Part shown: one piece after another, positions 1 to 64,000 of the stretch | Layout of the letters: each line of letters opens with the position of its first letter | Position numbering within the stretch: position 1 is the stretch's first letter | DNA from: a virus | Reading direction: 5' to 3' (one strand) | Length of the DNA: 64,000 nt | Virus record (IMG/VR): IMGVR_UViG_3300025276_004419 | Coordinates: 1-64,000 of that record | Notes under the pieces: model-generated | The model's input: only the letters and a program-made list of their open reading frames with translations | Database searches by the model: none | Told to the model about the DNA's origin: nothing | Translations under genes and position numbers: made by a program

Positions 1-2
1 TA

Positions 3-668
3 ATTGATATTAGCTATGACTTCAAACTATATCGTAAATTCGAAGACGAAGGAGTATCACTACGCTCTTTCTGTACTAACAACAACGCAGCTTATGTTGC
101 CGTTGAGCAAACGTATGGAGATCATTCGTACAATGGACACGCAAAAAAAGACGAAGCATTCCGAAACGACATGACCAACTTTGGTATCTTGATGGAAGTC
201 AATGGTATCGAAGAACCATTTGCTTGGTCTAGAGAATTAGTATCTAAAGTAAATAAAGAAGGAACTGGTTTATATTATAGCCCTACTCGTACCCCCTCTA
301 CAACATCTGAAGGCGAAGACGTAAGTGCTGTAGCTATAACATCAGAACAAATGAAAGATGTTAGGAGTGCCTTCCACGGATATTTTTCGTATATTGACGA
401 CTTCATTGAGGATATGAAGAAAGTATTCCCAACGTTAGGTGATGATTGGGGTGTTTATATTCCTGAGGTTAAATATTTGTCTCCTGAACCATTAGTTAAT
501 TACGATGATTTATCGTTAGTTGATTATGAAAATGTTCACTTTGTAGGAGATGCTTTATCAGCAAGGGGTATTACAGTATCAGGAGCACAAGGGATATACG
601 TTACAGATTATATTTTAAGTAAGAACAATCCAGATTACCCAGATTTTATAGAAAATAGTTTATTTTAA
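3..668 (+). CDS. FAD-dependent oxidoreductase (COG2509-like), 5'-truncated
   Basis: Frame is open from base 3 (IDISYDFKLYRK...RSFCTNNNAAYVAVE...YNGHAKK...TNFGILME), upstream of the listed 171 start. The RxFC..NGH..N.GIL and C-terminal HFVGD...RGITVSGAQG motifs fit this family. Confidence 0.65.
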   Translation: MDISYDFKLYRKFEDEGVSLRSFCTNNNAAYVAVEQTYGDHSYNGHAKKDEAFRNDMTNFGILMEVNGIEEPFAWSRELVSKVNKEGTGLYYSPTRTPSTTSEGEDVSAVAITSEQMKDVRSAFHGYFSYIDDFIEDMKKVFPTLGDDWGVYIPEVKYLSPEPLVNYDDLSLVDYENVHFVGDALSARGITVSGAQGIYVTDYILSKNNPDYPDFIENSLF

Positions 669-681
669 ATTAAAAACAGTT

Positions 682-963
682 ATGGCTAAGAAGAAAAAAT
701 TATACGAGTACAAGGAAATTAATTCACGAGGAGCTAATATCCATCTAGCAAGATATGTAGGTGAAGAAAATTGGAAATTCCACAGATGGGATGGTCCAGC
801 AATCGAACCTTATGATAAAGATAGTGAAATGGAAAAATCATTTTACCTAAATGGTATTCAATATGAGGAGGAAGCTTATAGTGAAATTATGCAAGAGCGT
901 GAAGGTTTACCTTGGTATAAAAACCAATCAATGAAAAATTCACTTCAAGATTACAGACATTAA
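682..963 (+). CDS. hypothetical protein with HRWDGPAIE motif
   Basis: 93-aa ORF; HRxDGPAIE-type motif is common in phage hypothetical proteins. Confidence 0.55.
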   Translation: MAKKKKLYEYKEINSRGANIHLARYVGEENWKFHRWDGPAIEPYDKDSEMEKSFYLNGIQYEEEAYSEIMQEREGLPWYKNQSMKNSLQDYRH

Positions 964-964
964 T

Positions 965-1360
965 ATGGAAAAACCAATTGTAATTAATGCTAAAGAGTGT
1001 AAAGAATGTAACGTTCCTAAAGGATGGGGACATGAAATTATATTCGAAAACAACGAACTTTATTGTGGTAAGTTACTAGTATTTAAAAAGGGTTGCAATT
1101 TTAGCATGCACTACCATCTTATTAAAGATGAAACTTGGTATGTTCAAGAAGGCGAATTTTTATATCGTTGGGTTGATACTGAAACTGGTGAGGTCCATGA
1201 ACAAAAATTACGTGAAGGTGATAGTGTGAGACAATACCCAGGACAACCACATCAAGTTAAAGCGTTAACTGATGGTACATTATTTGAGGTAAGTACAGAA
1301 CACTTTGATAGTGATAGCTACAGAGTATATAGAAAATGGTTAGATAATAAAGACGTATGA
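965..1360 (+). CDS. cupin-fold protein (sugar isomerase-like)
   Basis: Cupin motifs SMHYHLIKDETWYV and PGQPHQV...EVSTEH. Confidence 0.75.
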   Translation: MEKPIVINAKECKECNVPKGWGHEIIFENNELYCGKLLVFKKGCNFSMHYHLIKDETWYVQEGEFLYRWVDTETGEVHEQKLREGDSVRQYPGQPHQVKALTDGTLFEVSTEHFDSDSYRVYRKWLDNKDV

Positions 1361-1887
1361 AAATAGGATTATGTGGTACAATGAGTGTGGGTAAAACCAC
1401 ACTCGTTAATGCCTTAAAAGAACTCCCTGAATTCAAGGATTACATGTTTAGAACAGAACGTTCTAAGGAATTAATGGCTCAGGGTATTCCATTAAACACT
1501 GATTCAACATTAAAGGGACAGACAGTATTTTTAGCTGAACGTACAGGTGAATTAATGGTAGAAAATATTATTACAGATAGAACTGTAATTGATGTTATGG
1601 CGTTTGCTCGTGCTTCTAAATCCATCAACTCACCAGATAAGGATTTATTTGAAGATTATGCTAAACGTTTTATAAAAGAATACGATTATATATTTTATGT
1701 CTCACCTGTAGGAGTAGAAATAGAAGATAATGGTATTAGAGAAACTAATGTAGATTACAGAGACTTAATTGATTATACTATTAGTAAAATATTAGATGAA
1801 CAAAAGCATCGTATTAAAAATCTTAATACATTATCAGGCAGCACCGAAAAACGCATTGAACAAATGTTAGAGGCGCTTTCTTCGTAA
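1357..1887 (+). CDS. P-loop NTPase/nucleotide kinase (AAA_28/NadR-like)
   Basis: N-terminal GTMSVGKTT Walker A, ITDRTVID and YDYIFYV motifs. Confidence 0.7.
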   Translation: MKIGLCGTMSVGKTTLVNALKELPEFKDYMFRTERSKELMAQGIPLNTDSTLKGQTVFLAERTGELMVENIITDRTVIDVMAFARASKSINSPDKDLFEDYAKRFIKEYDYIFYVSPVGVEIEDNGIRETNVDYRDLIDYTISKILDEQKHRIKNLNTLSGSTEKRIEQMLEALSS

Positions 1888-1895
1888 TATTTATA
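1887..1895 (+). promoter_or_regulatory. ATAT[T/G]TAT[A/T] putative late promoter
   Basis: ATATTTATA before 1912. Confidence 0.6.
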
Positions 1896-1911
1896 ATAAA
1901 ATAATATTATC

Positions 1912-2259
1912 ATGAAACGTAGAGAATTAGCAGAATATATTAAAGAAACTATTGTAGATGTGCTCACAGAAGTATCTCAAGAAGATGTTGATACAGCTAA
2001 AGCTTATAATGATGAATTAGAAAAAACTAAGGATCTAACAGCTGATTTAACTGAAGATGATGATGTAGAACCAACATCTAAAGATATTAAAAAAGACGAT
2101 TCAATTTCTACTATTTCTCGTAAACTACAGGATACTAATAAAGAAATGAAAGCTGTAGTTAATAAATGGAAAAAAGCAGAAGGTGAAGATAAAGAACGTT
2201 TATTAGTTCGCTTAAAAGATTTAACTAAAATTAAGAAAGAGCTTGAAGGACTTATTTAA
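1912..2259 (+). CDS. hypothetical acidic/coiled-coil protein, possibly head-associated
   Basis: 115-aa ORF preceded by the ATATTTATA motif; contains IKE/LTE sites. Confidence 0.5.
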   Translation: MKRRELAEYIKETIVDVLTEVSQEDVDTAKAYNDELEKTKDLTADLTEDDDVEPTSKDIKKDDSISTISRKLQDTNKEMKAVVNKWKKAEGEDKERLLVRLKDLTKIKKELEGLI

Positions 2260-2821
2260 AAATATTCAAACTCTACTAGTTGTAGCATTAGCAGCACTTT
2301 TATTATATCAAAGAGGCTGCTCTTCTACCCCTCCGGTAGAACCTGAAATTATTACTGAGGTAATAACTAGATGGGATACATTAAAGGTGGCTACAAAAGA
2401 GTATGTGCCCAAATATATTAGAAAAACAGTAGTAGAAATTGATACTTTTCAAGTACCTATTGATACTATGAGTATTTTAAGAGATTACTACGCAAAATAT
2501 TTTTACACTGATACTATTAAGGTTGATAGCCTTGGTTTTATAGTGATAAATGATACGGTTACTCGTAACTTAATATCAAAACGAGATGTTCAATCCAACA
2601 TATTCATCCCAACAACTACAATTAATAATACTATTTACCTCTACAAACGTGAACTCTTTGGGGGCATTTCGGTAGGTAGTACCCCCTCAGCAATTCAAAA
2701 CCTTAGTGGTGAGTTGTTATTCGTAAATAAAAAAAGACAAGCATACGGTTTTGGTTTAGGTTTAAACAATAATTTCGACCCTATATATACAGCCCGTTTG
2801 TACTGGAAAATAGGTAAATAA
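2243..2821 (+). CDS. membrane-anchored/lipoprotein-like hypothetical protein
   Basis: Hydrophobic N-terminus ending ...LLYQRGC, beta-rich C-terminus; TTG start. Confidence 0.5.
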   Translation: MKDLFKNIQTLLVVALAALLLYQRGCSSTPPVEPEIITEVITRWDTLKVATKEYVPKYIRKTVVEIDTFQVPIDTMSILRDYYAKYFYTDTIKVDSLGFIVINDTVTRNLISKRDVQSNIFIPTTTINNTIYLYKRELFGGISVGSTPSAIQNLSGELLFVNKKRQAYGFGLGLNNNFDPIYTARLYWKIGK

Positions 2822-4401
2822 TGGCAGAACCTAATTTAAGGCAAATAATACAATCTGAATACATTAAATGTGCTTCTGACCCAGTTCATTTTATGAAAAA
2901 GTACTGTATGATTCAACACCCACAACGTGGGCGTATTCCATTCCAACTGTACCCATTTCAAGAAAAAGTTTTAACTTTATTTCAAGATAATCCATATTCA
3001 ATTATCCTTAAATCTAGACAGTTAGGTATTTCTACTTTAGGTGCTGGGTATTCTTTATGGTTAATGTTGTTTCATAAGGATAAAAACGTACTTTGTATTG
3101 CGACAAAACAGGATACGGCTAAAAACATGGTTACTAAGGTTAAATTCATGTATGAAAATTTACCTTCATGGCTTAAAATAGATGCACCTGAAAATAATAA
3201 ATTAACATTACGCTTAAGTAATGGATCACAAATTAAAGCAACATCAGCATCAAGTGATGCAGGTAGATCAGAAGCAGTTTCTTTACTACTAATTGATGAA
3301 GCTGCTTTTATTGATAATATTGGTGAAATTTGGGCTTCAGCTCAACAAACACTAGCAACTGGTGGTGGGTGTATAGCACTATCTACCCCTTATGGTACAG
3401 GTAACTGGTTCCATCAAACATGGGTTAGAGCAGAAAATGCTGAAAACGATTTTTTACCCATTAAACTCCCTTGGTACGTCCATCCTGAACGTGATCAAAC
3501 ATGGAGAGATAGACAAGATGAATTATTAGGTGATCCTAGAATGGCAGCACAAGAGTGTGATTGCGATTTTAGCACCTCAGGTGATACTGTATTCTATGCT
3601 GAATACTTAGAATTTTATGAAAAAACTTATATTAAAGACCCACTTGAAAAGCGTGGTGCTGACCAAAATTTATGGATTTGGGAACCCGCTGATTATTCAA
3701 GAACCTATCTTGTTGTTGCCGATGTTGCTCGTGGAGATGGGAAAGATTATTCTGCGTTCCATATTATCGATATCGAAACAAATACTCAAATTGCTGAATA
3801 TAAAGGTCAATTAGGCACAAAAGAATTTGGTCATTTATTAGTTGGTATAGCTACTGAATACAATGAAGCACTTCTTGTAGTAGAAAATGCCTCAATCGGT
3901 TGGTCAACTATCCAAACTATTATAGACAGAGGATATACTAATCTTTATTACTCATCTAAAAGTGACTCCAGCAGAGCTGATTCGTATTTTGATAAATATA
4001 TGGATACGAGTAAAATGGTTCCTGGTTTTAGTATGACATCTAGAGTTAGACCTTTAATAATAGGTAAACTTCAAGAGTATGTTAATGATAAATCAGTTAC
4101 ATTCCAATCAAAACGTTTACTTGAGGAAATGAAAGTATTTATGTGGAAAAATGGACGTGCTGAAGCTCAACAGGGTTATAATGATGATTTAGTTATGGCA
4201 TTTGGAATTGGTATGTTTATGCGTGATACATCGTTTAAATTTAATCAACAACATTTAGACATGAGTAAAGCTACATTAAACGGCATGTCAACAAATAAAA
4301 CAGCATTTGTAGGGGGGTATAGTAATAACAGTGCCACTCTAAACCCATATGAAATAGAAAATCCATATGGTGGGAAAGAAGACATTAGTTGGATTCTCTA
4401 A
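2821..4401 (+). CDS. terL: terminase large subunit (T4 gp17-like)
   Basis: KSRQLGIST Walker A, LLLIDEAAF Walker B, STPYG motif, nuclease ADVARGDGKDYS and NDDLVMA. Confidence 0.95.
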   Translation: MAEPNLRQIIQSEYIKCASDPVHFMKKYCMIQHPQRGRIPFQLYPFQEKVLTLFQDNPYSIILKSRQLGISTLGAGYSLWLMLFHKDKNVLCIATKQDTAKNMVTKVKFMYENLPSWLKIDAPENNKLTLRLSNGSQIKATSASSDAGRSEAVSLLLIDEAAFIDNIGEIWASAQQTLATGGGCIALSTPYGTGNWFHQTWVRAENAENDFLPIKLPWYVHPERDQTWRDRQDELLGDPRMAAQECDCDFSTSGDTVFYAEYLEFYEKTYIKDPLEKRGADQNLWIWEPADYSRTYLVVADVARGDGKDYSAFHIIDIETNTQIAEYKGQLGTKEFGHLLVGIATEYNEALLVVENASIGWSTIQTIIDRGYTNLYYSSKSDSSRADSYFDKYMDTSKMVPGFSMTSRVRPLIIGKLQEYVNDKSVTFQSKRLLEEMKVFMWKNGRAEAQQGYNDDLVMAFGIGMFMRDTSFKFNQQHLDMSKATLNGMSTNKTAFVGGYSNNSATLNPYEIENPYGGKEDISWIL

Positions 4402-4404
4402 ACA

Positions 4405-4413
4405 ATATTTATA
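4405..4413 (+). promoter_or_regulatory. putative late promoter
   Basis: ATATTTATA before portal. Confidence 0.65.
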
Positions 4414-4428
4414 ATAATAACAAACATT

Positions 4429-6291
4429 ATGGCTGATAAAGGCTTATTTAAAAGACTGGAGAGATTATTTGCATCCGATGTAGTAATCCGGAATGTAGGA
4501 GGTAATCAACTTAAAGTAATTGATACAGACCATATCCAAACTTCTGGTGAATTTCAAACAAATTCATTAATGGATCGCTTTACAGGCATCTATCAGAACC
4601 CAGCATCTACCTCATTATACGGACAACAGTTCAACATGAACTACCAGTATTTAAGGACATACCTTTATTCAGATTATGATTTAATGGATACAGATGCTAT
4701 TGTTGCATCTGCTCTTGATATTATTGCTGATGAGTGTACCCTAAAAAATGATATGGGTGAAGTGCTTCAAATCAAATCATCAGATGAAGACATTCAAAAG
4801 ATTCTATACAATTTATTTTACGATGTTTTAAACGTAGAATTTAACCTTTGGGCTTGGACACGCCAAATGTGTAAGTATGGTGATTTTTTCCTTAAACTAG
4901 AGATATCAGAAAAATTTGGTGTTTATAATGTGATTCCTTATTCAGCGTATCATATTGAACGTAAAGAAAACTTCGATCCTGAAGCACCATCAAGAGTAGT
5001 ATTTACTTATAACCCTGAGGGTGTTATGGGAGGTTCGTCATCAGGTTACTATACTTCACCTAATCAAAATGCTGCCTCAAATACTATTGAATTTGATAAT
5101 TACGAAATTGCTCACTTTAGATTAATTTCAGACGTAAATTATCTTCCTTATGGTCGTTCATATATTGAGCCTGGTCGTAAATTATTTAAACAATATTCAT
5201 TAATGGAGGATGCTATGTTAATTCATAGAATCGTACGTGCTCCTGAAAAGAGAATATTTTATGTAAATGTAGGGTCTATACCTCCAAATGAAGTAGAAAA
5301 CTTCATGCAGAAAACGATTTCAACAATGAAGCGTACTCCGCTAATAGACCAAAAAACAGGTGAATACAATTTAAAATACAACCAACAAAACATCATGGAA
5401 GACTTTTATATTCCTGTTAGAGGGAATGATCAGTCAACTAAAATCGATACCACAAAAGGTTTAGATTATGCTGCAATTGAGGATGTAGAATACTTAAGAG
5501 AAAAATTATTTGCTGCTCTTAAAGTGCCTAAAGCATTTATGGGATACGATGAGAATCTCTCAGGTAAAGCAACATTAGCAGCTGAGGATATCCGTTTTGG
5601 TCGCACAATTGACAGATTACAACGTATATTACTATCAGAATTATATAAAATTGCATTAGTCCATTTATATGCTCAAGGGTATAGAGATGAACAAATGACG
5701 AACTTTGAGTTAGGTTTAACCACTCCATCAATTATTTACGATCAAGAAAAGATCGCATTAATGAAAGAAAAAGTGGATCTAGCTGGTCAAATCATGGAAA
5801 ATAAATTACTCCCAACGGATTGGATTTATGATCATATCTTCCACTTTAGTGAAGATGAGTATGAGGAATATAGAGACTTAATAGTTCAAGATCAGAAACG
5901 CCAATTCCGTAACAACCAAATCGAAACTGAAGGAAATGATCCTGTTACAACAGGTCGTTCATATGGTACTCCACATGATTTAGCTTCATTATATGGAACT
6001 GGCAGAGTAGATTCAGACCCAGCTAATGTACCTGATGGGTATAATGAAAAAGTACCTTTAGGTCGCCCAGAAGAAAAGGCATCTAATATTAATACTCAAG
6101 ATAATGTCTTTGGTAAAGATCGTTTAGGTAAAAAAGCAATGAAGGTAGATGATCAACCTGGTTTAAACGAAGGCGCTAGTAAGCAATTCTTAAAAAATCG
6201 TTCTTTGTTAGAATCAATGCAAAAAGAATTAGTTTTTACTTCCGATAAAAAGAAGGAATCACTATTAGATGAATCAAACATTAAAGAGTAA
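4429..6291 (+). CDS. portal protein (T4 gp20-like)
   Basis: LMEDAMLIHRIVRAPEKRIFYVNVG, MEDFYIP, LFAALKVP, EDIRF motifs; follows terminase. Confidence 0.93.
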   Translation: MADKGLFKRLERLFASDVVIRNVGGNQLKVIDTDHIQTSGEFQTNSLMDRFTGIYQNPASTSLYGQQFNMNYQYLRTYLYSDYDLMDTDAIVASALDIIADECTLKNDMGEVLQIKSSDEDIQKILYNLFYDVLNVEFNLWAWTRQMCKYGDFFLKLEISEKFGVYNVIPYSAYHIERKENFDPEAPSRVVFTYNPEGVMGGSSSGYYTSPNQNAASNTIEFDNYEIAHFRLISDVNYLPYGRSYIEPGRKLFKQYSLMEDAMLIHRIVRAPEKRIFYVNVGSIPPNEVENFMQKTISTMKRTPLIDQKTGEYNLKYNQQNIMEDFYIPVRGNDQSTKIDTTKGLDYAAIEDVEYLREKLFAALKVPKAFMGYDENLSGKATLAAEDIRFGRTIDRLQRILLSELYKIALVHLYAQGYRDEQMTNFELGLTTPSIIYDQEKIALMKEKVDLAGQIMENKLLPTDWIYDHIFHFSEDEYEEYRDLIVQDQKRQFRNNQIETEGNDPVTTGRSYGTPHDLASLYGTGRVDSDPANVPDGYNEKVPLGRPEEKASNINTQDNVFGKDRLGKKAMKVDDQPGLNEGASKQFLKNRSLLESMQKELVFTSDKKKESLLDESNIKE

Positions 6292-6302
6292 TATCTCCTT
6301 AT

Positions 6303-6311
6303 ATATTTATA
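6303..6311 (+). promoter_or_regulatory. putative late promoter
   Basis: ATATTTATA before 6328. Confidence 0.6.
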
Positions 6312-6327
6312 ATAAATCCTATTAGGA

Positions 6328-7185
6328 ATGAACATTAAACATTCGAAGTATAAAAATACTGGTATTCTTTTTGAATTATTAGTTCGCCAAGTAACAGCTG
6401 ACACCTTGAATGGTGTAGAGTCTGCTGCTATAAAACTAATTCAAAAATATTTCGTCAAATCCGAATTGGGGAAGGAATATAAACTATACGAAGCGTTAAC
6501 TAAAACAACTACTCTTACTGAAGGTAAGGCTAATATTTTAGTTCAAACTTTATTAGAATCTTCTAAAAAATTAAATCGTAGAGCTCTTAAAAGAGAAAAA
6601 TACAATTTAATTAACGAGATTAAAGATAGTTATAATTTAGAAGAATTCTTTAAAACAAAACTTCCACATTATAAAGTACATGCTGCTTATTATATGTTAT
6701 CGGAAGTCCAAAGTACAGAAGCTTTAGTAGATACTAATATTATTGTTAATAATAAAATAACTCTCCTAGAACATCTTTCTACTTCAAATATTAGTGAAGA
6801 AAAAGTTGAAGCTGAAGTATTAAAAGAATTCCAATCATACGATAAAGATACTCGTATGCTTACCTATAGAATCCTAATGGAGAAATTCAATGGTAAGTAT
6901 GATGGTTTACACTCGAGCCAAAAAGAGGTACTTAGACAATATGTTAATTCAGTTGATTCAACCCCAGTATTAAGAGAATTTTATAATACTGAAGTAAGTA
7001 AAATTAAAACCCAATTAAACGAACTGTTATCTCAAATCACTGACAAAGCTGTTCAAATAAAAATCACTGAAGTAAGTACTTTAATTGAGGAGCTAGATAA
7101 AACCACGAATGTAACATCAGATAACATCGTAAATATTCTTCAATACCTAGAATTAGTAGAAGAATTAAAAACTGCTCATGGCTAA
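6328..7185 (+). CDS. hypothetical protein (head module)
   Basis: 285-aa helical ORF between portal and protease. Confidence 0.55.
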   Translation: MNIKHSKYKNTGILFELLVRQVTADTLNGVESAAIKLIQKYFVKSELGKEYKLYEALTKTTTLTEGKANILVQTLLESSKKLNRRALKREKYNLINEIKDSYNLEEFFKTKLPHYKVHAAYYMLSEVQSTEALVDTNIIVNNKITLLEHLSTSNISEEKVEAEVLKEFQSYDKDTRMLTYRILMEKFNGKYDGLHSSQKEVLRQYVNSVDSTPVLREFYNTEVSKIKTQLNELLSQITDKAVQIKITEVSTLIEELDKTTNVTSDNIVNILQYLELVEELKTAHG

Positions 7186-7744
7186 AATTGGCGATACTGA
7201 AGTAAAAGGTGGCATACAAACCACAGTAACTAATATTGACCCGGCAACGGGTCAAATTACTTGGGACGTTGAATATTCAGCTGATTACCAAAAACTATTT
7301 AAGGATATTACTGACCTAATGAAAACAGCTAAAGAAGTAGCTGATCTTACAGGTGAGACTTTTTTTAGAGATCATTATTTAGATATTAAAAAGCGAAGAA
7401 ATGAGCTAAGAACTTATTTACGCAATAATAAAGCTGAAGAATATTCTCGTATTAAAGGAATGAATGAAATGAGTGGTACCGGAGGTGGTGGTGCTTCTTT
7501 TAGTGTTGGTACAGGAGCACAATACGCTACTCCAAAAGCATTTAAAAAGAAAAAAGACATTAACGAATCATCCCCAGGTTCTACTTTAGGTCCCGGACCT
7601 AAAGCAAGTGAAGATGGTGTTAAAGATAATTATTACGTAAAAGGGTTTAAATATAAATTAGTTGACCCTAAAAAGTTAGCAAAACAATCCAAAGCCATAG
7701 ATACTAAATATTTATGGGCACCAGATACGTTCGTTAAAGAATAA
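7178..7744 (+). CDS. putative head protein carrying a capsid N-arm-like peptide
   Basis: Contains MNEMSGTGGGGASFSVGTGAQYATP, similar to MCP LVTEQSQTGGTANFSVGTGEQWA. Confidence 0.5.
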   Translation: MAKIGDTEVKGGIQTTVTNIDPATGQITWDVEYSADYQKLFKDITDLMKTAKEVADLTGETFFRDHYLDIKKRRNELRTYLRNNKAEEYSRIKGMNEMSGTGGGGASFSVGTGAQYATPKAFKKKKDINESSPGSTLGPGPKASEDGVKDNYYVKGFKYKLVDPKKLAKQSKAIDTKYLWAPDTFVKE

Positions 7745-7748
7745 TAAT

Positions 7749-7994
7749 ATGTATAAGTATAAATTAAATTTAAAAGAACGCGATGAAAGTCGAGCAGCAT
7801 ATCAAGAAAAACGTATCGCTGCTTTTCAAGATATCGAAAAATACTTAAATAGTTTATACCCTTTAATAGATAAAGCTAAAGATGAAACAATAGCTTACTA
7901 TCAGGATAAACCAGAGTCATACAGTGTTGTATATGCTACTGATTTAATACTAGATTATTTAAAAGACATTGATAAATTATTAAAACAACAATAA
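7749..7994 (+). CDS. hypothetical protein
   Basis: 81-aa ORF in tight operon. Confidence 0.5.
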   Translation: MYKYKLNLKERDESRAAYQEKRIAAFQDIEKYLNSLYPLIDKAKDETIAYYQDKPESYSVVYATDLILDYLKDIDKLLKQQ

Positions 7995-9076
7995 TGAAAA
8001 CATTACAAGAACAATACAATCTTATTAAAGAGGGTAAAGGTAATAAAGATACTTTTATGAAATCGGCCCGTAGTCAGTTTCCTAATATCTTTAATAATTT
8101 GTCAAGTTTTGACACTGCTACAAAAGTTATGAAGCAAAAACAAATCATTTCTGAAGTAGGTATTGGTGGTGTTGTTACAACTGCTGTTAATCCTTTTATT
8201 AATTGGAAAGAATTTTTGTCTGAAGATTATGCCATTCAAGAAAATCCTATTGATGCTCCTAAAACAATGGGTGCCAAAGATGTAAAAGTTGACAATAAAA
8301 AAATGTCTAAAGAAGTAGAAGATCTTCAAAACGAAACGGGTTTTGATTATAAAGATCCTAAAGATCTTGATAATTTATATGGTGAAGCATTTTTACAAGG
8401 TTACTATACTGAATTAAAAGACCCAGCTAACGAAGGTAAAGATGTAGCTGAACTAAAAGAAATTGTAGCTAAGAATTTAGCTAAAGATACAACTTATTAT
8501 ACTACTGAAGCTCAGTTTGGTATTAAAGGTATAGGGTATACTGACGAAGCACCCGGTCTAAAAGCTTCAAAATCAGACCAAATGGTCCCAGTAAAAGAAA
8601 ATATGATTAAATTAACAGATTTAATTAACGAAGCTGTTGCCGGTTACGTTGATTTACGTCCTATAGGGATGACAAATGAAAACGCAAGAACAGATGCTGA
8701 AGAAGAAGGCTATAAGGATGGTATGCGTGATGAAAAGGAAGATCTAAAAGATAAGCCTAAAAAGAAAAAAGCTAAAAAAGAATCAATTGATACTAAATTA
8801 GCTGAAATAGGTAAACAAGGTGATATCGTAAAATTAGAAGCACAAATAGCTTACGTTGATGAATCTATTGATTTAAAAAACGAAAGAATCACTATGGTAA
8901 CAGAAGATGAAAATCTATCTGAATTAGTAGATAAAACTAAAATGAAAGAAATGCAACGCGAAGTTAAGGATCTTGAAAGAAGAAGAGCTAAAATGGAAAA
9001 GTTGTATGAAAAAATGTGTGGTAAGGCTTACTCAAAACCAGAAATGGTAGATGAGGTAGACGAAATGGAATACTAG
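7994..9076 (+). CDS. putative prohead core/internal head protein
   Basis: Charged 360-aa ORF with many [LIV]xE sites; shares a 23-aa motif with the scaffold. Confidence 0.55.
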   Translation: MKTLQEQYNLIKEGKGNKDTFMKSARSQFPNIFNNLSSFDTATKVMKQKQIISEVGIGGVVTTAVNPFINWKEFLSEDYAIQENPIDAPKTMGAKDVKVDNKKMSKEVEDLQNETGFDYKDPKDLDNLYGEAFLQGYYTELKDPANEGKDVAELKEIVAKNLAKDTTYYTTEAQFGIKGIGYTDEAPGLKASKSDQMVPVKENMIKLTDLINEAVAGYVDLRPIGMTNENARTDAEEEGYKDGMRDEKEDLKDKPKKKKAKKESIDTKLAEIGKQGDIVKLEAQIAYVDESIDLKNERITMVTEDENLSELVDKTKMKEMQREVKDLERRRAKMEKLYEKMCGKAYSKPEMVDEVDEMEY

Positions 9077-9077
9077 A

Positions 9078-9683
9078 ATGAAAAAAGTACTAGTAGAAAC
9101 TCAAATTTTTAAACCTAAGGGTTTAATGCTTACCGAAGGGAAGCTCTCTAATAGAGGGAATCCTATGGTTGAGGGTATCCTAGCTACTGCTGAAGTAAAA
9201 AATGGTAATGGTCGTTACTACCCAAGAGAATTATGGGAACGTGAGATCGATAAATACATGGAATCAGTTAGTCAAAATAGAGCATTGGGTGAATTAGATC
9301 ACCCCGAATCCTCTGTTATTAACTTAAAAAATGTATCCCATAATATTACTGAAATGTGGTGGGACGGAGATGAAGTGTATGGTAAAATCGAAATACTACC
9401 TACCCCATCAGGTAACATCTTAAAAGCATTAATTGAAAATAATATTACTGTAGGTGTTTCATCCCGTGGGATGGGTTCACTTGAGGATAGAGGTGGTGTA
9501 TTAGAGGTACAAGATGACTTCGAATTACTATGTTGGGATTTTGTTTCAACTCCATCTAACCCAGGTTCATATATGGAAATTGTTACTGAAGGTAAAAAAG
9601 CTCAAATAAATAAATATCAAGGTGTTAATAGTATCGTAAATGAACTTTTATGCGCTAACACTTGCACTTGTTATTTAGACTAA
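9078..9683 (+). CDS. prohead protease (T4 gp21-like)
   Basis: NGRYYP, ALGELDHP (His), GVSSRGMGS (Ser), WDFVSTPS. Confidence 0.92.
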   Translation: MKKVLVETQIFKPKGLMLTEGKLSNRGNPMVEGILATAEVKNGNGRYYPRELWEREIDKYMESVSQNRALGELDHPESSVINLKNVSHNITEMWWDGDEVYGKIEILPTPSGNILKALIENNITVGVSSRGMGSLEDRGGVLEVQDDFELLCWDFVSTPSNPGSYMEIVTEGKKAQINKYQGVNSIVNELLCANTCTCYLD

Positions 9684-9710
9684 TACCTCTGTATTGAGGC
9701 GCTACCGAAA

Positions 9711-9737
9711 AACGCTCTCCGAAAGGGGGGCGTTTTT
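9711..9737 (+). terminator. intrinsic terminator after protease
   Basis: AACGCTCTCC-GAAA-GGGGGGCGTT followed by TTT. Confidence 0.65.
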
Positions 9738-9750
9738 CATGTCCCATTAT

Positions 9751-9759
9751 ATATGTATT
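9751..9759 (+). promoter_or_regulatory. putative late promoter (variant)
   Basis: ATATGTATT just after terminator, upstream of scaffold. Confidence 0.5.
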
Positions 9760-9866
9760 GCTGTAATGTGAGCAATATACTATTATCTATATAGTATTCA
9801 CTAATTAAATAATTCTAATTACGTCTCCTAATAGGCGTACTCCACAAACAAAATTTTGAGGTAATT

Positions 9867-11087
9867 ATGGCAAACAGAGATCTGCTAAAAGAAGCAATCG
9901 CTGACGCAAAAGCACTTAAAGAAACTGCTATTGCTAACGCAAAGGCTGCTCTAGAAGAAGCTTTCGAACCAAGACTTAAGTCAATGCTTTCAGCTAAACT
10001 TGAGGAAATGGAAAAAGAAGATGAACTAGAAGAAGCTAACACGACCGAAGCTAAGAAAAAGTACAAGGACGATGATCGTAAAGATGGAGGTGAAAGTAAA
10101 GAAACTAAACGTACAGAAAAAATGAAGTACGGTAAGGATCTAGCTGAATCTGAAGTAGACGAAGAAATGGACTTAGACGAAATTCTAGCTGAACTTGAAG
10201 GTGATGTATCAGAAGATGCAAGAACGGACGCTGAGGAAGAAGGCTACGAAGACGGCATGGAAGATGAAAAAGAAGACATGGAAGATAGTGACGAAGATGA
10301 AGAAATTGATCTTGACGACTTATCAGAAGATGATCTTAAATCATTTATCGAGGATGTAATCGCTGATATGGTTAACGACGGTGAATTAGAAGCTGGTGAA
10401 GAATTTGAAGCTGAAGACGAAGAGTCTGAAGATGAAGATATCGACATTGAAGTTGAAGATGAAGAAGAAGTAACTATTGATGAGAACGCACGTACTGACG
10501 CCGAGGAAGAAGGCTACAAGGACGGTATGAAAGACGAAAAAGAAGATATGGACGAAGGTGTTATGGATAAGCTTAAAGCTGCCTATAATGACAAAGAACT
10601 CTTATCTAAAATCGTTACTGTAGATGGTGAAAAAGTATCATTGAAAGATTTGTTAGGTTTAGCTAGTAGCGGTGCTGCAGGCGGAATGGCAACATCTGGA
10701 GCTGGTAAAATGTCATCAATCGGAGAAGCTGATGAAGAAATGGATGAAATGAAGAAAGAAATCGAAGAAATGAAATCTGACCTTCACGAAACTAATCTTT
10801 TAAATGCTAAACTTCTCTACACAAATAAAATTTTCAGAGCTAAAAACTTAAAAGAAGCTCAGAAAGTTAAAGTTCTAGAAGCGTTTGACAAGGCGTCGAA
10901 TGTTAAAGAAGTAAAACTTATTTTTGAAACTCTAAACGAAGGCATGGTTGCTAAAACAACTGCTGCTCCAATTAGAGAAAATCTAGGTCGCGCTTCTAAA
11001 GCTGCTGGTGTTGCACCAACAAAACAACCTATAGTTGAAATCAACTCTCAGGTTGCTAGATGGCAAAAACTAGCAGGTATTAAATAA
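9867..11087 (+). CDS. prohead scaffold/core protein (T4 gp22-like)
   Basis: Very acidic coiled-coil between protease and MCP; NLLNAKLLYTNKIF C-terminal block. Confidence 0.8.
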   Translation: MANRDLLKEAIADAKALKETAIANAKAALEEAFEPRLKSMLSAKLEEMEKEDELEEANTTEAKKKYKDDDRKDGGESKETKRTEKMKYGKDLAESEVDEEMDLDEILAELEGDVSEDARTDAEEEGYEDGMEDEKEDMEDSDEDEEIDLDDLSEDDLKSFIEDVIADMVNDGELEAGEEFEAEDEESEDEDIDIEVEDEEEVTIDENARTDAEEEGYKDGMKDEKEDMDEGVMDKLKAAYNDKELLSKIVTVDGEKVSLKDLLGLASSGAAGGMATSGAGKMSSIGEADEEMDEMKKEIEEMKSDLHETNLLNAKLLYTNKIFRAKNLKEAQKVKVLEAFDKASNVKEVKLIFETLNEGMVAKTTAAPIRENLGRASKAAGVAPTKQPIVEINSQVARWQKLAGIK

Positions 11088-11105
11088 CAATTAAATTTTA
11101 AACAA

Positions 11106-12794
11106 ATGTCACAATTAAATTCTCTTTTAGAGTCCGCAGGTTCAGGTTGGAAAAACATGCAATCGGACGCTGCTAGATTGGCTAATAAGTGGGAAAAAAC
11201 AGGTTTGTTAGAAGGCTTCAATAAAGAAGTTGATAAAAACAACATGAGTTTGATCCTCGAAAACCAAGCTAAACAATTAGTAACTGAGCAATCACAAACA
11301 GGTGGTACAGCTAACTTTTCAGTAGGTACTGGTGAGCAGTGGGCTGGTGTAGCTCTTCCATTGGTACGTAAGGTATTCGGTCAAATCGCTGCTAAGGAAT
11401 TCGTTTCTGTTCAGCCAATGAACTTGCCTTCAGGTCTAGTATTTTATCTAGATTTCCAATATGGTTCAGCAAAAACTCCATTTGCTGCTGGTGATTCACT
11501 TTATGGTAATGCTAACGCAGATTTCCCATTCGGTACTAACACAAACAACTTAGACCAATTAGGTGCTGGTGGATTGTATGGTGCAGGTAAGTTTACTTAC
11601 TCAACTAACCAATTCTCAGAATCAATTGATCTAGTACTTCAAGCTGGTGTTGCATCTGCTTCTGCAGTTTTTTCTGATATCAACTTTGATAGTAGATTAT
11701 CACAATCATTAGCTGATAACGAAATTTGGAAATACCAAGTTGCTACTGCAGACTTGCCATCATTCGATTCTGAAGCTGTTCGTGGTTTCGTTCTTATTTC
11801 AGGATCAATCGGAGATGCTACTGCAGTACAAGCTGATGATTTGCTAATGTCATTTACTAAAGTAAACGGTGCAAATCTTGAATTCTTTGTATCTGCTTCA
11901 GATGCTTCGCTTCTTAAATTACTAAGTTACGATGTATTCTATCAGAAAGCAACAACTATGTCTCCTTACGAGGTAGGTGATTTCGAAGCAGGTAATGACT
12001 TTGCTGAGCCAAACTCACTTAACCAGACTCAAATCGCAATCCCTGAGATTAACATTCAGATGCGTTCAGAGGCTATCGTAGCTAAGACTAAAAAGTTGAA
12101 AGCTGTTTGGACTCCTGAGTTCGCTCAAGATCTTAACGCTTACCAAGCTTTGGATGCTGAAGCTGAAGTAACTAACATCATGAGTGAGTACATTTCTTTG
12201 GAAATTGACTTAGAAATTCTTGATATGTTGATTGAAGATGCTGCCGCTGGTACTGAGTACTGGTCAGCTCAAAACAACAGACAAGTAGATGCAGCTGGTA
12301 ACGTTGTTAACGTTGACGCTTCAGGTTTCTACAATACTCAAGGTGGTTGGTTCCAAACTTTAGGTACTAAACTACAGAAATTGTCAAATAGAATTCACCA
12401 GTTAACTCTTAGAGGTGGTGCTAATTTTATGGTAATTTCTCCTGCTGTTGCAACAATCCTAGAATCAATTCCAGGATTTGCCTCAACTTCAGATGGTGAT
12501 GTATCTAAAAACTATGCGTTTGGTGTACAAAAAGCTGGTTCATTGAATAACAGATATGACGTATACAAAAACCCTTACATGAACGAAAACATTATCCTTA
12601 TGGGGTATAGAGGTTCTCAGTTCTTGGAAAGTGGTGCTGTATTCGCTCCATACATTCCGTTAATCATGACTCCTCTTATCTACGATCCAGAAACGTTTAC
12701 TCCACGTAAAGGTCTCTTAACTCGTTATGCTAAGAAGATGATTCGTCCAGAATTCTATGGTAAAGTATATGTAAACGGTTTAAATACCCTTTAA
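11106..12794 (+). CDS. major capsid protein (T4 gp23-like)
   Basis: FVSVQPMNLPSGLVFYL, KTKKLKAVWTPEFAQDL, FAPYIPL, GLLTRYA motifs. Confidence 0.96.
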   Translation: MSQLNSLLESAGSGWKNMQSDAARLANKWEKTGLLEGFNKEVDKNNMSLILENQAKQLVTEQSQTGGTANFSVGTGEQWAGVALPLVRKVFGQIAAKEFVSVQPMNLPSGLVFYLDFQYGSAKTPFAAGDSLYGNANADFPFGTNTNNLDQLGAGGLYGAGKFTYSTNQFSESIDLVLQAGVASASAVFSDINFDSRLSQSLADNEIWKYQVATADLPSFDSEAVRGFVLISGSIGDATAVQADDLLMSFTKVNGANLEFFVSASDASLLKLLSYDVFYQKATTMSPYEVGDFEAGNDFAEPNSLNQTQIAIPEINIQMRSEAIVAKTKKLKAVWTPEFAQDLNAYQALDAEAEVTNIMSEYISLEIDLEILDMLIEDAAAGTEYWSAQNNRQVDAAGNVVNVDASGFYNTQGGWFQTLGTKLQKLSNRIHQLTLRGGANFMVISPAVATILESIPGFASTSDGDVSKNYAFGVQKAGSLNNRYDVYKNPYMNENIILMGYRGSQFLESGAVFAPYIPLIMTPLIYDPETFTPRKGLLTRYAKKMIRPEFYGKVYVNGLNTL

Positions 12795-12820
12795 TATATA
12801 GCCTAGAATAGGAAAAATTA

Positions 12821-12847
12821 AGCCCCGCGAAAGCGGGGCTTTTTTTT
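12821..12847 (+). terminator. intrinsic terminator after MCP
   Basis: AGCCCCGC-GAAA-GCGGGGCT plus T7. Confidence 0.9.
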
Positions 12848-12856
12848 ATATGTATA
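12848..12856 (+). promoter_or_regulatory. putative late promoter
   Basis: ATATGTATA after terminator, before phoH. Confidence 0.6.
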
Positions 12857-12880
12857 ATAAACAACTAAAAGTTCTATATT

Positions 12881-13612
12881 ATGGCTCAAAAGCATCATGA
12901 TGATGAGGTATTCCGTGAAAAGCGTAAACCTAAAACTCCTATCAAGTTTAAAATCACATTAAATGAGGAACAAAAAGAAGCTAAATCTAAAATCCTTAAA
13001 AGTACAATTACTCTATTAGCAGGCTCAGCAGGTTCAGGTAAAACTTTACTAGCTTGTCAAATTGCACTTGAGAAATTATTCATGAGAGAATGCGATAAAA
13101 TAATCATAACGCGACCTACTGTGAGTAAGGAGGAAATCGGCTTTTTACCGGGTGATCTCCGCGAGAAAATGGACCCATGGGTGCAGCCTATTTATCAAAA
13201 TATGTATGCCCTATATGATAAAGTTAAAATTGAAAAACTTATATCAGATGGTGCAATAGAGATTGTCCCTGTTAGTTTTATGCGTGGTAGAACATTCTTA
13301 GATAGCGTTGTTATTGTAGATGAAGCTCAAAACGTTACACACGAACAAATGCAAATGATTGTTACTCGTATTGGTTTACGTTCTAAAATGATTGTGTGTG
13401 GTGATGATCACCAAGTGGATTTAAAGTCAAAACGCGATTCTGGATTTAGATTTTTATATACAGCAGCACGTAAGATAAAAAACATGGTAGGTATTTCTTT
13501 AGTAACTAACCATAGAGATCCAATTGTTGAAGATTTAATCAATTTATACGATGAAGCGGAAGAAAATGGATTAGATTTAGGCACTTCAGGTTCTAGCAAT
13601 AAACGTAAATAG
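12881..13612 (+). CDS. phoH: PhoH-like ATPase
   Basis: GSAGSGKT, GFLPGDL.EK, FMRGRT, IVDEAQN, GDxxQ.D motifs. Confidence 0.93.
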   Translation: MAQKHHDDEVFREKRKPKTPIKFKITLNEEQKEAKSKILKSTITLLAGSAGSGKTLLACQIALEKLFMRECDKIIITRPTVSKEEIGFLPGDLREKMDPWVQPIYQNMYALYDKVKIEKLISDGAIEIVPVSFMRGRTFLDSVVIVDEAQNVTHEQMQMIVTRIGLRSKMIVCGDDHQVDLKSKRDSGFRFLYTAARKIKNMVGISLVTNHRDPIVEDLINLYDEAEENGLDLGTSGSSNKRK

Positions 13613-13626
13613 TAATATTTCTTCTA

Positions 13627-13635
13627 ATATTTATA
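13627..13635 (+). promoter_or_regulatory. putative late promoter
   Basis: ATATTTATA. Confidence 0.6.
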
Positions 13636-13647
13636 ACTAAAATAAGC

Positions 13648-14163
13648 ATGGCAAATTGTCCTCCTAAAACTCCACCTACTGGCTGTTTGGATGTAACTAT
13701 CCAAGAATCTATTATTCTTCCTAATTATAATACCCAGGAATCGTTTAATAAATTTACTGTATGTGGTATAAACAACTATGTTACAAGAACTGAAGTTATT
13801 GACCATCAATGGAGTGGTTCACTTACGGCAAATGGTATAGGTATTATAGGGTTCGCCCCAACCAAAGAAGAACTCACCCCAGGAGCTTTTGTAAATACAG
13901 ACGTTAAATATATTAGAATTACTAATTTCCCTACCAGTGATAAATTTGCAAGTATATTTTGTGTTAAATCAAATGCAGAATCAGTCACATTTAAAGTAGA
14001 ACCAGGAAAATCTCTTATTTTAGCTAATGATGCTTTTGATGTCCCAGCATTAGTTTCAGGTTCATTAGATTATATGAGTGAAATTAAAGCAATGGCGGGT
14101 GATGGTAACAACCCAGACTATTCAGGTAGTATACAAATTGAATATGTTGTTGCCTCAGCTTAA
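13648..14163 (+). CDS. hypothetical protein (possibly structural)
   Basis: 171-aa beta-rich ORF preceded by ATATTTATA. Confidence 0.5.
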   Translation: MANCPPKTPPTGCLDVTIQESIILPNYNTQESFNKFTVCGINNYVTRTEVIDHQWSGSLTANGIGIIGFAPTKEELTPGAFVNTDVKYIRITNFPTSDKFASIFCVKSNAESVTFKVEPGKSLILANDAFDVPALVSGSLDYMSEIKAMAGDGNNPDYSGSIQIEYVVASA

Positions 14164-14187
14164 TATATAAAACACACATTTAAATTT

Positions 14188-14216
14188 AGGGGCCCTTAAT
14201 TGGAGCCCCTTCTTTT
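14188..14216 (+). terminator. probable intrinsic terminator
   Basis: AGGGGCCC...GAGCCCCT plus TCTTTT. Confidence 0.6.
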
Positions 14217-14217
14217 A

Positions 14218-14226
14218 ATATTTATA
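14218..14226 (+). promoter_or_regulatory. putative late promoter
   Basis: ATATTTATA before neck gene. Confidence 0.65.
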
Positions 14227-14236
14227 ACAAAAAGAC

Positions 14237-15400
14237 ATGGCAAACATCCCTATTTGGCCTGGATCATCATCATTTGCACCAGGAGATACTCCATTCGGTT
14301 TTTATGATTATAATCCTGACTTTCAAAGAGATGCTGATAAAGTATCTAAATTTTGTGGTCTACGTTTAGGTTTCCCAATTGAAAACGTTGAATTACAAGA
14401 TATAAACTTCTATACTGCTTTTGAGGAAGCCGTTACTGTTTATTCTAACGAATTATTCGCTTATAAACAAAGGGAAGACTATTTAACTTTAGAAGGTACT
14501 TCTTATTCGTATGAAAATAGTAATATAAATTTTCAAGATGCTATTGTTACCCCTAATTTAAGAACAATAGTTGACCTCTCGGAACAATATGGAACTTGGG
14601 CAGGTGTAGGTGGTGATGTAGATTGGTATAAAGGCAATATTGTCCTTACATCAAGCATCCAAGATTATAATTTAGATGATTGGGCATCATCAGTAGGTTT
14701 AACTGGTAGCGATGTTGAAATTATGAGAATATTTTATGAACCACGCCCCGCAAGTTCTGAAATATTTGGTGGTTTTATGGGTGGTGCCTTAGGTATGGGT
14801 GCTATAGCAGCATCAGGGATGGCAGGATATGGAGCAAATTCATTTTTAATGACACCCTTAAGTATGGATCTACAAATGATTCAAGGTATTGAAATGTTTA
14901 GAAATGTTTTATTTGCTAACTATACATTCCAATTAATTAATAATAAATTAAGGATATTCCCAGTCCCAACCGATTCTGAAAATGGTGATAATTTATGGTT
15001 TGAATATATGCTTAAATCTGATGAAGATTGTGTTGCTGTAGAAGTAGATCCTAATAAAATATCTAACATATCTCAAGTCCCTTATAGAAATATTGATTAC
15101 GATAGTATCAATTCTGTAGGTAGAAGTTGGATATTTGAATATACATTAGCATTATCTAAAGAAATATTAGGCTACGTAAGAGGTAAATACACTTCAGTAC
15201 CAATCCCAGGAGCGGAAGTAACATTAAATCAAGCTGATTTATTAACATCAGCAACAGCAGATAAAAATGCATTAGTAGATAGATTACGAGCTTATTTTGA
15301 TGATACTTCTAGACAAAAATTACTAGAAAGAAAACAAGCTGAGTCAGTAGCAATGCAAAGTGAATTAGATAGAGTACCAATGACAATCTTTGTAGGATAA
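14237..15400 (+). CDS. neck protein (T4 gp13-like)
   Basis: LGFPIENVEL.D, WIFEYTLALSKEILGYVRGKY..VPIPG..VTLN motifs; position after MCP. Confidence 0.65.
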   Translation: MANIPIWPGSSSFAPGDTPFGFYDYNPDFQRDADKVSKFCGLRLGFPIENVELQDINFYTAFEEAVTVYSNELFAYKQREDYLTLEGTSYSYENSNINFQDAIVTPNLRTIVDLSEQYGTWAGVGGDVDWYKGNIVLTSSIQDYNLDDWASSVGLTGSDVEIMRIFYEPRPASSEIFGGFMGGALGMGAIAASGMAGYGANSFLMTPLSMDLQMIQGIEMFRNVLFANYTFQLINNKLRIFPVPTDSENGDNLWFEYMLKSDEDCVAVEVDPNKISNISQVPYRNIDYDSINSVGRSWIFEYTLALSKEILGYVRGKYTSVPIPGAEVTLNQADLLTSATADKNALVDRLRAYFDDTSRQKLLERKQAESVAMQSELDRVPMTIFVG

Positions 15401-15966
15401 TGGCATTATACGGTGGAGCAAGAGACATGAGTCTCTTTAGAAATATTAATAGGGAATTAATGCACGACATTATTTCTCAACAATGTGTTTTGTACAAATA
15501 TGATTTGGATGAGACGCAAGTAAATATATATGGCGAAGCTTCTACCGAAAAATATTACCACCCACCAGTATTGTTGTATTGTTTAATCGAAACCCCTAAT
15601 CAACAATTTCCTGAAAGTGAATTTGGTCCTAATTTTAATTGGAACCCAACATTTAAATTCTTAAAAGATGATCTTTTAGCACCTACATCAGGCAGTTGTG
15701 AAGAAGATAACGATAATCCTAATAGTGCTAATTTAGTAACTGAAATAGGTGATATTATTATGTATCATGATTCATATTTCCAAATTGATACTGTTAATAT
15801 AAGTCAATATTTTGTAGGTAAAGATCCACAATATGATTTTAAAGATGATAATGGTGTAAATCCACTAGAATCTGATTTAAATAGATTTGGTTATAATGTC
15901 TCAGTAATATGTGAAACTCATTACGTACCAGCAGATAAAGTACAAATTCAATTAGAAAGATTTTAA
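15400..15966 (+). CDS. neck/head-closure protein (T4 gp14-like)
   Basis: NIYGEA..K.Y motif, GDII.Y; synteny. Confidence 0.6.
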   Translation: MALYGGARDMSLFRNINRELMHDIISQQCVLYKYDLDETQVNIYGEASTEKYYHPPVLLYCLIETPNQQFPESEFGPNFNWNPTFKFLKDDLLAPTSGSCEEDNDNPNSANLVTEIGDIIMYHDSYFQIDTVNISQYFVGKDPQYDFKDDNGVNPLESDLNRFGYNVSVICETHYVPADKVQIQLERF

Positions 15967-16940
15967 TGGCTAAACAAAGAAAACCCATACCAAAATCACA
16001 AAGAGAACTTAGCGAAGGTTTACAAACCCCTAGTTATGTTCAAGCTGGTAATCCTAATGGTGCAAATAAGTACTCTGAAAATCCCAACCTAAATCAGGCC
16101 GGTATACCATTTAACCGTTCAGAAAAGATGTCTCGTAAAGGAGACACGTATAAAGACTTTACAGTTGGATTACAGGATATAGATGAGGCAATTTTTTATT
16201 ATTTTGAAAATGTAATACGTCCTACAGTAATTCAAAACGGGGAAAGAATAGCAGTACCCGTTATATATGGTTCACCTGAAAGATGGAAATCAGTTCAAAA
16301 AGATGGGTATTATAGAGATAAAAATGGTGCCATAATGTCACCTATAATTTTATTCAAACGTAATTCATTAACAAAAAATAGAACACTAACAAATAAATTA
16401 GACGCTAACCAACCTAATCTATATACGGGTTGGATGAAGCAGTATAATGACAAAAATTTCTATTCTAATTTTAACGCACTAAATAATAGAGACCAAACTA
16501 AACAATTTGTAGCAAATGTAGTCCCAGATTATGTAAACCTCCAATATAGTGTTATTATTCAAACATATTATGTAGACCAACTAAACAAGATAATAGAAGC
16601 AGTTGAGTACGCATCAGATGCGTACTGGGGTAATCCTGACCGTTATAAATTCATGGCTCGTATTGACAGCTTTAATACTGTAAATGAAATAGCAAAGGGT
16701 GAAGATCGTTCTGTTAGGAGTACATTTAACATCAATATGTATGGATATATAATACCGGACGCTATACAAAAAGAATTAAGCTCTATTAAAAAATACAATT
16801 CAAAATCAAAAATTGTATTTTCATTAGAAACTACTTCAAATCCTGATGTGTTTACTCCGGACCCTCAAGTTACAGAAGACGGTAGAGAACGTCTTGCTGA
16901 AAATGTTACGACACGTAAAAGATTAAATGACGAAGAATAA
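15966..16940 (+). CDS. tail terminator/sheath stabiliser (T4 gp15-like)
   Basis: VPVIYGSPERW, VPDYVNLQY motifs; synteny. Confidence 0.6.
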   Translation: MAKQRKPIPKSQRELSEGLQTPSYVQAGNPNGANKYSENPNLNQAGIPFNRSEKMSRKGDTYKDFTVGLQDIDEAIFYYFENVIRPTVIQNGERIAVPVIYGSPERWKSVQKDGYYRDKNGAIMSPIILFKRNSLTKNRTLTNKLDANQPNLYTGWMKQYNDKNFYSNFNALNNRDQTKQFVANVVPDYVNLQYSVIIQTYYVDQLNKIIEAVEYASDAYWGNPDRYKFMARIDSFNTVNEIAKGEDRSVRSTFNINMYGYIIPDAIQKELSSIKKYNSKSKIVFSLETTSNPDVFTPDPQVTEDGRERLAENVTTRKRLNDEE

Positions 16941-17260
16941 TGGGTAACGTAAGATTTTTAGATCAAGTATCAGTAAACTCATTTGCTAATGGAACTAATA
17001 ATTCATCAGCATTTGGTGCTGCTCTTCCTAGGATAATACTCCCAGGAGCAACATATATAGTATCATCTAATACTAGTGTATCTACTTGGAGATTAACAAA
17101 CGCTGGTACATTAATTTTAGAACTTGGCCCACAAATAGAATTACCTGATGGTAGTGTGGTACGTGCTGATTCTCAACTTTATGTTGGAGATATTTTAGAA
17201 AACCAAGGTACTATATTCAACTCAGGATTAATAGAAATAGGAGGAGAACAAACTAATTAA
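16940..17260 (+). CDS. hypothetical protein
   Basis: 106-aa ORF. Confidence 0.45.
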   Translation: MGNVRFLDQVSVNSFANGTNNSSAFGAALPRIILPGATYIVSSNTSVSTWRLTNAGTLILELGPQIELPDGSVVRADSQLYVGDILENQGTIFNSGLIEIGGEQTN

Positions 17261-17288
17261 AAGTTTGTTTTTTTGATGGAAAGTTAAA

Positions 17289-17297
17289 ATATTTATA
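17289..17297 (+). promoter_or_regulatory. putative late promoter
   Basis: ATATTTATA before fibre 1. Confidence 0.6.
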
Positions 17298-17313
17298 ATA
17301 AAATTTATTCGCA

Positions 17314-19902
17314 GTGGCTCAAATTAATATACTAAATACCTCAGGAAGTGACGTAACAGTTCCAGCTAATGGAAACGTTGCGATTTTTTCTTCTGGTTCG
17401 CTAGGAGACGAAGGTCTATTTTTAAAAGAATCTAATGGTAATATCATAGAAGTAGGTTCTGGAGGCGGAGGTGGCTCTGGTAGCTCTGGTTCTTCGGGTA
17501 CTTCTGGATCAAGTGGTTCTTCTGGTACTTCAGGTCAAGGTGTCCCTGCTGGGGGTACCGTAGATCAAGTATTAGCTAAAGTTGATGGTACTGACTACAA
17601 TACAACATGGGTAGACCAATCAGGTGGAGGTGCAGGTAGTTCAGGTAGCTCAGGTACTTCAGGTGCTGACGGTTCTTCAGGTTCATCAGGTACATCAGGT
17701 GCCGACGGTAGTTCAGGTTCATCAGGTACTTCAGGAAGTGATGGTGCTGATGGTTCATCAGGTAGCTCAGGTACTTCAGGAGCAGACGGTTCAAGTGGTT
17801 CAAGCGGTACTTCAGGAGCAGACGGATCTTCAGGTTCATCAGGAACCTCAGGTGCAGATGGTTCAAGTGGCTCATCCGGTACATCAGGTAACGACGGTTC
17901 ATCAGGTTCATCAGGAACTTCAGGTGCTGATGGTTCATCTGGATCAAGTGGTACCTCAGGTATAGGTACAGATGGTAGCTCAGGTAGTTCAGGTACTTCA
18001 GGTGCCGATGGTTCATCAGGTTCCTCAGGTACTTCAGGTGCCGACGGATCTTCAGGTTCATCAGGTACTTCAGGTGCAGACGGATCTTCAGGTTCATCAG
18101 GTACTTCAGGTGCGGACGGTTCATCAGGTTCTTCAGGAACCTCAGGTATAGGAACAGACGGATCAAGCGGTTCATCCGGTACTTCAGGTGCTGATGGTTC
18201 AAGTGGTAGTTCAGGTACCTCAGGAGCAACAGGTGCTGATGGAGATAGATATCAAACCGTTTCAACCTCAACATTTACATTAGGTGTTAGTGGTACTCTT
18301 ACTGTAGGAACAGGATTAGCATATTCAATAGCTCAACAAATTTTAATAGTATTAGATGCTTCAAATTACCAAGTAAGTGAAGTAACAGCATATAATTCAG
18401 GAACAGGAGTAATAACATTTGCCACACCAACAGAATTAGTAGGTTCAGGTACAGCTTCCTCTTGGGATGTTAACTTAGCAGGTGCCTCAGGTGGTGATGG
18501 TAGTTCAGGTTCCTCAGGTACTTCAGGTGCTGACGGTTCTTCAGGTTCCTCAGGTACTTCAGGTGCTGACGGTTCTTCAGGTTCATCAGGTACTTCGGGT
18601 GCTGACGGTTCTTCAGGTTCATCAGGTACATCAGGTATAGGAACAGACGGATCAAGTGGTTCATCAGGAACTTCAGGTGCAGAAGGATCTTCAGGTTCAT
18701 CAGGTACATCAGGTGCAGACGGATCTTCAGGATCTTCAGGTACATCGGGTGCGGATGGTTCATCAGGTAGTTCAGGGTCATCAGGGACCTCAGGTATAGG
18801 TACAGATGGTTCAAGTGGTTCATCCGGTACTTCAGGTGCAGATGGTTCAAGTGGTTCTTCAGGTACATCAGGTATAAATGGTTCTTCAGGATCTTCAGGT
18901 ACTTCAGGTGCAGATGGTTCTTCAGGATCTTCAGGTACATCAGGTGCCGACGGTTCATCAGGTTCATCAGGAACCTCAGGTATAGGAACGGACGGAAGCT
19001 CAGGTTCATCTGGTACTTCAGGTGCCGATGGTAGCTCAGGCAGCTCAGGTACTTCAGGTACAGACGGATCTTCAGGTACTTCTGGTACTTCAGGTATCGC
19101 AGGTGCAGCAGGTTCATCAGGTTCATCAGGAACAAGTGGTGCTGACGGTTCATCAGGTTCATCAGGAACTTCAGGTCAAGGTGTCCCAGCAGGTGGTACT
19201 GCAGATCAGGTATTATCTAAAATTGATGGTACTGACTACAATACAGCATGGGTAGATCAATCAGGTGGGGGTGGTACTTCATATAACCCAGTAGTTAGAT
19301 ATATAGTAACTGCAGCTGGTAATTCATCTCAAGTAACTTCTTCAGGTAACATAGAAAGTAATTTGACTTGGTCACGTTCGGGTACAGTATTAACTATAAC
19401 TTCTGTAGCACACGGTTTAACAACTGGTGATTATATTGTTATTAGAAATATGAGTTCAGATTACTTGTATGTTGCAGCGGGCGCTCCAACAGTTGATACA
19501 CTTACTTGTACTGTACCTGCTACAGGAGGTACTAGTGGTGCGGAAGGTGCTTATATTGCAGCATTTGATATTACAGCTTTAAGTAATAGTACTTTGACAG
19601 TAGCTTCCCCAAGTGCCGGTAATTGTCAGTTACATTCGATCACCCATTTCTTAGATGTTATGGAAGATAGTAGTATAACAGTAACTGTACCTTCAAATGC
19701 ACTTTCAAATGGTGCAGGTGGTAATAGTTCACTAAGTACTAAAATACCTCCTACATTTAACTATTTTAATGTTGGTGGAGGTACTTCAGCTAGAGTAGGT
19801 GCAGCTTCTGTATCATTCAGTACATCAGGTACATTTAATGTTTATACATTATCAGGTGGTTTAGATACATTTGGAGATTGTTTATACATGCTACAATTTT
19901 AA
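17314..19902 (+). CDS. Ser/Thr-rich Gly-X-Y fibre protein 1
   Basis: GTG start; GSS/GTS/GAD triplets, two GQGVPAGGT.DQVL.K.DGTDYNT.WVDQSGGG modules, internal GDRYQT... globular insert, beta-rich C-terminus. Confidence 0.8.
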   Translation: MAQINILNTSGSDVTVPANGNVAIFSSGSLGDEGLFLKESNGNIIEVGSGGGGGSGSSGSSGTSGSSGSSGTSGQGVPAGGTVDQVLAKVDGTDYNTTWVDQSGGGAGSSGSSGTSGADGSSGSSGTSGADGSSGSSGTSGSDGADGSSGSSGTSGADGSSGSSGTSGADGSSGSSGTSGADGSSGSSGTSGNDGSSGSSGTSGADGSSGSSGTSGIGTDGSSGSSGTSGADGSSGSSGTSGADGSSGSSGTSGADGSSGSSGTSGADGSSGSSGTSGIGTDGSSGSSGTSGADGSSGSSGTSGATGADGDRYQTVSTSTFTLGVSGTLTVGTGLAYSIAQQILIVLDASNYQVSEVTAYNSGTGVITFATPTELVGSGTASSWDVNLAGASGGDGSSGSSGTSGADGSSGSSGTSGADGSSGSSGTSGADGSSGSSGTSGIGTDGSSGSSGTSGAEGSSGSSGTSGADGSSGSSGTSGADGSSGSSGSSGTSGIGTDGSSGSSGTSGADGSSGSSGTSGINGSSGSSGTSGADGSSGSSGTSGADGSSGSSGTSGIGTDGSSGSSGTSGADGSSGSSGTSGTDGSSGTSGTSGIAGAAGSSGSSGTSGADGSSGSSGTSGQGVPAGGTADQVLSKIDGTDYNTAWVDQSGGGGTSYNPVVRYIVTAAGNSSQVTSSGNIESNLTWSRSGTVLTITSVAHGLTTGDYIVIRNMSSDYLYVAAGAPTVDTLTCTVPATGGTSGAEGAYIAAFDITALSNSTLTVASPSAGNCQLHSITHFLDVMEDSSITVTVPSNALSNGAGGNSSLSTKIPPTFNYFNVGGGTSARVGAASVSFSTSGTFNVYTLSGGLDTFGDCLYMLQF
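17464..19176 (+). repeat. coding 9-bp-unit Gly-X-Y (GSS/GTS/GAD) repeats
   Basis: Recurrent TCAGGTTCATCAGGTACT-type units, split by two non-repeat inserts. Confidence 0.9.
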
Positions 19903-19927
19903 AAGAATAAAACCTAAAAAAAACATA

Positions 19928-19954
19928 GAGCCCTCCATTTGGGGGGCTTTTTTT
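19928..19954 (+). terminator. intrinsic terminator after fibre 1
   Basis: GAGCCCTCC-ATTT-GGGGGGCTT plus T run. Confidence 0.8.
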
Positions 19955-19955
19955 C

Positions 19956-19964
19956 ATATTTATA
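19956..19964 (+). promoter_or_regulatory. putative late promoter
   Basis: ATATTTATA after terminator. Confidence 0.65.
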
Positions 19965-19972
19965 ATAAATTC

Positions 19973-19994
19973 CTGTTTGGAGAATGAAAAACAG
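19973..19994 (+). promoter_or_regulatory. leader hairpin CTGTTT-GGAGAATGAA-AAACAG
   Basis: Near-copy of 24602-24621. Confidence 0.55.
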
Positions 19995-20023
19995 TATTAT
20001 TTAATAATACAATAACAATATAA

Positions 20024-22573
20024 ATGGCTAGACAATTATTTTACGGGAAATTATCCCCATTTACTCCAATAGGAAATGGTTCAAACTCTTATATTAGAGT
20101 TAGATTTGATGCTGCTACTGATTCTACTACATTAACTAATGTAACAGATGTATCCGGATTCCTAAATATAGATTTTGTACGTGTAGGACAAACATTAGTT
20201 GAAAGTTCAGCATTCCCATCAGGTACAGTTATTACAGCTGTAGATACGAGTGAAAATACTATTACAGTTACTGATTTACCTACAACAGCAGAATCTCAAG
20301 GATTAGGTAGAATTTCTCCTGCTCCTGGTGATTACTATATAGCATCAGCATCTATCACAGATCCTCAAGGTTTAATAAATTTTAATGATATTACAGGTAG
20401 TGCTGATACTGATTATGTTACAGATAGTATTATATACGGTGTTTTAGGACAAGCAGCAGACAGTAGTCAAAATATAATTACTGGGAGATTCCACAAATAT
20501 ACTATTTCAGAAGTATTTTATAGAAACCCAGTAGGGAATGAAGGTTCTATTTATATAGAATGGGGAGAAAAAGATACAGAAGCTAGTAGTGGAGATGAAT
20601 TATATCAATCTAACCAAGCTACAGCAATTGTAGGACTTTCTATTTCAGAATCTTTATCTCCTATATTTACTAGAAACCTTACAGGTATCCAAGATTTAAA
20701 TGTTGGGCAAGAAACAGCTGGTTATCAAATAGAAGTACAAGACTTTTTAGACGATCTATCAGTATCAGATATATTCTATACTGGCTCTTTAGTGCTAGGT
20801 AACGCTGGTAATCTCAATTTCGCAGGTTCAGGTGTCGAAGTGGAAAAGAGCGGTTCGGATGGCGTACTTATTAATATTACTGGCGGAGCTGGTGGTACAT
20901 CAGGTTCATCAGGTTCATCAGGTACATCTGGTATAGATGGTTCAAGTGGTTCATCAGGTACCTCAGGTGCAGATGGCAGCTCAGGAAGTTCAGGTACAAG
21001 TGGCTCATCAGGTTCATCAGGTACTTCAGGAGCAGACGGTAGCTCAGGTTCTTCAGGCACATCAGGTATAGATGGTTCAAGCGGTTCAAGCGGTACTTCA
21101 GGTGCCGATGGTAGTTCAGGATCTTCAGGTACATCCGGAGCCGATGGTTCATCAGGCTCAAGTGGTACATCAGGTAGTTCAGGTTCATCAGGCTCAAGTG
21201 GTACATCAGGTAGTTCAGGTTCATCAGGAACCTCAGGTGCAGATGGTAGTTCAGGAAGTTCAGGTACATCAGGGGCAGACGGTAGCTCAGGCTCAAGTGG
21301 CACTTCAGGTGCAGACGGTTCAAGCGGTTCAAGCGGTTCAAGCGGTACATCAGGTGCTGACGGTTCTTCAGGTTCAAGCGGTACTTCAGGAGCAGATGGT
21401 AGTTCAGGTAGTTCAGGTACTTCAGGTGCCGATGGTTCATCAGGTTCCTCAGGTACTTCAGGTGACGATGGTTCAAGTGGTAGTTCTGGCACATCAGGCA
21501 GTTCAGGTTCTTCAGGAACTTCGGGTGCAGACGGTAGCTCAGGCTCAAGCGGTACTTCAGGTGCGGACGGTTCAAGTGGTTCAAGTGGTTCTTCAGGAAC
21601 TTCAGGTGTAGATGGATCAAGTGGTTCTTCAGGAACTTCTGGAGTGGATGGTTCGAGTGGTTCAAGCGGTACTTCAGGTGCAGATGGTAGTTCAGGTAGT
21701 TCAGGTACAAGTGGTTCATCAGGTTCTTCAGGCACATCAGGCACATCAGGTGCAGATGGTTCATCAGGTTCAAGCGGTACTTCGGGCTCATCAGGTTCAT
21801 CAGGCACTTCAGGTGCAGATGGATCTTCAGGTTCAAGCGGTACTTCAGGTTCATCAGGTTCATCAGGCACATCAGGTGTAGCTGATATCTTAAATAATGC
21901 TGATCATAGACTTACTACAGCAAACGGTATATCAGGAGAATTACAAGCGGAAGCTGATTTTACATTTGACCCTACAGATACTGATAGACCTATTTTAACT
22001 TTAGGTGAAGTAAATAAAGTAGAATCTAAATTTGTAAGTTTTGGACGAACCATAATTAGCGGTTCGGATAGTAGTTCTACCACCCGTGGTTTAGAATTCC
22101 AAAACATTTCAGGTTCTACTTATAATTCTTATGTTAGACACAATGCTGAAATGGAGCTCGAATTATCGAGTAGTGTTGCTATTAATATAGCGGGTATTGT
22201 AAACAGAGGTGTTTCATCAAGTGGTGGTAGTTTAACAACAACTTTAACATATAAAGGTACCATAGGTACTAGTGCTCAAGTTGATGTATTATCAGCAGCA
22301 AATTTATCAATGGATTCTACCGACTATATAGGTCTCGTAGCTGATTATGCTATTGAAACTTCAATAGGTGCTAGAAGATTTGGAACAGTAAAGGTAACAT
22401 TTAATAATACTACATCAACAAACTCCGATATTTCTACTTTAGATCTTGGAAGTAGTACTTCAGCAGTTAGTTTTTCTACTACAGGAGATCCATTAGAATT
22501 ATTTGTAGTAAATAGTGATGCAACTAATACAGTAGACATAGCAATGTCATTTAAATTAATTTCAGTACCTTAA
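20024..22573 (+). CDS. Ser/Thr-rich Gly-X-Y fibre protein 2
   Basis: About 290-aa N-domain, about 330 aa of GSS/GTS/GAD triplets; C-domain shares DY.G.V.DY......G..RFGTV.V with the 22646 ORF. Confidence 0.8.
20894..21883 (+). repeat. coding GSS/GTS/GAD repeats
   Basis: Seen in sequence. Confidence 0.9.
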
Positions 22574-22645
22574 TAGTAAGTGTAATACTTACATTTAAGT
22601 ATAATACGTATAACAGTAATAACAACAATAAAATAACGAAAACAA

Positions 22646-24508
22646 ATGGCTAACGAATTAGTAATTAGGGACGGATTAATTTCACTGGGTGGAATTAACT
22701 TTCCTTACAAAGCAGTAACTAGCACATATGCTATTACCGCCTCAGATTACATGGTGGATGCTACCTCTGGTACTTTCACTATTACATTACCCACATCAGT
22801 AGGGGTTGCTGGAAAAATATTTGAGGTTAAAAATAGTGGTGCTGGTACAATTACTGTTGCTACTACTTCAAGTCAAACTATAGATGGTGATCTTACTATT
22901 ACTTTAACTGAAAAACAAAATCTTTCAGTTCAGAGTGATGGTACAAATTGGATTGTAGGTGGAGCTAATGGTACTTCGGGTTCATCAGGAACATCAGGTT
23001 CATCAGGAACATCAGGTTCATCAGGAACATCAGGTAGTTCAGGTTCAAGCGGTACCTCAGGTTCATCAGGAACTTCAGGATCATCAGGAACTTCAGGTTC
23101 ATCAGGTACTTCAGGTAGCTCAGGATCATCAGGTACTAGTGGTTCATCAGGCTCATCAGGTACTAGTGGTTCATCAGGCTCATCAGGTACTAGTGGTTCA
23201 TCAGGAACATCAGGTAGCTCAGGTACTTCAGGTAGCTCAGGTTCAAGTGGTACATCAGGATCATCAGGTTCTTCAGGTACATCAGGTGCAGACGGATCTT
23301 CAGGTTCAAGCGGTACTTCAGGTTCAAGCGGTACTTCAGGATCATCAGGAACTTCAGGTTCAAGCGGTACTTCAGGTAGCTCAGGCTCATCAGGTACTAG
23401 TGGTTCATCAGGAACATCAGGTAGCTCAGGAACATCAGGTAGCTCAGGTAGCTCAGGTACATCAGGTAGCTCAGGTTCTTCAGGTACTTCAGGTTCATCT
23501 GGTACTAGTGGTTCATCTGGTACTTCAGGATCAAGTGGTACATCAGGTAGCTCAGGCTCATCAGGTACTTCAGGATCAGCAGGTAGCTCAGGCTCATCAG
23601 GAACTTCAGGATCGTCAGGAACTTCAGGTTCATCAGGTACTTCAGGATCAAGTGGTTCATCAGGTACTTCAGGATCAAGTGGTTCATCAGGAACTTCAGG
23701 ATCATCAGGAACTTCAGGTTCATCAGGGACTTCAGGTAGTTCGGGTTCAAGCGGTACTTCAGGATCATCAGGTACCTCAGGTTCATCAGGTACTTCAGGA
23801 TCAAGTGGCTCATCAGGTACTTCAGGTGCAGACGGTTCAAGCGGTTCAAGCGGTACTTCAGGTTCATCAGGAACTTCAGGTTCATCAGGTACTTCAGGAT
23901 CAAGTGGTTCATCAGGAACATCAGGATCGTCAGGTACATCAGGATCATCAGGTACATCAGGTAGTTCAGGATCATCAGGTACATCAGGTAGTTCAGGATC
24001 ATCAGGTACTTCAGGATCATCAGGTACATCAGGTAGTTCAGGATCATCAGGTACTTCAGGTGTAGCAGATATCTTAAACGATGGTCTAAATAGAGTAATC
24101 GTTGCTACAGGTACTAGTGGTGTTGTATTAGCTAAATCTAATCATATCTTTACTACTGATAGTTATACTCTTAACGGTGATATTACTAGACAAGGTACTA
24201 ATATTTCAGTTGTAAATGGTGCTAACGGAAACGTACTCGTAGCTTCAGGAACTGATTATATGGGTGCTGTTGTAGACTACTCATTTGAATCCTTAGTTGG
24301 ATCTCAAAGATTCGGTACTGTTAGAGTTAATTTCGATTCAGCAACTGCTGTAATGGATGAAACTTCAACAACTGATCTAAATGGTAGTACTGATACAGTA
24401 GTATTTAGTGTTGCAGTAGCAGGAGGTAATATGACTCTTAGTGTTGCTAATGGTATAGGTAGTACTATTGAATTAGTAGCTGTAGTTAATTTAATATTTA
24501 GAAACTAA
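22646..24508 (+). CDS. Ser/Thr-rich Gly-X-Y fibre protein 3
   Basis: About 120 consecutive triplets, almost all GSS/GTS; N-terminal FTITLP...G....VKNSG domain. Confidence 0.8.
   Translation: MANELVIRDGLISLGGINFPYKAVTSTYAITASDYMVDATSGTFTITLPTSVGVAGKIFEVKNSGAGTITVATTSSQTIDGDLTITLTEKQNLSVQSDGTNWIVGGANGTSGSSGTSGSSGTSGSSGTSGSSGSSGTSGSSGTSGSSGTSGSSGTSGSSGSSGTSGSSGSSGTSGSSGSSGTSGSSGTSGSSGTSGSSGSSGTSGSSGSSGTSGADGSSGSSGTSGSSGTSGSSGTSGSSGTSGSSGSSGTSGSSGTSGSSGTSGSSGSSGTSGSSGSSGTSGSSGTSGSSGTSGSSGTSGSSGSSGTSGSAGSSGSSGTSGSSGTSGSSGTSGSSGSSGTSGSSGSSGTSGSSGTSGSSGTSGSSGSSGTSGSSGTSGSSGTSGSSGSSGTSGADGSSGSSGTSGSSGTSGSSGTSGSSGSSGTSGSSGTSGSSGTSGSSGSSGTSGSSGSSGTSGSSGTSGSSGSSGTSGVADILNDGLNRVIVATGTSGVVLAKSNHIFTTDSYTLNGDITRQGTNISVVNGANGNVLVASGTDYMGAVVDYSFESLVGSQRFGTVRVNFDSATAVMDETSTTDLNGSTDTVVFSVAVAGGNMTLSVANGIGSTIELVAVVNLIFRN
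22961..24067 (+). repeat. coding GSS/GTS repeats (about 123 triplets)
   Basis: 1107 bp with no visible register break. Confidence 0.9.
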
Positions 24509-24536
24509 ATATAATATAACTTAATTTAAATAAATT

Positions 24537-24568
24537 TGCCCCTCCTCACGGAGGGGCATTTTTTTTTT
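24537..24568 (+). terminator. intrinsic terminator after fibre 3
   Basis: TGCCCCTCC-TCAC-GGAGGGGCA plus T10. Confidence 0.9.
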
Positions 24569-24580
24569 CCTCTATCTAAC

Positions 24581-24589
24581 ATATGTATA
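24581..24589 (+). promoter_or_regulatory. putative late promoter
   Basis: ATATGTATA after terminator. Confidence 0.6.
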
Positions 24590-24601
24590 CCCGATATTAA
24601 C

Positions 24602-24621
24602 CTGTTGGACAATGAAAACAG
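24602..24621 (+). promoter_or_regulatory. leader hairpin CTGTT-GGACAATGAA-AACAG
   Basis: Near-copy of 19973-19994. Confidence 0.55.
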
Positions 24622-24630
24622 AACTACGCA

Positions 24631-26442
24631 ATGGCAAACGAATTTAAAATAAAGAATGGCCTGATTATTTCAGGCACTCTTCCCACAGCTCCTTCCGAAA
24701 ATACTGTATTAGTAATAGATTCAGACGGAGTAGTAAAAACAAAAGAAGCAGCAGCATCCTCAGGATCTTCTGGTACGTCAGGTAGTTCAGGTACATCCGG
24801 ATCAAGTGGTTCATCAGGTACATCAGGTATAAACGGTACAAGTGGATCAAGTGGTTCATCAGGTTCATCAGGCACTTCAGGTACTTCAGGTTTATCTGGA
24901 GTAAATGGTGCAGATGGTACTAATGGTACTTCAGGTACAACAGGTACAGGTGGTACTTCAGGTTCTTCAGGTTCATCAGGAACTTCTGGTTCATCAGGAA
25001 CTTCTGGTTCATCAGGTACTTCAGGTTCATCAGGAACTTCAGGAAACGCTGGTACATCAGGCTCAAGCGGTACTTCAGGTAGCTCAGGTACATCAGGTTC
25101 TTCAGGTTCATCTGGTACAAGTGGTACTTCAGGATCATCAGGCACTTCAGGATCATCAGGTACTTCAGGTTCATCAGGTACTTCAGGATCATCAGGTTCA
25201 AGTGGTACTTCAGGATCATCAGGCACTTCAGGATCATCAGGCACTTCAGGATCATCAGGTTCATCTGGTACAAGTGGCACATCAGGTACTGATGGTGTCG
25301 GTGGTTCATCAGGTAGCTCAGGAACATCTGGAACCAGCGGTTCATCAGGAACATCAGGGAGCTCAGGTACCTCAGGTGTAGATGGTAATAATGGTACTTC
25401 AGGATCAAGCGGTAGTTCAGGTACATCAGGAAGCTCAGGCACATCAGGAAGTTCAGGCACATCAGGAAGCTCAGGTACCTCAGGTTCTTCAGGTAGTTCA
25501 GGAACATCAGGCACATCAGGTAGCTCAGGATCTTCAGGTACTAGTGGTACATCAGGTTCATCAGGTACATCGGGTTCAAGCGGTACTTCAGGTTCAGCTA
25601 CTATTGCTAATTTAGGTAATAATAGAATAACTACATCAACAGGTGTGCAAGGTGCATTAAATGCAGAAGCTAATTTGTTATTTGATGGTAGTACATTAAC
25701 CGTAACAGGTGGTTTAACTGTAACAGGCAATACTACTTTAGGTAATGCTGGTACAGACGAAATTACACTAACAGGAAAAGTAGTTACTGATATTTTAACA
25801 GATGCCGCAGGAAATACTATAGGTGATGCTACTAATCCTTGGGAAATTATTGCTAATACAGTAAAAGCTAATTTAACTACAGGTGTTGATAACTCTGTAG
25901 TAATCAAAGATGCAGATGGTTTCCTAAAAACAGATGAGATTGATTCTCGTGTTTGGGGTTCAAGTTTAGTAGATGCTACAACAGGTGCTGCTACTAGAAT
26001 AGCAACATTTACAGATGCTAATTCAATTGAAGGAGATGCAAATGTTACCTGGGATGGTAATGAATTCCTTGTTCAAGGTGCATTAACCGCAAATGAGAAA
26101 AACTTTGATATACCACATCCATCTAAAGAAGGATGGAGACTTCGTCACTCTGTTATGGAGGGACCTGAAAGAGGTGTGTATGTTAGAGGAAAGATAAAAG
26201 ACAATAAAACTATTACACTTCCAGATTACTGGAAAGATTTAGTATACGAAGATAGTATATCAGTTCAATTAACAGCTATAGGCAAATCACGTGCTCATCA
26301 TGTGGTTAACGTAAATACCTCTACCATCACAATAGGTTGTACGTTTGGTTCTATTAACGCATATTACCACGTATATGCTGAAAGAAAAGCAGATACTCCG
26401 GTATTAGTTGAATACGAAGTAACAGAAAACATAACTAAGTAA
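24631..26442 (+). CDS. Ser/Thr-rich Gly-X-Y fibre protein 4 with phage fibre C-terminal domain
   Basis: GSS/GTS repeats; C-terminal KNFDIPHP...LRHS.MEGPE.GVYVRG...LPDYW...VYAERK domain typical of phage fibre C-termini (possible assembly chaperone). Confidence 0.8.
   Translation: MANEFKIKNGLIISGTLPTAPSENTVLVIDSDGVVKTKEAAASSGSSGTSGSSGTSGSSGSSGTSGINGTSGSSGSSGSSGTSGTSGLSGVNGADGTNGTSGTTGTGGTSGSSGSSGTSGSSGTSGSSGTSGSSGTSGNAGTSGSSGTSGSSGTSGSSGSSGTSGTSGSSGTSGSSGTSGSSGTSGSSGSSGTSGSSGTSGSSGTSGSSGSSGTSGTSGTDGVGGSSGSSGTSGTSGSSGTSGSSGTSGVDGNNGTSGSSGSSGTSGSSGTSGSSGTSGSSGTSGSSGSSGTSGTSGSSGSSGTSGTSGSSGTSGSSGTSGSATIANLGNNRITTSTGVQGALNAEANLLFDGSTLTVTGGLTVTGNTTLGNAGTDEITLTGKVVTDILTDAAGNTIGDATNPWEIIANTVKANLTTGVDNSVVIKDADGFLKTDEIDSRVWGSSLVDATTGAATRIATFTDANSIEGDANVTWDGNEFLVQGALTANEKNFDIPHPSKEGWRLRHSVMEGPERGVYVRGKIKDNKTITLPDYWKDLVYEDSISVQLTAIGKSRAHHVVNVNTSTITIGCTFGSINAYYHVYAERKADTPVLVEYEVTENITK
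24763..25599 (+). repeat. coding GSS/GTS repeats
   Basis: Seen in sequence. Confidence 0.9.
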
Positions 26443-26445
26443 ACC

Positions 26446-29400
26446 ATGGCTAAAAACGTTCAAATAGTCCCACCATCAGGTAGTTTAGAATTTACAGATA
26501 GCGCTGCTCCAAACAGTGTTAAAATGGAAATTAACGCTTCTGGAGAAATGATAACCTCAGCAGGGGGGAACACTCTGATGACTATGAGCTCAGGTGAGAT
26601 AGATGTTGATAATAATACAAAACTCCTTATTCCAAAAGGTGATGAAGGCTCAGCTCCAACAGAGGCAGGCGCCTTATTTTTTGATGAAGGGGGTAATGAA
26701 TTAAGAATAGGTGATGGTAGTGGTACTGTTACTGGTGGTGGTGAAAAAGGTGCCAAAGGTAGTACAGGAGCAATTGGTCCAATAGGTCCAATTGGTATAT
26801 CCGTCATTGGTCCCATTGGAGCAACAGGTGCACAAGGTCCTATAGGAAATATAGGTAATATTGGTGTACAAGGTCCTATTGGTCCAATTGGTACATCACT
26901 TATAGGTGCTATTGGTCCTAAAGGTAGTATAGGCCCAATTGGTAACATTGGAATACAAGGCCCTATTGGTCCTACAGGTGCCGGTGGTACAGGAATTATT
27001 GGTCCTATCGGTCCTAAAGGTAGTATAGGTAATATTGGTCCTATAGGTAATATTGGAACTACTGGACCTATTGGTCCTATTGGTAATTCACCTATTGGTC
27101 CTATTGGAAACACAGGAGCACAAGGTCCTATTGGTAATATTGGAATACAAGGTCCTATTGGTCCAATTGGTTTAATTGGTACATCAGTCATAGGTCCAAT
27201 CGGAAATACAGGAGCTCAAGGCCCACGAGGTTTAATAGGCCCATTAGGTCCTAAAGGTAGCATAGGTCCAATTGGTACATCTGTTATTGGCCCAATTGGA
27301 GCAACAGGAGCACAAGGTCCACGAGGTTTAATAGGCCCATTAGGTCCTAAAGGTTCTATTGGTCCAATTGGTGTATCAGTCATAGGTCCTATTGGGGCAA
27401 CAGGAGCACAAGGTCCTATTGGTCTTATAGGTGCTATTGGTCCCAAAGGTACTATTGGCCCAATAGGTACATCAGTCATAGGCCCAATCGGTCCTAAAGG
27501 TACTATAGGTAATATTGGAAATATTGGAAATATAGGTCCACAAGGCCCTATTGGTCCCATAGGAAATTCACCTATTGGTCCTATTGGAAATACTGGAGCA
27601 CAAGGTCCTAGAGGTTTAATTGGAATACAAGGTCCAACAGGACCAATCGGTCCTATTGGTACTTCAGTCATTGGTCCTATAGGGGCAACAGGAGCACAAG
27701 GTCCTAGAGGTTTAATTGGAATACAAGGTCCAACAGGTCCAATTGGTCCAATTGGTACGTCTGTTATTGGCCCTATAGGTAATACAGGAGCACAAGGTCC
27801 TAGAGGTTTGATTGGTATACAAGGTCCTACGGGACCAATTGGTCCAATCGGTACATCGGTTATTGGTCCTATAGGAATCACAGGAGCACAAGGCCCTAGA
27901 GGTTTGATTGGTATACAAGGTCCTACTGGACCAATTGGTCCAATCGGTACATCGGTTATAGGCCCAATAGGTCCTAAAGGTACTATTGGTAATATAGGAA
28001 ATATAGGTCCACAAGGTCCAATCGGCCCTATTGGAACATCAGTCATAGGTCCAATAGGTCCAACAGGAGCACAAGGACCACGAGGTCCAATCGGTATACA
28101 AGGTCCAATCGGTCCTATTGGAACATCAGTCATAGGTCCAATAGGTCCAACAGGAATACAAGGCCCTAGAGGTCCAATCGGTATACAAGGTCCTACTGGA
28201 CCAATTGGTCCTATTGGTACATCAGTTATAGGCCCAATAGGTCCAACAGGAATACAAGGTCCTAGAGGCCCAATCGGTATACAAGGTCCAATCGGTCCTA
28301 TTGGAACATCGGTTATAGGCCCAATCGGGAATACAGGAGCACAAGGACCACGAGGTCCAATTGGTATACAAGGTCCAATAGGTCCTATAGGTCCAATTGG
28401 TACATCAGTCATAGGTCCAATCGGTCCAACAGGAATACAAGGCCCTAGAGGTTTAATAGGAATACAAGGTCCAATCGGTCCAATCGGTCCTATCGGAACA
28501 TCTGTTATAGGCCCGCAAGGTCCAATTGGAAATATTGGTATACAAGGTCCTAGAGGTTTAATTGGTCCAATCGGTCCTAAAGGTACTACAGGAAGTTCAC
28601 CTATTGGTCCTATTGGTCCACGAGGTCCTATTGGTATACAAGGCCCAATTGGTCCTAAAGGTACTACGGGTGCCATTGGTCCTATTGGTAACTCACCTAT
28701 TGGTCCTATTGGTCCACGAGGTCCTATTGGTATACAAGGCCCCATTGGTCCTAAAGGTTCTACCGGCGCTATTGGTCCTATTGGTAACTCACCTATTGGT
28801 CCTATTGGTCCACAAGGTCCTATTGGTCCACAAGGTCCAATCGGTCCTAAAGGTTCTACCGGCGCCATTGGTAATATTGGTAACTCTCCAATTGGCCCAC
28901 AAGGTCCTAGAGGTCCTATTGGTATACAAGGCCCAATTGGTCCTAAAGGTTCTACCGGCGCCATTGGTCCTATTGGTAACTCTCCAATTGGCCCACAAGG
29001 TCCTAGAGGTCCTATTGGTATACAAGGCCCAATTGGTCCTAAAGGTTCTACCGGCGCTATTGGTCCTATTGGTAACTCACCTATTGGTCCCCAAGGTCCT
29101 ATAGGCCCTACAGGAGCACAAGGTCCTAGAGGTTCAATTGGTCCAATCGGTCCTAAAGGTAGTATAGGTATTTCACCTATTGGTCCTATTGGTCCACAAG
29201 GTCCTATTGGTCCAGGTGGAGCTATTGGTGTACAAGGTCCTATTGGTCCACAAGGTCCTATTGGTCCAACGGGTGCTCAAGGTCCTATTGGTCCAGGTTC
29301 AACTGCTATTGGTCCCATAGGTCCAACAGGAGATATAGGTGGAATAGGTCCAATTGGAGCATCTGTTATTGGTCCAATTGGTCCACAAGGTCCTATTGGT

Positions 29401-29670
29401 CCTGGAGGTGCTGAAGGTGCTCAAGGAACAAATGGTACTACAGGTCCTATTGGTCCTGGAGGTCCTTCCGGAAGTTCACCAATTGGTCCACGAGGTCCAA
29501 TCGGTCCTTTAGGTCCTATAGGATCACAAGGTAATATTGGTCCACGAGGTCCTCAGGGTCCTACAGGTGCTGATGGTAACCCAGGAGGTATTACTACAAA
29601 CTTTACTATCACTGCTTTAAACGGAGATTTTGATTTTGTATTCTCAAATGGAACTTTACAGTCCATATAG
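26446..29670 (+). CDS. Pro/Ile-rich collagen-like fibre protein A
   Basis: About 950 aa of GPI/GPK/GPQ/GIQ triplets with recurring GTSVI/GNSPI interruptions. Confidence 0.85.
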   Translation: MAKNVQIVPPSGSLEFTDSAAPNSVKMEINASGEMITSAGGNTLMTMSSGEIDVDNNTKLLIPKGDEGSAPTEAGALFFDEGGNELRIGDGSGTVTGGGEKGAKGSTGAIGPIGPIGISVIGPIGATGAQGPIGNIGNIGVQGPIGPIGTSLIGAIGPKGSIGPIGNIGIQGPIGPTGAGGTGIIGPIGPKGSIGNIGPIGNIGTTGPIGPIGNSPIGPIGNTGAQGPIGNIGIQGPIGPIGLIGTSVIGPIGNTGAQGPRGLIGPLGPKGSIGPIGTSVIGPIGATGAQGPRGLIGPLGPKGSIGPIGVSVIGPIGATGAQGPIGLIGAIGPKGTIGPIGTSVIGPIGPKGTIGNIGNIGNIGPQGPIGPIGNSPIGPIGNTGAQGPRGLIGIQGPTGPIGPIGTSVIGPIGATGAQGPRGLIGIQGPTGPIGPIGTSVIGPIGNTGAQGPRGLIGIQGPTGPIGPIGTSVIGPIGITGAQGPRGLIGIQGPTGPIGPIGTSVIGPIGPKGTIGNIGNIGPQGPIGPIGTSVIGPIGPTGAQGPRGPIGIQGPIGPIGTSVIGPIGPTGIQGPRGPIGIQGPTGPIGPIGTSVIGPIGPTGIQGPRGPIGIQGPIGPIGTSVIGPIGNTGAQGPRGPIGIQGPIGPIGPIGTSVIGPIGPTGIQGPRGLIGIQGPIGPIGPIGTSVIGPQGPIGNIGIQGPRGLIGPIGPKGTTGSSPIGPIGPRGPIGIQGPIGPKGTTGAIGPIGNSPIGPIGPRGPIGIQGPIGPKGSTGAIGPIGNSPIGPIGPQGPIGPQGPIGPKGSTGAIGNIGNSPIGPQGPRGPIGIQGPIGPKGSTGAIGPIGNSPIGPQGPRGPIGIQGPIGPKGSTGAIGPIGNSPIGPQGPIGPTGAQGPRGSIGPIGPKGSIGISPIGPIGPQGPIGPGGAIGVQGPIGPQGPIGPTGAQGPIGPGSTAIGPIGPTGDIGGIGPIGASVIGPIGPQGPIGPGGAEGAQGTNGTTGPIGPGGPSGSSPIGPRGPIGPLGPIGSQGNIGPRGPQGPTGADGNPGGITTNFTITALNGDFDFVFSNGTLQSI
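26740..29589 (+). repeat. coding collagen repeats, including four tandem 96-bp units
   Basis: GGAGCACAAGG begins at 27595, 27691, 27787 and 27883. Confidence 0.9.
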
Positions 29671-29703
29671 AATTAAAACTTGGTATAGCAGGTAAAATAA
29701 TTT

Positions 29704-29712
29704 ATATTTATA
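29704..29712 (+). promoter_or_regulatory. putative late promoter
   Basis: ATATTTATA heading the collagen B/modification operon. Confidence 0.6.
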
Positions 29713-29730
29713 TAAAACAAATAATCATCA

Positions 29731-32700
29731 ATGGCTGACAATGTTCAAATAATCCCCTCCACTGGAGAATTAACTTTTAGTAAGGATGGTGTAGGGTATA
29801 ATTGGGAATTAGTTTATGATAACGCATTGTTAACATGGTCTGATACCCAAGCAGGTGTAATTGCTCTACAATTCTCTAGCGATTCAATGCTAATGGGGGG
29901 TTCCACAGGGTTATTTATAATACCTACCCTCCCTACAACCAGTATAGGAACATTAACTGAAGGTCAAATAGTTTTTAATACTACGACTAAAAGTTTAATA
30001 GTAGGGGGATCAAATGGTAATGTAAGTTTACAAGGTCAACCCGGTGCTACAGGTAATCAAGGTGCTATTGGTCCAATTGGTCCAAACGCACCAACAGGTC
30101 CAATTGGTCCTAAAGGTGTAACTGGTGCTATCGGTCCTATTGGTTTAATAGGCCCAGAAGGTTTAATTGGTAATAAAGGCCCAAATTCACCTGCAGGTCC
30201 TATTGGTCCTAGAGGTCCAGGTGGTGTAATTGGTCCTAATGGACCTGAGGGTTTAATAGGAAATAAAGGACAAAAAGGTAGTAATTCTCCAATAGGTGCT
30301 ATTGGCCCTAAAGGTATTATAGGTGCTATTGGGAACATAGGTAATATAGGCCCTGGTGGTTTAATAGGTGCTAAAGGTCCTATTGGTGTTATAGGCGCTA
30401 TAGGTCCTAAGGGTATAACAGGTGTTATTGGTAATATAGGTCCTGAAGGTTTAATAGGTAATAGAGGTCCAATCGGTCCTGATTCTCCAATAGGTCCAAT
30501 TGGTCCTAAAGGAGTAACAGGTGTAATTGGACCACAAGGTCCTATTGGTCCAAGAGGTGTAATAGGTGCTATTGGTCCTAATTCCCCAATAGGTCCAATT
30601 GGTCCTAAAGGTATAACTGGTATTATTGGACCACAAGGTCCTATAGGACCAAGAGGTGTAATAGGTGCTATTGGTCCTAATTCTCCAATAGGTCCAATTG
30701 GTCCTAAGGGTGTAACTGGTGCTATTGGAAATAATGGTCCTATTGGTCCTAGAGGTCCAGGTGGTGCTATTGGTCCTAACTCACCAATAGGTCCAATCGG
30801 TCCTAGAGGTCCAGGAGGATCTATTGGCCCCATTGGTTTAATAGGACCAGAAGGTTTAATAGGTGCTAAAGGTCCTATTGGTGTTATAGGTGCTATAGGT
30901 CCAAAAGGTATAACAGGTGCAATTGGACCACAAGGTCCTGAAGGTTTAATAGGTTTAATAGGTGCTAAAGGTCCTATCGCAATAACAGGCCCAATTGGCC
31001 CTAAAGGCGTTACTGGCGCTATAGGTCCACAAGGTCCTGAAGGTTTAATAGGTTTAATAGGTGCTAAAGGCCCTATCGCTATAACGGGTCCTATTGGTCC
31101 TAAAGGTGTAACAGGTGCAATTGGACCACAAGGTCCTGAAGGTTTAATTGGTAACCAAGGTGCTAAAGGTCCTAATGCTGTAACAGGCCCAATAGGTCCT
31201 AAAGGTATAACAGGTCCTAGAGGACCTCAAGGTCCTGAAGGTTTAATTGGTAACCAAGGTGCTAAAGGCCCCATAGCTATAACAGGCCCAATCGGTCCTA
31301 GAGGTCCGGGTGGTAGTATAGGTCCTATTGGTCCCGAAGGTTTAATAGGTGCCAAAGGTCCTAACGCTATAGTTGGTCCTATAGGTCCTAAAGGTGTAAC
31401 AGGTGCAATAGGTCCACAAGGTCCTGAAGGTTTAATAGGTAACAGAGGACCCGTAGCTATAACAGGTCCAATTGGTCCTAAAGGAGTAGAAGGTTCTAGA
31501 GGGCCTCAAGGTCCCGAAGGTTTAATTGGTAACCAAGGTGCTAAGGGTCCTATCGCTATAACAGGTCCAATTGGTCCTAAAGGTGTAACAGGTGCAATAG
31601 GTCCACAAGGTCCTGAAGGTTTAATAGGTAATAGAGGTCCAGTAGCTGTAATAGGTCCAATTGGTCCTAAAGGTATAACAGGTCCTAGAGGTCCACAGGG
31701 TCCCGAAGGTTTAATTGGTAACCAAGGTGCTAAGGGTCCTATCGCTATAACAGGTCCAATTGGTCCTAAAGGTGTAACAGGTGCTATTGGGCCTCAAGGT
31801 CCTGAAGGTTTAATTGGTAACCAAGGTGCTAAAGGTCCTAATGCTGTAACAGGTCCTAGGGGTCCTATAGGTAATATAGGCCCAGAAGGTTTAATAGGCC
31901 CCCAAGGTCCTATAGGTCCTCGTGGTATAACAGGTGCTACAGGTGCTATAGGTGCTATTGGTCCTATTGGTCCACAGGGACCAGAAGGTTTAATAGGTAA
32001 CAGAGGTCCAAATGGTAATCAAGGTCCTATAGGCCCAACAGCTCCTATTGGTGCTATAGGTCCACTAGGTCCACAAGGTCCTGAAGGTCTAATAGGTGCT
32101 AGAGGTCCAAATGGTAATCAAGGTCCTATAGGCCCAACAGCTCCTATTGGTGCTATAGGTCCTAGAGGTTCTAGAGGTCCCGAAGGTTTAATAGGTCCTA
32201 TAGGTCCTGGTGGTAATCAAGGTCCTATAGGTCCCATTGGTGCTATAGGTGCTAGAGGTCCTATTGGACCACAAGGTCCTGAGGGTTTAATAGGTCCTAT
32301 AGGTCCTGGTGGTAATCAAGGTCCTATAGGTCCCATTGGTGCTATAGGTGCTAGAGGTCCTATTGGACCACAAGGTCCTGAGGGTTTAATAGGTCCTAGA
32401 GGTCCTGGTGGTAACCAAGGTCCTATAGGACCTATTGGTGCTACAGGTCCTGAAGGTTTAATAGGTCCTAAAGGAAATACTGGAGCTCAAGGTCCACAAG
32501 GTCCTGAAGGTCCTAGAGGTCCTATCGGAGCAACAGCCCCTATTGGTGCTATAGGTCCAGAGGGTTTAATAGGTCCTAAAGGTGCTAGAGGCCCAGAGGG
32601 TCTCATAGGTCCTAGAGGTCCAATTGGTCCTAAAGGTAATACAGGTGCAATAGGTCCAAAAGGTCCTGAAGGTCCTATTGGACCAAAAGGTTCTAGAGGT

Positions 32701-33855
32701 CCAATAGGTAACAAAGGCCCTATTGGTGCCACAGGCCCTATTGGTAGAGAAGGTTTAATAGGTAATAAAGGTGCTAAAGGTCAAAAAGGTCAACCTCGTG
32801 ATTTTGATGGTCCTATAGGTCCTATTGGTCTTAAAGGACCCACTGGTGCTATTGGTGCTATTGGACCACAAGGTCCTATTGGTCCTGCCCGAAATAGCAG
32901 TGCTGCTCCAATAGGTCCTGAAGGTCCTAGAGGTCCTATAGGTGCTACTGGAGCTAATGCTACACCAGCAGGAATTGCTGGTAACCCGGTTATAGATACT
33001 ATTGAAGATGGTGCTGGTTATACCTGGAATCTTGAATTTGTTGATGGATATCTTACAAAAGCGGATCCAGCTTATGAAAACTATCGTTATTATAGTAATG
33101 ATGGTGTTAATGATTATGTAACTGGTGCTTGGAGTGGCCAAACAGGATTAGTTCAAAATGATTGGAGTTTTAGCTTCTGGGTTAGAAATAATGAAGTTGA
33201 TAAAAATAATATGACATTTTGGGATTTTTGTGTTGACCCTGTAGGTTCAGCAAATAATAATAATAGAATATTTTTAAATTATGCTGCTAATTTTAATAGA
33301 TTAATATTTAGAGTTAGAACTAATTCTACAAACTTTGATTGTAATTATGCTTTAAATAGTGGAGGAAGTAATGGTACTATAACAGGTGTAACAAATACTA
33401 CTTCAGGATGGAGAGCAGCCCAAAGGGGTAATACAAATGCTGCAGGTTTTACTCACTTAGCAGGTACTTATGATGCTTCTGAAACAGTAGCTAGCAATGC
33501 ACTTAAATTATATTGGAATGGTTCCTCACTAACTACAGTTACTGTAAATTCAGGTACCCGTACTAATGGGACTTATGATAATTTGACATTATGTACCAAC
33601 ACATCAGGTGTTACAGGTACAGCAAATGCACATATAGACATGGATGAGTTTACTTGGTTTGATAAATCCTTAAGTTCAACAGAAGTAGGAGCCTTATACG
33701 CTAGTGGAGTAATTAAAGCAGCTAAAGAAAGTGGAAATACGGGTGTGGTAAATGCTATAGAGGAAGCAGCTAGTTTTGACCAAAATACCTCAGCTACTGT
33801 TAAAAATGCTAAATGGTCTGCTTCTATTATAGGAGGTACTACTCCAGCATACTAA
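29731..33855 (+). CDS. Pro/Ile-rich collagen-like fibre protein B with C-terminal LamG/ConA-like domain
   Basis: About 985 aa of Gly-X-Y, then WSFSFWV...HLAGTYD...LYWNG...DEFTWFDKSLS..EV..LY (LamG-like). Confidence 0.85.
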   Translation: MADNVQIIPSTGELTFSKDGVGYNWELVYDNALLTWSDTQAGVIALQFSSDSMLMGGSTGLFIIPTLPTTSIGTLTEGQIVFNTTTKSLIVGGSNGNVSLQGQPGATGNQGAIGPIGPNAPTGPIGPKGVTGAIGPIGLIGPEGLIGNKGPNSPAGPIGPRGPGGVIGPNGPEGLIGNKGQKGSNSPIGAIGPKGIIGAIGNIGNIGPGGLIGAKGPIGVIGAIGPKGITGVIGNIGPEGLIGNRGPIGPDSPIGPIGPKGVTGVIGPQGPIGPRGVIGAIGPNSPIGPIGPKGITGIIGPQGPIGPRGVIGAIGPNSPIGPIGPKGVTGAIGNNGPIGPRGPGGAIGPNSPIGPIGPRGPGGSIGPIGLIGPEGLIGAKGPIGVIGAIGPKGITGAIGPQGPEGLIGLIGAKGPIAITGPIGPKGVTGAIGPQGPEGLIGLIGAKGPIAITGPIGPKGVTGAIGPQGPEGLIGNQGAKGPNAVTGPIGPKGITGPRGPQGPEGLIGNQGAKGPIAITGPIGPRGPGGSIGPIGPEGLIGAKGPNAIVGPIGPKGVTGAIGPQGPEGLIGNRGPVAITGPIGPKGVEGSRGPQGPEGLIGNQGAKGPIAITGPIGPKGVTGAIGPQGPEGLIGNRGPVAVIGPIGPKGITGPRGPQGPEGLIGNQGAKGPIAITGPIGPKGVTGAIGPQGPEGLIGNQGAKGPNAVTGPRGPIGNIGPEGLIGPQGPIGPRGITGATGAIGAIGPIGPQGPEGLIGNRGPNGNQGPIGPTAPIGAIGPLGPQGPEGLIGARGPNGNQGPIGPTAPIGAIGPRGSRGPEGLIGPIGPGGNQGPIGPIGAIGARGPIGPQGPEGLIGPIGPGGNQGPIGPIGAIGARGPIGPQGPEGLIGPRGPGGNQGPIGPIGATGPEGLIGPKGNTGAQGPQGPEGPRGPIGATAPIGAIGPEGLIGPKGARGPEGLIGPRGPIGPKGNTGAIGPKGPEGPIGPKGSRGPIGNKGPIGATGPIGREGLIGNKGAKGQKGQPRDFDGPIGPIGLKGPTGAIGAIGPQGPIGPARNSSAAPIGPEGPRGPIGATGANATPAGIAGNPVIDTIEDGAGYTWNLEFVDGYLTKADPAYENYRYYSNDGVNDYVTGAWSGQTGLVQNDWSFSFWVRNNEVDKNNMTFWDFCVDPVGSANNNNRIFLNYAANFNRLIFRVRTNSTNFDCNYALNSGGSNGTITGVTNTTSGWRAAQRGNTNAAGFTHLAGTYDASETVASNALKLYWNGSSLTTVTVNSGTRTNGTYDNLTLCTNTSGVTGTANAHIDMDEFTWFDKSLSSTEVGALYASGVIKAAKESGNTGVVNAIEEAASFDQNTSATVKNAKWSASIIGGTTPAY
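30034..32988 (+). repeat. coding collagen repeats
   Basis: GPI/GPK/GPE/GLI triplets. Confidence 0.9.
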
Positions 33856-33865
33856 AATTTAAACT

Positions 33866-34108
33866 ATGAATACTAAATATTATTTAATAGAAGCCTCAGA
33901 ATATCCAAATTATGAAAATTCTTTGGATCAAGGAGTTGCTTGGAAATTAGATAGGAGTCAATGCCTCATAGAAGTAGCAGTTGATTTTACAGTTTACCCT
34001 TATGTAAATAGTTGGGATAATTCAGGAGATTTTAAACTCTGGAGAAATCAAGATGCAAATTGGCCTGATTGGGAAACACAGGAACAACACGATGGTGAGT
34101 ATAATTAA
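33866..34108 (+). CDS. hypothetical protein
   Basis: 80-aa ORF between the fibre and modification genes. Confidence 0.5.
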   Translation: MNTKYYLIEASEYPNYENSLDQGVAWKLDRSQCLIEVAVDFTVYPYVNSWDNSGDFKLWRNQDANWPDWETQEQHDGEYN

Positions 34109-34124
34109 AGATTAAAAATTTGTT

Positions 34125-36455
34125 ATGAAATTAGTTATATATGCGGGGTATTATTCCCCACCCTACTCACCTGAAACTATAGATGAAACTGGTTTAGGAG
34201 GTACAGAACAATGTATTATAAATTTAGCTAAAACCCTTAAATCCCAAAATCCAATTTGGGATATTTGGGTCGTTGGTGGAGTGGTTTATGGAGATTACGA
34301 TGGTATAATGTATAGACCTACACAAGACTTTAAAAATGAAGTAAAATCTGTAGATACTATTATTGGGGTTTCGTACATTCATTACATTAAAGAATTTGAG
34401 GGTATCGATTATACCGACTCAATACTTTGGGTGCATAATACCGAATATTATACGTGGTGGAATGGCCAAGATATTGCCAACCATCGTGAACTTTTATTAG
34501 ATTCTAAATTAAAATCTATAATTTGCTTAACAGAATGGCATAAAAACATATTTATAGAACAATTCCCAGAAACCAAAGATAAAATTCAAGTTATAGGTAA
34601 TGGAGTAGATACTTCTAAATTCCAGATAGGAGATAAAAACCCAAATCAATACATTTATACTTCACACGCTGAACGAGGTTTAAGTCAAATACTAACAGAA
34701 TGGGATAGTATTTTATTCAAAAATCCCCTTGCGGAATTAAAAATATCTACTCCTCAATATGGTTTAGAATATTTTAATCTTTATTACAGAGATTTAGTAG
34801 ATAACTTGGATAACGTAGAATTCCTTGGTACATTACCGCAACATGAGCTATATAAACTAATGGCCCAAAGTACTTATTGGTATTATCCTTCATCATATCA
34901 GGAAACCTTTTGTATTACGGCTTTAGAAATGTTAGGTCATGGGGTTCAACCTATTACTTGGGAATGGGGAGGATTAAAGGAAACATTAAACAATTTTAAT
35001 ACCCTAAATAAGGACGAATTCCTAGATTGGGAAGAAGTAAATCAATACCTAAATCAATGTAGTTGGAAATCCAGAGTAAATAACCACTGGGTCCCATTAC
35101 TAACAAATACAAGTATGAAATTAGAAACATTTTATGTTTTAGCTCTAAATGAGACAGCCGAAATTAGAGAAAAATGCGAAAACTTACACTTACCATCCAA
35201 AACCCCTTATTGGATTAAACCTGGGTTCGATGCTCGTAAAATGGAGCAAGAAGATTGGGATAAATTTGGTGTAGATAAACACCCACGTTGGAATATTGAA
35301 GGTAGTAATCCTTGGTGGAAACGTGATGTAATGGAAGGTGAATTAGGTTGTGGCTTATCTCATGTAGATGCTTGGGTAGATTCATATCGTAGAGGATTAG
35401 AAGTAACACTAATTTTAGAAGAGGATTTTCACGAAGAAATGCCTGTAGATTGGAAACAAATTGATAAATTGTTTAAAAAAGGTTATGACCTTATTTATTT
35501 AGGACGTAATGCTTTAGAGGCAGCACTAGAAAAACCAATTAAAGATGTTAAAGGTTGGGTTGAACCCGATTACACATATAATTCTCACGCATATATCTTA
35601 TCTAAAAGGGGTGTACAAATTTTAGTAGAAGAGTATATGGAGCAATACAAGAAAGAAATGTTTGCTTTTGATGAATTTCTTACTCTTACTTTTGGTATGA
35701 CCCATCGTCAGGATATCCTTCAAGAATATGAGGGTAAAACTCGATTAAAAGCAGCAGCCCCTATTCGAGACCACTATATACAAAAAGATAGCCCAGGATC
35801 AACATTTTATATTAAACCAACCCAACCATCCTTTGGGGACTTGCTGGGAAAGCCACCCGGAGTTAGAGATAGCTCCAATTGGGAAATATGGTGTCAAAAA
35901 TATATTAACCCATTTTTACTTAAGGGTCAAAGTAGGTTAATGATAGATGAAATAGCACCTAATGTCATAGAATTCCCTTTATTTACAGAAGAATTTTGTA
36001 AAGAAGTTATAAGTTTAGCAGAAGATAAAGAATGGGTTACGGATAGACATGAGTTTTACCCTACAACAGACCAAACTATGGAAAGTTTAGGAATGCAAGA
36101 TATTTATCAAAGAGTATTAGAACAATTTGTATATCCTATATGGATACAATTTTGGGAACTTACAGGTGAACCTTGGAAAACGTTAACGAGCGAAAATTTT
36201 ATAGCTAAGTATAATACCAAAAATCAAGGTAGTTTAGACTTGCATCACGACAGCTCTGCCATTACATTAAATGTAAGATTAAATAATGAATTTAAAGGTG
36301 GGGGTACATTCCTACCAAAATACAAAACTACAGTCCAACCACGTAAAACTGGGTATGCTATGGCACACCCGGGAAATATAACTCATTTACACGGGGGTAG
36401 ACCAGTAGAAACAGGAACACGTTATATATTAGTATCATTTACAGCAAACAATTAA
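34125..36455 (+). CDS. three-domain fusion: GT4-like glycosyltransferase + GT25 (COLGALT-like) + PLOD-like 2OG-Fe(II) lysyl hydroxylase
   Basis: aa1-325 GT-B (GLGGTE, YTS..ERGL, YPSSYQETFCITALE). From aa331: GELGCGLSH, LILEED, DLIYLGR, EPDYTYNSHAYILS. From aa586: FPLFTE..C, PTTD, HHDSS.ITLN, GGGT, HPG..THLHGG.P...GTRYILVSF. Confidence 0.85.
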   Translation: MKLVIYAGYYSPPYSPETIDETGLGGTEQCIINLAKTLKSQNPIWDIWVVGGVVYGDYDGIMYRPTQDFKNEVKSVDTIIGVSYIHYIKEFEGIDYTDSILWVHNTEYYTWWNGQDIANHRELLLDSKLKSIICLTEWHKNIFIEQFPETKDKIQVIGNGVDTSKFQIGDKNPNQYIYTSHAERGLSQILTEWDSILFKNPLAELKISTPQYGLEYFNLYYRDLVDNLDNVEFLGTLPQHELYKLMAQSTYWYYPSSYQETFCITALEMLGHGVQPITWEWGGLKETLNNFNTLNKDEFLDWEEVNQYLNQCSWKSRVNNHWVPLLTNTSMKLETFYVLALNETAEIREKCENLHLPSKTPYWIKPGFDARKMEQEDWDKFGVDKHPRWNIEGSNPWWKRDVMEGELGCGLSHVDAWVDSYRRGLEVTLILEEDFHEEMPVDWKQIDKLFKKGYDLIYLGRNALEAALEKPIKDVKGWVEPDYTYNSHAYILSKRGVQILVEEYMEQYKKEMFAFDEFLTLTFGMTHRQDILQEYEGKTRLKAAAPIRDHYIQKDSPGSTFYIKPTQPSFGDLLGKPPGVRDSSNWEIWCQKYINPFLLKGQSRLMIDEIAPNVIEFPLFTEEFCKEVISLAEDKEWVTDRHEFYPTTDQTMESLGMQDIYQRVLEQFVYPIWIQFWELTGEPWKTLTSENFIAKYNTKNQGSLDLHHDSSAITLNVRLNNEFKGGGTFLPKYKTTVQPRKTGYAMAHPGNITHLHGGRPVETGTRYILVSFTANN

Positions 36456-36459
36456 AAAC

Positions 36460-37074
36460 ATGAACACACTTTATTCATTTCCACTAGACTTTGACAAATA
36501 TGTTAATCAAAGCAATTATTATTGGTTTGAGGAAGGTTTTACAGCCGAAGAACTAAAAACCCTCGAACAACAAGTACAAGAAATTCCATCACAAGCTGGT
36601 GTAACAGAAACCGGTAATCAAGCTGATGGTGAGGGTTTAGAATCACGTAATTCTACGATTAAATGGGTTCCATTTAGTGAAGAGACTAAGTGGATCTACG
36701 ACAAAATTGGTATGTTAGCCAAAACTGCTAATGATGAGATGTTCCATTTTGATATCCACAATATGCCAGAAAATATCCAGTACACTGAGTATTATGGTAC
36801 TAATAAAGGTCATTATGATTGGCATATGGATATTGGTACTGAAGGACATATGAAATTTCGTAAAATATCAGTTACAGTACAACTTTCAGATTCTACCGAA
36901 TATGAAGGTGGAGATCTACAGATCTGGCCTGGTGGTCAAGCACCTTATACTGCTCCACGTGGTAAAGGTAATGTTGTAATTTTCCCATCTTATCTGATGC
37001 ATCGTGTTACACCTGTAACCGAGGGTACTAGAAAATCATTTGTATTATGGTTAGGTGGTGGTCATTTTAAATAA
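36460..37074 (+). CDS. 2OG-Fe(II) oxygenase (P4Hc/PKHD-like)
   Basis: HYDWHMD, RKISVTVQLSD..EYEGGDL, IFPSYLMHRVTPVT.GTRKS. Confidence 0.88.
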   Translation: MNTLYSFPLDFDKYVNQSNYYWFEEGFTAEELKTLEQQVQEIPSQAGVTETGNQADGEGLESRNSTIKWVPFSEETKWIYDKIGMLAKTANDEMFHFDIHNMPENIQYTEYYGTNKGHYDWHMDIGTEGHMKFRKISVTVQLSDSTEYEGGDLQIWPGGQAPYTAPRGKGNVVIFPSYLMHRVTPVTEGTRKSFVLWLGGGHFK

Positions 37075-37823
37075 TGAAAATAGCATTATTAATTAGTGGT
37101 CAACCACGTAGACATAGAGAAGGCTATCAAGAATTAAAAAAATGGTTTCTAGATAAGTATGATATAGATGTTTATTTACACGCTTGGAAAGATACCGAAT
37201 TCAAGAAATATGATTTTTTTAATGAAGGCAAGGTGCAAAAAACCTATGAAGTTAATGATGATTTATATCAAAATTTACTTGATTGGTATCAACCTAAAGG
37301 CTTTTTATTTGAACCATCAATCCAATTCGATGCTTCGGGTTTAAAAGGTCCTAATAACCAACGACTAAACTCCCAAATGGGTATGTGGATGTCTACATAC
37401 AGGTCATTTCAGTTATGTGAGGAATCAGGTATAAAATACGATTTAGTATTTAAAACTCGCTATGATTTACTATTTACACACTATGCTGCGAATAACTGTG
37501 ATTTATTAACAAATATTACACAATTAGATCCTGATAGATTACATTTTTGGGAATACGCCCCACATTGGAATATGGATTGGCAAATCAACGACCAGTTAGC
37601 AATAGGTAAACCAGAATTAGTAAAACAATATTGTAGCGTGTTCCCTGAAATGCTTTTTAATATATTTCACAACCCAGAATATCGAGATAATAATGATGAT
37701 ATTTTTATAAATGAAACTTTAGTACTACAACACATTAAAAATTTAAATATCCCATTATCACCTATGTATCATGGATTTGATGGTTCTCGAGGTATAGATT
37801 GTGGGTGTCATATAATGAGATAA
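37074..37823 (+). CDS. putative glycosyltransferase/glyco-cluster protein
   Basis: MKIALLISGQPR, YDLVFKTRYD, NDQLAIG; pattern typical of viral glycosylation clusters. Confidence 0.5.
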   Translation: MKIALLISGQPRRHREGYQELKKWFLDKYDIDVYLHAWKDTEFKKYDFFNEGKVQKTYEVNDDLYQNLLDWYQPKGFLFEPSIQFDASGLKGPNNQRLNSQMGMWMSTYRSFQLCEESGIKYDLVFKTRYDLLFTHYAANNCDLLTNITQLDPDRLHFWEYAPHWNMDWQINDQLAIGKPELVKQYCSVFPEMLFNIFHNPEYRDNNDDIFINETLVLQHIKNLNIPLSPMYHGFDGSRGIDCGCHIMR

Positions 37824-37826
37824 TAA

Positions 37827-40139
37827 ATGAAAGAACCAAAAATTTTTGGACATGGTCCTTATATAGGAACAACAGGTTATAACAACCATACACGTGATTT
37901 TTTTAGGGGTCTATCTAACCACCACCCATTAAAATTTCGTAACTTTACTGTAGGTAGTAGTTGGGAAGGTATGAATAAAGAACCACATAATGGGGAATCT
38001 TACCTCCTTGATATAGATAAAAATATACTCCACCAACAAACATACTACACCTCAGAGGGTGATATGGTTGATGGTGAAATATACCCTAATAATGGAGAAA
38101 ATTTTAACCATAATGTAAATTTAATTTTGATGGAAACTAACCATCATTATTTTTTTCACAATTATAAAGGACCTAAAATAGCTTATAATGTTTGGGAATC
38201 TACGAAACAACCGGAAGCATTTTTTAATAAATTATTAGAATTTGATCAAATCTGGGTCCCATCACAATGGCAGGCAGATTGTACTATTGAACAAGGTGCT
38301 GATCCTGATAAAGTAAAAGTAGTCCCTGAGGGGGTAGATACAGAAACATTTTTTCCTGAAGATCCTCAAACTACATTAGACTATGTAGATGGTCGTTTTA
38401 AATTTATTCACTTTGGAAGGTGGGATTATAGAAAATCTACAAAAGAAATTATTAAAACTTTCTTAAAAGAATTTAAACCCGAAGAACCCGTAGATTTAAT
38501 TTTATCTATTGATAATATGTGGGGCAAAGATATGGATAGTTTTGAAACAACTGAAGAAAGACTAAAACATTATGGTTTTACGGACGAACGTTTAAAAATT
38601 AAACATTTTCCATCAAGAGAAGATTATATTACGTATTTAAAAAATGGTCATGTATTTTTGTCTTGTGCTCGTAGTGAAGGTTGGAATTTACCTTTAATTG
38701 AAGCCATGGCTTGTGGTACCCCATCTATATACTCAGCGGATTCAGCTCAAATGCAATTTGCATCAGGTAAGGGTCTACCAGTAAAAATATTAGGCGAAAA
38801 ACCTGCAACATCTAATGATTATGGTCGCTATACTATGAGTGATCTTCCAGGAAATTACCCAGAACCCGATTTCGAAGATTTAGCTATCGTAATGCGTGAT
38901 GCATTTGAAAATTATACTGACTATAAAAAACGTGCTATAGAAGAAGCAAAGTTGATTCATCGTGATTTTAATTGGAAAAATGTAGCTCAAATTGGTAGTA
39001 ATACTATTAAAGAATTTATGGATAATTATGTAGCCCCTGCTATTAAACCTAATACTATTAATGTTTCGTATTTAGAGGGTCCTAAAGTAGAAATTTTAGG
39101 GGACAACCCTGAAGAATATACAATAGAATTTATTAACGGGGATACTAATGAAGTAGTATTTAGTGATAAAATTACTAATGGAATGTGGACCACGTGTAAC
39201 AAAAAATATTATATTCCTTGGATTATAAAAGTTAATGGAGAGATAGTAAATAAATTTAGTTTAAAAGATAAAAAGGTTTTAATAGGTTTAGATTCAAATT
39301 CAATAGGAGACACTATAGCATGGACTCCATATGCTGTTGAATTTGCTAAAAAGCATAATTGTCAAGTCCTTTTATCTACCCACCATAACTCATGGTTTGA
39401 GGGCGTTGATGCTTATAAAGATATTAAATTTATTACCCCTGGGGATTTTGAACCTTGCCACGCTATGTATAGAATTGGATGGTTTAAAGATGATGAGGGT
39501 TTTTGGAAAGATTTTAATAAACACCCTAACCAAGTTAATTTATACCCATTACAACAAACTGCTGCTGATATTTTAGGTTTAGAATTTAAAGAATTAAATC
39601 ATGGGTTAGTATTTAATAAAAATGCAACCCCAATTAAGTCTAAATACGTAGTTATAGGACCAGAATCAACAGCAGGGTGTAAAGAGTGGCCTAGACAAAA
39701 TTGGAACGTTTTAGCTAAATTACTAAATCAACAAGGATATACAGTAATAACTTTAACTAAAAACCCACTTAAAATCCCAGGTACGATTAATGTTTACAAT
39801 AAACCTTTTGATGTTTTAGCTAATTATTTACTTAATGCTGATTTATTTATAGGTTTAAGCTCCGGATTATCTTGGTTTAATTGGGGGTTAGGTAAAAAAA
39901 CAGTAATGATGAATGGTTTTACCTCTAAAGAACATGAATTCCAAACTAAAGTTACTCGTATACGTGAGGAAAGTGTTTGTAATTCTTGTTGGGTTAATCC
40001 AAATTTTAAATTTGATGCTGGGGATTGGGATTGGTGTCCTATATGGAAAGGAACAGATAAACAGCATACGTGTATGAAATCCGTCTCACCAACTCAAGTT
40101 TTTAAACAAGTTAAACAAATTTTAAATAGTAAAAAATAA
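37827..40139 (+). CDS. GT4-like glycosyltransferase fused to TibC/AAH-type (BAHT) protein O-heptosyltransferase-like domain
   Basis: N-half GT4 (GRWDYRK, RSEGWNLPLIEAMACGTP). C-half GDTIAWTPYA..F..KH.C, FIGLSSGLSW, CNSCW...FD..DWDWCP...TDKQHTC, matching the recalled TibC iron-finger Cys pattern. Confidence 0.85.
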   Translation: MKEPKIFGHGPYIGTTGYNNHTRDFFRGLSNHHPLKFRNFTVGSSWEGMNKEPHNGESYLLDIDKNILHQQTYYTSEGDMVDGEIYPNNGENFNHNVNLILMETNHHYFFHNYKGPKIAYNVWESTKQPEAFFNKLLEFDQIWVPSQWQADCTIEQGADPDKVKVVPEGVDTETFFPEDPQTTLDYVDGRFKFIHFGRWDYRKSTKEIIKTFLKEFKPEEPVDLILSIDNMWGKDMDSFETTEERLKHYGFTDERLKIKHFPSREDYITYLKNGHVFLSCARSEGWNLPLIEAMACGTPSIYSADSAQMQFASGKGLPVKILGEKPATSNDYGRYTMSDLPGNYPEPDFEDLAIVMRDAFENYTDYKKRAIEEAKLIHRDFNWKNVAQIGSNTIKEFMDNYVAPAIKPNTINVSYLEGPKVEILGDNPEEYTIEFINGDTNEVVFSDKITNGMWTTCNKKYYIPWIIKVNGEIVNKFSLKDKKVLIGLDSNSIGDTIAWTPYAVEFAKKHNCQVLLSTHHNSWFEGVDAYKDIKFITPGDFEPCHAMYRIGWFKDDEGFWKDFNKHPNQVNLYPLQQTAADILGLEFKELNHGLVFNKNATPIKSKYVVIGPESTAGCKEWPRQNWNVLAKLLNQQGYTVITLTKNPLKIPGTINVYNKPFDVLANYLLNADLFIGLSSGLSWFNWGLGKKTVMMNGFTSKEHEFQTKVTRIREESVCNSCWVNPNFKFDAGDWDWCPIWKGTDKQHTCMKSVSPTQVFKQVKQILNSKK

Positions 40140-40143
40140 CATA

Positions 40144-40152
40144 ATATTTATA
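40144..40152 (+). promoter_or_regulatory. putative late promoter
   Basis: ATATTTATA. Confidence 0.5.
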
Positions 40153-40155
40153 ACC

Positions 40156-40407
40156 ATGGAAAAAGTTTCGTTAAGCAAAGAAGAAATTCAAATTATTAAG
40201 GACATCCAACAAACAGAACAAGAAATTGTATCCCAATTAGGTCAAATCGAATATCAAATTTTATCTCTTAATTCACAAAAAGAAGATTTAAAAAATGCTA
40301 TTAAAGATATTAACAATAAAGGGAATAAATTAGGAGAAGATCTTCAACAAAAATATGGAGACGGATCTATTAACATAGAAACAGGAGAATTCACGAAATC
40401 GAATTAA
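40156..40407 (+). CDS. small coiled-coil hypothetical protein
   Basis: 83 aa, heptad pattern, KYGDGSINIETGEF end. Confidence 0.55.
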   Translation: MEKVSLSKEEIQIIKDIQQTEQEIVSQLGQIEYQILSLNSQKEDLKNAIKDINNKGNKLGEDLQQKYGDGSINIETGEFTKSN

Positions 40408-40425
40408 TTTTTGATCCTCTCTTGA

Positions 40426-40434
40426 ATATTTATA
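40426..40434 (+). promoter_or_regulatory. putative late promoter
   Basis: ATATTTATA before sheath. Confidence 0.65.
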
Positions 40435-40456
40435 ACAAAATAATAATTACAACACA

Positions 40457-42196
40457 ATGGCAGAAACTTTAATATCACCCGGTGTATTAGCAAGAGAGAA
40501 TGACCAGTCATTTATTACTCAACAACCCGTACAAGTAGGTGCTGCAATCGTAGGTCCTGCAGTTAAAGGTCCAGTAGAAATACCTACAATTGTTACATCA
40601 TACAGTGATTATCAAAACAGATTTGGAACTACTTTTGACAGCGGTAGTGAAGTATTTAGTTACTTTACTTCTATTGCTGCTTATAATTATTTCAATAACG
40701 GAGGTAATACTTTACTAGTAAGTAGAGTAGTATCAGGTTCAAGCTCTTGGGCGTATGCAACTGCTTCAATTGTTGATGGTAATCCATTTGCGAGTTCTTC
40801 ATTTGAATTAGAAGCCATTGATAAAGGTGAAATTTGGAACAATACAGGTTCAATGGTATCTGGCTCATTAGTTTCAGGTTCATCCGATAATGTTAGATGG
40901 CAAGTAGTGGGTCGTAATGAAGCATCAGGAACTTTTTCATTAGTAATTAGAAGAGGAAATGATACAACAAACAACCCAGTTGTCTTAGAACAATTTAATA
41001 ACTTATCTTTAGATCCAAATCAACCAAATTTCATTTCAGCTGTAATTGGTGATACTAAATTTAATTACAACGAAGCTGAAAATTACTTAGAAGTATCAGG
41101 TTCATATGCAAACGGTTCTAGATACGTAAGAGTTAAAAAAGTAAATCAACCAACCCCAAATTATTTAGATAATGCTGGAAATGCTCAAGAGCAATTTACA
41201 GGTTCTATCCCAGCATTAGGGTCAGGTTCTATAGGTGGTGCTTTCCAAGCAGGTGTAGGTAGTCTCATTAATGCTACTATAGCTGGAGGTGGTAATTACT
41301 ACGAAAAAGCAGGTACTGGTGCTTCAGCTGTAACTCAGGGTTTGGTTAGTACTGATTATAATAATATGTTAAGTCTATTATCTAATCAAGATGATTATAG
41401 ATTCAATGCACTACTTACCCCAGGTTTGATAGACAAAGTTCACGCTTCTCAAACAACAACAGCAATTAATAATACTCAAGGTAGAGGAGATAGCCTTTAT
41501 ATTTTAGATCCTGTACTATATGGTTCAACCATTGCTACTACAACAGGTCAAGCTAATGCTAGGAATACTTCATACGCAGCTGTATACTGGCCTTGGTTAC
41601 AGACATTCGAACCTGATTCCGGTAAAAATGTTTGGATCCCAGCGTCAACAATGATCGGGGGAGTTTACGCATTTAACGACAATGTAAGCGAGCCATGGTT
41701 TGCCCCAGCGGGTATCAACAGAGGGGGATTAACCAACGTAATTCGCCCGGAAAGAAAGTTGTCTCAAGCAAATAGAGATACTTTATACGAAGCAAATGTT
41801 AACCCAATAGCTTCATTCCCTGGAACAGGAACAGTAGTATATGGTCAGAAAACACTACAACGTCAAGCAAGTGCTTTAGACAGAGTAAATGTTAGAAGAT
41901 TATTAATTGCTCTTAAATCTTACATTAGCCAAATTGGTCAAACTTTAGTATTTGAACAAAATACAGCAGCAACAAGAAATAACTTCTTAGCTGCAGTAAA
42001 CCCATATTTGGAAACAGTCCAACAAAGACAAGGTTTATACGCGTTTAAAGTAGTAATGGATGATAGCAATAACACTCCAGATGTAATCGATAGAAACCAA
42101 TTAATAGGTGCTATTTACTTACAACCTACTAGAACAGCAGAATTCATTTACCTAGACTTTAATGTATTACCTACGGGAGCAACTTTCCCAGCGTAA
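40457..42196 (+). CDS. tail sheath protein (T4 gp18-like)
   Basis: SPGVLARE.D, PWFAPAG..RG, VYGQKTL, LDRVNVRRLL, PTRTAEFI. Confidence 0.95.
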   Translation: MAETLISPGVLARENDQSFITQQPVQVGAAIVGPAVKGPVEIPTIVTSYSDYQNRFGTTFDSGSEVFSYFTSIAAYNYFNNGGNTLLVSRVVSGSSSWAYATASIVDGNPFASSSFELEAIDKGEIWNNTGSMVSGSLVSGSSDNVRWQVVGRNEASGTFSLVIRRGNDTTNNPVVLEQFNNLSLDPNQPNFISAVIGDTKFNYNEAENYLEVSGSYANGSRYVRVKKVNQPTPNYLDNAGNAQEQFTGSIPALGSGSIGGAFQAGVGSLINATIAGGGNYYEKAGTGASAVTQGLVSTDYNNMLSLLSNQDDYRFNALLTPGLIDKVHASQTTTAINNTQGRGDSLYILDPVLYGSTIATTTGQANARNTSYAAVYWPWLQTFEPDSGKNVWIPASTMIGGVYAFNDNVSEPWFAPAGINRGGLTNVIRPERKLSQANRDTLYEANVNPIASFPGTGTVVYGQKTLQRQASALDRVNVRRLLIALKSYISQIGQTLVFEQNTAATRNNFLAAVNPYLETVQQRQGLYAFKVVMDDSNNTPDVIDRNQLIGAIYLQPTRTAEFIYLDFNVLPTGATFPA

Positions 42197-42211
42197 GAGT
42201 TTAGATAACGA

Positions 42212-42220
42212 ATATTTATA
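42212..42220 (+). promoter_or_regulatory. putative late promoter
   Basis: ATATTTATA before tube. Confidence 0.65.
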
Positions 42221-42240
42221 ATAGAATAAAATAAATAACA

Positions 42241-42729
42241 ATGGCAGTATTAGATCCAAATGAAATTTTCTTTACAGCGTTTGAGCCCAAACAAGCAAAC
42301 AGGTTCATCATGTATATTGATGGTTTCCCCGCTTACACCGTAAAAGGCGTAGGTGCTGTAACTTTAAGTCAAGGTACAGTGGCTTTAAACCACATTAACG
42401 TTCAACGTTTTGTTAAAGGTAAATCAACCTGGGGACCAATTACATTCACGTTATTTGATCCAATTACTCCTTCAGGCGCTCAATCCGTAATGGAGTGGGT
42501 ACGTTTACACCACGAATCAGTTACTGGTAGAGATGGTTATTCAGATTTCTACAAGAAAGATTTAACATTTAACGTATTAGGTCCAGTAGGTGACATAGTA
42601 TCAGAATGGATAATCAAAGGTGCTATGATTACTGAAGCAGGTTTTGGTGAGTATGGTTGGGATACTGAAAATCAAGCTATTAACTTGACAATGACAGTTC
42701 AACCAGATTACTGTATCTTGAACTTCTAG
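42241..42729 (+). CDS. tail tube protein (T4 gp19-like)
   Basis: Follows sheath; FEPKQANRF, WGPITFTL.D, EW.IKGA motifs. Confidence 0.88.
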   Translation: MAVLDPNEIFFTAFEPKQANRFIMYIDGFPAYTVKGVGAVTLSQGTVALNHINVQRFVKGKSTWGPITFTLFDPITPSGAQSVMEWVRLHHESVTGRDGYSDFYKKDLTFNVLGPVGDIVSEWIIKGAMITEAGFGEYGWDTENQAINLTMTVQPDYCILNF

Positions 42730-42753
42730 AAAAAAATCAATATTTTTATAAAT

Positions 42754-42782
42754 AGAGCTTGGCTTAGGTCAGGCTCTTTTTT
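42754..42782 (+). terminator. intrinsic terminator after tail tube
   Basis: AGAGCTTGGC-TTAG-GTCAGGCTCT plus T5. Confidence 0.8.
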
Positions 42783-42788
42783 ATATTC

Positions 42789-42797
42789 ATATGTATA
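42789..42797 (+). promoter_or_regulatory. putative late promoter
   Basis: ATATGTATA after terminator. Confidence 0.6.
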
Positions 42798-42822
42798 CAC
42801 GATAAACGTTATAAAATAAGAT

Positions 42823-43557
42823 ATGAGTTTTAACTTACCAACAGAAACAATCGAATTACCTTCAAAAGGTCTACTATATCCTGAAGGTCACCCACTATCA
42901 AACGGTACTATTGAAATTAAGTATATGACTGCTAAGGAAGAAGATATCCTTACTAATCAAAACTACATTCAAAACGGCACTGTATTAGATAAACTATTAA
43001 AATCATTAATTATAACTAAGTTTGATTATAACGATTTAGTTATTGGTGATAAAAATGCTGTAATGATCGCTGCTCGTATCTTAGGATATGGAGCTGAATA
43101 TAAATTCCAGTATAATGGTGTAGAAGAAACTGTTGACTTATCCGAAATTGACAATAGACCTCTAGATGAATCTTTATATATTAAGGGTCAAAACGAATTT
43201 TCTTTTAAACTCCCTACTTCAGACAATACTATTACATTTAAATTTTTAACTCAGGGTGATGAAGTTAAAATTAACAGGGAGTTAGAAGGACTAAAAAAAT
43301 TAAAAAAAGATGAATCTCCTGAGTTAACTACTCGTTTAAAATATATGATCACATCTATTAATGGTGATCCGGAAATTAAAATGATTAGAGAATTTATTGA
43401 TCAAGCCTTCCTAGCTCGAGACGCTAGGGCATTTAGAGAATATATTTTAAAAATTCAACCAGACGTGGATTTAACTTTTTTTCCCTCTACTTCAAACAAA
43501 TCAATCTCTCTCCCAATTGGGATTAACTTTTTTTGGCCTGACGCCAACCTCGGCTAA
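42823..43557 (+). CDS. tail assembly chaperone / baseplate hub assembly protein (gp26-like)
   Basis: ELPSKGLLYP, MTAKEEDIL, LPIGINFFWP; lies between tube and tape measure. Confidence 0.75.
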   Translation: MSFNLPTETIELPSKGLLYPEGHPLSNGTIEIKYMTAKEEDILTNQNYIQNGTVLDKLLKSLIITKFDYNDLVIGDKNAVMIAARILGYGAEYKFQYNGVEETVDLSEIDNRPLDESLYIKGQNEFSFKLPTSDNTITFKFLTQGDEVKINRELEGLKKLKKDESPELTTRLKYMITSINGDPEIKMIREFIDQAFLARDARAFREYILKIQPDVDLTFFPSTSNKSISLPIGINFFWPDANLG

Positions 43558-43816
43558 ACAGTATAGGTTAAATTTTTTAACTCAAATCCATGAAATTTGT
43601 TTTTATGGACAAGGAGGGTATTCTTGGCCTGTAGTTTACGATATGCCTTTATGGTTACGTAAATTTACTTATGCTAAAATTAAAGATCACTACGACAAAC
43701 AATCAGAAATGTCTAAAAAGTCTAAAGAATCATCCAACCCTAATGTCCAAACCCTTATTAGTGAAGATGGTACAATAAAAAATCCAAATGCCTTTAAAAA
43801 AACTAACTACAGTTAA
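43517..43816 (+). CDS. second tail chaperone frame, probably expressed by frameshift from 42823
   Basis: No ATG near its 5' end; overlaps the upstream ORF across a T7 run (43528-43534) in the +1 frame. Confidence 0.65.
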   Translation: MGLTFFGLTPTSAKQYRLNFLTQIHEICFYGQGGYSWPVVYDMPLWLRKFTYAKIKDHYDKQSEMSKKSKESSNPNVQTLISEDGTIKNPNAFKKTNYS

Positions 43817-43824
43817 TATTTATT
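43816..43824 (+). promoter_or_regulatory. putative late promoter (variant)
   Basis: ATATTTATT before tape measure. Confidence 0.5.
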
Positions 43825-43840
43825 ACCATATGAATGCACT

Positions 43841-45820
43841 ATGGCCCTAAAAGACGATATAAAAGAAGCAAGAGAGGAACTTATTGCTCTAGATGGTGAA
43901 CTTAAAGGTATTGGAGAACAATTAAAAGAAGGAATTGGTTTTCAAATGGAGGCCCTAAATGAAACTACTCAAAAAGTAGCAAAAAGTTTTCAAAGAGATT
44001 TAGGAAGTGCTATAAATAGATCTAATAAAAGCCTTGATGAACAAGAGAAAATTAGACAAAAAATCCTTAAAGGTCAAGACGCTTCTAAAGAAATTGAAAA
44101 GGAATTAACTAAAGTTCAAAAAGAACGAGATACTATTTTAAGAAAAATAGAAGGTCTTAAAAGAGCAGGAGTAGCGTTTAATGCTGAAGAAGTTCTTTTA
44201 TTAGAAGAAAGTTTAGGGGCTCAAGAATCATCTTTATCAACTCTTAATGAGATAAATACTACTCAAATTGCTAACAGAGGTATTACAGGAAATATCCTTG
44301 AAAATGCTAAAGAATATTTAATAACTTTAGATAAATCAGGTTTAGCAACTAAATTACTAAATGGGGGCTTAGATACTACTCAAAAATTATCCTTAGCAGG
44401 TGAAACTGCTATGTTAGCCTTAGCTAATGCAGCTTTAGCAGGTAGTGATAACATAAACAACCTTCAGAAAAACTTAGGAATTAGTTATGAAGCGGCTTAT
44501 GACTTACAAAATAGTTTAGCTATAACATCAGCTACTTCCGATAAATTATATGTAACTTCAGAACTCCTTAACAAAGCATTTACTGATTTAGCAACCCAAA
44601 CTGGTATAGTTTCTGATTTTGGGGGTGATACATTAGTTACAATGACGGCTTTAACTAAACAACTAGGTTTAGGAACAGCAGAAGCAACTCAATTAGCCCT
44701 TTTAGCAAGAACACAAAGTACGGATACAGAAGGGGTGTTGGAAAATACCGTGGCTACTGTGTCGGCTCTTAATCAACAAAACGGCGTCGCCATTAGTGCT
44801 AAAGCAGTGTTAAACGACATAGCAACCGCATCTAAAGCCATAGTAGTGTCATTAGGCATGTCACCTGAGATACTAGCTGAAGCAGCTACTGAAGCACGAG
44901 CATTAGGTTTAAGTTTATCACAAGTTGATGCCATAGCAGGTTCATTATTAGATTTTGAATCATCTATTGAAAATGAACTAAAATTCCAGATGTTAACTGG
45001 TAAGGAAATAAACCTCACCAAAGCTCGACAATTAGCATTAGATAATGACTTAGCTGGACTTTCAGAAGAGATAGCAAATAATACTGGAATTACTGAGGCA
45101 TTTGCTACAGGTAATAGAATTCAACAAGAAGCAGCAGCAGCAGCTTTAGGGATGTCTCGTGAGGATTTAGGTAACATGGTTTACCAACAAGAATTACTAA
45201 ATTTAGGGGCAGAAGGATTTACAGAAGCGTATGGTGAAACAGCATACCAATCTATGTTAGCGATGTCAGCTACAGACAAATTTGAAGCCTCATTAGTTAA
45301 AGTTAAGGGTGTTATTGGTGATATAGGAACTATATTTTCACCTATTATTGATGGTTTTGCTTCTTTAGTAGGCTATTTAGCTAAATCTAAGATATTATTA
45401 GGAGCTCTAGCAGGTGTTATGGCTGTGTTAGTGGGAATACAAGGTGCTCTAGCTGTAACAAGTTTAGTAACTGCTTATGCTGAGATATTTAAAGGTTCTT
45501 TTATGGCTGGTCCTTTTGGTTTACCTATAGCTATAGCAGGTGCTGCTGCTTTAGGAGGATTAGTAGCAGGAGCACAATCAGTAGAAGATGGTATCGCAGA
45601 TTCATCTCGTGGTCCCTTTACTATTACTGATTCATATGGTAAGATGGCTATAACAGCTAAAGGTGATAATTTAGCAGTATCTCCAAACATCAATAGTAGT
45701 GGAGGTTCAGATTCTAAAATGCTTTCAGTACTAGAACAAATAGCAAAGAAAGACTCAAATGTTTATATGGATTCATCGAAAGTTGGGTATGCTGAATCAT
45801 TAAGCTATAGTAAACTATAA
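43841..45820 (+). CDS. tape measure protein
   Basis: Long Ala/Leu-rich helical ORF after the chaperones; hydrophobic C-terminal segment. Confidence 0.8.
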   Translation: MALKDDIKEAREELIALDGELKGIGEQLKEGIGFQMEALNETTQKVAKSFQRDLGSAINRSNKSLDEQEKIRQKILKGQDASKEIEKELTKVQKERDTILRKIEGLKRAGVAFNAEEVLLLEESLGAQESSLSTLNEINTTQIANRGITGNILENAKEYLITLDKSGLATKLLNGGLDTTQKLSLAGETAMLALANAALAGSDNINNLQKNLGISYEAAYDLQNSLAITSATSDKLYVTSELLNKAFTDLATQTGIVSDFGGDTLVTMTALTKQLGLGTAEATQLALLARTQSTDTEGVLENTVATVSALNQQNGVAISAKAVLNDIATASKAIVVSLGMSPEILAEAATEARALGLSLSQVDAIAGSLLDFESSIENELKFQMLTGKEINLTKARQLALDNDLAGLSEEIANNTGITEAFATGNRIQQEAAAAALGMSREDLGNMVYQQELLNLGAEGFTEAYGETAYQSMLAMSATDKFEASLVKVKGVIGDIGTIFSPIIDGFASLVGYLAKSKILLGALAGVMAVLVGIQGALAVTSLVTAYAEIFKGSFMAGPFGLPIAIAGAAALGGLVAGAQSVEDGIADSSRGPFTITDSYGKMAITAKGDNLAVSPNINSSGGSDSKMLSVLEQIAKKDSNVYMDSSKVGYAESLSYSKL

Positions 45821-45826
45821 AATTTA

Positions 45827-45835
45827 ATATTTATA
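45827..45835 (+). promoter_or_regulatory. putative late promoter
   Basis: ATATTTATA. Confidence 0.6.
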
Positions 45836-45850
45836 ACAAAACACAATATT

Positions 45851-46066
45851 ATGGGATTATTAGATCAATTAACAAAAAACGGTTCAAATTTAACTTCATT
45901 TAACGGAGCTACCCCTGCTAATATGCCTGGGGCAAGTGATTTATCACCTCTTCATGATGAATATTCACTTAATGGTACCCCTATTATATTGAATAAACCA
46001 CAACCCTCTATATTAGATTTAGACGGTTTAACTCCTGCTAAGTACACAGATAACCTCCCAAAATAA
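45851..46066 (+). CDS. hypothetical protein
   Basis: 71-aa ORF preceded by ATATTTATA. Confidence 0.5.
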   Translation: MGLLDQLTKNGSNLTSFNGATPANMPGASDLSPLHDEYSLNGTPIILNKPQPSILDLDGLTPAKYTDNLPK

Positions 46067-46070
46067 TTAA

Positions 46071-47993
46071 ATGCCGTTAGTAGACCTAAAAACTGACCTC
46101 AGATCATTAAGATTTGGTTCCCCTGATGTCCCAGGTGATAGGCCAAATGGTGCTTGGAGTGATCAACCTTATATAACAACACCAATAGGAGCTGATTTTT
46201 TAGCTCCTACACCCAATCGTTTTGCTATAGGAAATGGTAGTGATTTTATCCTTAGAGGTGGGGCAAGTGCCTTTGTAGATGCTACTACGGACGATATAAG
46301 ATTGGGTAAAATGTTTAAAGATCTTAAAACCCCAAATGGTATACAATTCATTGCTAAACAAAATTTGTTATCAATGACAGGGGTAAATATTTTTGCTGGG
46401 TACCCAACTTCTGTAAGAGCACTTAACAAAGCAAGATTAAATGATGGGGTGTATACTCCATTATCTGCATTATTAGCAGCAGGCCCTACAGGAAATCTTA
46501 TAGGAGGTCATCCTAATAAACAAGGTATAGACCCAACAGGAAATAATGCCTTTTTTAGTAGACCTCAATATACTAATTTAGTTAATAGATCAAATCCCCT
46601 ATTAATTAATAATTCAAGACTTTTAAGTCTAGATAATAAATTTATAAAAAAACAAACTTTCGGTCCTCTATTTACTTATTTAGGAGGACCTAATGCTGGT
46701 GCAGATGTTGCTTCTGTTAATACTATTATCTCTTTTGCTAAAGACGGTACTAGAACGGGTATTAACAACCCCGCATTTACAGGTAATCCCTCAGCATTTT
46801 TTGGTAGAGGAGGAGGTACTCTTACTAATAAAGAATTGTCTACTCTAAGTAACAGTTCATTTAGAATAACTAACAAAGTAAGAGATTTTAGAAAAGCTAT
46901 TACTCCTAAAACAATAGGTACTTTACAACATATCCAAGCTGTAAACAATGGTACTTTAACTAATGCTCCTAATTATACTACTAAAAACTTTGAAACCAGA
47001 GTAAACGCTGGTAACCCAGGTAACCCTGCTCTTAATAGAAAAAACTACACTAGAGGAGCAATCGACCCTACTACTAATAGGCCAAATGTAGTAAACAAAA
47101 TTAATGCATTGTATATGTATAATGCTGGAAATGTTACTTCACAAAACTCAGTTGTTAATGATTTTGTTAAATTTAGATTTGCAGTAATAAATCCAGATAA
47201 ACCTTTTAGAAAAACATTTGTTCACTTTCCAGCTTTTTTTGATGGAGCTATAACAGATAACATGGGAGCTAATTGGAGTAGCTTTAAATATTTGGGTAGA
47301 GGTGAAGAATTTTTTAATTATGAAGGATTTAGTAGAGATGTAAGTTTTGGTTTTCAAGTAGTAGCTCAATCAAAACCTGAGTTATCTATAATGTACCAAA
47401 AATTAAATTATCTCCAATCAACATTAGCCCCTAATTTTAGCACAAACGGGTTTATGAGAGGTAATATTCATCAATTAACCATTGGTGGTTATTTCTTTGA
47501 ACAACCTGGAGTAATTACATCGTTAAGCTATACAATGCCTAGTGAATCCCCATGGGAAATAGGCATTCCCTCAACTGATTCTTCTACACCATCTGCAGGT
47601 GGTAACACGTACAGAGACCCAGCAGTAAAAGAATTAACCCATATTATTAATGTGAGTGTTCAATTCAAACCAATTCAAACATTCTTACCACAAACCGTAG
47701 GTTCACCTTTTGATACTACAAATCCCGATGGTATATTTGGTAAACAAGATATAAAACAAAAGTTTATACAATTAGCTAATGGATCACAGCTAAATCAAAA
47801 TCTATATGATTTAGGAGTTCCTAATGCAATAGTAATACCAAATCCTCAGGAACCTTTACCAGATTTAGAATTTGAAAGTTTAAACATTGAGGAAGAGTTA
47901 GAAGATGAATTTGATGGACAATTTAATTTTATTAATCCTTTAGATGATTTTGATTCAGAAGTTACAAGATTAGAACTTTTAGATAGAGGGTAA
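46071..47993 (+). CDS. baseplate/tail-tube initiator-like protein
   Basis: C-half (F.AF....ITDN..A.W....YLGRGE.F.NY.GFSR..SF.F) resembles tube-initiator folds; synteny. Confidence 0.55.
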   Translation: MPLVDLKTDLRSLRFGSPDVPGDRPNGAWSDQPYITTPIGADFLAPTPNRFAIGNGSDFILRGGASAFVDATTDDIRLGKMFKDLKTPNGIQFIAKQNLLSMTGVNIFAGYPTSVRALNKARLNDGVYTPLSALLAAGPTGNLIGGHPNKQGIDPTGNNAFFSRPQYTNLVNRSNPLLINNSRLLSLDNKFIKKQTFGPLFTYLGGPNAGADVASVNTIISFAKDGTRTGINNPAFTGNPSAFFGRGGGTLTNKELSTLSNSSFRITNKVRDFRKAITPKTIGTLQHIQAVNNGTLTNAPNYTTKNFETRVNAGNPGNPALNRKNYTRGAIDPTTNRPNVVNKINALYMYNAGNVTSQNSVVNDFVKFRFAVINPDKPFRKTFVHFPAFFDGAITDNMGANWSSFKYLGRGEEFFNYEGFSRDVSFGFQVVAQSKPELSIMYQKLNYLQSTLAPNFSTNGFMRGNIHQLTIGGYFFEQPGVITSLSYTMPSESPWEIGIPSTDSSTPSAGGNTYRDPAVKELTHIINVSVQFKPIQTFLPQTVGSPFDTTNPDGIFGKQDIKQKFIQLANGSQLNQNLYDLGVPNAIVIPNPQEPLPDLEFESLNIEEELEDEFDGQFNFINPLDDFDSEVTRLELLDRG

Positions 47994-47995
47994 TT

Positions 47996-48289
47996 ATGGG
48001 AAGATATAGCAACACATTAATTCAAAGAAACCGAGAAGGCAGACGTTATTACGCTGCTAATCGATACGTTGAAATCCCACGTAGTAACAATGATTTATAT
48101 GTTATTACTACTGATGAAGACAGATATGATTTATTAGCTAACCAGTATTATAATGATCCTAGTTTTTGGTGGGTAATCTCATCAGCAAACCCAGAATATA
48201 TTGGTTCTATGTATCCCCCATCAGGAGTACAAATTAGAATCCCCAATAATTTAGCTTTTGTGTTAAATGCTTTAAATATAAATGAATAA
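47996..48289 (+). CDS. LysM/tail-X-like baseplate protein
   Basis: DRYDLLANQYYNDPSFWWVISSAN...G.QIRIP. Confidence 0.75.
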   Translation: MGRYSNTLIQRNREGRRYYAANRYVEIPRSNNDLYVITTDEDRYDLLANQYYNDPSFWWVISSANPEYIGSMYPPSGVQIRIPNNLAFVLNALNINE

Positions 48290-48292
48290 GTT

Positions 48293-51200
48293 ATGGCAGA
48301 TAGTAATTTCGAAGGTACTAATTTACTAGGAGGACCTTTTAAACCTTACGTAGACGAGCAAGTATCTCAAAGGCAAACACGTTTAGGTAGTATTCAAAAA
48401 AGCCAAGAAGATATTGTTTGGGAAAATGGTAAATCCGCTTATCTAGCATTAGCATCTTCAGTTGATATTGAAAATACCATATACCGAGAAATCAAAAATG
48501 AAGTAAGAGAAGTTTCAGTAGCACCATTTAATCCAACTAACTCTAAATCTATCATTTTTGATAATACTCAAACAACATTGCGAAATATTGAAACGGAAGT
48601 TACAAAAATCCATAATGATGGTGAAAAAAGAATTAAACAACTGGGTTTACCTAAGGAATATTTTGGTAATCAATTAGCCAATAATTTAGTATTATTTGGT
48701 GGTACTGCTTACTTTAAAACCAATGACGCAGATGAAAATGATACTATTACATCTAATGAATATTCAAACCCCTATTATCGTTCGGGTTTAGCTACCTCCG
48801 ATTCCCTCTTAAATGAATCAGCCTATGGTTTTGGTGGAACTAGTTTCGGTTTAAGTGCTATGCCAGGTTTAACTTCTTTTAATATTAAATCCCGTAATAT
48901 GGGTTCGTTAAGAGAAGCATCAATAACTATTAGAGCAAATAACAAAAAACAATTTAGTCTCATTGATAGTCTATATTGTAGAATAGGTTATACTATGTTT
49001 ATGGAATGGGGAAATTCTATTTATTTTAATAATGGTGGTAAATATGTTTCTAATCCTAATGCTGAAGGTGTAACAAGCCTCCTTCCAGTATTCTTATCAG
49101 GAACCAATGGCAATAAATCTATTAGTGATAATCCATCCCAATTCTTACAATTAATTGAAGAACGAAGGGAAAAATCTAACGGTAATTATGATGCGTTTTT
49201 TGGTAAAGTAAAAAACTTTAGTTGGGAATTTAACCCAGCAGGGTATTATGAAATTAGTTTATCTTTAATTAGTCAAGGTGATATAATTGAAAGTTTAAAT
49301 ATTGACGGGCAATACGGAGGAACATCAACGGTAGGTAATGTAACAGGTCCCCTACAACCTTCACCTAATGAAACCTCAGCATTAACTTCCTTTTTAACTA
49401 CAGCTGCTTCTCCAAGTAAAGAGGAAAGAACAATAGTAATAGCCGCTTCTTTTGGTCCTGATGGGAGTGCCCCAGAACAAGAAATTAATATATCTAAATT
49501 TCAAAATTATAAAACTTTTCTTTTACCAGACGTTACCACTTCAAAAACAACCTCGGCTAACCTTGGAGTTTCGGCTACAACAACTAATACAACTGAATCA
49601 ATCGCATTAGATACAATCGAATCTTTAAATTATGATAGACTTAAAAGTTCAATAGGAAAAATTGTTAGTGGTACAGCTGTATTTAGTTCGGAAAAGCCAT
49701 ATTTTTATATTCGTTTAGGGGATATTTTAGATTTTATTAAAGATAGACTACTAATATACACATCAGAAGGAAATAATGAACCTATTTTAGATATAGATAC
49801 AGATACTGATAAAAATATTTGTTACTACTCAGGTATAAATGTGTCAGCTGACCCTTCTAAAGTAATGGTAAAAGCAGGATTACCTTATACTAAAGAACTT
49901 TTAAAAGGGTTAAAATATAACCCAATAATTAAAAAAGATGGCACTCAAGATGAGGACTGGGAATGGGACGTAAATACCCCCAACATTTTTGATGACCCAG
50001 ATGCTAAATTAGAACAATATTCTTCACAAGAAAATCCTAATAATACAACAGAATCTTTTGCTTTACATGGGAAGATAATGAACATTTATTTTGAATATGA
50101 ATATCTTTTAAATGCTATTAAAGGTTTAAGAAACGAAAAAACAGGAACTATTAGTTTATATGACTTTGTAGATGAACTATGCCAAACTGCTAATAGTTGT
50201 TTAGGTGGAGTTAATAAACTATCCATTAGACTAGAAGATGATAGGATAATGAGGATTTATGACCAAAGTCCTATCTATGGAACCCAAAATGTTGAAGGTT
50301 CTGTTATTAATCTTTATGGGATAAACCCTACAGGTAGTTTGGGAAATCAAGGTTCATTTGTAACTGATTTCAATATTAAAACTGAATTAACCAATGATTT
50401 TGCTACTCAAGTTACAATTGGAGCACAGGCACAAAGTAATAATGTAGGATCTGATGCTACTGGTTTATCTGCTTGGAACTCAGGATTAAAAGATAGATTT
50501 TTTCCCGAAAAAATAGACTCTCTAAGAAAAAATAATGGTACAACAACCCCAACTACACAAGATAGGATAAATAAATTAACACAACAATTAAAATATCTCT
50601 GGTTAGGTTATTCTGAAGCTAATATCACATCTATTACAAATACAACATTTACATCTGCAGCAAATTCAAACACTTCAGATAATGTTCTTTGGTTTGAACA
50701 TTTTGATACTAAAAGGTTTTCTTCATTTGTAAAACTTCAAAAAAATTGGCTTCAAGAAATTATTAAATTAGAAAACGAAAATTTTAATAAAATACAAGTA
50801 AAAGCGGATAAATCAACTTTAGGTACTAACCAAATAGGGATGATCCCAATTAATATATCAGTTACTTTAGAAGGAATTTCAGGTATAAGAATATATGATA
50901 AGTTAGAAGTTGATACTAGATTTTTACCTGATTATTACCCTCAAACATTAATTTGGATTATTAAAGGTGTTTCACATGAAATCCAAAATAATAAATGGTA
51001 TACTAAATTAGAAACTATAGCAGTCCCAAAATTACCAGGTTCCCAAAATTTTGATTATATTCTGGGGAATAAAAGAGAAGATGGGGATCTAAAAAACTCT
51101 TTAGACACTGCAAACCTTACAGGTTTTACAGGCCCTACCCCTAATGCTGATAGATTAAGAGTACTTATAGCTAATTTAGATGGTGTTGTTGAAAGAAAAA

Positions 51201-51679
51201 AAGAAGGATATAAATATGGTGAATTATCCACAGGTGGGGACATAACAGAAAATATGGCTAAAACGGCAGGATTAGTACTTTCAACTTTAAAGCAAAAATT
51301 ACCTGGAGTTAGACTTGAAATCACTGCTGGTAATGATAAATACCATCAAGATTATAAAATGCAAAAAGCAACTAAAAATCAATACTATAATTCAAACCAT
51401 CTTACTGGTGGTGGGGTAGATTTTATAGTAATAGGTGGAGCAAACCCAAAACAAGTTAGCAACGTATTATACGCCATATTTTTAGGTACACCTAAATTAG
51501 GATTTTTAAATGAATATGGTTATAAAACAGCAGCTACATCAGGAAAGCATTTCCACATAGCATATGCTGATAGCGCATCATCACGTGATGGTAGAATTAC
51601 TACTTTAGAAGAAGCTAAAGATACCTTAAAACGATTAGAAAAATACGGAGGGCTTACTCCTATAACCTTAAACATATAA
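48293..51679 (+). CDS. baseplate hub protein with C-terminal M15-like Zn peptidase
   Basis: Large hub-like ORF; C-terminal SNHLTGGGVD (51392-51421) and HFH (51548-51556) zinc motifs. Confidence 0.65.
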   Translation: MADSNFEGTNLLGGPFKPYVDEQVSQRQTRLGSIQKSQEDIVWENGKSAYLALASSVDIENTIYREIKNEVREVSVAPFNPTNSKSIIFDNTQTTLRNIETEVTKIHNDGEKRIKQLGLPKEYFGNQLANNLVLFGGTAYFKTNDADENDTITSNEYSNPYYRSGLATSDSLLNESAYGFGGTSFGLSAMPGLTSFNIKSRNMGSLREASITIRANNKKQFSLIDSLYCRIGYTMFMEWGNSIYFNNGGKYVSNPNAEGVTSLLPVFLSGTNGNKSISDNPSQFLQLIEERREKSNGNYDAFFGKVKNFSWEFNPAGYYEISLSLISQGDIIESLNIDGQYGGTSTVGNVTGPLQPSPNETSALTSFLTTAASPSKEERTIVIAASFGPDGSAPEQEINISKFQNYKTFLLPDVTTSKTTSANLGVSATTTNTTESIALDTIESLNYDRLKSSIGKIVSGTAVFSSEKPYFYIRLGDILDFIKDRLLIYTSEGNNEPILDIDTDTDKNICYYSGINVSADPSKVMVKAGLPYTKELLKGLKYNPIIKKDGTQDEDWEWDVNTPNIFDDPDAKLEQYSSQENPNNTTESFALHGKIMNIYFEYEYLLNAIKGLRNEKTGTISLYDFVDELCQTANSCLGGVNKLSIRLEDDRIMRIYDQSPIYGTQNVEGSVINLYGINPTGSLGNQGSFVTDFNIKTELTNDFATQVTIGAQAQSNNVGSDATGLSAWNSGLKDRFFPEKIDSLRKNNGTTTPTTQDRINKLTQQLKYLWLGYSEANITSITNTTFTSAANSNTSDNVLWFEHFDTKRFSSFVKLQKNWLQEIIKLENENFNKIQVKADKSTLGTNQIGMIPINISVTLEGISGIRIYDKLEVDTRFLPDYYPQTLIWIIKGVSHEIQNNKWYTKLETIAVPKLPGSQNFDYILGNKREDGDLKNSLDTANLTGFTGPTPNADRLRVLIANLDGVVERKKEGYKYGELSTGGDITENMAKTAGLVLSTLKQKLPGVRLEITAGNDKYHQDYKMQKATKNQYYNSNHLTGGGVDFIVIGGANPKQVSNVLYAIFLGTPKLGFLNEYGYKTAATSGKHFHIAYADSASSRDGRITTLEEAKDTLKRLEKYGGLTPITLNI

Positions 51680-51680
51680 A

Positions 51681-52274
51681 ATGTATTTTCCAAAATCCCA
51701 AATACAAACTGGATTTTTTAGTAATAATGATTTAGCTATATCTGAAACTAAATCTTTATATGTAGGTCCTTATTTTAAAACTTCTGACGGGAGGTCTTAC
51801 TCTGGTAAAGAACCTAATGATGGTCGTAATGTCCTTTTAACCCCGACATCCGAATTAAATACAACAGCAAATGTTAATCTACCTGGTAATGATGTATACC
51901 AAGATCCTAGATTTAATGCACCAAACTTAGCATACAGCATTTTAAGTGGTAAAACTAAAAACAACCCCCCCTATTCCCCAATATCATACTTCCCAATCCT
52001 AACTCAGGATGATAAGGAAAATGGTGAATTTACTAGGTATTTTGCTAAAAAGTCAAACCAAAATATTTACACTGAAACCTCTGCAACTAACTATTTATTA
52101 TCTGTAGATAGTGCTTTGTATTTAAACTTTGAATTACAATGGGTTATAAGTGGAGAAAAGGAAAATGTTAGACAAATAAACGCAAAACAAATTGGATTTG
52201 TAGAGAAAAATTTACAGATTGATGGTCTAGGAGGATTCTTAAGATTTAATTATCTACAATTCTATCAAGAGTGA
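51681..52274 (+). CDS. hypothetical protein (baseplate region)
   Basis: 197-aa ORF. Confidence 0.5.
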   Translation: MYFPKSQIQTGFFSNNDLAISETKSLYVGPYFKTSDGRSYSGKEPNDGRNVLLTPTSELNTTANVNLPGNDVYQDPRFNAPNLAYSILSGKTKNNPPYSPISYFPILTQDDKENGEFTRYFAKKSNQNIYTETSATNYLLSVDSALYLNFELQWVISGEKENVRQINAKQIGFVEKNLQIDGLGGFLRFNYLQFYQE

Positions 52275-52306
52275 TAATGTAAAAAAAAGGTTGTATATTC
52301 ACATCC

Positions 52307-53566
52307 ATGTTTTGGTTAATAGAAAATAATAAACAATTTGAGGTTTTAAAGAATAGTGGTTTTAAAGAAGCGTTTGTAGAAGTTATATCAAATAACCCAT
52401 ACCAACATCCCTCACAAAACTCTATTATTGGCTTTTATGTAAGACCTATCCAAGGTCATAAGGGGTATATTCTACCTACATCTCATCCCGAATGTGAAAA
52501 CATATTTGAAGATGAGATTTACTTATGGTTAAAGGGGTTAGAGACGATATATGTTAGAGACAAGAAAGAGTTTCTACATTACACGATATTAAAACAGCTC
52601 GTAGATATAACATTGGGATCTCCTCCGTATATACTTCCACAAACTACCGCTCATTCTACATTATATAGGAGATTTCCGGATCTATTAACGGTAAACCAAC
52701 TCGTGCCAATTACCAAGCATTATGAGGTTTGCGAGCAAGTATATGATGATTTGGAGCACCGTGTTAATACCGCGGTAAACCCGTTCTATAATGACCGGGC
52801 TGCGTTGGTGTTTAACGCTATAGAGCGTAATGGCATAAAAATTGATAAGAATGAATTTGAAAAACATTTCCACCCAGTTGAAGACGAATATGTCTACACT
52901 GCTTACAACTATAAAACGCTTACGACTAGACCTTCTAACAAGTTTGGCGGAGTTAATTACGCGGCACTTTCTCATAAGGACGGGTCCCGAAAAAGTTTTA
53001 TTCCACGTAATAACAGGTTTGTGGAGTTTGATATTGGTGCTTACCATCCCACTTTGGCTGCCATGCTTGTGGATTACGAATTTGGTGATAAAGACATTCA
53101 CAAGTCATTTGCCGAGATGTATAAAGTGGATTATGCGAAAGCAAAGGAATTAACATTTAAACAATTATACGGAGGGGTATTTGATAACTATAAAGATCTT
53201 CCGTTTTTTAAGGCTACAAGTGAGTATATACGTACGACCTGGGAAACCTTTCAAACAGAAGGCGTTATCACATGCCCTATCTCTCATTACGAATACAAAA
53301 ATGACGTTTTAGAGGATATGAATCCTCAAAAGTTATTCAACTATATCTTACAAAATATGGAGACAAGCTTGAATATCGAGATATTATTTCGTATATTCAC
53401 ATTATTGAAAGGTATGAATACCAAATTGGTTCTTTACACATATGATTCATTTTTACTCGATGTGGATGATAGTGAATTAGCTGTGCTAGAACAGATTAAA
53501 AAGGTTTTTTATAAATTAAAGTTACAAATAAAAGAAAAGAATGGAATCAACTACGATTTTGCCTAG
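52307..53566 (+). CDS. compact, degenerate family-A DNA polymerase-like protein
   Basis: IERNGIKID, T.TTRPS, motif A EFDIGAYH, motif B AKELTFKQLYG, NYILQ, motif C YTYDS. Confidence 0.8.
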   Translation: MFWLIENNKQFEVLKNSGFKEAFVEVISNNPYQHPSQNSIIGFYVRPIQGHKGYILPTSHPECENIFEDEIYLWLKGLETIYVRDKKEFLHYTILKQLVDITLGSPPYILPQTTAHSTLYRRFPDLLTVNQLVPITKHYEVCEQVYDDLEHRVNTAVNPFYNDRAALVFNAIERNGIKIDKNEFEKHFHPVEDEYVYTAYNYKTLTTRPSNKFGGVNYAALSHKDGSRKSFIPRNNRFVEFDIGAYHPTLAAMLVDYEFGDKDIHKSFAEMYKVDYAKAKELTFKQLYGGVFDNYKDLPFFKATSEYIRTTWETFQTEGVITCPISHYEYKNDVLEDMNPQKLFNYILQNMETSLNIEILFRIFTLLKGMNTKLVLYTYDSFLLDVDDSELAVLEQIKKVFYKLKLQIKEKNGINYDFA

Positions 53567-54005
53567 TTACGACTATATTTATGGGTTAGACACACCATCA
53601 TCCCAAAATAAAATAGATTTGAATAATAAGTTATTTTGCACCTTTACTAGCCTAGAAAACCTAGACCAATTAGTAGAAGATCTGCAATCACAGTACACAA
53701 TCATGTACAATAAAATGTTTGTACTACATATAAAAAGTAACGACGAGTATGTTGTTACATATAATGTTGACCAACATAATGTATCCTCAATTCCAGAGAA
53801 TACAATTTTAGTTCACCGTAAAAAAGATAGTAATACACTTTACACTATTAACGCCCTAAACGAATTAATAAAACGTTTAAATGGAGGTGTTGTAGATTCG
53901 CGTTTTAGAGTAGACTGGCAACACTATCGTAATACAATCCTTTTAACTCAACAGAATGAGCTTAAAGAACTAAAAACAAAAATCCACAAAATCATTGAAC
54001 TATAA
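53541..54005 (+). CDS. hypothetical protein
   Basis: 154-aa ORF (KLFCTF...LYTINALN); true start may be downstream. Confidence 0.55.
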   Translation: MESTTILPSYDYIYGLDTPSSQNKIDLNNKLFCTFTSLENLDQLVEDLQSQYTIMYNKMFVLHIKSNDEYVVTYNVDQHNVSSIPENTILVHRKKDSNTLYTINALNELIKRLNGGVVDSRFRVDWQHYRNTILLTQQNELKELKTKIHKIIEL

Positions 54006-54060
54006 TTTGGAGTCCACCAAATAGTTTCGTATATTTAATCATTAATAAAAAGTTATAAAC

Positions 54061-54885
54061 ATGGATTTAGATGTAATCAAGCAGCGCCTGGAGGCTCTGC
54101 AAAAACCAACCTCCAACAATTCCAACAATGGTAAGTCATTGTTCTGGAAACCATCAGTAGGGAAACAAACGATTCGTATTGTTCCTTCTAAGTTTAATAA
54201 AGCAACACCATTCAGTGAATTGTATTTCCATTATGGTATTGGGAAACCAGTAATGATTTCTCCAATCAATTTTGAAGAAAAAGATCCACTAGTAGAGTTC
54301 GCTAAAAAACTCCGTCAAACCGACCAACCAGAGAACTGGAAATTGGCTAAAAAGCTCGAACCAAAAGTTCGTTATTTTGCCCCTGTTATTGTTCGTGGTA
54401 TGGAAGATGAGGGTGTTAAGATTTGGCAGTTCGGTAAAGAGCTATACTCATCATTTTTGTCAATGGCAATGGATGAAGAAGTAGGTGATTTTACTGATGT
54501 AGTTGCTGGTCGTGATATCAAGCTTACTACTGAAGGACCAGAAATGACAGGTACTAAGTACAATCGTACTATAGCTACTCCTTCAATGAAGCAAACATCA
54601 TTAGATGCTGATGCTTCAAAAGTAGAGTCTTGGTTAAGTAATCAAGTAGATCCACAAGGAGTATTTAAGCAAGTTCCTTACGATGAAATGAAAACAAACC
54701 TTGAGTCTTGGTTATCTCCAGAAGATGCTGCCCAAGAAGGTGATATCATTGATGATGAAAAGGATTCAACAACTCCTCAAACCAATTACTCGCTTAACAC
54801 TTCTACTGACAACGTAAAGAAAACTAAACTCGACAAGTTCGATAGTTTATTCGAAGACAGTAATAGTAATGATCTGCCCTTCTAA
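54061..54885 (+). CDS. single-stranded DNA-binding protein (T4 gp32-like)
   Basis: FWKP..GKQTIRIVP, KIWQFGK, DFTD...GRDI, acidic tail ending DLPF. Confidence 0.85.
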   Translation: MDLDVIKQRLEALQKPTSNNSNNGKSLFWKPSVGKQTIRIVPSKFNKATPFSELYFHYGIGKPVMISPINFEEKDPLVEFAKKLRQTDQPENWKLAKKLEPKVRYFAPVIVRGMEDEGVKIWQFGKELYSSFLSMAMDEEVGDFTDVVAGRDIKLTTEGPEMTGTKYNRTIATPSMKQTSLDADASKVESWLSNQVDPQGVFKQVPYDEMKTNLESWLSPEDAAQEGDIIDDEKDSTTPQTNYSLNTSTDNVKKTKLDKFDSLFEDSNSNDLPF

Positions 54886-54887
54886 GT

Positions 54888-55970
54888 ATGGCTAGAAAAG
54901 CAAGTAAATCTCTAACAGCAGCAGTGTCTGCCGAGATAAAATCTAAGTTTGATCTTAGTGGCTTTAAGGATAAGAAAGGTCTTAGTGGGAACGTTAAGTT
55001 TAAACCCCAACAGTGGGTCCCACTAAGTAACGCCTTCCAAGAAGTTACTTCAGTACCTGGAATACCTACAGGTCATATTGTTCTTTTAAGAGGACATAGT
55101 GATACAGGTAAAACTACAGCACTCATTGAGGCTGCTGTTAGTGCCCAAAAAACAGGTATTCTCCCAGTATTCATTATTACTGAAATGAAATGGAACTGGG
55201 AACACGCTATGCAAATGGGTTTAGACATTGAAGAAGTATTTGATAAAGAAACAGGTGAATTGACAGATTACCAAGGTAATTTTATTTACGCTGATCGTGA
55301 AACTATCCATACTATTGAAGATGTTGCCGCTTTTATTCTTGACTTACTAGATGAGCAGAAAAAAGGCAACCTACCATATGATTTAATGTTCCTTTGGGAT
55401 TCTATAGGTTCAGTTCCATGTGAGCTATCTATTAGATCTAATAAGAACAATAATGAGTGGAATGCCGGTGCTATGTCAACTCAATTTGGTAATAGTGTTA
55501 ATCAAAGGATTACATTATCACGTAAAGAAAGTTCTGTACATACAAACACATTAGTTTGTATAAATAAAGTTTGGACAGCAAAAGCAGAATCACCTATGGG
55601 TAAACCCAAGCTGATGAATAAAGGTGGGTTTGCTATGTGGTTTGATGCTACGTTTGTAGTTACATTTGGTAATATTGCTAATGCTGGAACATCTAAAATC
55701 AAAGCGATTAAAGATAAGAAGCAAGTTGAATTTGCTAAGCGTACTAATCTACAAATTGATAAAAACCACATTAATGGTCTTACCACTAGAGGTAAAATTA
55801 TTATGACACCCCATGGTTTTATTGAGGACACTGAAAAGGACCTTAAAAAGTATAAAGATGACCATACCGCAGAATGGAGTAAGATCCTGGGTGGTGGTGA
55901 TTTTGATATTATTGAGGAAGTTTACGAGGAACCCTTACCACAAGTTTTCACAGAACAAGAACCAAGTTAA
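54888..55970 (+). CDS. uvsX: RecA/UvsX-like recombinase
   Basis: GHSDTGKT P-loop, WDSIGS, CINKVW, GGFAMWF. Confidence 0.85.
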   Translation: MARKASKSLTAAVSAEIKSKFDLSGFKDKKGLSGNVKFKPQQWVPLSNAFQEVTSVPGIPTGHIVLLRGHSDTGKTTALIEAAVSAQKTGILPVFIITEMKWNWEHAMQMGLDIEEVFDKETGELTDYQGNFIYADRETIHTIEDVAAFILDLLDEQKKGNLPYDLMFLWDSIGSVPCELSIRSNKNNNEWNAGAMSTQFGNSVNQRITLSRKESSVHTNTLVCINKVWTAKAESPMGKPKLMNKGGFAMWFDATFVVTFGNIANAGTSKIKAIKDKKQVEFAKRTNLQIDKNHINGLTTRGKIIMTPHGFIEDTEKDLKKYKDDHTAEWSKILGGGDFDIIEEVYEEPLPQVFTEQEPS

Positions 55971-55973
55971 ATT

Positions 55974-57023
55974 ATGGCAAATAAGGATTTATTAGAGCTC
56001 CTCAATAACATGGATAAGGAGCCGGAGACACCCTCCTCGCAACATGAAAGAGTTTTATTTATTGACGGTCTAAATCTATTTTTTAGAAACTTCGCAATGC
56101 TTAACATTGTAAATGAGCACGGCGTTCATGTAGGAGGGTTAGGAGGATTTGTTCGTTCATTGGGGACTCTAATAAATGCTATTCAGCCAACAGCAATGTA
56201 TGTTATCTTTGATGGAGAGAATTCATCAATGAATCGTAAAAATATCCTCTCAGAATATAAGGCAGGCCGTCATCAGTCTCGTATTACTAACTGGGAAATA
56301 TTTGAAGATGTAGGAGATGAACATGATGCTAAATTAGATCAAATAGTAAGGTTAATCGATTATTTGAAGTGTCTCCCTGTAAAAACCATAGCGCTCGACA
56401 AAGTAGAGGCCGACGATATAATCGCGCATTTAGCGACGACTATCACCAATACTCATGACAACTCTCGAGCGTTTATTGTATCAAGTGATAAAGATTTTAT
56501 TCAATTAACAAGTAATAAAATTTGTGTGTATCGTCCTATTGAAAAGGATTTTTACACACCTGAAACTGTAATAGAAAAATTTCAAGTATTACCTGAGAAT
56601 TTTATTTTATATAAAGTCCTAATGGGTGATGCTTCAGATAAAATCCCTGGTATAAAAGGTTTAGGGGAGAAAAAATTACGTAAATTATTCCCTGAATTAA
56701 ATGAACGTAAATTAACATTAGATGATATCTTTGAAATAGCAGCAGAAAAACACAAGGAACATCTTATCTATTCTCGTATAGTATTTGACGAGCAGAGCCT
56801 ACGTAAAAATTATAAAATCATGGATTTACATAATCCAATGGTAGATGATTTAGAAAAGGCCTACCTAGAGGAACAAATAGATGTTGATCCACCCGTGCTA
56901 AACCAAAAAGCTTTTCTTAGATTCTATCAAGAGGATGGGTTACGTCATCTAATTAAAAACCCTGAATTTTGGGTTAATAACCAGTTCCAAACATTAAATA
57001 GTTTTGTAAATGACTCTAAGTGA
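55974..57023 (+). CDS. 5'-3' exonuclease/RNase H (FEN-like)
   Basis: IDGLNLFFR, EYKAGR, EADDIIA, SSDKDFIQL, GDASDKIPGIKGLG.K. Confidence 0.92.
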   Translation: MANKDLLELLNNMDKEPETPSSQHERVLFIDGLNLFFRNFAMLNIVNEHGVHVGGLGGFVRSLGTLINAIQPTAMYVIFDGENSSMNRKNILSEYKAGRHQSRITNWEIFEDVGDEHDAKLDQIVRLIDYLKCLPVKTIALDKVEADDIIAHLATTITNTHDNSRAFIVSSDKDFIQLTSNKICVYRPIEKDFYTPETVIEKFQVLPENFILYKVLMGDASDKIPGIKGLGEKKLRKLFPELNERKLTLDDIFEIAAEKHKEHLIYSRIVFDEQSLRKNYKIMDLHNPMVDDLEKAYLEEQIDVDPPVLNQKAFLRFYQEDGLRHLIKNPEFWVNNQFQTLNSFVNDSK

Positions 57024-58377
57024 TCTAAATAAGTATGGCCCAGCATTTCAAATTAAGGTTATTCATTCCTTACTCGATCGTAAAGAATTTTTAATTAACA
57101 TCCATGATATACTGGATTCATCGTATTTTGATAATCAAGCCCATAAGTGGATTATCGATAACATTTTAAAGTATTATAATGAATATCATACTACCCCTAC
57201 ACCAGAGGTATTAAAATCAGAATATGAAAAGGTTACTAATGATGTTTTAAAATTATCTATTAGAGAACAACTTAGAGATGCTTATAAAATAATATCTACA
57301 GATTCAGAATATATCCAAACTGAATTTTCAGCATTTTGTAAGAACCAACAACTGAAAAAAGCACTATTAGGTAGTGTTGATTTACTTAAAGCTGAAGATT
57401 ATGATTCAATTCGTGGTTTAATTGATAATGCTTTAAAAGCTGGGATGGATAAGCATATTGGACATGAATATCTTAAAGATTTTGAAACACGTTATCGTGA
57501 AGAACAAAGAATTACTATCCCAACCCCATGGAAAGAATTTAATGATATCCTTCAAGGTGGTTTAGGTAATGGTGATTTTGGTTTAATATTTGGTGGTCCA
57601 GGTGCTGGTAAATCTTGGTCATTAGTTGCTTTAGCGGGTAATGCTGTAAAAATGGGATTTAATGTAGTCTATTATACATTAGAGTTAGGTGAGGATTATG
57701 TAGGTAGAAGATTTGATGCTCATTTTACTAAAATCCCAGCTAATGAAATTATGATGCACAAAGATAAGGTTGAAGAAGTAATGACTAAGTTACCTGGCAA
57801 TCTTATTATCAAAGAATTCCCACCAAATAAGGCATCTATGTCGACTATTGAATCACACATCCAGAAATGTGAGGATTTAGGTACTAAAATAGATTTGGTA
57901 GTTATTGATTATGTTGACCTACTTCGTTCAAAGAAAACAAGTAAGGAGCGTAAGGAAGAAATTGATGATATTTATATAAGCACGAAAGCATTAGCCCGCG
58001 AACTTAATATCCCAATTTGGTCCGCTTCTCAAGTTAACAGACAAGGAGCACAAGACGAGATTATTGAAGGACATAAAGCAGCGGGCTCTTATGACAAAAT
58101 GATGATTACAGATTTTGCGGCTTCAATCAGCCGTCGTGCTAAAGACAAACAAACTGGAGTTGGTAAACTTCATATAATGAAGAATAGATACGGGATGGAT
58201 GGACTTACTTACAACGCTGCTATTAATATCGCTATTGGTGAATATAGAATCGTCAATGATGCAGAGTTTGAAGAGTTAGCTGGAACACCTGAATTTAATT
58301 CAAATGAAAATGCTAAAATACAAGACAACTTTAGTTTGTCAGAAAAAGATCGGTTGCGCAATTTATTACATTCTTAA
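57010..58377 (+). CDS. replicative DNA helicase (DnaB/T4 gp41-like)
   Basis: GGPGAGKS, YYTLEL, VIDYVDLL, SASQVNR, KNRYG. Confidence 0.92.
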   Translation: MTLSDLNKYGPAFQIKVIHSLLDRKEFLINIHDILDSSYFDNQAHKWIIDNILKYYNEYHTTPTPEVLKSEYEKVTNDVLKLSIREQLRDAYKIISTDSEYIQTEFSAFCKNQQLKKALLGSVDLLKAEDYDSIRGLIDNALKAGMDKHIGHEYLKDFETRYREEQRITIPTPWKEFNDILQGGLGNGDFGLIFGGPGAGKSWSLVALAGNAVKMGFNVVYYTLELGEDYVGRRFDAHFTKIPANEIMMHKDKVEEVMTKLPGNLIIKEFPPNKASMSTIESHIQKCEDLGTKIDLVVIDYVDLLRSKKTSKERKEEIDDIYISTKALARELNIPIWSASQVNRQGAQDEIIEGHKAAGSYDKMMITDFAASISRRAKDKQTGVGKLHIMKNRYGMDGLTYNAAINIAIGEYRIVNDAEFEELAGTPEFNSNENAKIQDNFSLSEKDRLRNLLHS

Positions 58378-58397
58378 TTTAAAATTTAAAAACTACA

Positions 58398-59381
58398 ATG
58401 GCAAAAAAAGACCTTTTGCAGGAACGCATCGTTTACAAACCATTCGAATATCAAGAAGCAGCTGATTTTTGGTTAAAACAACAACAAGCCCACTGGCTCC
58501 ACACAGAAATCCCAATGATGAGCGATATCACGGATTGGAATTCAAATTTAAATGAAACAGAAAAAAACATTATTGGGTCTATCCTTAAAGGATTTGCCCA
58601 AACAGAAACAGTTGTAAATGATTATTGGACCCAATTAGTTACTAAATGGTTTAGAAAACCAGAAGTTATTATGATGGCTACAACATTTGGTGCGTTTGAA
58701 ACAATACACGCTGAAGCATATTCACTATTAAATGAAACACTTGGTCTTGAGAATTTCGATGAATTTATGGAAGATGAGGCTACGATGGCTAAAATTGAAA
58801 ACCTTACTACTCTTAGAGATAGTTTTACTGGTGAGAAAGATGTCCATGAAATTGCTAAATCACTCGCTATATTCTCAGCATTTACCGAGGGAGTTAATTT
58901 ATTCTCTTCCTTCGCCGTCCTCTTATCTTTTAAGATGCGAAACAAGCTTAAGGGAGTGGGTCAAATTGTTGAATGGTCTATTAGAGATGAATCCCTCCAT
59001 TCAGAAGCTGGATGTTGGTTATTCAGAACACTTATCGATGAAAATCCTAAAGTCAAAACACCAGAGCTTGAAGCAGCAATAAACGAAGCAGCATTACTTT
59101 CATTAAAACTCGAATTAGATTTTATTAGAAAGTGTTATGAGTTAGGTGATTTAGAAGGATGTTCTCAATATGATTTAGAAAACTTTATTAAAAATAGAGT
59201 TAATATAAAATTGGGTGACTTAGGTTACAAACCAATCATTGAAGGTATAGATATGACAGCTGTAGAAAGAATGAGTTGGTTTGGCGCTTTATCAGGTGGT
59301 AAACAACATACAGATTTCTTCGCAAATAGAGTAACAAATTATTCAAAAGGCCACATGGAGTGGGATGAAAGTATATTTTAA
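58398..59381 (+). CDS. nrdB: ribonucleotide reductase class I beta subunit
   Basis: FETIHAEAY, FTEGVNLFSSF, RDESLH, DFFANRVTNY. Confidence 0.95.
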   Translation: MAKKDLLQERIVYKPFEYQEAADFWLKQQQAHWLHTEIPMMSDITDWNSNLNETEKNIIGSILKGFAQTETVVNDYWTQLVTKWFRKPEVIMMATTFGAFETIHAEAYSLLNETLGLENFDEFMEDEATMAKIENLTTLRDSFTGEKDVHEIAKSLAIFSAFTEGVNLFSSFAVLLSFKMRNKLKGVGQIVEWSIRDESLHSEAGCWLFRTLIDENPKVKTPELEAAINEAALLSLKLELDFIRKCYELGDLEGCSQYDLENFIKNRVNIKLGDLGYKPIIEGIDMTAVERMSWFGALSGGKQHTDFFANRVTNYSKGHMEWDESIF

Positions 59382-59383
59382 TT

Positions 59384-61099
59384 ATGGATAACAATAGTTT
59401 AGTAGCAGATTACTCCCTATGGGAAAGAGGTAAAGATTACCCTGAATTTTTTGATGATGTAGCTTTATCTACAATATCAAAGGGATATTTAATGCCTGGG
59501 GAAACTCCCCGCAAAGCGTATAAACGTGTCGCTAATGCTGTAGCTGATAGATTAAACAGACCAGATTTAGCAAATAAATTTTTTAAATACATTTGGAATG
59601 GATGGATTGGTCTTGCTAGCCCTGTTCTCAGTAATACTGGTACTGATAGGGGCTTGCCAATTAGCTGTTTTGGTATTGATACTCCGGATTCGGTCCGTGG
59701 TATTGGACTCACTAATGCAGAGCTTATGCGCCTTACTTCATACGGGGGAGGCGTGGGAATATCCCTTAGCAGAATTAGAGGAAGAGGAGAAAGTATAACT
59801 GGAAATGGTAAAAGTGAAGGTATTGTACCTTGGGCTAAAATTTATGATTCAACTATTATTGCTACTAATCAAGGTAGTGTAAGACGTGGAGCCTCATCAG
59901 TAAATTTAGATATTAATCATACTGATATTAAAGAATTTTTACAAATTCGTAGACCCAAAGGTGATCCTAATAGACAATGTTTGAATTTACATCAGGCTGT
60001 AATGGTAGATGACGCGTTTATGAAGCGCTTACAGGATCGAGACAGCGAGGCCATGTCACTATGGCTTGAAATACTTAAATCCCGCGTAGAAACCGGAGAA
60101 CCCTACATAATGTTTAAGGACAATGTTAACAAAGACAACCCTTTAGCTTATCGTATGAATAATCTAGATGTTTCTATGACTAACATTTGTACTGAAATTA
60201 CTTTACATACAGATGAGGAACATAGTTTTATTTGTTGTTTATCTTCTTTAAACTTAGCTAAGTATGATGAGTGGAAAAACACAGATGTAGTTGAAATTGC
60301 TACTTACTTCTTAGATGGTGTAATGGAGGAATTTATCCAAAAAACGAATGGTAAGGATTCAATGATTCGTACTCATCGTTCAGCTAAAAAAGGAAGAGCA
60401 TTAGGTTTAGGTGTAATGGGATGGCATACATTCCTACAGCAAAAAAACCTAGCATTTAACTCAATTGGTGCTACAGCCTGGACACACACCATTTTTAGTG
60501 ATATTCAAAGAAAAGCTGAAGCAGCTTCACGCCAAATGGCAATTGAATATGGAGAACCTACTTGGTGTAAGGGTACAGGTATGAGAAATACTCACTTGTT
60601 AGCAATTGCTCCAACTGTATCTAATTCTCGTATTAATAACTGTTCAGCAGGTATTGAACCACAACCAGCTAACATTTATGTGTTTAATGGTGCTAAAGGA
60701 ACATTTATTGTAAAAAATCCTGAATTAGAAAAACTACTAGTTGAAAAGAAACATAATACAACTCGTGTTTGGGATCAAATTATGGGTGACAATGGTTCTG
60801 TAATGGGTCTGTCTAATGACATATTAACAGAAGATGAAAAGGAAGTATTTATGACATTCCCAGAAATCAACCAATTAGCTTTAGTTCAACAAGCAGCTAC
60901 ACGCCAAAAATACATTGATCAAACTCAATCGTTAAACTTAGCATTTGATCCAACGGATTCTCCAAAATGGATTAATCAGGTTCATATGGAAGCATGGAAA
61001 TTAGGTATTAAAACATTGTATTATCTACGTACAGATTCCGTGATTAAAGGTGATTTAGGTTCTCGTACTACTGAGGATTGTTTATCTTGTGATGGGTAG
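59384..61099 (+). CDS. nrdA: ribonucleotide reductase class I alpha subunit (short, no obvious ATP cone)
   Basis: ISCF, TNICTEI (NxCxE), IAPTVSNS, TLYYLR, C-terminal CLSCDG. Confidence 0.95.
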   Translation: MDNNSLVADYSLWERGKDYPEFFDDVALSTISKGYLMPGETPRKAYKRVANAVADRLNRPDLANKFFKYIWNGWIGLASPVLSNTGTDRGLPISCFGIDTPDSVRGIGLTNAELMRLTSYGGGVGISLSRIRGRGESITGNGKSEGIVPWAKIYDSTIIATNQGSVRRGASSVNLDINHTDIKEFLQIRRPKGDPNRQCLNLHQAVMVDDAFMKRLQDRDSEAMSLWLEILKSRVETGEPYIMFKDNVNKDNPLAYRMNNLDVSMTNICTEITLHTDEEHSFICCLSSLNLAKYDEWKNTDVVEIATYFLDGVMEEFIQKTNGKDSMIRTHRSAKKGRALGLGVMGWHTFLQQKNLAFNSIGATAWTHTIFSDIQRKAEAASRQMAIEYGEPTWCKGTGMRNTHLLAIAPTVSNSRINNCSAGIEPQPANIYVFNGAKGTFIVKNPELEKLLVEKKHNTTRVWDQIMGDNGSVMGLSNDILTEDEKEVFMTFPEINQLALVQQAATRQKYIDQTQSLNLAFDPTDSPKWINQVHMEAWKLGIKTLYYLRTDSVIKGDLGSRTTEDCLSCDG

Positions 61100-61101
61100 T
61101 A

Positions 61102-61110
61102 ATATTTATT
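61102..61110 (+). promoter_or_regulatory. putative late promoter (variant)
   Basis: ATATTTATT after nrdA. Confidence 0.5.
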
Positions 61111-61133
61111 AACGTAATTTTAAAAACTTAATT

Positions 61134-61334
61134 ATGAAAAAAGTATTAGATTTTATTAAAAAGATCTTTACAATTGTTAAAGATTGGATTGTAGCTAATG
61201 GTGTTGAAGGTGTATTAGGCTTAATTGCTGGTCTCATTCTATGGACATTTGGTTTCAAAATCTACGCAGGATTTGCCTTTGGTGTATTTGCAACTCGTAA
61301 TTGGGATATGGTAAAAGGTTTATTTAAAAAGTAA
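61134..61334 (+). CDS. small membrane protein
   Basis: 66 aa with hydrophobic core. Confidence 0.55.
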   Translation: MKKVLDFIKKIFTIVKDWIVANGVEGVLGLIAGLILWTFGFKIYAGFAFGVFATRNWDMVKGLFKK

Positions 61335-61356
61335 AATAATTACTATTTTATGTAAA

Positions 61357-61382
61357 GGGGACCCTATTTAGGGTCCCTTTTT
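61357..61382 (+). terminator. intrinsic terminator
   Basis: GGGACCCT-ATTT-AGGGTCCC plus T5. Confidence 0.85.
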
Positions 61383-61391
61383 ATATTTATA
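61383..61391 (+). promoter_or_regulatory. putative late promoter
   Basis: ATATTTATA after terminator; very close to the GTG start. Confidence 0.45.
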
Positions 61392-61394
61392 TAT

Positions 61395-61931
61395 GTGGAT
61401 AGCAGAAAGTACATATTAACTTTCATACTATGCCTCCTTTCAATAAGTTCTTATTCTCAATCAAGTAGTTTTCCTAATAGTTTCATTAAATCAATTGAAC
61501 ATGGAGTGTATATTGACCACCATCTTGTTTTCCCTTATACGCACCTTGGTTTAACTACAAATTCAAATTTATCACTTGAATTAGGGATGATCGATCTTCC
61601 TTCTACAGTAAATTTCAGTTTTAATAACGTTATTCAACAGAATGCTGGACGATTTAGATATTTACTCCAACCAGTTGAAGAATTTGCTGAATACAAGGGA
61701 CGACCACGTAAAAAGGAGTTTACGTTTCTTATGGGGGTGGTTATCCAAAAAAATAATTTTAGATACTTTTTACAAGGAGGAAGATCTACAACAGAAACCA
61801 TAATCATTAAATTCTCACATTATTACCGTGTAGTCAATAATGATGGCGCTTTTATGGATATAGGCATACACTACCAGTTAGGGGAAAAACGTAATTTTAT
61901 ATTCTTTGGGTATAGTTGGGGGATATTTTGA
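61395..61931 (+). CDS. secreted, putative outer-membrane beta protein
   Basis: GTG start, signal peptide ...SISSYSQ, C-terminal FGYSWGIF. Confidence 0.55.
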   Translation: MDSRKYILTFILCLLSISSYSQSSSFPNSFIKSIEHGVYIDHHLVFPYTHLGLTTNSNLSLELGMIDLPSTVNFSFNNVIQQNAGRFRYLLQPVEEFAEYKGRPRKKEFTFLMGVVIQKNNFRYFLQGGRSTTETIIIKFSHYYRVVNNDGAFMDIGIHYQLGEKRNFIFFGYSWGIF

Positions 61932-61939
61932 TATGTATA
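61931..61939 (+). promoter_or_regulatory. putative late promoter
   Basis: ATATGTATA. Confidence 0.55.
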
Positions 61940-61972
61940 ACCATATAATTAGTTACAATTAAGCGTTTTTAT

Positions 61973-62221
61973 ATGTTCAACAATATAAAAAATAAAATCA
62001 TGGCCTTTAAAGATATTTTTAAAGACGAAAATAGCTACAATGAAAAAACTATAATTGGTTTTTTATCATTTGCCGTAATGGTAGTATTTGCTACCACCGA
62101 TATAGTTACTGGTATTATGGGTAAAGAATTAATTATAAGCGATTCAATATTTAACTCATTTGTATTAGTTACTTTGGGTAGTTTTGGTATAGCTGGCTTA
62201 GAAAAATTTGCTAAAAAATGA
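61973..62221 (+). CDS. small two-TM membrane protein (holin-like?)
   Basis: Two hydrophobic segments, basic C-terminus. Confidence 0.45.
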   Translation: MFNNIKNKIMAFKDIFKDENSYNEKTIIGFLSFAVMVVFATTDIVTGIMGKELIISDSIFNSFVLVTLGSFGIAGLEKFAKK

Positions 62222-63429
62222 AAAAAATACTACTATTATTAGGGATGTTTCTTAGCTTTTCTGTTAATGCTCAATCCCCTGCAGCTTTAGGTAAACAAAA
62301 ATTCTTTAAAGGTCTATATGAAGACTTTTTAAAGTATGGTACTGTGTATGCTACAGGAGATATTTCAAACTCTGTAGAAGCTCAATATCCAACATATATT
62401 TTAAGAACTAATGACAATGGAAGTATTTACTCAATTCCCACGGTAGAAGATGCTACAGATGTGTTCCCATTTGATTACACTTATAATATAGGGATTAGAA
62501 AGTTAGCAAGATTTGATTACGAAAGAAAACCTAAAAACTTCTATGATGGTAATGAAAGTCAATTAGTATATTCAGCACCAACATCAGCAATACAAGGATT
62601 AGAATATCAACTTCATTTTGAAAGAGAAAGATGGAATGGTAGAAATTTTAACAATCATAGAGTATTCTTTAAACATACAGGTAAATACCATATAGTAAAA
62701 GCAGAAACTAGAGAAGTAGGTAAAATTAATTTAAATTATAAATCTGCAGAAACTAGAGCAAGATTACCTATAGGAAAAAAATTCTCATTTTCTGCAGGGG
62801 CTATTGTAAGAGGGCACGATAGAGCCTATGGGTATAATCCATTTGAAATTTGGGTAAATGAAGAAACAACAGATGAATTTGGTAACACTTACCCTACTAA
62901 TCAATGGTATGGATTAGGGAGAGAGTATGGCTATTCAGACCACTTTACAGAAACAATTACAGAAGGAGATACTACACAAGATTGGGTATGGAGAAATGAA
63001 GACGGAAATCAAGTAGCCTCTTCAGATTTAGACTTTAGAGAAAGAATTATGCCTGGTTTAATAAATAGGTATAATACAGGAATATGGGATGCTTTAGATC
63101 CATTTGTTGAAATAGCCCCTATTATAGGGTTTGATTTTTATCATTATGAAGGTAAATTTTGGCTACATGCATTTGGAAATTGGATTCTTCCATACCACAA
63201 ATATATTGCGGGGTCTGAAGAATTTTCTTATCTAAATAGAAACAATTGGGTAGCTGGAGGTTTAAAACCAGATTCTCAACCTGAACAATGGAATGATTTC
63301 TCATCTGGTGTTTCATTTGGTTGGAAAGTAGGTAGAAATATTGGGATATTTGCTGAAGGTGAATATATGAAAATGTGGGATAGTAGATTATTCCAAACTA
63401 CCTTTGGTATAAACTATACATTTAAGTAA
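62218..63429 (+). CDS. secreted, putative outer-membrane beta-barrel protein
   Basis: Signal peptide ...SVNAQ, aromatic-rich alternating strands, terminal FGINYTFK. Confidence 0.65.
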   Translation: MKKILLLLGMFLSFSVNAQSPAALGKQKFFKGLYEDFLKYGTVYATGDISNSVEAQYPTYILRTNDNGSIYSIPTVEDATDVFPFDYTYNIGIRKLARFDYERKPKNFYDGNESQLVYSAPTSAIQGLEYQLHFERERWNGRNFNNHRVFFKHTGKYHIVKAETREVGKINLNYKSAETRARLPIGKKFSFSAGAIVRGHDRAYGYNPFEIWVNEETTDEFGNTYPTNQWYGLGREYGYSDHFTETITEGDTTQDWVWRNEDGNQVASSDLDFRERIMPGLINRYNTGIWDALDPFVEIAPIIGFDFYHYEGKFWLHAFGNWILPYHKYIAGSEEFSYLNRNNWVAGGLKPDSQPEQWNDFSSGVSFGWKVGRNIGIFAEGEYMKMWDSRLFQTTFGINYTFK

Positions 63430-63432
63430 AAG

Positions 63433-63717
63433 ATGGCTAAAGAATTAAGTGAAGGAACTAAAATTACTTTAGATTTAAAAACAATAGGAATTGTTGTATT
63501 TTTTATAGCTACTGTGGTTGGTATGTGGTTTTCCCTCCAAGCTGATATTCAAGAAGCTAAAGAATTACCAACACCTGAAATTCAAAGGATTGAATATGAT
63601 TTAAAGGATGAATTGATCCGTGAAACTATTATGGATACTGAAGAATCAGTAGAAGAAATAAAAGCACAATTAGATAAAATGGATCAAAGATTATACGAAC
63701 TCCAACAAAGAAGATAA
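63433..63717 (+). CDS. single-TM protein with coiled-coil tail
   Basis: IGIVVFFIATVVGMWF followed by charged heptads. Confidence 0.55.
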   Translation: MAKELSEGTKITLDLKTIGIVVFFIATVVGMWFSLQADIQEAKELPTPEIQRIEYDLKDELIRETIMDTEESVEEIKAQLDKMDQRLYELQQRR

Positions 63718-64000
63718 TGAAAAATTTACTTTTAATTATAGGTTTCTTGTCATTACCTTTTTCTGTATTTTCTCAAGAATTTATTAATGATAAAAACTTT
63801 GATAAAAAAATTAAAGGTAACCCATTTGATGATGATAATGGGAAAATAGTTATAGTAGAATTTTGGGCTGATTTTAATAAAAATAATGCTTTTAAAGAAT
63901 GGGACCAACTCAAAGAAGTAACCTACTATAGATGTGATCTAGCAAAATCACCAGAACTTAAAGCTAAATATAAAATACGGATGGCTCCTACAATTTTAAT
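63717..64000 (+). CDS. secreted thioredoxin-fold protein lacking CxxC, 3'-truncated
   Basis: Manual translation: MKNLLLIIGFLSLPFSVFSQ...IVIVEFWADFN...KYKIRMAPTIL; WADFN occupies the WCxxC position. Confidence 0.65.
   Translation, partial: MKNLLLIIGFLSLPFSVFSQEFINDKNFDKKIKGNPFDDDNGKIVIVEFWADFNKNNAFKEWDQLKEVTYYRCDLAKSPELKAKYKIRMAPTIL

Follow-up and report, generated by a model that had tools for sequence, protein, structure and literature searches.

Collagen-like fibre genes and candidate collagen-modifying enzymes in a putative late operon of a marine myovirus

In animals, collagen is matured through a pathway in which human LH3/PLOD3 and COLGALT1/GLT25D1 convert procollagen Lys into hydroxylysine (Hyl), then Gal-Hyl and finally Glc-Gal-Hyl. 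Animal collagen prolyl 4-hydroxylase (P4H) targets Pro at the Y position of Gly-X-Y triplets, whereas the phage fibres described here carry Pro at X. Acanthamoeba polyphaga mimivirus encodes a set formed by L230 (lysyl hydroxylase, LH, plus glucosyltransferase; LH structure PDB 6ax6), R699 (GGT), R655 (GT25-like) and L593 (P4H). Collagen hydroxylation and glycosylation of this kind have so far been described only for animals and giant viruses, and our literature search found no publication on such a system in phages. Among bacteria, Bacillus anthracis BclA is a glycosylated collagen-like exosporium fibre with O-glycans on Thr of GXT repeats, and the P4H of this species can hydroxylate both X and Y prolines (PMC8968730). 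The protein O-heptosyltransferase TibC depends on key residues comprising a catalytic Asp110 and four iron-finger Cys (PMC4358343).

Here we examine a window of 64,000 nucleotides (positions 1 to 64,000 of IMG/VR record IMGVR_UViG_3300025276_004419) that represents the structural module of an uncultured marine tailed phage (a myovirus; record of 130 kb, approximately 80% complete). A previous sequence-only reading had proposed that this phage builds hydroxylated and glycosylated collagen fibres, an interpretation that domain identities and synteny support: the phage probably decorates its own fibres with hydroxyl and sugar groups.

The locus shares with mimivirus an LH of the same family (E 2e-22) with the same Tyr/His/Asp/His/Arg site, viral collagen-like proteins, and GT25-like and P4H-like genes in the same genome. 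It differs in belonging to a tailed bacteriophage of the bacterial cytoplasm, in its GT4-GT25-LH fusion as opposed to the mimivirus GT-A-LH, in the putative operon that enzymes share with their presumed substrate genes, and in an extra BAHT-type serine glycosyltransferase (GT) together with a Ser-rich fibre class. Likewise, its LH matches human LH3/PLOD3 (E 9e-26) and its GT25 aligns with the catalytic GT2 domain of COLGALT1, an alignment that takes in the GELGC...SH stretch as well as the acidic Mn2+ motif; the latter reads EED in the window protein and EDD in several relatives, as in COLGALT1. The phage nevertheless lacks the N-terminal GT-A/accessory domain of PLOD and the GT1 domain of COLGALT, has a GT-B GT4 instead, and unites three domains in one polypeptide with no ER. 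The similarity to TibC/Aah (BAHT; PDB 4rap) is of equivalog level and nearly full-length, with Asp110 and the four Cys conserved; the phage enzyme is however phage-encoded and fused behind a GT4, with no autotransporter nearby, and where TibC/Aah modify a beta-helix passenger domain it probably acts on a Gly-Ser/Thr-Ser collagen-like repeat. With the BclA/P4H system the phage has in common prokaryotic collagen-like filaments, O-glycans (here predicted) and an accompanying oxygenase of prolyl-hydroxylase fold, although the enzyme families are different and lysyl hydroxylase, GT25 and BAHT are all absent from the BclA system.

Fibre genes and genomic setting

The closest isolates to the window phage are Flavobacterium phage immuto and Microcystis phage Mel-JY01. 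The label of jumbo phage used in the sequence-only reading does not fit a record of this size and completeness, related contigs measuring 165-178 kb. Its placement of the block between neck and tail sheath was correct, since the collagen and enzyme genes are flanked by a head-tail adaptor (14237-15400) and by the tail sheath (40457-42196) and tube. The coordinates given for the seven plus-strand ORFs from fibre E onwards were also confirmed, including the two fusion genes at 34125-36455 and 37827-40139 (Table 1).

Table 1. Features of the fibre and enzyme block (window positions; Pfam Collagen cut-off, 27 bits)
Feature	Position	Strand	Size or residues	Basis
Fibre gene A, Ser/Thr type	17314..19902	+	862 aa	PHROG collagen-like tail-fibre families, composition
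Fibre gene B, Ser/Thr type	20024..22573	+	849 aa	PHROG collagen-like tail-fibre families, composition
Fibre gene C, Ser/Thr type	22646..24508	+	620 aa	PHROG collagen-like tail-fibre families, composition
Fibre gene D, Ser/Thr type	24631..26442	+	603 aa	PHROG collagen-like tail-fibre families, composition
Fibre gene E, Pro/Lys type	26446..29670	+	1074 aa	Pfam Collagen 290 bits, composition
ATATTTATA promoter-like motif	29704-29712	+		precedes collagen F
Fibre gene F, Pro/Lys type	29731..33855	+	1374 aa	Pfam Collagen 362 bits, composition
Acidic, Trp-rich ORF	33866..34108	+	80 aa	synteny
GT4 domain (GT-B, retaining type)	34125..35114	+	1-330	Pfam PF00534 31.8 bits
GT25 (COLGALT-like) domain	35127..35696	+	335-524	COLGALT1 E ~1e-14
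Lysyl hydroxylase domain (PLOD/L230-type 2OG-Fe(II) oxygenase)	35877..36452	+	585-776	
2OG-Fe(II) oxygenase, prolyl-hydroxylase fold	36460..37074	+	204 aa	PF13640 58.5 bits
GT-A-fold glycosyltransferase	37074..37823	+	249 aa	no named family; phrog_13607
GT4 domain of second fusion	37827..39056	+	1-410	PF00534 34.7 bits; phrog_2170
TibC/Aah-type protein O-heptosyltransferase (BAHT) domain	39057..40121	+	411-765	TIGR04414

Instead of the two collagen genes originally reported, the window contains six, spanning 17314-33855, the additional four occupying 17314-26442; of the two first recognized, fibre E has the length of about 1000 aa attributed to both, while fibre F is longer. The six constitute two chemical classes. 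Fibres A-D are built on Gly-[S/T]-S without Lys or Pro: A contains 153 triplets, chiefly G-[STA]-S, in runs devoid of both residues, B a single unbroken run of 111, C 123 unbroken triplets with Ser at Y in 118, and D 93 triplets followed by a C-terminal non-collagen domain of 280 aa. Fibres E and F carry Pro at X and Lys at Y. In E (297 triplets over 30 runs) Pro occupies X 162 times and Y once, and Lys occupies Y 16 times and never X; in F (301 triplets) Pro is found at X 161 times and Lys 38 times at Y and never at X, so that both fibres together offer 54 X-Lys-Gly sites within triplet runs. The 298-aa C-terminal domain of fibre F appears ConA/LamG lectin-like, which we offer as a lead only.

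Fibre F is the putative first gene of an operon, and the gaps that follow it measure 10, 16, 4, -1 and 3 nt, in agreement with the limit of 16 bp previously noted. The 80-aa ORF behind it gave no match in family searches and is conserved in close relatives only. The motif ATATTTATA is enriched in exact copies (16 observed vs 4 expected), 15 of the 16 lying on the plus strand and the majority some 20 nt 5' of start codons; after the copy preceding collagen F, the next intergenic one is found at 40144-40152, delimiting the putative operon. The sequence-only reading had seen neither motif nor terminator between 29713 and 40143, which is true of the motif in the intergenic gaps but overlooks an exact copy inside the GT4-GT25-LH gene (34548-34556), and holds for plus-strand terminators save for a single weak site at 38128, also intragenic. 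Collagen F and the enzyme genes thus form a putative single late structural operon, as judged from spacing and motifs.

Domain identities of the enzyme genes

The first fusion gene encodes, in this order, GT4, GT25 and lysyl hydroxylase domains, with every catalytic residue present. Alignment of homologues revealed an invariant E260-x7-E268 motif in the GT4 domain, and in GT25 E432-E433-D434 aligns with the EDD motif of COLGALT1, a Mn2+ motif (PMC12003778), E432 and D434 being invariant. The Pfam score of this GT25 (23.6 bits) falls slightly below the cut-off of 24. COLGALT1 was its sole match among solved structures. In the LH domain, Y696, H707, D709, H756 and R766, invariant in 13 diverse homologues, correspond to Tyr814/His825/Asp827/His877/Arg887 of L230 (PMC5802723). 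These matches to LH3, L230 and COLGALT1 bear out the PLOD/COLGALT-like identity initially assigned to the fusion, as distinct from LPS- or DNA-modifying enzymes.

The same applies to the second fusion, whose C-terminal half scores 234 bits with the TibC/Aah equivalog TIGR04414 (NCBIfam; curated cut-off 200 bits) vs 28 bits with LPS heptosyltransferase I, matches the TibC structure 4rap with E 4e-34, and retains the catalytic Asp (D495) and the iron-finger Cys C718, C721, C737 and C749. A search of the 130-kb record for gmhA gave no match, so that a heptose donor would have to be supplied by the host.

In the small oxygenase, H122, D124, H181, R191 and S193 are invariant among homologues; the best Foldseek hits of its AF2 model (pLDDT 84) were PiuC, a Pseudomonas P4H and PHD2 (TM 0.6-0.73), and it is nearest to PiuC/PHD-type enzymes rather than to collagen P4H. 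The GT-A enzyme (AF2 pLDDT 90) resembles glycogenin, B3GalT5, BoGT6a and the GT domain of LH3 (Foldseek E ~1e-6, TM 0.4-0.5); the window has one copy of its gene, relatives two to four tandem paralogues.

Pairing of enzymes and collagen genes

Homologues of the GT4-GT25-LH fusion exceeded 300 in metagenome proteins and occurred in 164 IMG/VR stretches. Among the IMG/VR loci whose upstream DNA extends for at least 3 kb, a collagen-like ORF preceded the fusion on the same strand in 43 of 43 (31 of 31 non-duplicate loci), at a distance of 1.6 kb or less in 27 of the 31. This pairing was kept across four gene arrangements, which differ in whether the oxygenase precedes or follows the fusion and whether the module precedes or follows the adaptor genes, and with fusions split into GT4 and GT25-LH or deprived of GT25. 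An unrelated 82-kb phage lineage likewise has the fusion by a collagen gene, adjoining its portal gene, and in three of four large records all collagen matches adjoin the enzymes; immuto lacks collagen genes and fusion alike. The association of homologues with collagen genes, on which the original proposal depended, thus extends, in phages, over rearrangements and two unrelated backbones.

Composition covaries with enzyme content: median Pro per triplet was 0.37 in loci with the small oxygenase (n=35) vs 0.03 in those without (n=9), counts that are phylogenetically clustered and reflect few independent events. Ser/Thr-only collagens accompany the BAHT fusion, being adjacent to it in one locus (L056), and in Mel-JY01 a 1016-aa G-[TS]-S frame without Lys stands beside a GT4-TibC-FkbM gene, with no LH. 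A preference for Lys at Y and Pro at X is a general trait of collagen-like ORFs in Flavobacteriaceae and not specific: in a sample of chromosomal ORFs, Lys occurred 96 times at Y vs 3 at X, and Pro 551 times at X vs 37 at Y, LH being present in 1 of 81 sampled genomes.

Proposed mechanism and alternative explanations

We consider it reasonably likely, on the strength of homology and gene order, that this late operon of a marine myovirus encodes collagen-like virion fibres together with their own modifying enzymes, acting in the host cytoplasm before assembly. In fibres E and F, the LH would convert Lys at Y, at the 54 sites mentioned, into hydroxylysine using Fe2+, 2-oxoglutarate and O2; GT25 would attach the first hexose in a COLGALT1-like manner, and the fused GT4, of a retaining-type family, a second sugar, standing in for the glucosyltransferase domain of LH3 in function although its fold is different. 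The small oxygenase may hydroxylate Pro, here at X positions. The BAHT would O-glycosylate hundreds of Ser (and Thr) in fibres A-D, probably with heptose, and the GT-A enzyme and the GT4 fused to the BAHT could lengthen or diversify the glycans. Long neck or tail fibres would be likely to gain from this by being stabilised, hydrated, shielded from proteases or made adhesive.

Capsid and tail glycosylation occurs in actinobacteriophages, and the GTs (GT-A, GT4, BAHT and perhaps the GT25 and GT4 of the fusion) might modify capsid, sheath or tube instead of, or besides, the fibres. The position of the cluster inside the structural module and a weak match of the second GT4 to structural-region GTs of more than 100 Streptomyces phages are in favour of this scenario, which we regard as unlikely overall because the enzymes follow collagen and not capsid or sheath genes, also in the 82-kb lineage, because immuto carries homologous sheath, tube and capsid genes yet none of the enzymes, and because the LH and COLGALT homologies indicate a Hyl acceptor. 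That the enzymes remodel LPS, capsule or surface glycoproteins of the host envelope, for instance to block superinfection, with a merely historical adjacency to collagen, seems very improbable: according to Pfam descriptions, GT4, GT9-like and GT25 families are known mostly for the synthesis of LPS and polysaccharides, but the genes lie within the late structural operon and have no separate promoter-like motif, the heptosyltransferase domain belongs to the type that modifies proteins, LH has no role in LPS synthesis, and by eye the translations show no evident signal peptide or membrane segment.

Fibre modification by the phage enzymes must also be weighed against an LH domain acting on a host or phage protein other than collagen, or on a small molecule, as its stand-alone bacterial homologues may do. 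With 2080 representatives at E 1e-10 or better, this is a large family, and in Thiotrichales chromosomes (Thiothrix and relatives) stand-alone LH domains, 43-46% identical, lie amid housekeeping genes and more than 10 kb from any collagen gene, so that an LH domain alone does not prove a collagen substrate. Collagen-like genes were however found elsewhere in the genome in 4 of 4 tested LH-bearing bacteria vs 4 of 14 controls, and the phage LH is fused to a COLGALT-like GT25 and always beside collagen genes, which makes such a substrate quite improbable here. Scarcely credible is the view that the domains are inactive evolutionary relics: of the 11 homologues aligned, P0120 alone lacked triad residues, while catalytic residues were invariant or nearly so at 33-90% identity in a family conserved across hundreds of contigs.

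Organization of the collagen and enzyme block

The + strand carries all substantial ORFs of the window, and PHROG scans placed the collagen-like genes and the enzymes between neck and tail genes, with the replication genes farther downstream (see table). The 130-kb IMG/VR record, of which the window is the initial 64 kb, is ~80% complete (CheckV) and related contigs measure 165-178 kb, so that the phage is a large myovirus and not the jumbo phage initially supposed. No near-identical isolate phage was found, and a megablast search of isolate phages with the enzyme block gave no match; the sheath protein shares 52% identity with its counterpart in Flavobacterium phage vB_FspM_immuto (160 kb) and 48% with the one in Microcystis phage Mel-JY01.

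Coordinates of the features discussed (positions of the window)
Feature	Position	Strand	Remark
Large terminase	2821-4401	+	PHROG scan
Portal	4429-6291	+	PHROG scan
Major head protein	11106-12794	+	PHROG scan
Head-tail adaptor	14237-15400	+	PHROG scan
Fibres A-D	17314-26442	+	collagen-like
Fibre E	26446-29670	+	collagen-like
Fibre F	29731-33855	+	collagen-like
GT4-GT25-LH fusion	34125-36455	+	candidate lysyl hydroxylase and transferases
Small oxygenase	36460-37074	+	2OG-Fe(II)
GT-A enzyme	37074-37823	+	
GT4-BAHT fusion	37827-40139	+	
83-aa ORF	40156-40407		directly upstream of sheath gene
Tail sheath	40457-42196	+	PHROG scan; downstream of collagen/enzyme block
Tube	42241-42729	+	PHROG scan; followed by baseplate hub
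ATATTTATA, examples	1887, 4405, 6303, 13627, 14218, 17289, 19956, 29704, 40144, 40426, 42212, 45827, 61383		exact copies
ATATGTATA	ahead of 12881, 24631, 42823		variant, at the equivalent position

The sequence-only reading had placed two collagen genes of about 1000 aa before the enzymes. Six were found between the neck genes and the enzymes (fibres A-F), and the second of the large ones (F) is present at the site proposed but encodes 1374 aa. The coordinates and tight packing of the ORFs that follow were as described, with successive gaps of 10, 16, 4, -1 and 3 nt.

The motif ATATTTATA occurs in 16 exact copies against 4 expected, 15 of them on the + strand and mostly ~20 nt 5' of the start codons of structural genes; judging from this placement, it is probably the late-promoter element of the phage. 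Its reported absence from 29713 to 40143 holds for the intergenic gaps, after which it reappears at 40144 and 40426, but the fusion gene contains one exact copy, at 34548. Since neither an intergenic copy nor a convincing + strand terminator was found from collagen F to 40139, this block looks like one transcription unit, in agreement with the operon originally proposed. The 83-aa ORF ahead of the sheath gene has its own ATATTTATA motif and is kept in every myovirus-type locus, with or without BAHT; it is probably one of the tail genes and not a member of the modification set.

By position-specific composition, the six fibres fall into two classes. Fibres A-D have 93-153 triplets, nearly all G-[S/T/A]-S, and Lys and Pro are absent from their triplet runs, whereas E and F have ~300 triplets each, in which Pro is found at X (162 in E and 161 in F, as against 1 and 2 at Y) and Lys exclusively at Y (16 and 38, with none at X). 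The idea that this bias reflects co-adaptation with the lysyl hydroxylase (LH) domain was rejected, the same bias being present in a sample of collagen-like ORFs from 81 Flavobacteriaceae genomes, only one of which carries LH (Lys, 96 at Y versus 3 at X; Pro, 551 at X versus 37 at Y). As the pattern is generic in this control, it was not counted as evidence, and it only shows that suitable X-Lys-Gly sites would be available, the 54 Y-position Lys of E and F being candidates for hydroxylation. A common N-terminal anchor domain of the six fibres was likewise rejected, as similarity was restricted to the pairs E-F and C-D. The 298-aa end domain of F is grouped by the ESM Atlas with ConA/LamG-like lectin domains, a lead only. 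The long minus-strand ORFs (up to 582 aa) over the collagen genes, at 26460-29025 and 30057-33141, are the customary shadow frames of Gly-X-Y repeats and not genes.

Predicted activities of the enzymes

The fusion protein (776 aa) comprises three domains. Its LH domain (residues 589-773) matches human LH3 (6fxk, E 9e-26) and mimivirus L230 (6ax6, 2e-22) across the whole double-stranded beta-helix. The predicted site residues Y696, H707, D709, H756 and R766 reproduce the spacing of the L230 active-site residues Tyr814, His825, Asp827, His877 and Arg887 (PMC5802723), and the Fe(II) triad (His-x-Asp...His) together with the 2OG-binding Tyr and Arg does not vary among 13 diverse homologues with identities as low as 40%. 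The N-terminal part of the protein consists of GT4 (GT-B) and GT25 domains, with no match to LH3 residues 1-500; the GT-A glucosyltransferase and accessory domains that PLOD has at its N-terminus were not found. Because of this N-terminus, the protein is assigned from its domain content to the LH-domain family and not to the orthologues of PLOD.

Residues 335-524 have COLGALT1 as their sole solved-structure match (E 1.3e-14). The aligned COLGALT1 segment (~336-490) lies in the catalytic GT2 domain, the N-terminal non-catalytic GT1 domain having no counterpart. Pfam PF01755 scores 23.6 bits on the window protein against a cut-off of 24, compared with 44-68 bits on homologues, and is precomputed for most relatives. 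The position of the unusual Mn2+-binding EDD in COLGALT's catalytic domain (PMC12003778) aligns with E432-E433-D434; EDD is found in several homologues, and E432 and D434 are invariant. Residues 1-330 form the GT4 domain, with an invariant E-x7-E motif, and tblastn of the fusion returned single-domain matches only. A recent duplication as the source of the GT4 domains of this protein and of the GT4-BAHT fusion was considered and rejected, BLASTP similarity between them being a patch of only 31 residues.

The small oxygenase belongs to the 2OG oxygenases (PF13640, 58.5 bits), with invariant H122, D124, H181, R191 and S193 (HxD...H, Arg-x-Ser). Foldseek placed its AlphaFold model (pLDDT 84) closest to PiuC, Pseudomonas P4H and PHD2 (TM 0.6-0.73), so that family match, site and fold are all of the prolyl 4-hydroxylase type. 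Animal collagen P4H acts on Pro at Y (X-Pro-Gly), a specificity that the Pro residues of fibres E and F do not fit (323 at X versus 3 at Y). With Pro nearly all at X, the enzyme, if it acts on these fibres, would have to act at that position. The product of the next gene has a predicted GT-A fold (Rossmann-like; AF2 pLDDT 90) and belongs to no Pfam family; Foldseek gave 188 PDB matches at E <=0.001, of which the top-listed were all GT-A, with TM of only 0.4-0.5. This gene is single in the window, and related phages (L002-L030, L060) carry 2-4 divergent copies of it in tandem, 34-86% identical, which suggests fast diversification of the glycan.

Residues 411-765 of the GT4-BAHT fusion score 234.3 bits on TIGR04414, the NCBIfam equivalog for TibC/Aah O-heptosyltransferases (cut-off 200). 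D495, C718, C721, C737 and C749 align with the catalytic Asp (D110) and the four iron-finger Cys (C339/342/358/370) of TibC. An ADP-heptose pathway was not found in the 130-kb record, from which gmhA is absent. A lone cytidylyltransferase-like gene (PF01467) lies 58 kb past the window end (G000:C1:122432-122800, in the window's own record), between DUF932 and T5orf172, with no recognisable sugar-nucleotide pathway; its 95 bits on rfaE domain II do not reach the cut-off.

Linkage of the enzymes to collagen across phages

Homologues of the fusion number more than 300 among metagenome proteins and occur in 164 IMG/VR stretches. ORFs were called in 79 loci and classed by BLASTP against the window proteins and by Gly-X-Y content. 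The co-occurrence anticipated among relatives was found throughout: a collagen-like ORF lies upstream on the same strand in each of the 43 loci that have 3 kb or more of upstream sequence (31/31 after removal of duplicates), and within 1.6 kb in 27 of these 31. One locus from a giant-virus MAG (L003) was set aside, its match being to GT4 only, without LH.

Several gene orders were distinguished. In arrangement A, collagens are followed by the fusion, oxygenase, GT-A (2-4 copies), GT4-BAHT and sheath genes; in B, the order is collagen, oxygenase, fusion, sheath; and in C, collagen and oxygenase precede a GT4-LH gene without GT25, the module being placed ahead of the adaptor genes. GT4 and GT25-LH are separate genes in a further, split form. 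Arrangement D, in a complete 82-kb genome, runs portal, collagen (1789 aa), LamG protein, fusion and virion proteins; its portal is a different one (phrog_6547), and no sheath gene lies close by. As these arrangements differ, the linkage is more than the inheritance of a single gene order from a common ancestor. Collagen matches are confined to the neighbourhood of the enzymes in the D genome and in a C genome of 90% completeness, and in the window's record all lie at 17.3-33.9 kb; immuto, with homologous head and tail genes, has neither collagen genes nor fusion.

The second lineage (L036:1-22298; IMG/VR contigs of 60-82 kb, of which G086 is rated complete) is an unrelated phage. A DUF6445/phrog_1644 'minor coat protein' gene lies there between the LamG-like gene and the triple fusion; at the place of the oxygenase, it was considered as a relative of that enzyme and discarded, with no detectable relation and no PDB match. 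The 1789-aa collagen has ~49% G-x-K triplets and no Pro, and the lineage is without a P4H-like gene. In a sub-lineage of type C (L074:4104-5399), a separate GT2-family gene (431 aa) between the oxygenase and the GT25-less GT4-LH looks like a non-homologous substitute for the first sugar transferase.

Proposed pathway and its alternatives

Hydroxylation of collagen Lys and glycosylation of the resulting Hyl belong to textbook animal biochemistry. In the pathway that we propose as the most likely, nascent unfolded fibre chains would be modified in the cytoplasm during late infection: the LH domain would form Hyl at Y-position Lys of fibres E and F, to which the fused GT25 and GT4 domains would add a mono- or disaccharide. 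COLGALT1 and the GT domain of LH3 are the functional parallel of this pair, although the second fold of the phage differs. The small oxygenase may hydroxylate X-position Pro, and BAHT, perhaps as a ring oligomer like TibC, would load sugars on the Ser-rich repeats of A-D, with the GT4 and GT-A enzymes lengthening these glycans. After modification, the chains would form trimers and be attached between neck and tail.

As the main alternative, other virion proteins may be the targets of some transferases; a lesser one is that the enzymes remodel the host envelope. No cognate autotransporter gene was found near BAHT, whose neighbours are collagen-like fibres and tail genes, and this domain scores 28 bits on LPS heptosyltransferase I, as against 234.3 bits on TIGR04414. 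Enzyme and fibre content show suggestive associations, over few independent lineages: in the collagens adjoining the enzymes, the median Pro content per triplet is 0.37 for loci with the small oxygenase (n=35) versus 0.03 for loci without it (n=9, one truncated), and Ser/Thr-only collagens accompany the BAHT fusion, being adjacent to it in one locus (L056), with no Ser-only collagen among the collagen matches of two BAHT-free genomes. Mel-JY01, which has no LH, carries a 1016-aa G-[T/S]-S frame without Lys beside a GT4-TibC-FkbM gene.

Another lesser alternative is that LH acts on a non-collagen substrate. A scan of one genome per prokaryote species gave 25 LH-domain loci, most of them coding for stand-alone proteins of ~208 aa on chromosomes of Thiothrix, Thiolinea, Leucothrix, Cocleimonas and other Thiotrichales (L094-L111; 43-46% identity with the phage domain). 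Their neighbours are housekeeping genes (RecQ-like, glycyl-tRNA synthetase), and no collagen-like ORF lies closer than 10 kb; elsewhere in the genome, collagen-like genes were found in all four LH-bearing bacteria searched versus 4 of 14 controls. The LH domain alone does not prove a collagen substrate, and the case for modification of collagen in the phages rests on the fusion with GT25 and on synteny.

The enzyme families were already known, and it is established that mimivirus encodes hydroxylation and glycosylation of collagen, the only viral case that we found in the literature. A full-text literature search retrieved no published phage system with collagen, lysyl or prolyl hydroxylase, or hydroxylysine, and a 2022 review describes prokaryotic collagens as essentially unhydroxylated and hydroxylation as eukaryote-specific, except for one Bacillus P4H (PMC8968730). 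What is new is the setting in tailed phages and the bacterial cytoplasm, the single-chain GT4-GT25-LH architecture, the apparent operon of the enzymes with their putative substrate genes, and the pairing of a predicted BAHT enzyme with Ser-rich collagen-like fibres. In its widest form, which we hold to be possible and on balance rather unlikely, the proposal is that at least two unrelated tailed-phage lineages possess a complete, portable maturation pathway of 'matrix type' that operates in the bacterial cytoplasm, producing Hyl-disaccharide, X-Hyp and densely O-heptosylated Gly-Ser-Ser helices, with BAHT recruited to collagen and the animal and giant-virus LH and GT25 enzymes forming part of a much older and larger prokaryote/phage family. 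If true, the pathway would be common in marine phages (hundreds of contigs; 220 representative hydroxylase-family clusters at E <=1e-30), the origin of LH and COLGALT enzymes would have to be reconsidered, and the fibres of phages would be glycoproteins, with sugars that could control adsorption and the stickiness of particles in the sea. Compact single-chain enzymes, expressed in bacteria, would also become available for hydroxylated and glycosylated recombinant collagen, and BAHT enzymes would gain a new substrate class.

Some further observations concern the annotation and range of these families. In Mel-JY01 (PP395634.1, L084:1-8430), two minus-strand hypothetical proteins annotated at 1-2298 are probably shadow ORFs, as the 1016-aa frame lies there on the + strand and contains 202 G-[T/S]-S triplets; the gene annotated as 'methyltransferase FkbM' (4750-8430) encodes a fusion of GT4-TibC type, with 43% identity over 99% of the window protein. 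LH is always C-terminal, in proteins of ~210, 450, 560 and 800 aa and of longer, PLOD-like lengths. Chromosomal GT4-LH fusions of ~560 aa, with the architecture of the phage type C enzyme and no adjoining collagen-like ORF, occur in Granulosicoccaceae MAGs and in a Chromatiales bacterium ex Bugula neritina (L112-L114). The isolate genome of Aquimarina sp. RZ0 encodes, on a 27-kb contig (L092:4271-6337), a 460-aa GT25-LH-like protein followed by a 215-aa stand-alone LH that is 57% identical to the phage domain; no phage structural genes were seen in the 16 kb examined, and many collagen-like ORFs lie on other contigs.

What the first reader, a model, noticed from the sequence alone, without database searches (positions are those of the whole stretch)
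34125..36455. Single polypeptide GT4-GT25-lysyl hydroxylase could make a complete hydroxylysine disaccharide
Seen: the C-terminal domain reads W.QKYI...PNVIEFPLFTEEFC...PTTD...FIAKY....Q.SL..HHDSSAITLN...GGGT...HPGNITHLHGGRP..TGTRYILVSF. This closely tracks the recalled PLOD1 C-terminus (W.EKYI..PDVYWFPIFTE.AC..PTID..FVVRY....Q.SL.PHHDASTFTIN..GGG..HPGRLTHYHEGLP..GTRYIAVSF), with the HxD...H iron triad and the 2OG-binding Arg intact. The middle domain (GELGCGLSH, LILEED, DLIYLGR, VEPDYTYNSHAYILS) tracks recalled COLGALT1 (GELGCFLSH, VFEDD, DLIYVGR, VEADYSYWTLAYVIS). Established: GT25 enzymes are inverting and GT4 enzymes retaining; collagen carries Glc-alpha1,2-Gal-beta-O-Hyl. Inference: hydroxylation, beta-glycosylation and alpha-glycosylation are fused in one enzyme, an architecture unlike animal PLOD3.
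Basis: partly seen in the sequence, partly recalled or inferred. Interest (0 to 1): 0.88.

Follow-up and report, generated by a model that had tools for sequence, protein, structure and literature searches.

The report
Phage three-in-one collagen lysine modifying enzyme
A marine-type bacteriophage encodes, right behind its collagen-like tail-fibre genes, one protein that joins a lysyl hydroxylase of the animal collagen type to two sugar-adding enzymes, so phage fibres are probably decorated like animal collagen, which has not been described for viruses of bacteria.

Summary
ORF 34125-36455 (+) encodes 776 aa with three folded domains. They are a retaining GT-B/GT4 glycosyltransferase (aa 1-325), a COLGALT1-like GT25 domain (aa 331-565) and a PLOD/L230-type lysyl hydroxylase (aa 586-776). 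The catalytic residues of all three are intact and conserved in relatives.

The window is the structural module of a 130-kb myovirus. The gene lies directly after two collagen-like fibre genes that carry 54 Lys in their Gly-X-Y tracts. All 54 are in the Y position, which is the lysyl hydroxylase site.

This arrangement recurs in more than 100 metagenomic protein clusters and in nearly all related loci where upstream DNA is available. Pooled over 20 collagens, Lys is 692 times in Y and never in X. A split form also exists, with a GT4 gene overlapping a GT25-LH gene.

Most likely the enzyme hydroxylates fibre Lys, the GT25 domain puts a sugar on hydroxylysine, and the GT4 domain adds a further sugar. 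The identity of the sugars and the disaccharide itself are inferred, not shown.

The "single chain" idea is not unprecedented. L230-type proteins fuse GT25 to a full PLOD. The phage form replaces the PLOD GT-A/accessory part with an N-terminal GT4.

An unchecked first-reader note of this scan (e1-5740097) reports a GT25-LH fusion in another genome. I found no paper on a phage lysyl hydroxylase.

The parts
34125..36455 (+). Whole gene, 776 aa: a GT4 - GT25 - lysyl hydroxylase fusion
   Evidence: Open frame. More than 110 full-length homologue clusters at 41-99% identity. AF2 model with pLDDT 86.6.
34125..35099 (+). Domain 1, aa 1-325: retaining GT-B glycosyltransferase of GT4 type. It carries a GG..E loop (G25, G26, E28), R184, and EX7E = E260...E268 (nt 34902-34904 and 34926-34928).
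   Evidence: Pfam Glycos_transf_1 at 31.8 bits, above the 26.4 cut-off. Foldseek hits to MshA, PimA and the tll1591 alpha-1,2-GlcT at TM 0.6-0.67. G26, E28, R184, E260 and E268 are kept in 25/25 representatives and G25 in 24/25.
35115..35819 (+). Domain 2, aa 331-565: GT25 GT-A domain like the catalytic GT2/CGT domain of COLGALT1. It has the UDP helix GELGC (G405, G408, C409), metal motif E432-E433-D434 (nt 35418-35426), and base/amine-anchor D516-E517 (nt 35670-35675).
   Evidence: phmmer against COLGALT1 at about 2e-14 with these motifs aligned. Residue roles come from PMC12003778 and PMC12987934. Conservation: E432 55/55, D434 53/55, D516 53/55, E517 50/55. Foldseek 9evk_B at rmsd 3.1 A.
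35820..35879 (+). Flexible linker, aa 566-585
   Evidence: pLDDT below 50 at aa 566-576.
35880..36452 (+). Domain 3, aa 586-776: PLOD/L230-type lysyl hydroxylase (2OG/Fe(II) DSBH). Fe triad H707, D709, H756 (nt 36243-36245, 36249-36251, 36390-36392). 2OG Arg R766 (nt 36420-36422). I752 sits at the position of the L230 dimer residue L873.
   Evidence: LH3 at 9e-26 and L230 at 2e-22. Foldseek L230 at TM 0.87. H707 and D709 135/135, H756 134/135, R766 131/135. L230 residue roles from PMC9614988.
26446..29670 (+). Collagen-like fibre protein E (1074 aa), a likely substrate. It has 16 G-x-K-G and 0 G-K-x-G; Pro is 161 times in X and once in Y.
29731..33855 (+). Collagen-like fibre protein F (1374 aa), a likely substrate. 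It has 38 G-x-K-G and 0 G-K-x-G; Pro is 142 times in X and once in Y. A globular C-terminal domain follows the collagen tract.
36460..37074 (+). Second 2OG-Fe(II) oxygenase (204 aa, P4H/PKHD-like). It is a conserved downstream partner with an unknown target.
   Evidence: Pfam 2OG-FeII_Oxy_3 at 1.3e-15. NCBIfam PRK05467 type. Present downstream in 29 loci.
37074..37823 (+). Conserved 249-aa protein of unknown function (DUF7796-like), present in 1-3 paralogues in related loci.
   Evidence: No Pfam hit. Atlas clusters are Uroviricota and some carry DUF7796. Synteny.
37827..40139 (+). GT4 + TibC/Aah-type protein O-heptosyltransferase fusion (770 aa). It belongs to the same fibre-modification block and probably serves the Ser-rich fibres.
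   Evidence: TIGR04414 at 234 bits, above the cut-off of 200, over aa 411-765. Pfam GT4/GT9/TibC_1st.

Best explanation
The gene encodes a compact three-enzyme protein that modifies lysines of the phage's own collagen-like tail-fibre proteins in the infected cell, before the chains fold into triple helices.

Step 1: the C-terminal PLOD/L230-type domain uses Fe(II), 2-oxoglutarate and O2 to turn Y-position Lys (Gly-X-Lys-Gly) into 5-hydroxylysine.

Step 2: the central GT25 domain is an inverting, Mn-dependent GT-A enzyme like the catalytic domain of COLGALT1. It transfers a hexose from a UDP-sugar to the new hydroxyl group.

Step 3: the N-terminal GT4 domain is a retaining GT-B enzyme. It adds a further, alpha-linked sugar and so plays the part that the non-homologous retaining GT-A domain of LH3/R699 plays in animals and mimivirus.

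What is shown here: the three domains, their intact and conserved catalytic residues, and the conserved position next to Lys-in-Y collagen genes.

What is inferred: the substrates, the order of the steps, the identity of the sugars and the linkage.
For: Domains and folds. LH3 matches at 9e-26, L230 at 2e-22 and COLGALT1 at about 5e-14. The AF2 model has pLDDT 86.6. Foldseek finds L230 at TM 0.87, COLGALT1 at rmsd 3.1 A and retaining GT4 enzymes.

Catalytic residues.
- H707/D709/H756/R766 align with LH3 H667/D669/H719/R729.
- E432/D434 align with the COLGALT1 Mn ligands E435/D437.
- D516 aligns with the catalytic base D522, and E517 with E523, which anchors the Hyl epsilon-amine.
- The GT4 EX7E motif is E260/E268.
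- All of these are kept in 50 or more of 55 GT25 domains, 131 or more of 135 LH domains and 25 of 25 GT4 domains, counted over 50%-identity representatives. They are invariant or nearly so in the 35-sequence family alignment.

Context. The window is a myovirus structural module with terminase, portal, capsid and sheath genes. The gene follows two collagen genes with 54 Lys in G-x-K-G and none in G-K-x-G. In IMG/VR loci with upstream DNA, the enzyme follows collagen genes with 4-133 G-x-K-G and no G-K-x-G. This also holds for members only 36-49% identical (L028, L036, L037). Pooled, Lys is 692 in Y and 0 in X.

Functional link of GT4. In L033 and L034 a separate 336-aa GT4 gene (39% identical to aa 1-298) overlaps a GT25-LH gene (41% identical) by 4 nt. 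Long relatives carry a retaining PLOD/R699-type GT-A domain in the same chain as GT25 and LH. A retaining second transferase therefore recurs with this pair.

Precedent. L230 hydroxylates and glycosylates viral collagen, and co-expression of L230 with the mimiviral collagen L71 in E. coli yielded Hyl-containing L71 (PMC9614988 and PMC9546862).
Against: - There is no biochemical evidence for any step.
- Basic residues favour Y in collagens in general. Arg is also 338 in Y against 8 in X, so the Lys position is compatible with the model but is not proof.
- Two residues of the COLGALT1 acceptor cleft differ: W495 is Asn 486 and K470 is Asn 462. Acceptor recognition may therefore differ.
- The GT25-like domain of L230 uses UDP-Glc, so Gal cannot be assumed.
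- GT4-LH forms without GT25 exist, for example L037. GT4 may therefore act without a GT25 product.
- The collagen beside the split form (L034) has no Lys in its tract.
- One homologue (L035) has no collagen gene within its 7.7-kb contig.
- The interdomain arrangement in the model is not reliable (pTM 0.49).
Confidence: 0.6

Rival explanations
1. The hydroxylase and the GT25 domain make a single sugar on hydroxylysine, as mimivirus L230 does. The GT4 domain glycosylates a different acceptor. Candidates are Ser/Thr of the Ser-rich fibres, a hydroxyproline made by the neighbouring oxygenase, or hydroxylysine directly in competition with GT25. In this reading no Hyl-linked disaccharide is formed.
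For: L230 yields only Glc-Hyl. GT4-LH variants without GT25 occur in an otherwise similar locus. Four Ser/Thr-rich collagen-like fibres and a second oxygenase lie in the same block. Nothing in the sequence fixes the GT4 acceptor.
Against: The Ser-rich fibres already have a dedicated GT4-TibC heptosyltransferase fusion downstream. GT4 is fused to GT25-LH, or translationally coupled to it, across 23 divergent representatives and one split form. Long relatives also pair GT25 and LH with a retaining transferase whose mimiviral homologue R699 extends Gal-Hyl.
Confidence: 0.22
2. The oxygenase domain does not act on collagen lysine. It hydroxylates another residue (Pro, Asn, Asp or Arg) or another protein, and the transferases glycosylate that product.
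For: Substrate specificity of 2OG oxygenases cannot be read from the Fe/2OG residues alone. The phage branch is separate from the animal PLOD + L230-type clade in the LH-domain tree (deep nodes weakly supported). The collagen next to the split form lacks Lys.
Against: The only solved relatives found at E below 0.01 for this domain are LH3 and L230. Foldseek gives TM 0.87 to L230. GT25 keeps E517, the counterpart of the residue that anchors the Hyl amine in COLGALT1. Every adjacent Pro- or Lys-type collagen examined has at least 4 Lys in Y.
Confidence: 0.08
3. The protein modifies the host envelope (LPS or LOS-type glycans, as the Pfam GT25 name suggests) or another non-fibre target during infection. 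Its position beside the fibre genes would then be incidental.
For: Pfam calls GT25 an 'LPS biosynthesis protein', and source databases name the homologues as cell-wall or LPS glycosyltransferases. One homologue lies among RNA ligase genes rather than fibre genes.
Against: The Pfam GT25 match covers only the N-terminal half of the model, whereas the match to COLGALT1 runs through the DE base motif. A lysyl hydroxylase domain has no role in LPS synthesis. The synteny collagen - enzyme - oxygenase - DUF7796 - GT4/TibC - sheath holds in 28 of 31 IMG/VR loci.
Confidence: 0.04

Closest known systems
Acanthamoeba polyphaga mimivirus L230 (bifunctional collagen lysyl hydroxylase / hydroxylysyl glucosyltransferase; PDB 6AX6)
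   Same: It is a viral enzyme. A GLT25D1-like transferase domain with an E-D-D motif lies N-terminal to a PLOD-type LH domain in one chain, and it acts on the virus's own Gly-X-Lys collagen-like proteins (PMC9614988). The LH domains are 32% identical with TM 0.87. The hydrophobic dimer position is kept (L873 = I752).
   Different: L230 infects a eukaryote's cell, has 895 aa and has no GT4 domain. The L230-type long relatives found here carry a full PLOD3-like GT-A + accessory body between GT25 and LH. The phage protein has only a 20-aa linker there and an extra N-terminal GT-B domain. In the LH tree the phage group lies outside the PLOD + L230-type clade (weak deep support).
Human LH3/PLOD3 (GT-A glucosyltransferase + accessory + LH; PDB 6FXK)
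   Same: The C-terminal LH domain aligns at E 9e-26 with an identical Fe triad and 2OG Arg. It is also a multifunctional chain that combines hydroxylation with a retaining glycosyl transfer.
   Different: The PLOD GT-A and accessory domains are absent from the phage protein. The phage retaining transferase is a non-homologous GT-B (GT4). In animals GT25 is a separate protein.
Human COLGALT1/GLT25D1, catalytic C-terminal GT25 domain (PDB 9EVJ, 9U7H, 8ZGC)
   Same: The match is about 2e-14 over 155 residues. The UDP helix GELGC, the metal ligands E..D, the catalytic base Asp and the Hyl-amine-anchoring Glu are conserved.
   Different: The non-catalytic N-terminal GT domain is missing. The middle residue of the EDD motif is Glu. 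Acceptor-cleft residues W495 and K470 are Asn in this protein, although 14 and 13 of 55 related domains keep W and K. The donor sugar is unknown.
Mimivirus R699 / LH3 GT domain (galactosylhydroxylysyl glucosyltransferase)
   Same: The proposed role is the same: a retaining transferase that extends the Hyl-linked sugar (PMC9546862).
   Different: There is no homology. R699 and LH3-GT are GT-A enzymes, whereas the phage domain is a GT-B with EX7E.
Retaining GT4 glycosyltransferases (MshA, PimA, alpha-1,2-glucosyltransferase tll1591)
   Same: Shared features are the GT-B fold (TM 0.6-0.67), the EX7E motif, the Gly-rich N-terminal loop and the Pfam Glycos_transf_1 match.
   Different: Identity is only 11-16%. 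Those enzymes act on small molecules or lipids, and none is fused to GT25 or to an oxygenase.

Membership tests
Collagen lysyl hydroxylase domain (PLOD/L230 type, 2OG-Fe(II) DSBH) | His-x-Asp...His iron triad | tested here: met
   H707, D709 and H756 align with LH3 H667, D669 and H719. They are kept in 135/135, 135/135 and 134/135 representatives.
Collagen lysyl hydroxylase domain (PLOD/L230 type, 2OG-Fe(II) DSBH) | 2-oxoglutarate-binding Arg ten residues after the distal His | tested here: met
   R766 equals LH3 R729 and L230 R887. It is kept in 131/135 representatives.
Collagen lysyl hydroxylase domain (PLOD/L230 type, 2OG-Fe(II) DSBH) | LH-specific fold and sequence, rather than another 2OG oxygenase family | tested here: met
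   For this region, only LH3 and L230 are found in PDB at E below 0.01. Foldseek L230 gives TM 0.87 and rmsd 2.1 A over 201 columns.
Collagen lysyl hydroxylase domain (PLOD/L230 type, 2OG-Fe(II) DSBH) | Hydroxylation of peptidyl Lys in X-Lys-Gly | not testable with these tools
   The only evidence is context: neighbouring collagens have all tract Lys in G-x-K-G.
Full-length PLOD architecture (GT-A + accessory + LH) | N-terminal PLOD GT-A and accessory domains | tested here: not met
   No sequence match to LH3 residues before 505. The N-terminal domains are GT-B and GT25. The protein is therefore a carrier of the LH domain, not a PLOD orthologue.
GT25, COLGALT-type hydroxylysine glycosyltransferase | GT-A domain with the E-D-D type metal site and the GELGC UDP-binding helix | tested here: met
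   E432-E433-D434 and G405/G408/C409 align with COLGALT1 E435-D436-D437 and G408/G411/C412. E432 is kept in 55/55 and D434 in 53/55.
GT25, COLGALT-type hydroxylysine glycosyltransferase | 'DE' motif: catalytic base Asp plus the Glu that holds the Hyl epsilon-amine | tested here: met
   D516-E517 align with D522-E523. They are kept in 53/55 and 50/55 representatives.
GT25, COLGALT-type hydroxylysine glycosyltransferase | Acceptor cleft residues K470, Y494, W495 | tested here: not met
   Y485 is kept, but W495 is replaced by N486 and K470 by N462. Among related domains, W occurs in 14/55 and K in 13/55.
GT25, COLGALT-type hydroxylysine glycosyltransferase | Pfam PF01755 gathering score | tested here: inconclusive
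   This protein scores 23.6 bits against a cut-off of 24, matched over the N-terminal half of the model only. Relatives score 44-57 bits.
GT25, COLGALT-type hydroxylysine glycosyltransferase | Transfer of Gal from UDP-Gal to 5-hydroxylysine | not testable with these tools
   The L230 GT25-like domain uses UDP-Glc, so the donor cannot be inferred.
GT4 (retaining GT-B glycosyltransferases) | Two-Rossmann GT-B fold | tested here: met
   Foldseek hits to MshA, PimA, PimB' and tll1591 at TM 0.57-0.67.
GT4 (retaining GT-B glycosyltransferases) | EX7E motif and Pfam Glycos_transf_1 above the cut-off | tested here: met
   E260 and E268 lie in ETFCITALE and are kept in 25/25 representatives. PF00534 scores 31.8 bits, above 26.4.
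GT4 (retaining GT-B glycosyltransferases) | Retention of anomeric configuration; the acceptor | not testable with these tools
   This needs product analysis.
L230-type bifunctional viral enzyme | GT25-like domain N-terminal to LH in one chain, encoded by a virus with Gly-X-Lys collagens | tested here: met
L230-type bifunctional viral enzyme | PLOD-like GT/accessory region between GT25 and LH | tested here: not met
   Long relatives P0240 and P0266 have it, matching LH3 residues 15-713 and R699. P0001 has a 20-aa linker instead.

The most novel reading that the evidence does not exclude
Bacteriophage tail fibres carry collagen-type glycosylated hydroxylysine. It is made by a compact single-chain hydroxylase plus two transferases, in which a GT-B (GT4) domain has taken the place of the PLOD GT-A glucosyltransferase. 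This machinery is widespread in aquatic phages. It forms a large, unnamed sister radiation to animal PLODs, so the collagen lysine-modification pathway would not be an animal or giant-virus speciality. The glycan may tune fibre stability or host recognition.
Probability: 0.45. Interest if true: 0.8.

Novelty: new variant of a known kind. Interest (0 to 1): 0.7.

Why it matters
Hydroxylysine-linked glycosylation is treated as a hallmark of animal collagen, with mimivirus as the one known outlier. Here the same chemistry is encoded in a virus of bacteria, in the tail-fibre module, and in over a hundred related metagenomic protein clusters.

If confirmed, it would:
- Give the first case of Hyl glycosylation in a bacterial system.
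- Add a new kind of phage fibre decoration that may affect adsorption or resistance to proteases.
- Show a clear case of non-homologous replacement, with a GT-B domain standing in for the PLOD GT-A.
- Widen the known range of LH-domain proteins.
- Offer a practical tool. A single bacterial-cytoplasm-compatible polypeptide that installs Hyl and sugars could help make modified recombinant collagen in E. coli, a use already proposed for L230 and R699 (PMC9546862).

Tried and rejected
1. The phage GenBank collection gave no DNA match and no full-length protein match, only domain-wise hits at 25-34% identity.
2. A word-indexed search on the LH region returned only the same family. It did not reach named PLODs, so the exhaustive search was used instead.
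3. A search for short stand-alone GT25 relatives gave 11 hits, mostly fragments, and one named MAG protein at 34% identity. A phylogeny against bacterial Lic2A/LgtB/Lex2-type GT25 could therefore not be done.
4. The LH-domain tree is only the quick version, because the careful search did not finish. Deep nodes are weak, so I draw no conclusion on the number of fusion events or on any donor.
5. Promoter and terminator scans were no better than shuffled sequence and say nothing about operon structure.
6. I looked for a GalE-type epimerase as a hint to UDP-Gal. The only epimerase in the genome is of the ADP-heptose 6-epimerase type, which points to the TibC-like enzyme and not to this one.
7. The 80-aa ORF at 33866-34108 is not conserved (found only in L007) and is not counted as part of the system.
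8. Reverse-strand ORFs inside the collagen genes, such as 27216..28964, were rejected as by-products of the Gly-X-Y repeat.
9. I considered and rejected the idea that this is two genes or a frameshift artefact. The frame is continuous and full length in more than 110 clusters.
10. No complex prediction was run, because the report does not rest on a binding claim.
Full report
1. WHAT IS THERE

The ORF at 34125-36455 on the + strand is open and encodes 776 aa.

Pfam gives Glycos_transf_1 over aa 226-310 (31.8 bits, cut-off 26.4) and Glyco_transf_4 over aa 103-164. It gives Glyco_transf_25 over aa 336-435 at 23.6 bits, just under the cut-off of 24, and a weak OGFOD2-like match over aa 604-676.

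Against all PDB sequences, aa 589-773 match human LH3/PLOD3 at E 9e-26 and the mimivirus L230 hydroxylase domain at 2e-22. Residues 335-524 match the catalytic domain of COLGALT1 at about 5e-14.

An AlphaFold2 model built on 35 homologues has mean pLDDT 86.6. Its only disordered stretch is aa 566-576, which separates the GT25 and LH domains. pTM is 0.49, so the relative placement of the domains is not reliable.

Foldseek against PDB gives a match for each domain:
- C-terminal domain: L230, TM 0.87, rmsd 2.1 A, 32% identity.
- Middle domain: COLGALT1 chain 9evk_B, 232 columns, rmsd 3.1 A, 24% identity.
- N-terminal domain: a series of retaining GT-B enzymes of family GT4 (MshA, PimA, PimB', the alpha-1,2-glucosyltransferase tll1591), TM 0.57-0.67.

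2. CATALYTIC RESIDUES

Lysyl hydroxylase domain. H707, D709 and H756 align with the LH3 iron ligands H667, D669 and H719. R766 aligns with the 2OG-binding R729 (L230 roles in PMC9614988). I752 occupies the position of the L230 dimer residue L873.

GT25 domain. Two recent COLGALT1 structure papers define the functional residues. E435 and D437 of an unusual E-D-D motif bind Mn2+, and G408/G411/C412 line the uridine pocket (PMC12003778). D522 is the catalytic base and E523 potentially anchors the epsilon-amine of hydroxylysine. K470, Y494 and W495 line the acceptor cleft (PMC12987934).

In the phage protein these positions are E432-E433-D434, G405/G408/C409, D516-E517, N462, Y485 and N486. Metal site, UDP helix, base and amine anchor are kept. 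Two cleft residues differ.

GT4 domain. It carries the family's EX7E motif (E260...E268), a GG..E loop and R184.

Conservation over 50%-identity representatives from the exhaustive search:

| Domain | Residue | Kept in |
|---|---|---|
| LH | H707 | 135/135 |
| LH | D709 | 135/135 |
| LH | H756 | 134/135 |
| LH | R766 | 131/135 |
| GT25 | E432 | 55/55 |
| GT25 | D434 | 53/55 |
| GT25 | D516 | 53/55 |
| GT25 | E517 | 50/55 |
| GT4 | G26, E28, R184, E260, E268 | 25/25 each |

All three active sites are thus under purifying selection.

3. SETTING

The window is one strand of a phage structural module. It encodes a large terminase, portal, major capsid protein, head-tail adaptor, tail sheath and a baseplate protein, followed by a DnaB-type helicase and ribonucleotide reductase. 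The whole record is a 130,026-bp IMG/VR virus contig, about 80% complete. The closest capsid protein among isolates is that of Flavobacterium phage vB_FspM_immuto at 56% identity. That phage gave no hit to the enzyme.

Between the neck and sheath genes lie six collagen-like fibre genes. Four are Ser/Thr-rich (GSSGTSGAD repeats) and have no Lys or Pro in the tracts. The two genes directly upstream of the enzyme, 26446-29670 and 29731-33855, are Gly-Pro-Ile-rich.

These two carry 16 and 38 Lys in G-x-K-G and none in G-K-x-G. Pro is 161 and 142 times in X and once each in Y.

Downstream follow three conserved genes and then the sheath gene:
- A 204-aa P4H/PKHD-like 2OG oxygenase.
- A 249-aa DUF7796-like protein.
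- A 770-aa GT4 + TibC/Aah-type O-heptosyltransferase fusion (TIGR04414, 234 bits against a cut-off of 200).

4. RELATIVES

The word-indexed search found 254 proteins. More than 110 of the listed 90%-identity clusters are full length at 41-99% identity and lie on contigs of up to 178 kb. None is named as a hydroxylase.

In IMG/VR, 31 loci carry a homologue. Wherever upstream DNA is present, the enzyme directly follows one to three Pro-type collagen genes with 4-133 G-x-K-G and no G-K-x-G. This includes L028, whose enzyme is only 38% identical. The order enzyme - oxygenase - DUF7796 - GT4/TibC - sheath holds in 28 of 31 loci.

Two more divergent homologues show the same association. P0143 follows a 1674-aa collagen with 115 G-x-K-G. 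P0140 follows a collagen with 65.

Pooled over 20 such collagens and 5069 triplets, Lys is 692 times in Y and never in X. Arg shows nearly the same bias (338 against 8), as expected from general triple-helix preferences. The Lys position therefore fits a hydroxylase substrate but does not prove one.

There are two exceptions. The collagen next to the split form has no Lys in its tract. One homologue lies among RNA ligase genes on a short contig.

5. WIDER FAMILY AND ARCHITECTURE

The exhaustive search with the LH domain found 2294 representative clusters at E <= 1e-3 and 72 at E <= 1e-30.

Architectures of the best 150:

| Architecture | Count |
|---|---|
| LH domain only, with none of the three profiled partner domains | 85 |
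| GT25-LH | 38 |
| GT4-GT25-LH | 23 |
| GT4-LH | 2 |
| LH-LH | 2 |

An animal PLOD (Mesocestoides corti) appears only at about rank 115. Nearly everything else is unnamed metagenomic sequence.

The long GT25-LH forms (P0240, P0266; about 880 aa) are a COLGALT-like GT25 domain fused to a complete PLOD3-like body, meaning GT-A, accessory and LH domains. They match LH3 residues 15-713 at E 1e-110 and mimivirus R699 at 7e-74. This is the L230 type of architecture.

In a quick LH-domain tree these long forms group with animal PLODs (support 93). The phage protein groups with short GT25-LH and LH-only forms (support 97). Three-domain proteins fall in at least two groups. Deep nodes are weak, so I draw no conclusion on the order of events.

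A split form exists. In L033 and L034 a 336-aa GT4 gene is 39% identical to aa 1-298 (E 7e-59). It overlaps by 4 nt a 432-aa GT25-LH gene that is 41% identical to aa 331-772. This fusion/fission pattern ties the GT4 domain functionally to the other two.

6. HOW IT MOST LIKELY WORKS

The best-supported reading is a three-step modification of the phage's own collagen-like fibre chains in the infected cell.

- Step 1. The LH domain hydroxylates Y-position Lys.
- Step 2. The GT25 domain adds a sugar to the 5-hydroxyl by an inverting mechanism. It keeps the base Asp and the Glu that holds the Hyl amine in COLGALT1.
- Step 3. The retaining GT4 domain adds a further sugar.

The parallel with the long forms supports step 3. 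There, a retaining GT-A domain of the LH3/R699 type sits in the same chain as GT25 and LH. R699 is a proven Gal-Hyl glucosyltransferase (PMC9546862). The phage protein has a retaining GT-B domain instead, which looks like non-homologous replacement of one function.

That the chemistry can run in a bacterial cytoplasm follows from L230, whose co-expression with the mimiviral collagen L71 in E. coli gave Hyl-containing L71.

My rough odds:

| Claim | Probability |
|---|---|
| Domain architecture with active sites | about 0.97 |
| Lys of the neighbouring fibres as substrate | about 0.75 |
| GT25 glycosylates Hyl | about 0.65 |
| GT4 extends it to a disaccharide | about 0.45 |
| Product is exactly Glc-alpha1,2-Gal-beta-Hyl | about 0.1-0.15 |

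The last figure is low because the L230 GT25-like domain uses UDP-Glc and GT4 donors are diverse. The GT4-LH variants without GT25 keep open the possibility that GT4 works on Hyl directly or on another acceptor.

7. COMPARISON WITH WHAT IS KNOWN, AND NOVELTY

The closest known enzyme is mimivirus L230, not PLOD3. It shares the GT25-then-LH order and the viral collagen substrates.

The protein is not a PLOD orthologue, because the PLOD GT-A and accessory domains are absent. It is not of the L230 type in its middle region either.

Three features are new:
- The N-terminal GT4 domain.
- The compact linker in place of the PLOD body.
- The host range: a tailed phage, with the gene inside the tail-fibre block.

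Full-text searches found no paper combining phage with lysyl hydroxylase, procollagen-lysine or hydroxylysine on tail fibres. The 2010 survey of peptide-modifying dioxygenases predicted hydroxylation of bacterial collagen-like proteins, but by other oxygenase families followed by sulfation (PMC2938197).

Other first-reader notes of this scan describe the same block in this genome and a GT25-LH fusion in another genome (e1-5740097). They are unchecked notes and were not used as evidence.

I class the finding as a new variant of a known kind, with interest 0.7.

Noticed in passing
window 37827-40139; G000:C1 about 105800-107380 (L032 726-1499 and 1489-2304): The GT4 + TibC/Aah-type O-heptosyltransferase fusion scores 234 bits on TIGR04414 (cut-off 200). 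Elsewhere the genome carries an HldE-kinase-like gene and an ADP-heptose 6-epimerase-like gene. The phage may make ADP-heptose itself to heptosylate the four Ser-rich fibres.
   Followed up: partly
window 36460-37074: A P4H/PKHD-like 2OG oxygenase always follows the enzyme. In the window's collagens Pro is almost only in X (303 in X, 2 in Y), which is not the classical collagen P4H site. In L026, L030 and L036 Pro is frequent in Y. Its target is open.
   Followed up: partly
P0240, P0266 (metagenomic proteins of about 880 aa): These are single chains with a COLGALT-like GT25 domain fused to a complete PLOD3-like GT-A + accessory + LH body. They match LH3 at E 1e-110 and R699 at 7e-74. All three animal-type collagen Lys-modifying domains are thus in one protein.
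   Followed up: partly
L037 3759-5348 (P0140); also P0156: These are natural GT4-LH proteins with no room for a GT25 domain. L037 otherwise has a similar locus: a collagen with 65 G-x-K-G, DUF6445, a 2OG oxygenase and GT4/GT9.
   Followed up: partly
L033 8994-11299 and L034 2944-5249: This is the split form: a GT4 gene overlaps a GT25-LH gene by 4 nt, on a TARA scaffold that also encodes HSP70, a family-B polymerase exonuclease domain, an ATP-grasp protein and a lipocalin. The kind of virus is unclear. The adjacent collagen (GPQGPAG type) has no Lys.
   Followed up: partly
window 37074-37823 and related loci: A conserved protein of about 250 aa, DUF7796-like, is present in one to three tandem paralogues between the oxygenase and the GT4/TibC gene. 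It has no recognisable function.
   Followed up: partly
window 17314-33855, both strands: Long ORFs on the minus strand and in other frames, such as 27216..28964 (-) at 582 aa, and the GC rise to 0.40-0.45 are by-products of the Gly-X-Y repeats and not genes.
   Followed up: no
window 33866-34108: The 80-aa ORF between fibre F and the enzyme is found in only one related locus (L007), so it is probably not a conserved part of the system.
   Followed up: yes
L036 5641-6189; L037 3178-3759: In the divergent loci a DUF6445 protein (182-193 aa) sits directly before the enzyme. It was not examined further.
   Followed up: no

Follow-up and report, generated by a model that had tools for sequence, protein, structure and literature searches.

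A phage-borne fusion of GT4 and TibC/Aah-type glycosyltransferase domains and its probable link to proline-free Ser/Thr collagen-like fibres

In this study, a stretch of 64,000 nucleotides of viral DNA (positions 1 to 64,000 of IMG/VR record IMGVR_UViG_3300025276_004419; hereafter the window), which comes from an uncultured marine T4-like phage, was found to carry a gene (37827..40139) encoding a 770-aa protein with a GT4 domain at its N-terminus and a TibC/Aah-type (BAHT) domain at its C-terminus, and related genes recur in diverse phages together with genes for proline-free Gly-Ser/Thr-Ser collagen-like fibres. On balance, sequence comparison makes it reasonably probable that the BAHT domain sugar-coats the phage's own fibres and that the GT4 domain adds a second sugar, with ADP-heptose as the likeliest donor. 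To our knowledge, BAHTs have so far been described only as enzymes linked to virulence that add heptose to the autotransporter adhesins of Proteobacteria, and a literature search found no paper on phage BAHTs or on a pairing of BAHTs with Ser/Thr fibres. The family is met here in a different setting, as a widespread phage enzyme tied to collagen-like fibres without any proline. All features of the window described below lie on the plus strand.

The assignment of the C-terminal half as a genuine BAHT is supported by a curated HMM, key residues, and fold. The autotransporter O-heptosyltransferase profile towards which the initial annotation had pointed (TIGR04414, hepto_Aah_TibC, an NCBIfam equivalog) scored 234.3 bits against a cut-off of 200 (E 2e-69; 235.3 bits in a genome-wide search), the match spanning aa 411-765 and positions 12-374 of the 374 in the profile. 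Among Pfam families, Glyco_transf_9 matched aa 596-702 (30.9 bits, cut-off 22) and TibC_1st gave a weak match at aa 430-469, and a phmmer search of PDB sequences aligned aa 430-762 with residues 40-383 of TibC (4rap_A, E 4.4e-34). An AF2 model (pLDDT 83.5) matched 4rap in Foldseek with E 2.5e-26 and a target-normalised TM of 0.84, and its predicted fold comprises the N-terminal beta-barrel, GT-B catalytic domain, and iron-finger insertion of TibC. The barrel (aa ~411-480; 39057..39266), in which the model has beta strands from 410 to 476, aligns with TibC residues ~40-97 and with bacterial BAHTs, and it is followed by the catalytic domain with the iron finger (aa ~481-770; 39267..40136). The motifs that the initial annotation had matched to TibC are all present and aligned with their TibC counterparts (GDTIAW at aa 494, FIGLSSGLSW at 674, VCNSCW at 717, WDWCP at 734, and KQHTC at 745).

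In TibC, Asp110 serves as the catalytic base, Thr226 and Lys230 act on the beta-phosphate, Trp305 acts on the sugar O4, and Arg286 contacts adenine N1, which explains ADP specificity, the R286A variant being inactive (PMC4358343). The catalytic base corresponds to D495 (in IGDTIAW), which is unchanged in 34 homologues and in every divergent phage sequence of the alignment, and the phosphate and sugar residues are conserved as T615, K619, and W683. The four iron-finger cysteines of TibC (C339, C342, C358, and C370) are likewise invariant, as C718, C721, C737, and C749, and are predicted to bind Fe. The adenine-contacting arginine is replaced by L664, and nearly all phage homologues have Val, Ile, or Leu at this position, with only LR756501 keeping Arg, indicating that nucleotide recognition differs. 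In the clade of the window, the beta-hairpin thumb (TibC tip F265/V266) is 8-9 residues shorter and has lost its tip; since this thumb builds the dodecamer, the processive ring mechanism may not apply. The deletion is shorter in the cultured Microcystis phage Mel-JY01, and tandem BAHT proteins retain the full-length thumb in their second domain.

The N-terminal half (aa 1-400; 37827..39026) is a retaining GT-B enzyme domain of the GT4 type, recognised by Pfam, phrog_2170, and Foldseek. Glycos_transf_1 matched aa 189-306 with 34.7 bits (cut-off 26.4), Glyco_trans_1_4 also exceeded its Pfam cut-off, and the phrog_2170 glycosyltransferase family was matched at 1.6e-28. The E-x7-E motif is formed by E284 and E292, both unchanged in 34 homologues, and Foldseek retrieved GT4 structures, the best at E 3e-12, including the chlorovirus glycosyltransferase 3oy2, MshA, PimA, and SdgB; family scores over the cut-off, the GT-B fold, and E-x7-E thus coincide in this domain. 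The fusion of a BAHT behind a GT4 domain, as originally annotated, is borne out by a single 770-aa open reading frame carrying the Pfam and TIGR04414 domains.

The proposed acceptors are four proline-free Gly-Ser/Thr-Ser collagen-like proteins encoded at 17314-26442, namely fibre A (17314..19902; 862 aa, 153 triplets), fibre B (20024..22573; 849 aa, 111 triplets), fibre C (22646..24508; 620 aa, 123 triplets, with X and Y 96% Ser/Thr), and fibre D (24631..26442; 603 aa, 93 triplets). Across the four proteins there are 480 Gly-X-Y triplets and 805 Ser/Thr, in agreement with the hundreds of sites originally envisaged, in tracts that lack Pro and Lys, and Ser occupies position Y in 399 of the 480 triplets. 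With its long, unbroken Gly-X-Y tracts, each of the four matches the Collagen family PF01391 (131-178 bits), and a triple helix is predicted for these collagen-like tracts. Such a helix would differ in structure from the strand-loop-strand acceptor of bacterial BAHTs, a point that counts against the fibres as acceptors.

Under the favoured mechanism, the two-domain glycosyltransferase would be made late in infection, alongside virion tail genes. Its BAHT domain, with a beta-barrel, GT-B core, and Cys4 iron finger, would transfer sugar from a nucleotide sugar to Ser/Thr hydroxyls, with D495 as the catalytic base, at the roughly 800 Ser/Thr offered by the products of the four fibre genes. The fused GT4 domain would then attach a second sugar, and in relatives O-methyl groups may be added by fused or adjacent FkbM methyltransferases. 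The resulting glycan coat would probably stabilise or protect fibres devoid of proline and hydroxyproline.

A reversed or parallel division of labour, in which it is the GT4 domain that attaches the first sugar to the fibre serines, in the manner of SdgB and GtfA, while the BAHT domain extends the glycan or modifies other sites, would leave the fibre as the target. Two observations are in keeping with such an arrangement: the structural matches of the N-terminal half include SdgB (7ec1), which belongs to GT4 and attaches O-GlcNAc to Ser-Asp repeats, and divergent phages retain the GT4 domain as consistently as they do the BAHT domain. However, SdgB is one among many generic GT4 matches at 11-15% identity, BAHT-only and tandem BAHT-BAHT proteins exist without GT4, and it is for BAHTs that direct serine O-glycosylation on repeats has been demonstrated (PMC4358343), which makes this division of labour unlikely.

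Between the fibres and the GT4-BAHT gene lie two Pro/Lys-type collagen-like proteins of 1074 and 1374 aa (26446..33855), followed by a collagen hydroxylation and glycosylation module that is separate from the GT4-BAHT gene. This module comprises a GT4-GT25-2OG oxygenase fusion (34125-36455), a 2OG-Fe(II) oxygenase (36460-37074), and a 249-aa protein of unknown function (37074-37823). The three-gene set (34125..37823) is gained or lost as a unit, independently of the GT4-BAHT gene. In related loci with the GT4-GT25-hydroxylase gene, a Pro-type collagen is always directly upstream, and both are missing where Ser/Thr fibres abut the BAHT gene. The lysyl/prolyl-hydroxylase module thus tracks the Pro/Lys collagens and not the Ser/Thr fibres, and these collagens are probably substrates of that module rather than of the BAHT. 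Downstream, a small conserved open reading frame (83 aa) and a tail sheath gene (40156..42196) form a conserved synteny, the sheath gene lying just downstream of GT4-BAHT in 80 of 80 related loci, either directly or with an insert of at most ~3 kb. A promoter and terminator scan of 26000-42500 returned fewer sites than shuffled controls and is therefore uninformative on operon structure.

At the nucleotide level, blastn of the GT4-BAHT gene against 50,697 phage genomes gave no match, so that protein-level searches were needed. At E < 1e-5, at least 1437 metagenomic proteins match, the best 120 of which have an identical architecture; more than 100 metagenomic proteins of the same architecture are 60-99% identical to the 770-aa protein. 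Relatives are encoded on 130 viral contigs, and family-bearing records range from 66 kb to 735 kb. When nine divergent fusions were scanned with Pfam, Glycos_transf_1 was N-terminal in all nine and Glyco_transf_9 scored in seven. The metagenomic relatives additionally include standalone BAHT-only (362-373 aa) and tandem BAHT-BAHT proteins without GT4, some on contigs of more than 100 kb, as well as relatives of 1379-1527 aa that carry FkbM domains. In a tree of 33 sequences, the four bacterial enzymes form one branch (100/100) amid far more diverse phage enzymes. A broader view may be put forward tentatively, and with considerably less confidence than the fibre reading itself: BAHTs could be a primarily phage-borne family whose native job is the glycosylation of proline-free Ser/Thr virion fibres, with dense O-glycans replacing hydroxyproline as stabilisers of the triple helix, a role played by glycosylated Thr in vent-worm cuticle collagen, and the E. 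coli autotransporter enzymes could be a narrow offshoot recruited to beta-helical adhesins.

The case for the fibres as acceptors rests on association. In ten related loci, genes for Ser/Thr Gly-X-Y fibres abut GT4-BAHT, and the hydroxylase module and Pro-type collagen are absent; a complete 176-kb relative has 883 pattern matches just upstream of the flank examined. Twelve divergent phages, whose BAHT domains are 31-57% identical and which include five complete genomes of 66-548 kb, were also inspected, and in 10 of them a Ser/Thr Gly-X-Y open reading frame of up to 883 triplets lies within 10 kb of the BAHT, often adjacent to it. The cultured phage Mel-JY01 encodes a BAHT homologue with a 1016-aa Ser/Thr collagen open reading frame 1.7 kb upstream, and cultured Flavobacterium phage immuto was found to have neither a BAHT nor a Ser/Thr fibre. 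Searching from the fibre side, blastn of fibre C repeat DNA against the 50,697 phage records recovered only LR756501 and LR756503, both of which bear GT4-BAHT. A BAHT was present in 19 of 43 viral records matching a Ser/Thr-triplet DNA pattern, a sample chosen arbitrarily, compared with a background of 4 BAHT-positive records in 50,697. Of the records with a completeness of 90% or more, the 6 with at least 75 in-frame Ser/Thr triplets all had a BAHT, and the 5 BAHT-negative ones had 0-12 triplets and no real array. Many of these co-occurrences come from related phages and do not represent independent events.

Exceptions occur in both directions. Relaxed HMM searches, even at E <= 1, found no BAHT in G023 (84% complete, 84 Ser/Thr triplets) or in G038 (77% complete, with triplets of the Gly-Pro-Thr type), and LR756504 has a BAHT-only gene and lacks a Ser/Thr array. 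The loss of the enzyme gene at a contig end was considered for G023 and G038 and rejected, as both arrays are more than 15 kb from the nearest end. The initial annotation had named the GSS/GTS fibres as the natural acceptors and had noted that fibres routinely found without BAHT genes, or the reverse, would speak against this. The comparison across phages turned up no such routine separation; the fibres stand as probable acceptors, now with cross-lineage co-occurrence in their favour, and the three records above depart from a strict pairing.

The same data bear on whether the enzyme acts on other phage proteins, such as the Pro/Lys collagens, sheath, or capsid, its linkage to the fibres reflecting only membership of one late structural operon. 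The neighbours of the gene in the window are the Pro/Lys collagens and the sheath gene, the Ser/Thr fibres are 11 kb off, and the Pro-type collagen tracts themselves hold 30-98 Ser/Thr. Nevertheless, in loci lacking a Pro-type collagen the gene is still found immediately next to Ser/Thr fibres, LR756501 combines the enzyme gene with Ser/Thr arrays 180-480 kb away from it, and the pairing recurs in unrelated phage lineages with different structural modules. Another target is therefore quite unlikely.

Notwithstanding the Leu at the adenine-contact position, ADP-heptose would be the likeliest donor in the source phage, where its supply would be helped by HldA-, HldC-, and HldD-like genes that lie elsewhere in the phage genome, outside the window. 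Each of the three was identified by its best NCBIfam match, with 125 bits for the HldA-like kinase, 183 bits for the HldD-like epimerase, and 95 bits for the HldC-like adenylyltransferase, all under curated cut-offs. GmhA was absent from all 10 BAHT-positive phage genomes searched, and GmhB was not found in the source phage genome, the single genome searched for it. Genes resembling HldA or HldC occur in only 3-4 of the 10 BAHT-positive genomes, and an HldD-like gene is also present in the BAHT-negative phage immuto. In Mel-JY01, a "cytidylyltransferase like protein" and its neighbours were considered as a heptose pathway and rejected, as they have no NCBIfam match. The position governing stereo-selectivity, P300 in TibC, is occupied by S678, as it is by Ser in Aah (S294), and D,D- and L,D-heptose would therefore both fit.

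Glycosyltransferases and rfaE genes in the host-recognition cluster of pelagimyophages have been interpreted as host-surface remodelling (PMC7029224), GT9 relatives include LPS heptosyltransferases, and the heptose-pathway-like genes of the phage would also be compatible with changes to the LPS core. It is nonetheless very unlikely that the gene is an auxiliary one serving to alter the LPS, the O-chain, or an adhesin of the host and so to block superinfection, given that the LPS heptosyltransferase I profile reaches only 28 bits on a domain that far exceeds this with the protein-serine BAHT equivalog, that the BAHT-specific beta-barrel and iron finger are kept, and that presence follows a phage-encoded protein class and not host taxa (Microcystis for Mel-JY01; Flavobacterium for the nearest cultured relative by sheath).

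Should the link between BAHT and fibres be real, heavy O-glycosylation of tail fibres would be a feature of many environmental phages, with a bearing on host recognition, stability in water, and fibre annotation. BAHTs would also gain a second class of natural acceptor, of use in glyco-engineering of repeat proteins, and the fibres would provide a test case for the sugar stabilisation of triple helices free of imino acids. Since a cultured carrier, Mel-JY01, exists, the question is directly testable.

The closest known systems are TibC-TibA of ETEC and Aah-AIDA-I of DAEC (4RAP/4RB4), with which the phage enzyme has in common the fold, the domain order, the catalytic Asp, the phosphate Thr and Lys, and the sugar Trp, and in which many serines are modified on a long repetitive protein encoded nearby, as would likewise be the case for the phage acceptor. 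In contrast to these enzymes, that of the phage is fused behind GT4, has Leu for Arg286, and carries a truncated thumb. Bacterial BAHT genes lie directly upstream of AIDA-type genes, whereas in the source phage and in the 80 related loci the enzyme gene is found next to genes for collagen-like fibres and the tail sheath; the linked proteins are proline-free collagen-like fibres instead of an autotransporter beta-helix. Modification of hundreds of serines in low-complexity repeats by GT4-type GT-B enzymes, with later stepwise extension, is seen with SdgA/SdgB (S. aureus Ser-Asp repeats) and GtfA/GtfB (streptococcal serine-rich adhesins), but these act on Gram-positive cellular adhesins, lack a BAHT domain, and modify repeats that are not collagen-like. 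Several viruses glycosylate their own virion proteins, including mycobacteriophages (capsid and tail), chlorovirus PBCV-1 with A064R (a glycosyltransferase and methyltransferase), and Mimivirus with L230 and collagen-like fibrils; we know of no BAHT-type enzyme or Ser/Thr Gly-X-Y acceptor in these systems. The multi-domain glycosyltransferase/methyltransferase organisation of A064R is paralleled by the FkbM-bearing relatives, and L230-like chemistry belongs to the neighbouring gene at 34125-36455 and not to GT4-BAHT. Finally, BclA of the Bacillus anthracis exosporium bears O-linked rhamnose-anthrose oligosaccharides on collagen-like Gly-Pro-Thr repeats and, like the proposed phage fibres, is a microbial collagen-like filament with Thr in its triplets that is heavily O-glycosylated by dedicated enzymes, although these enzymes and sugars are different, its repeats contain proline, and it forms a spore filament rather than part of a virion.

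The window lies in a 130-kb IMG/VR record estimated to be 80% complete and carries T4-like head, neck, and tail synteny (terminase, portal, prohead protease, Gp23 capsid, and tail sheath), its nearest cultured relatives by sheath protein being Flavobacterium phage immuto (52% identity) and Microcystis phage Mel-JY01 (48%). On the plus strand, 37827-40139 is a single ORF encoding a 770-aa protein, in which Pfam places a GT4-type Glycos_transf_1 domain (aa 189-306) and a GT9 domain (aa 596-702). The initial annotation, which regarded this product as a TibC/AAH-type enzyme behind a GT4 domain, is borne out: each TibC motif it quoted is found at the position assigned, the HMM search it proposed matched nearly the full profile of TIGR04414 (the NCBIfam equivalog for Aah/TibC-type bacterial autotransporter heptosyltransferases, BAHTs) at 234 bits against a curated cut-off of 200 bits, and a sequence search aligned aa 430-762 with TibC (PDB 4RAP; E 4e-34).

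Among proteins of similar length, at least 1437 are related to this GT4-BAHT fusion at E < 1e-5; the top 120, almost all of them 755-775 aa long, have identical Pfam architecture and at least 60% identity. Close relatives are encoded on 130 IMG/VR contigs, and in all 80 fetched loci the gene is closely followed by a small conserved ORF and the tail sheath and tube genes. The 83-aa ORF between the BAHT and sheath genes in the window (40156-40407) has only weak, sub-threshold Pfam matches; it is matched at the equivalent position in about 70 of 80 related loci. Other BAHT architectures include standalone, tandem BAHT-BAHT, ankyrin-BAHT, and FkbM-containing forms, with variant metagenomic relatives (P0123, P0138, P0153, and P0112) representing tandem BAHT-BAHT (652-662 aa, a full-length thumb being kept in the second domain), ankyrin-repeat-BAHT, and GT4-FkbM-BAHT (982 aa) proteins.

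The initial annotation also linked BAHT genes to Gly-Ser-Ser-repeat fibres, and this pairing recurs across phages. For BAHT loci with upstream sequence available, the whole record has Ser/Thr-triplet arrays; in one case, a 176-kb complete genome, there are 883 pattern matches. In Mel-JY01, whose 1226-aa BAHT homologue bears an FkbM insert, a 1016-aa plus-strand ORF with approximately 200 Gly-Ser/Thr-Ser triplets (L001:2-3049, from PP395634.1) lies 1.7 kb upstream of the homologue gene; it is unannotated in that record, where two minus-strand hypothetical proteins are entered over the same stretch, and, being cut off by the start of this linear record, may resume at its opposite end. In immuto, a BAHT, a glycosyltransferase cluster ahead of the sheath gene, and Ser/Thr pattern matches are all absent. 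When the repeat DNA of fibre C (22646-24508) was compared by blastn with 50,697 phage genomes, only LR756501, a 735-kb uncultured phage, and LR756503 were matched, both among the four BAHT-matching records of that set. LR756501.1 (W04) has 888 genome-wide matches to an 8-triplet Ser/Thr pattern, at about 103-106 kb, about 400 kb, and 587.6 kb.

In an arbitrary sample of IMG/VR records scanned for the Ser/Thr pattern, 43 were searchable for BAHT and 19 were positive, 18 of them above the TIGR04414 cut-off. After a recount of true in-frame Ser/Thr Gly-X-Y triplets, BAHT was present in 6/6 records at least 90% complete with at least 75 triplets; the five BAHT-negative records of this completeness had only 0-12, so their DNA pattern matches are spurious. 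Twelve divergent BAHT-positive phages (domain identity 31-57%) were also examined, and in 10 of them a Ser/Thr Gly-X-Y ORF with up to 883 triplets lies no more than 10 kb from the BAHT gene, often adjoining it; all nine divergent proteins scanned with Pfam have an N-terminal Glycos_transf_1 domain, the largest additionally bearing FkbM, GT32-like, or GT25 domains. The exceptions are G023 (84% complete, 84 triplets within an ORF exceeding 2000 aa) and G038 (77% complete, triplets of Gly-Pro-Thr type), in which a profile search detected no BAHT even at E <= 1, and LR756504, which has a BAHT-only gene and no Ser/Thr array. Loss of the gene at a contig end was ruled out for G023 and G038, as neither array comes within 15 kb of one.

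Locus structure separates two modules. Where the hydroxylase module (GT4-GT25-2OG oxygenase, 34125-36455; 2OG oxygenase, 36460-37074; a 249-aa protein, 37074-37823) is present, a Pro/Lys-type collagen gene immediately precedes it, both in the window and in 13/13 loci with enough upstream sequence, whereas in ten loci lacking this module and Pro-type collagens (L016, L017, L018, L019, L021, L025, L029, L043, L079, and L083) proline-free Ser/Thr Gly-X-Y fibre genes directly adjoin the GT4-BAHT gene. The hydroxylase module therefore goes with Pro/Lys collagens and the GT4-BAHT gene with Ser/Thr fibres. The 249-aa protein (37074-37823), matched only by phrog_13607 and by nothing in Pfam or NCBIfam searches, is apparently part of the Pro/Lys collagen module and not of the BAHT module, because its gene is confined to loci also bearing the GT4-GT25-hydroxylase and 2OG oxygenase genes. 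Pro in the two Pro-type collagens (26446-33855) is nearly confined to position X (320 of 593 triplets), and tract Lys, counted in the second collagen only (29731-33855), is at position Y in 38/38 cases. Collagen lysyl hydroxylases act at position Y, and the pattern fits the neighbouring hydroxylase-GT25 fusion. A third locus type, L078 from the 176-kb complete relative G001, contains an insert (L078:4287-8780) between the 2OG oxygenase and GT4-BAHT genes, comprising two FkbM-type methyltransferases, one CmcI/rhamnosyl-O-methyltransferase-like protein, and two ORFs without assigned function, which suggests O-methylated glycans in this phage.

The GT4-BAHT protein is best explained as a putative virion fibre O-glycosylation enzyme, whose BAHT domain would prime Ser/Thr residues of the proline-free collagen-like fibres (17314-26442) and whose GT4 domain would extend the glycan so begun. 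Reversed roles, with GT4 priming and BAHT acting second, are less well supported, as is activity on other virion targets. Host-surface remodelling, although proposed for marine myophage glycosyltransferases (PMC7029224), likewise has less support than fibre glycosylation. Many relatives are already labelled "autotransporter strand-loop-strand O-heptosyltransferase" by JGI automatic annotation; our literature search found no paper describing phage BAHTs or a BAHT link to collagen-like fibres.

No sugar-nucleotide genes are present in the window. Beyond it, at loci L239 and L003, the same phage record encodes an HldA-like heptose-7-phosphate kinase (G000:C1:105803-106576; TIGR02198, 125 bits), which overlaps by 11 bases the start of an HldD-like ADP-heptose 6-epimerase gene (G000:C1:106566-107381; TIGR02197, 183 bits), and, 15 kb further on, an HldC-like adenylyltransferase (G000:C1:122342-122803; TIGR02199, 95 bits). 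In each case this NCBIfam match is by far the best, yet it falls below the curated cut-off, and neither GmhA nor GmhB was found in the phage genome. Of ten BAHT-positive phage genomes, four have HldA-like genes, three have HldC-like genes, and none has GmhA, while BAHT-negative immuto likewise has an HldD-like gene. Given these distributions, heptose is a plausible rather than proven donor for this phage. In LR756501.1, an HldA-like kinase scores close to the cut-off (306 bits), and the Arg equivalent to TibC R286 is retained.

Maximum-likelihood analysis of 33 BAHT domains grouped the four autotransporter-linked bacterial enzymes on a single branch (100/100 support); diversity is far greater among the phage BAHTs. 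Under midpoint rooting, with the root not established, the bacterial branch is nested among phage enzymes, beside the top TIGR04414-scoring one.

Residues were compared with those of TibC using a HMMER alignment, a MAFFT alignment that combined many phage homologues with four autotransporter-linked bacterial BAHTs, and a family alignment of 34 sequences. The TibC catalytic base D110, beta-phosphate ligands T226 and K230, and heptose-O4 ligand W305 (PMC4358343) are conserved as D495, T615, K619, and W683, respectively, and all four iron-finger cysteines are kept (C718, C721, C737, and C749). An AlphaFold2 model (mean pLDDT 83.5) superposes on TibC with a TM of 0.84, its N-terminal half resembles retaining GT4 enzymes (chlorovirus GT 3oy2, MshA, PimA, and SdgB), and the GT4 E-x7-E pair E284/E292 is invariant in the family alignment. 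Judging from these residues and model matches, both domains look catalytically competent. At the stereo-selectivity position, P300 in TibC and S294 in Aah, which takes both ADP-D,D- and ADP-L,D-heptose (PMC4358343), the phage enzyme resembles Aah in having Ser678. Unlike TibC, it has Leu664 in place of R286, which contacts adenine N1 and whose alanine mutant is inactive (PMC4358343); almost all phage homologues have Val, Ile, or Leu there, and this loss warns that nucleotide recognition differs from that of TibC. The beta-hairpin thumb, whose tip (F265/V266) joins TibC dimers into a dodecamer (PMC4358343), is 8-9 residues shorter. The window adds a natural contrast between hydroxylase and BAHT modules, a phage with its own heptose-pathway-like genes, and the Arg286 and thumb differences from TibC.
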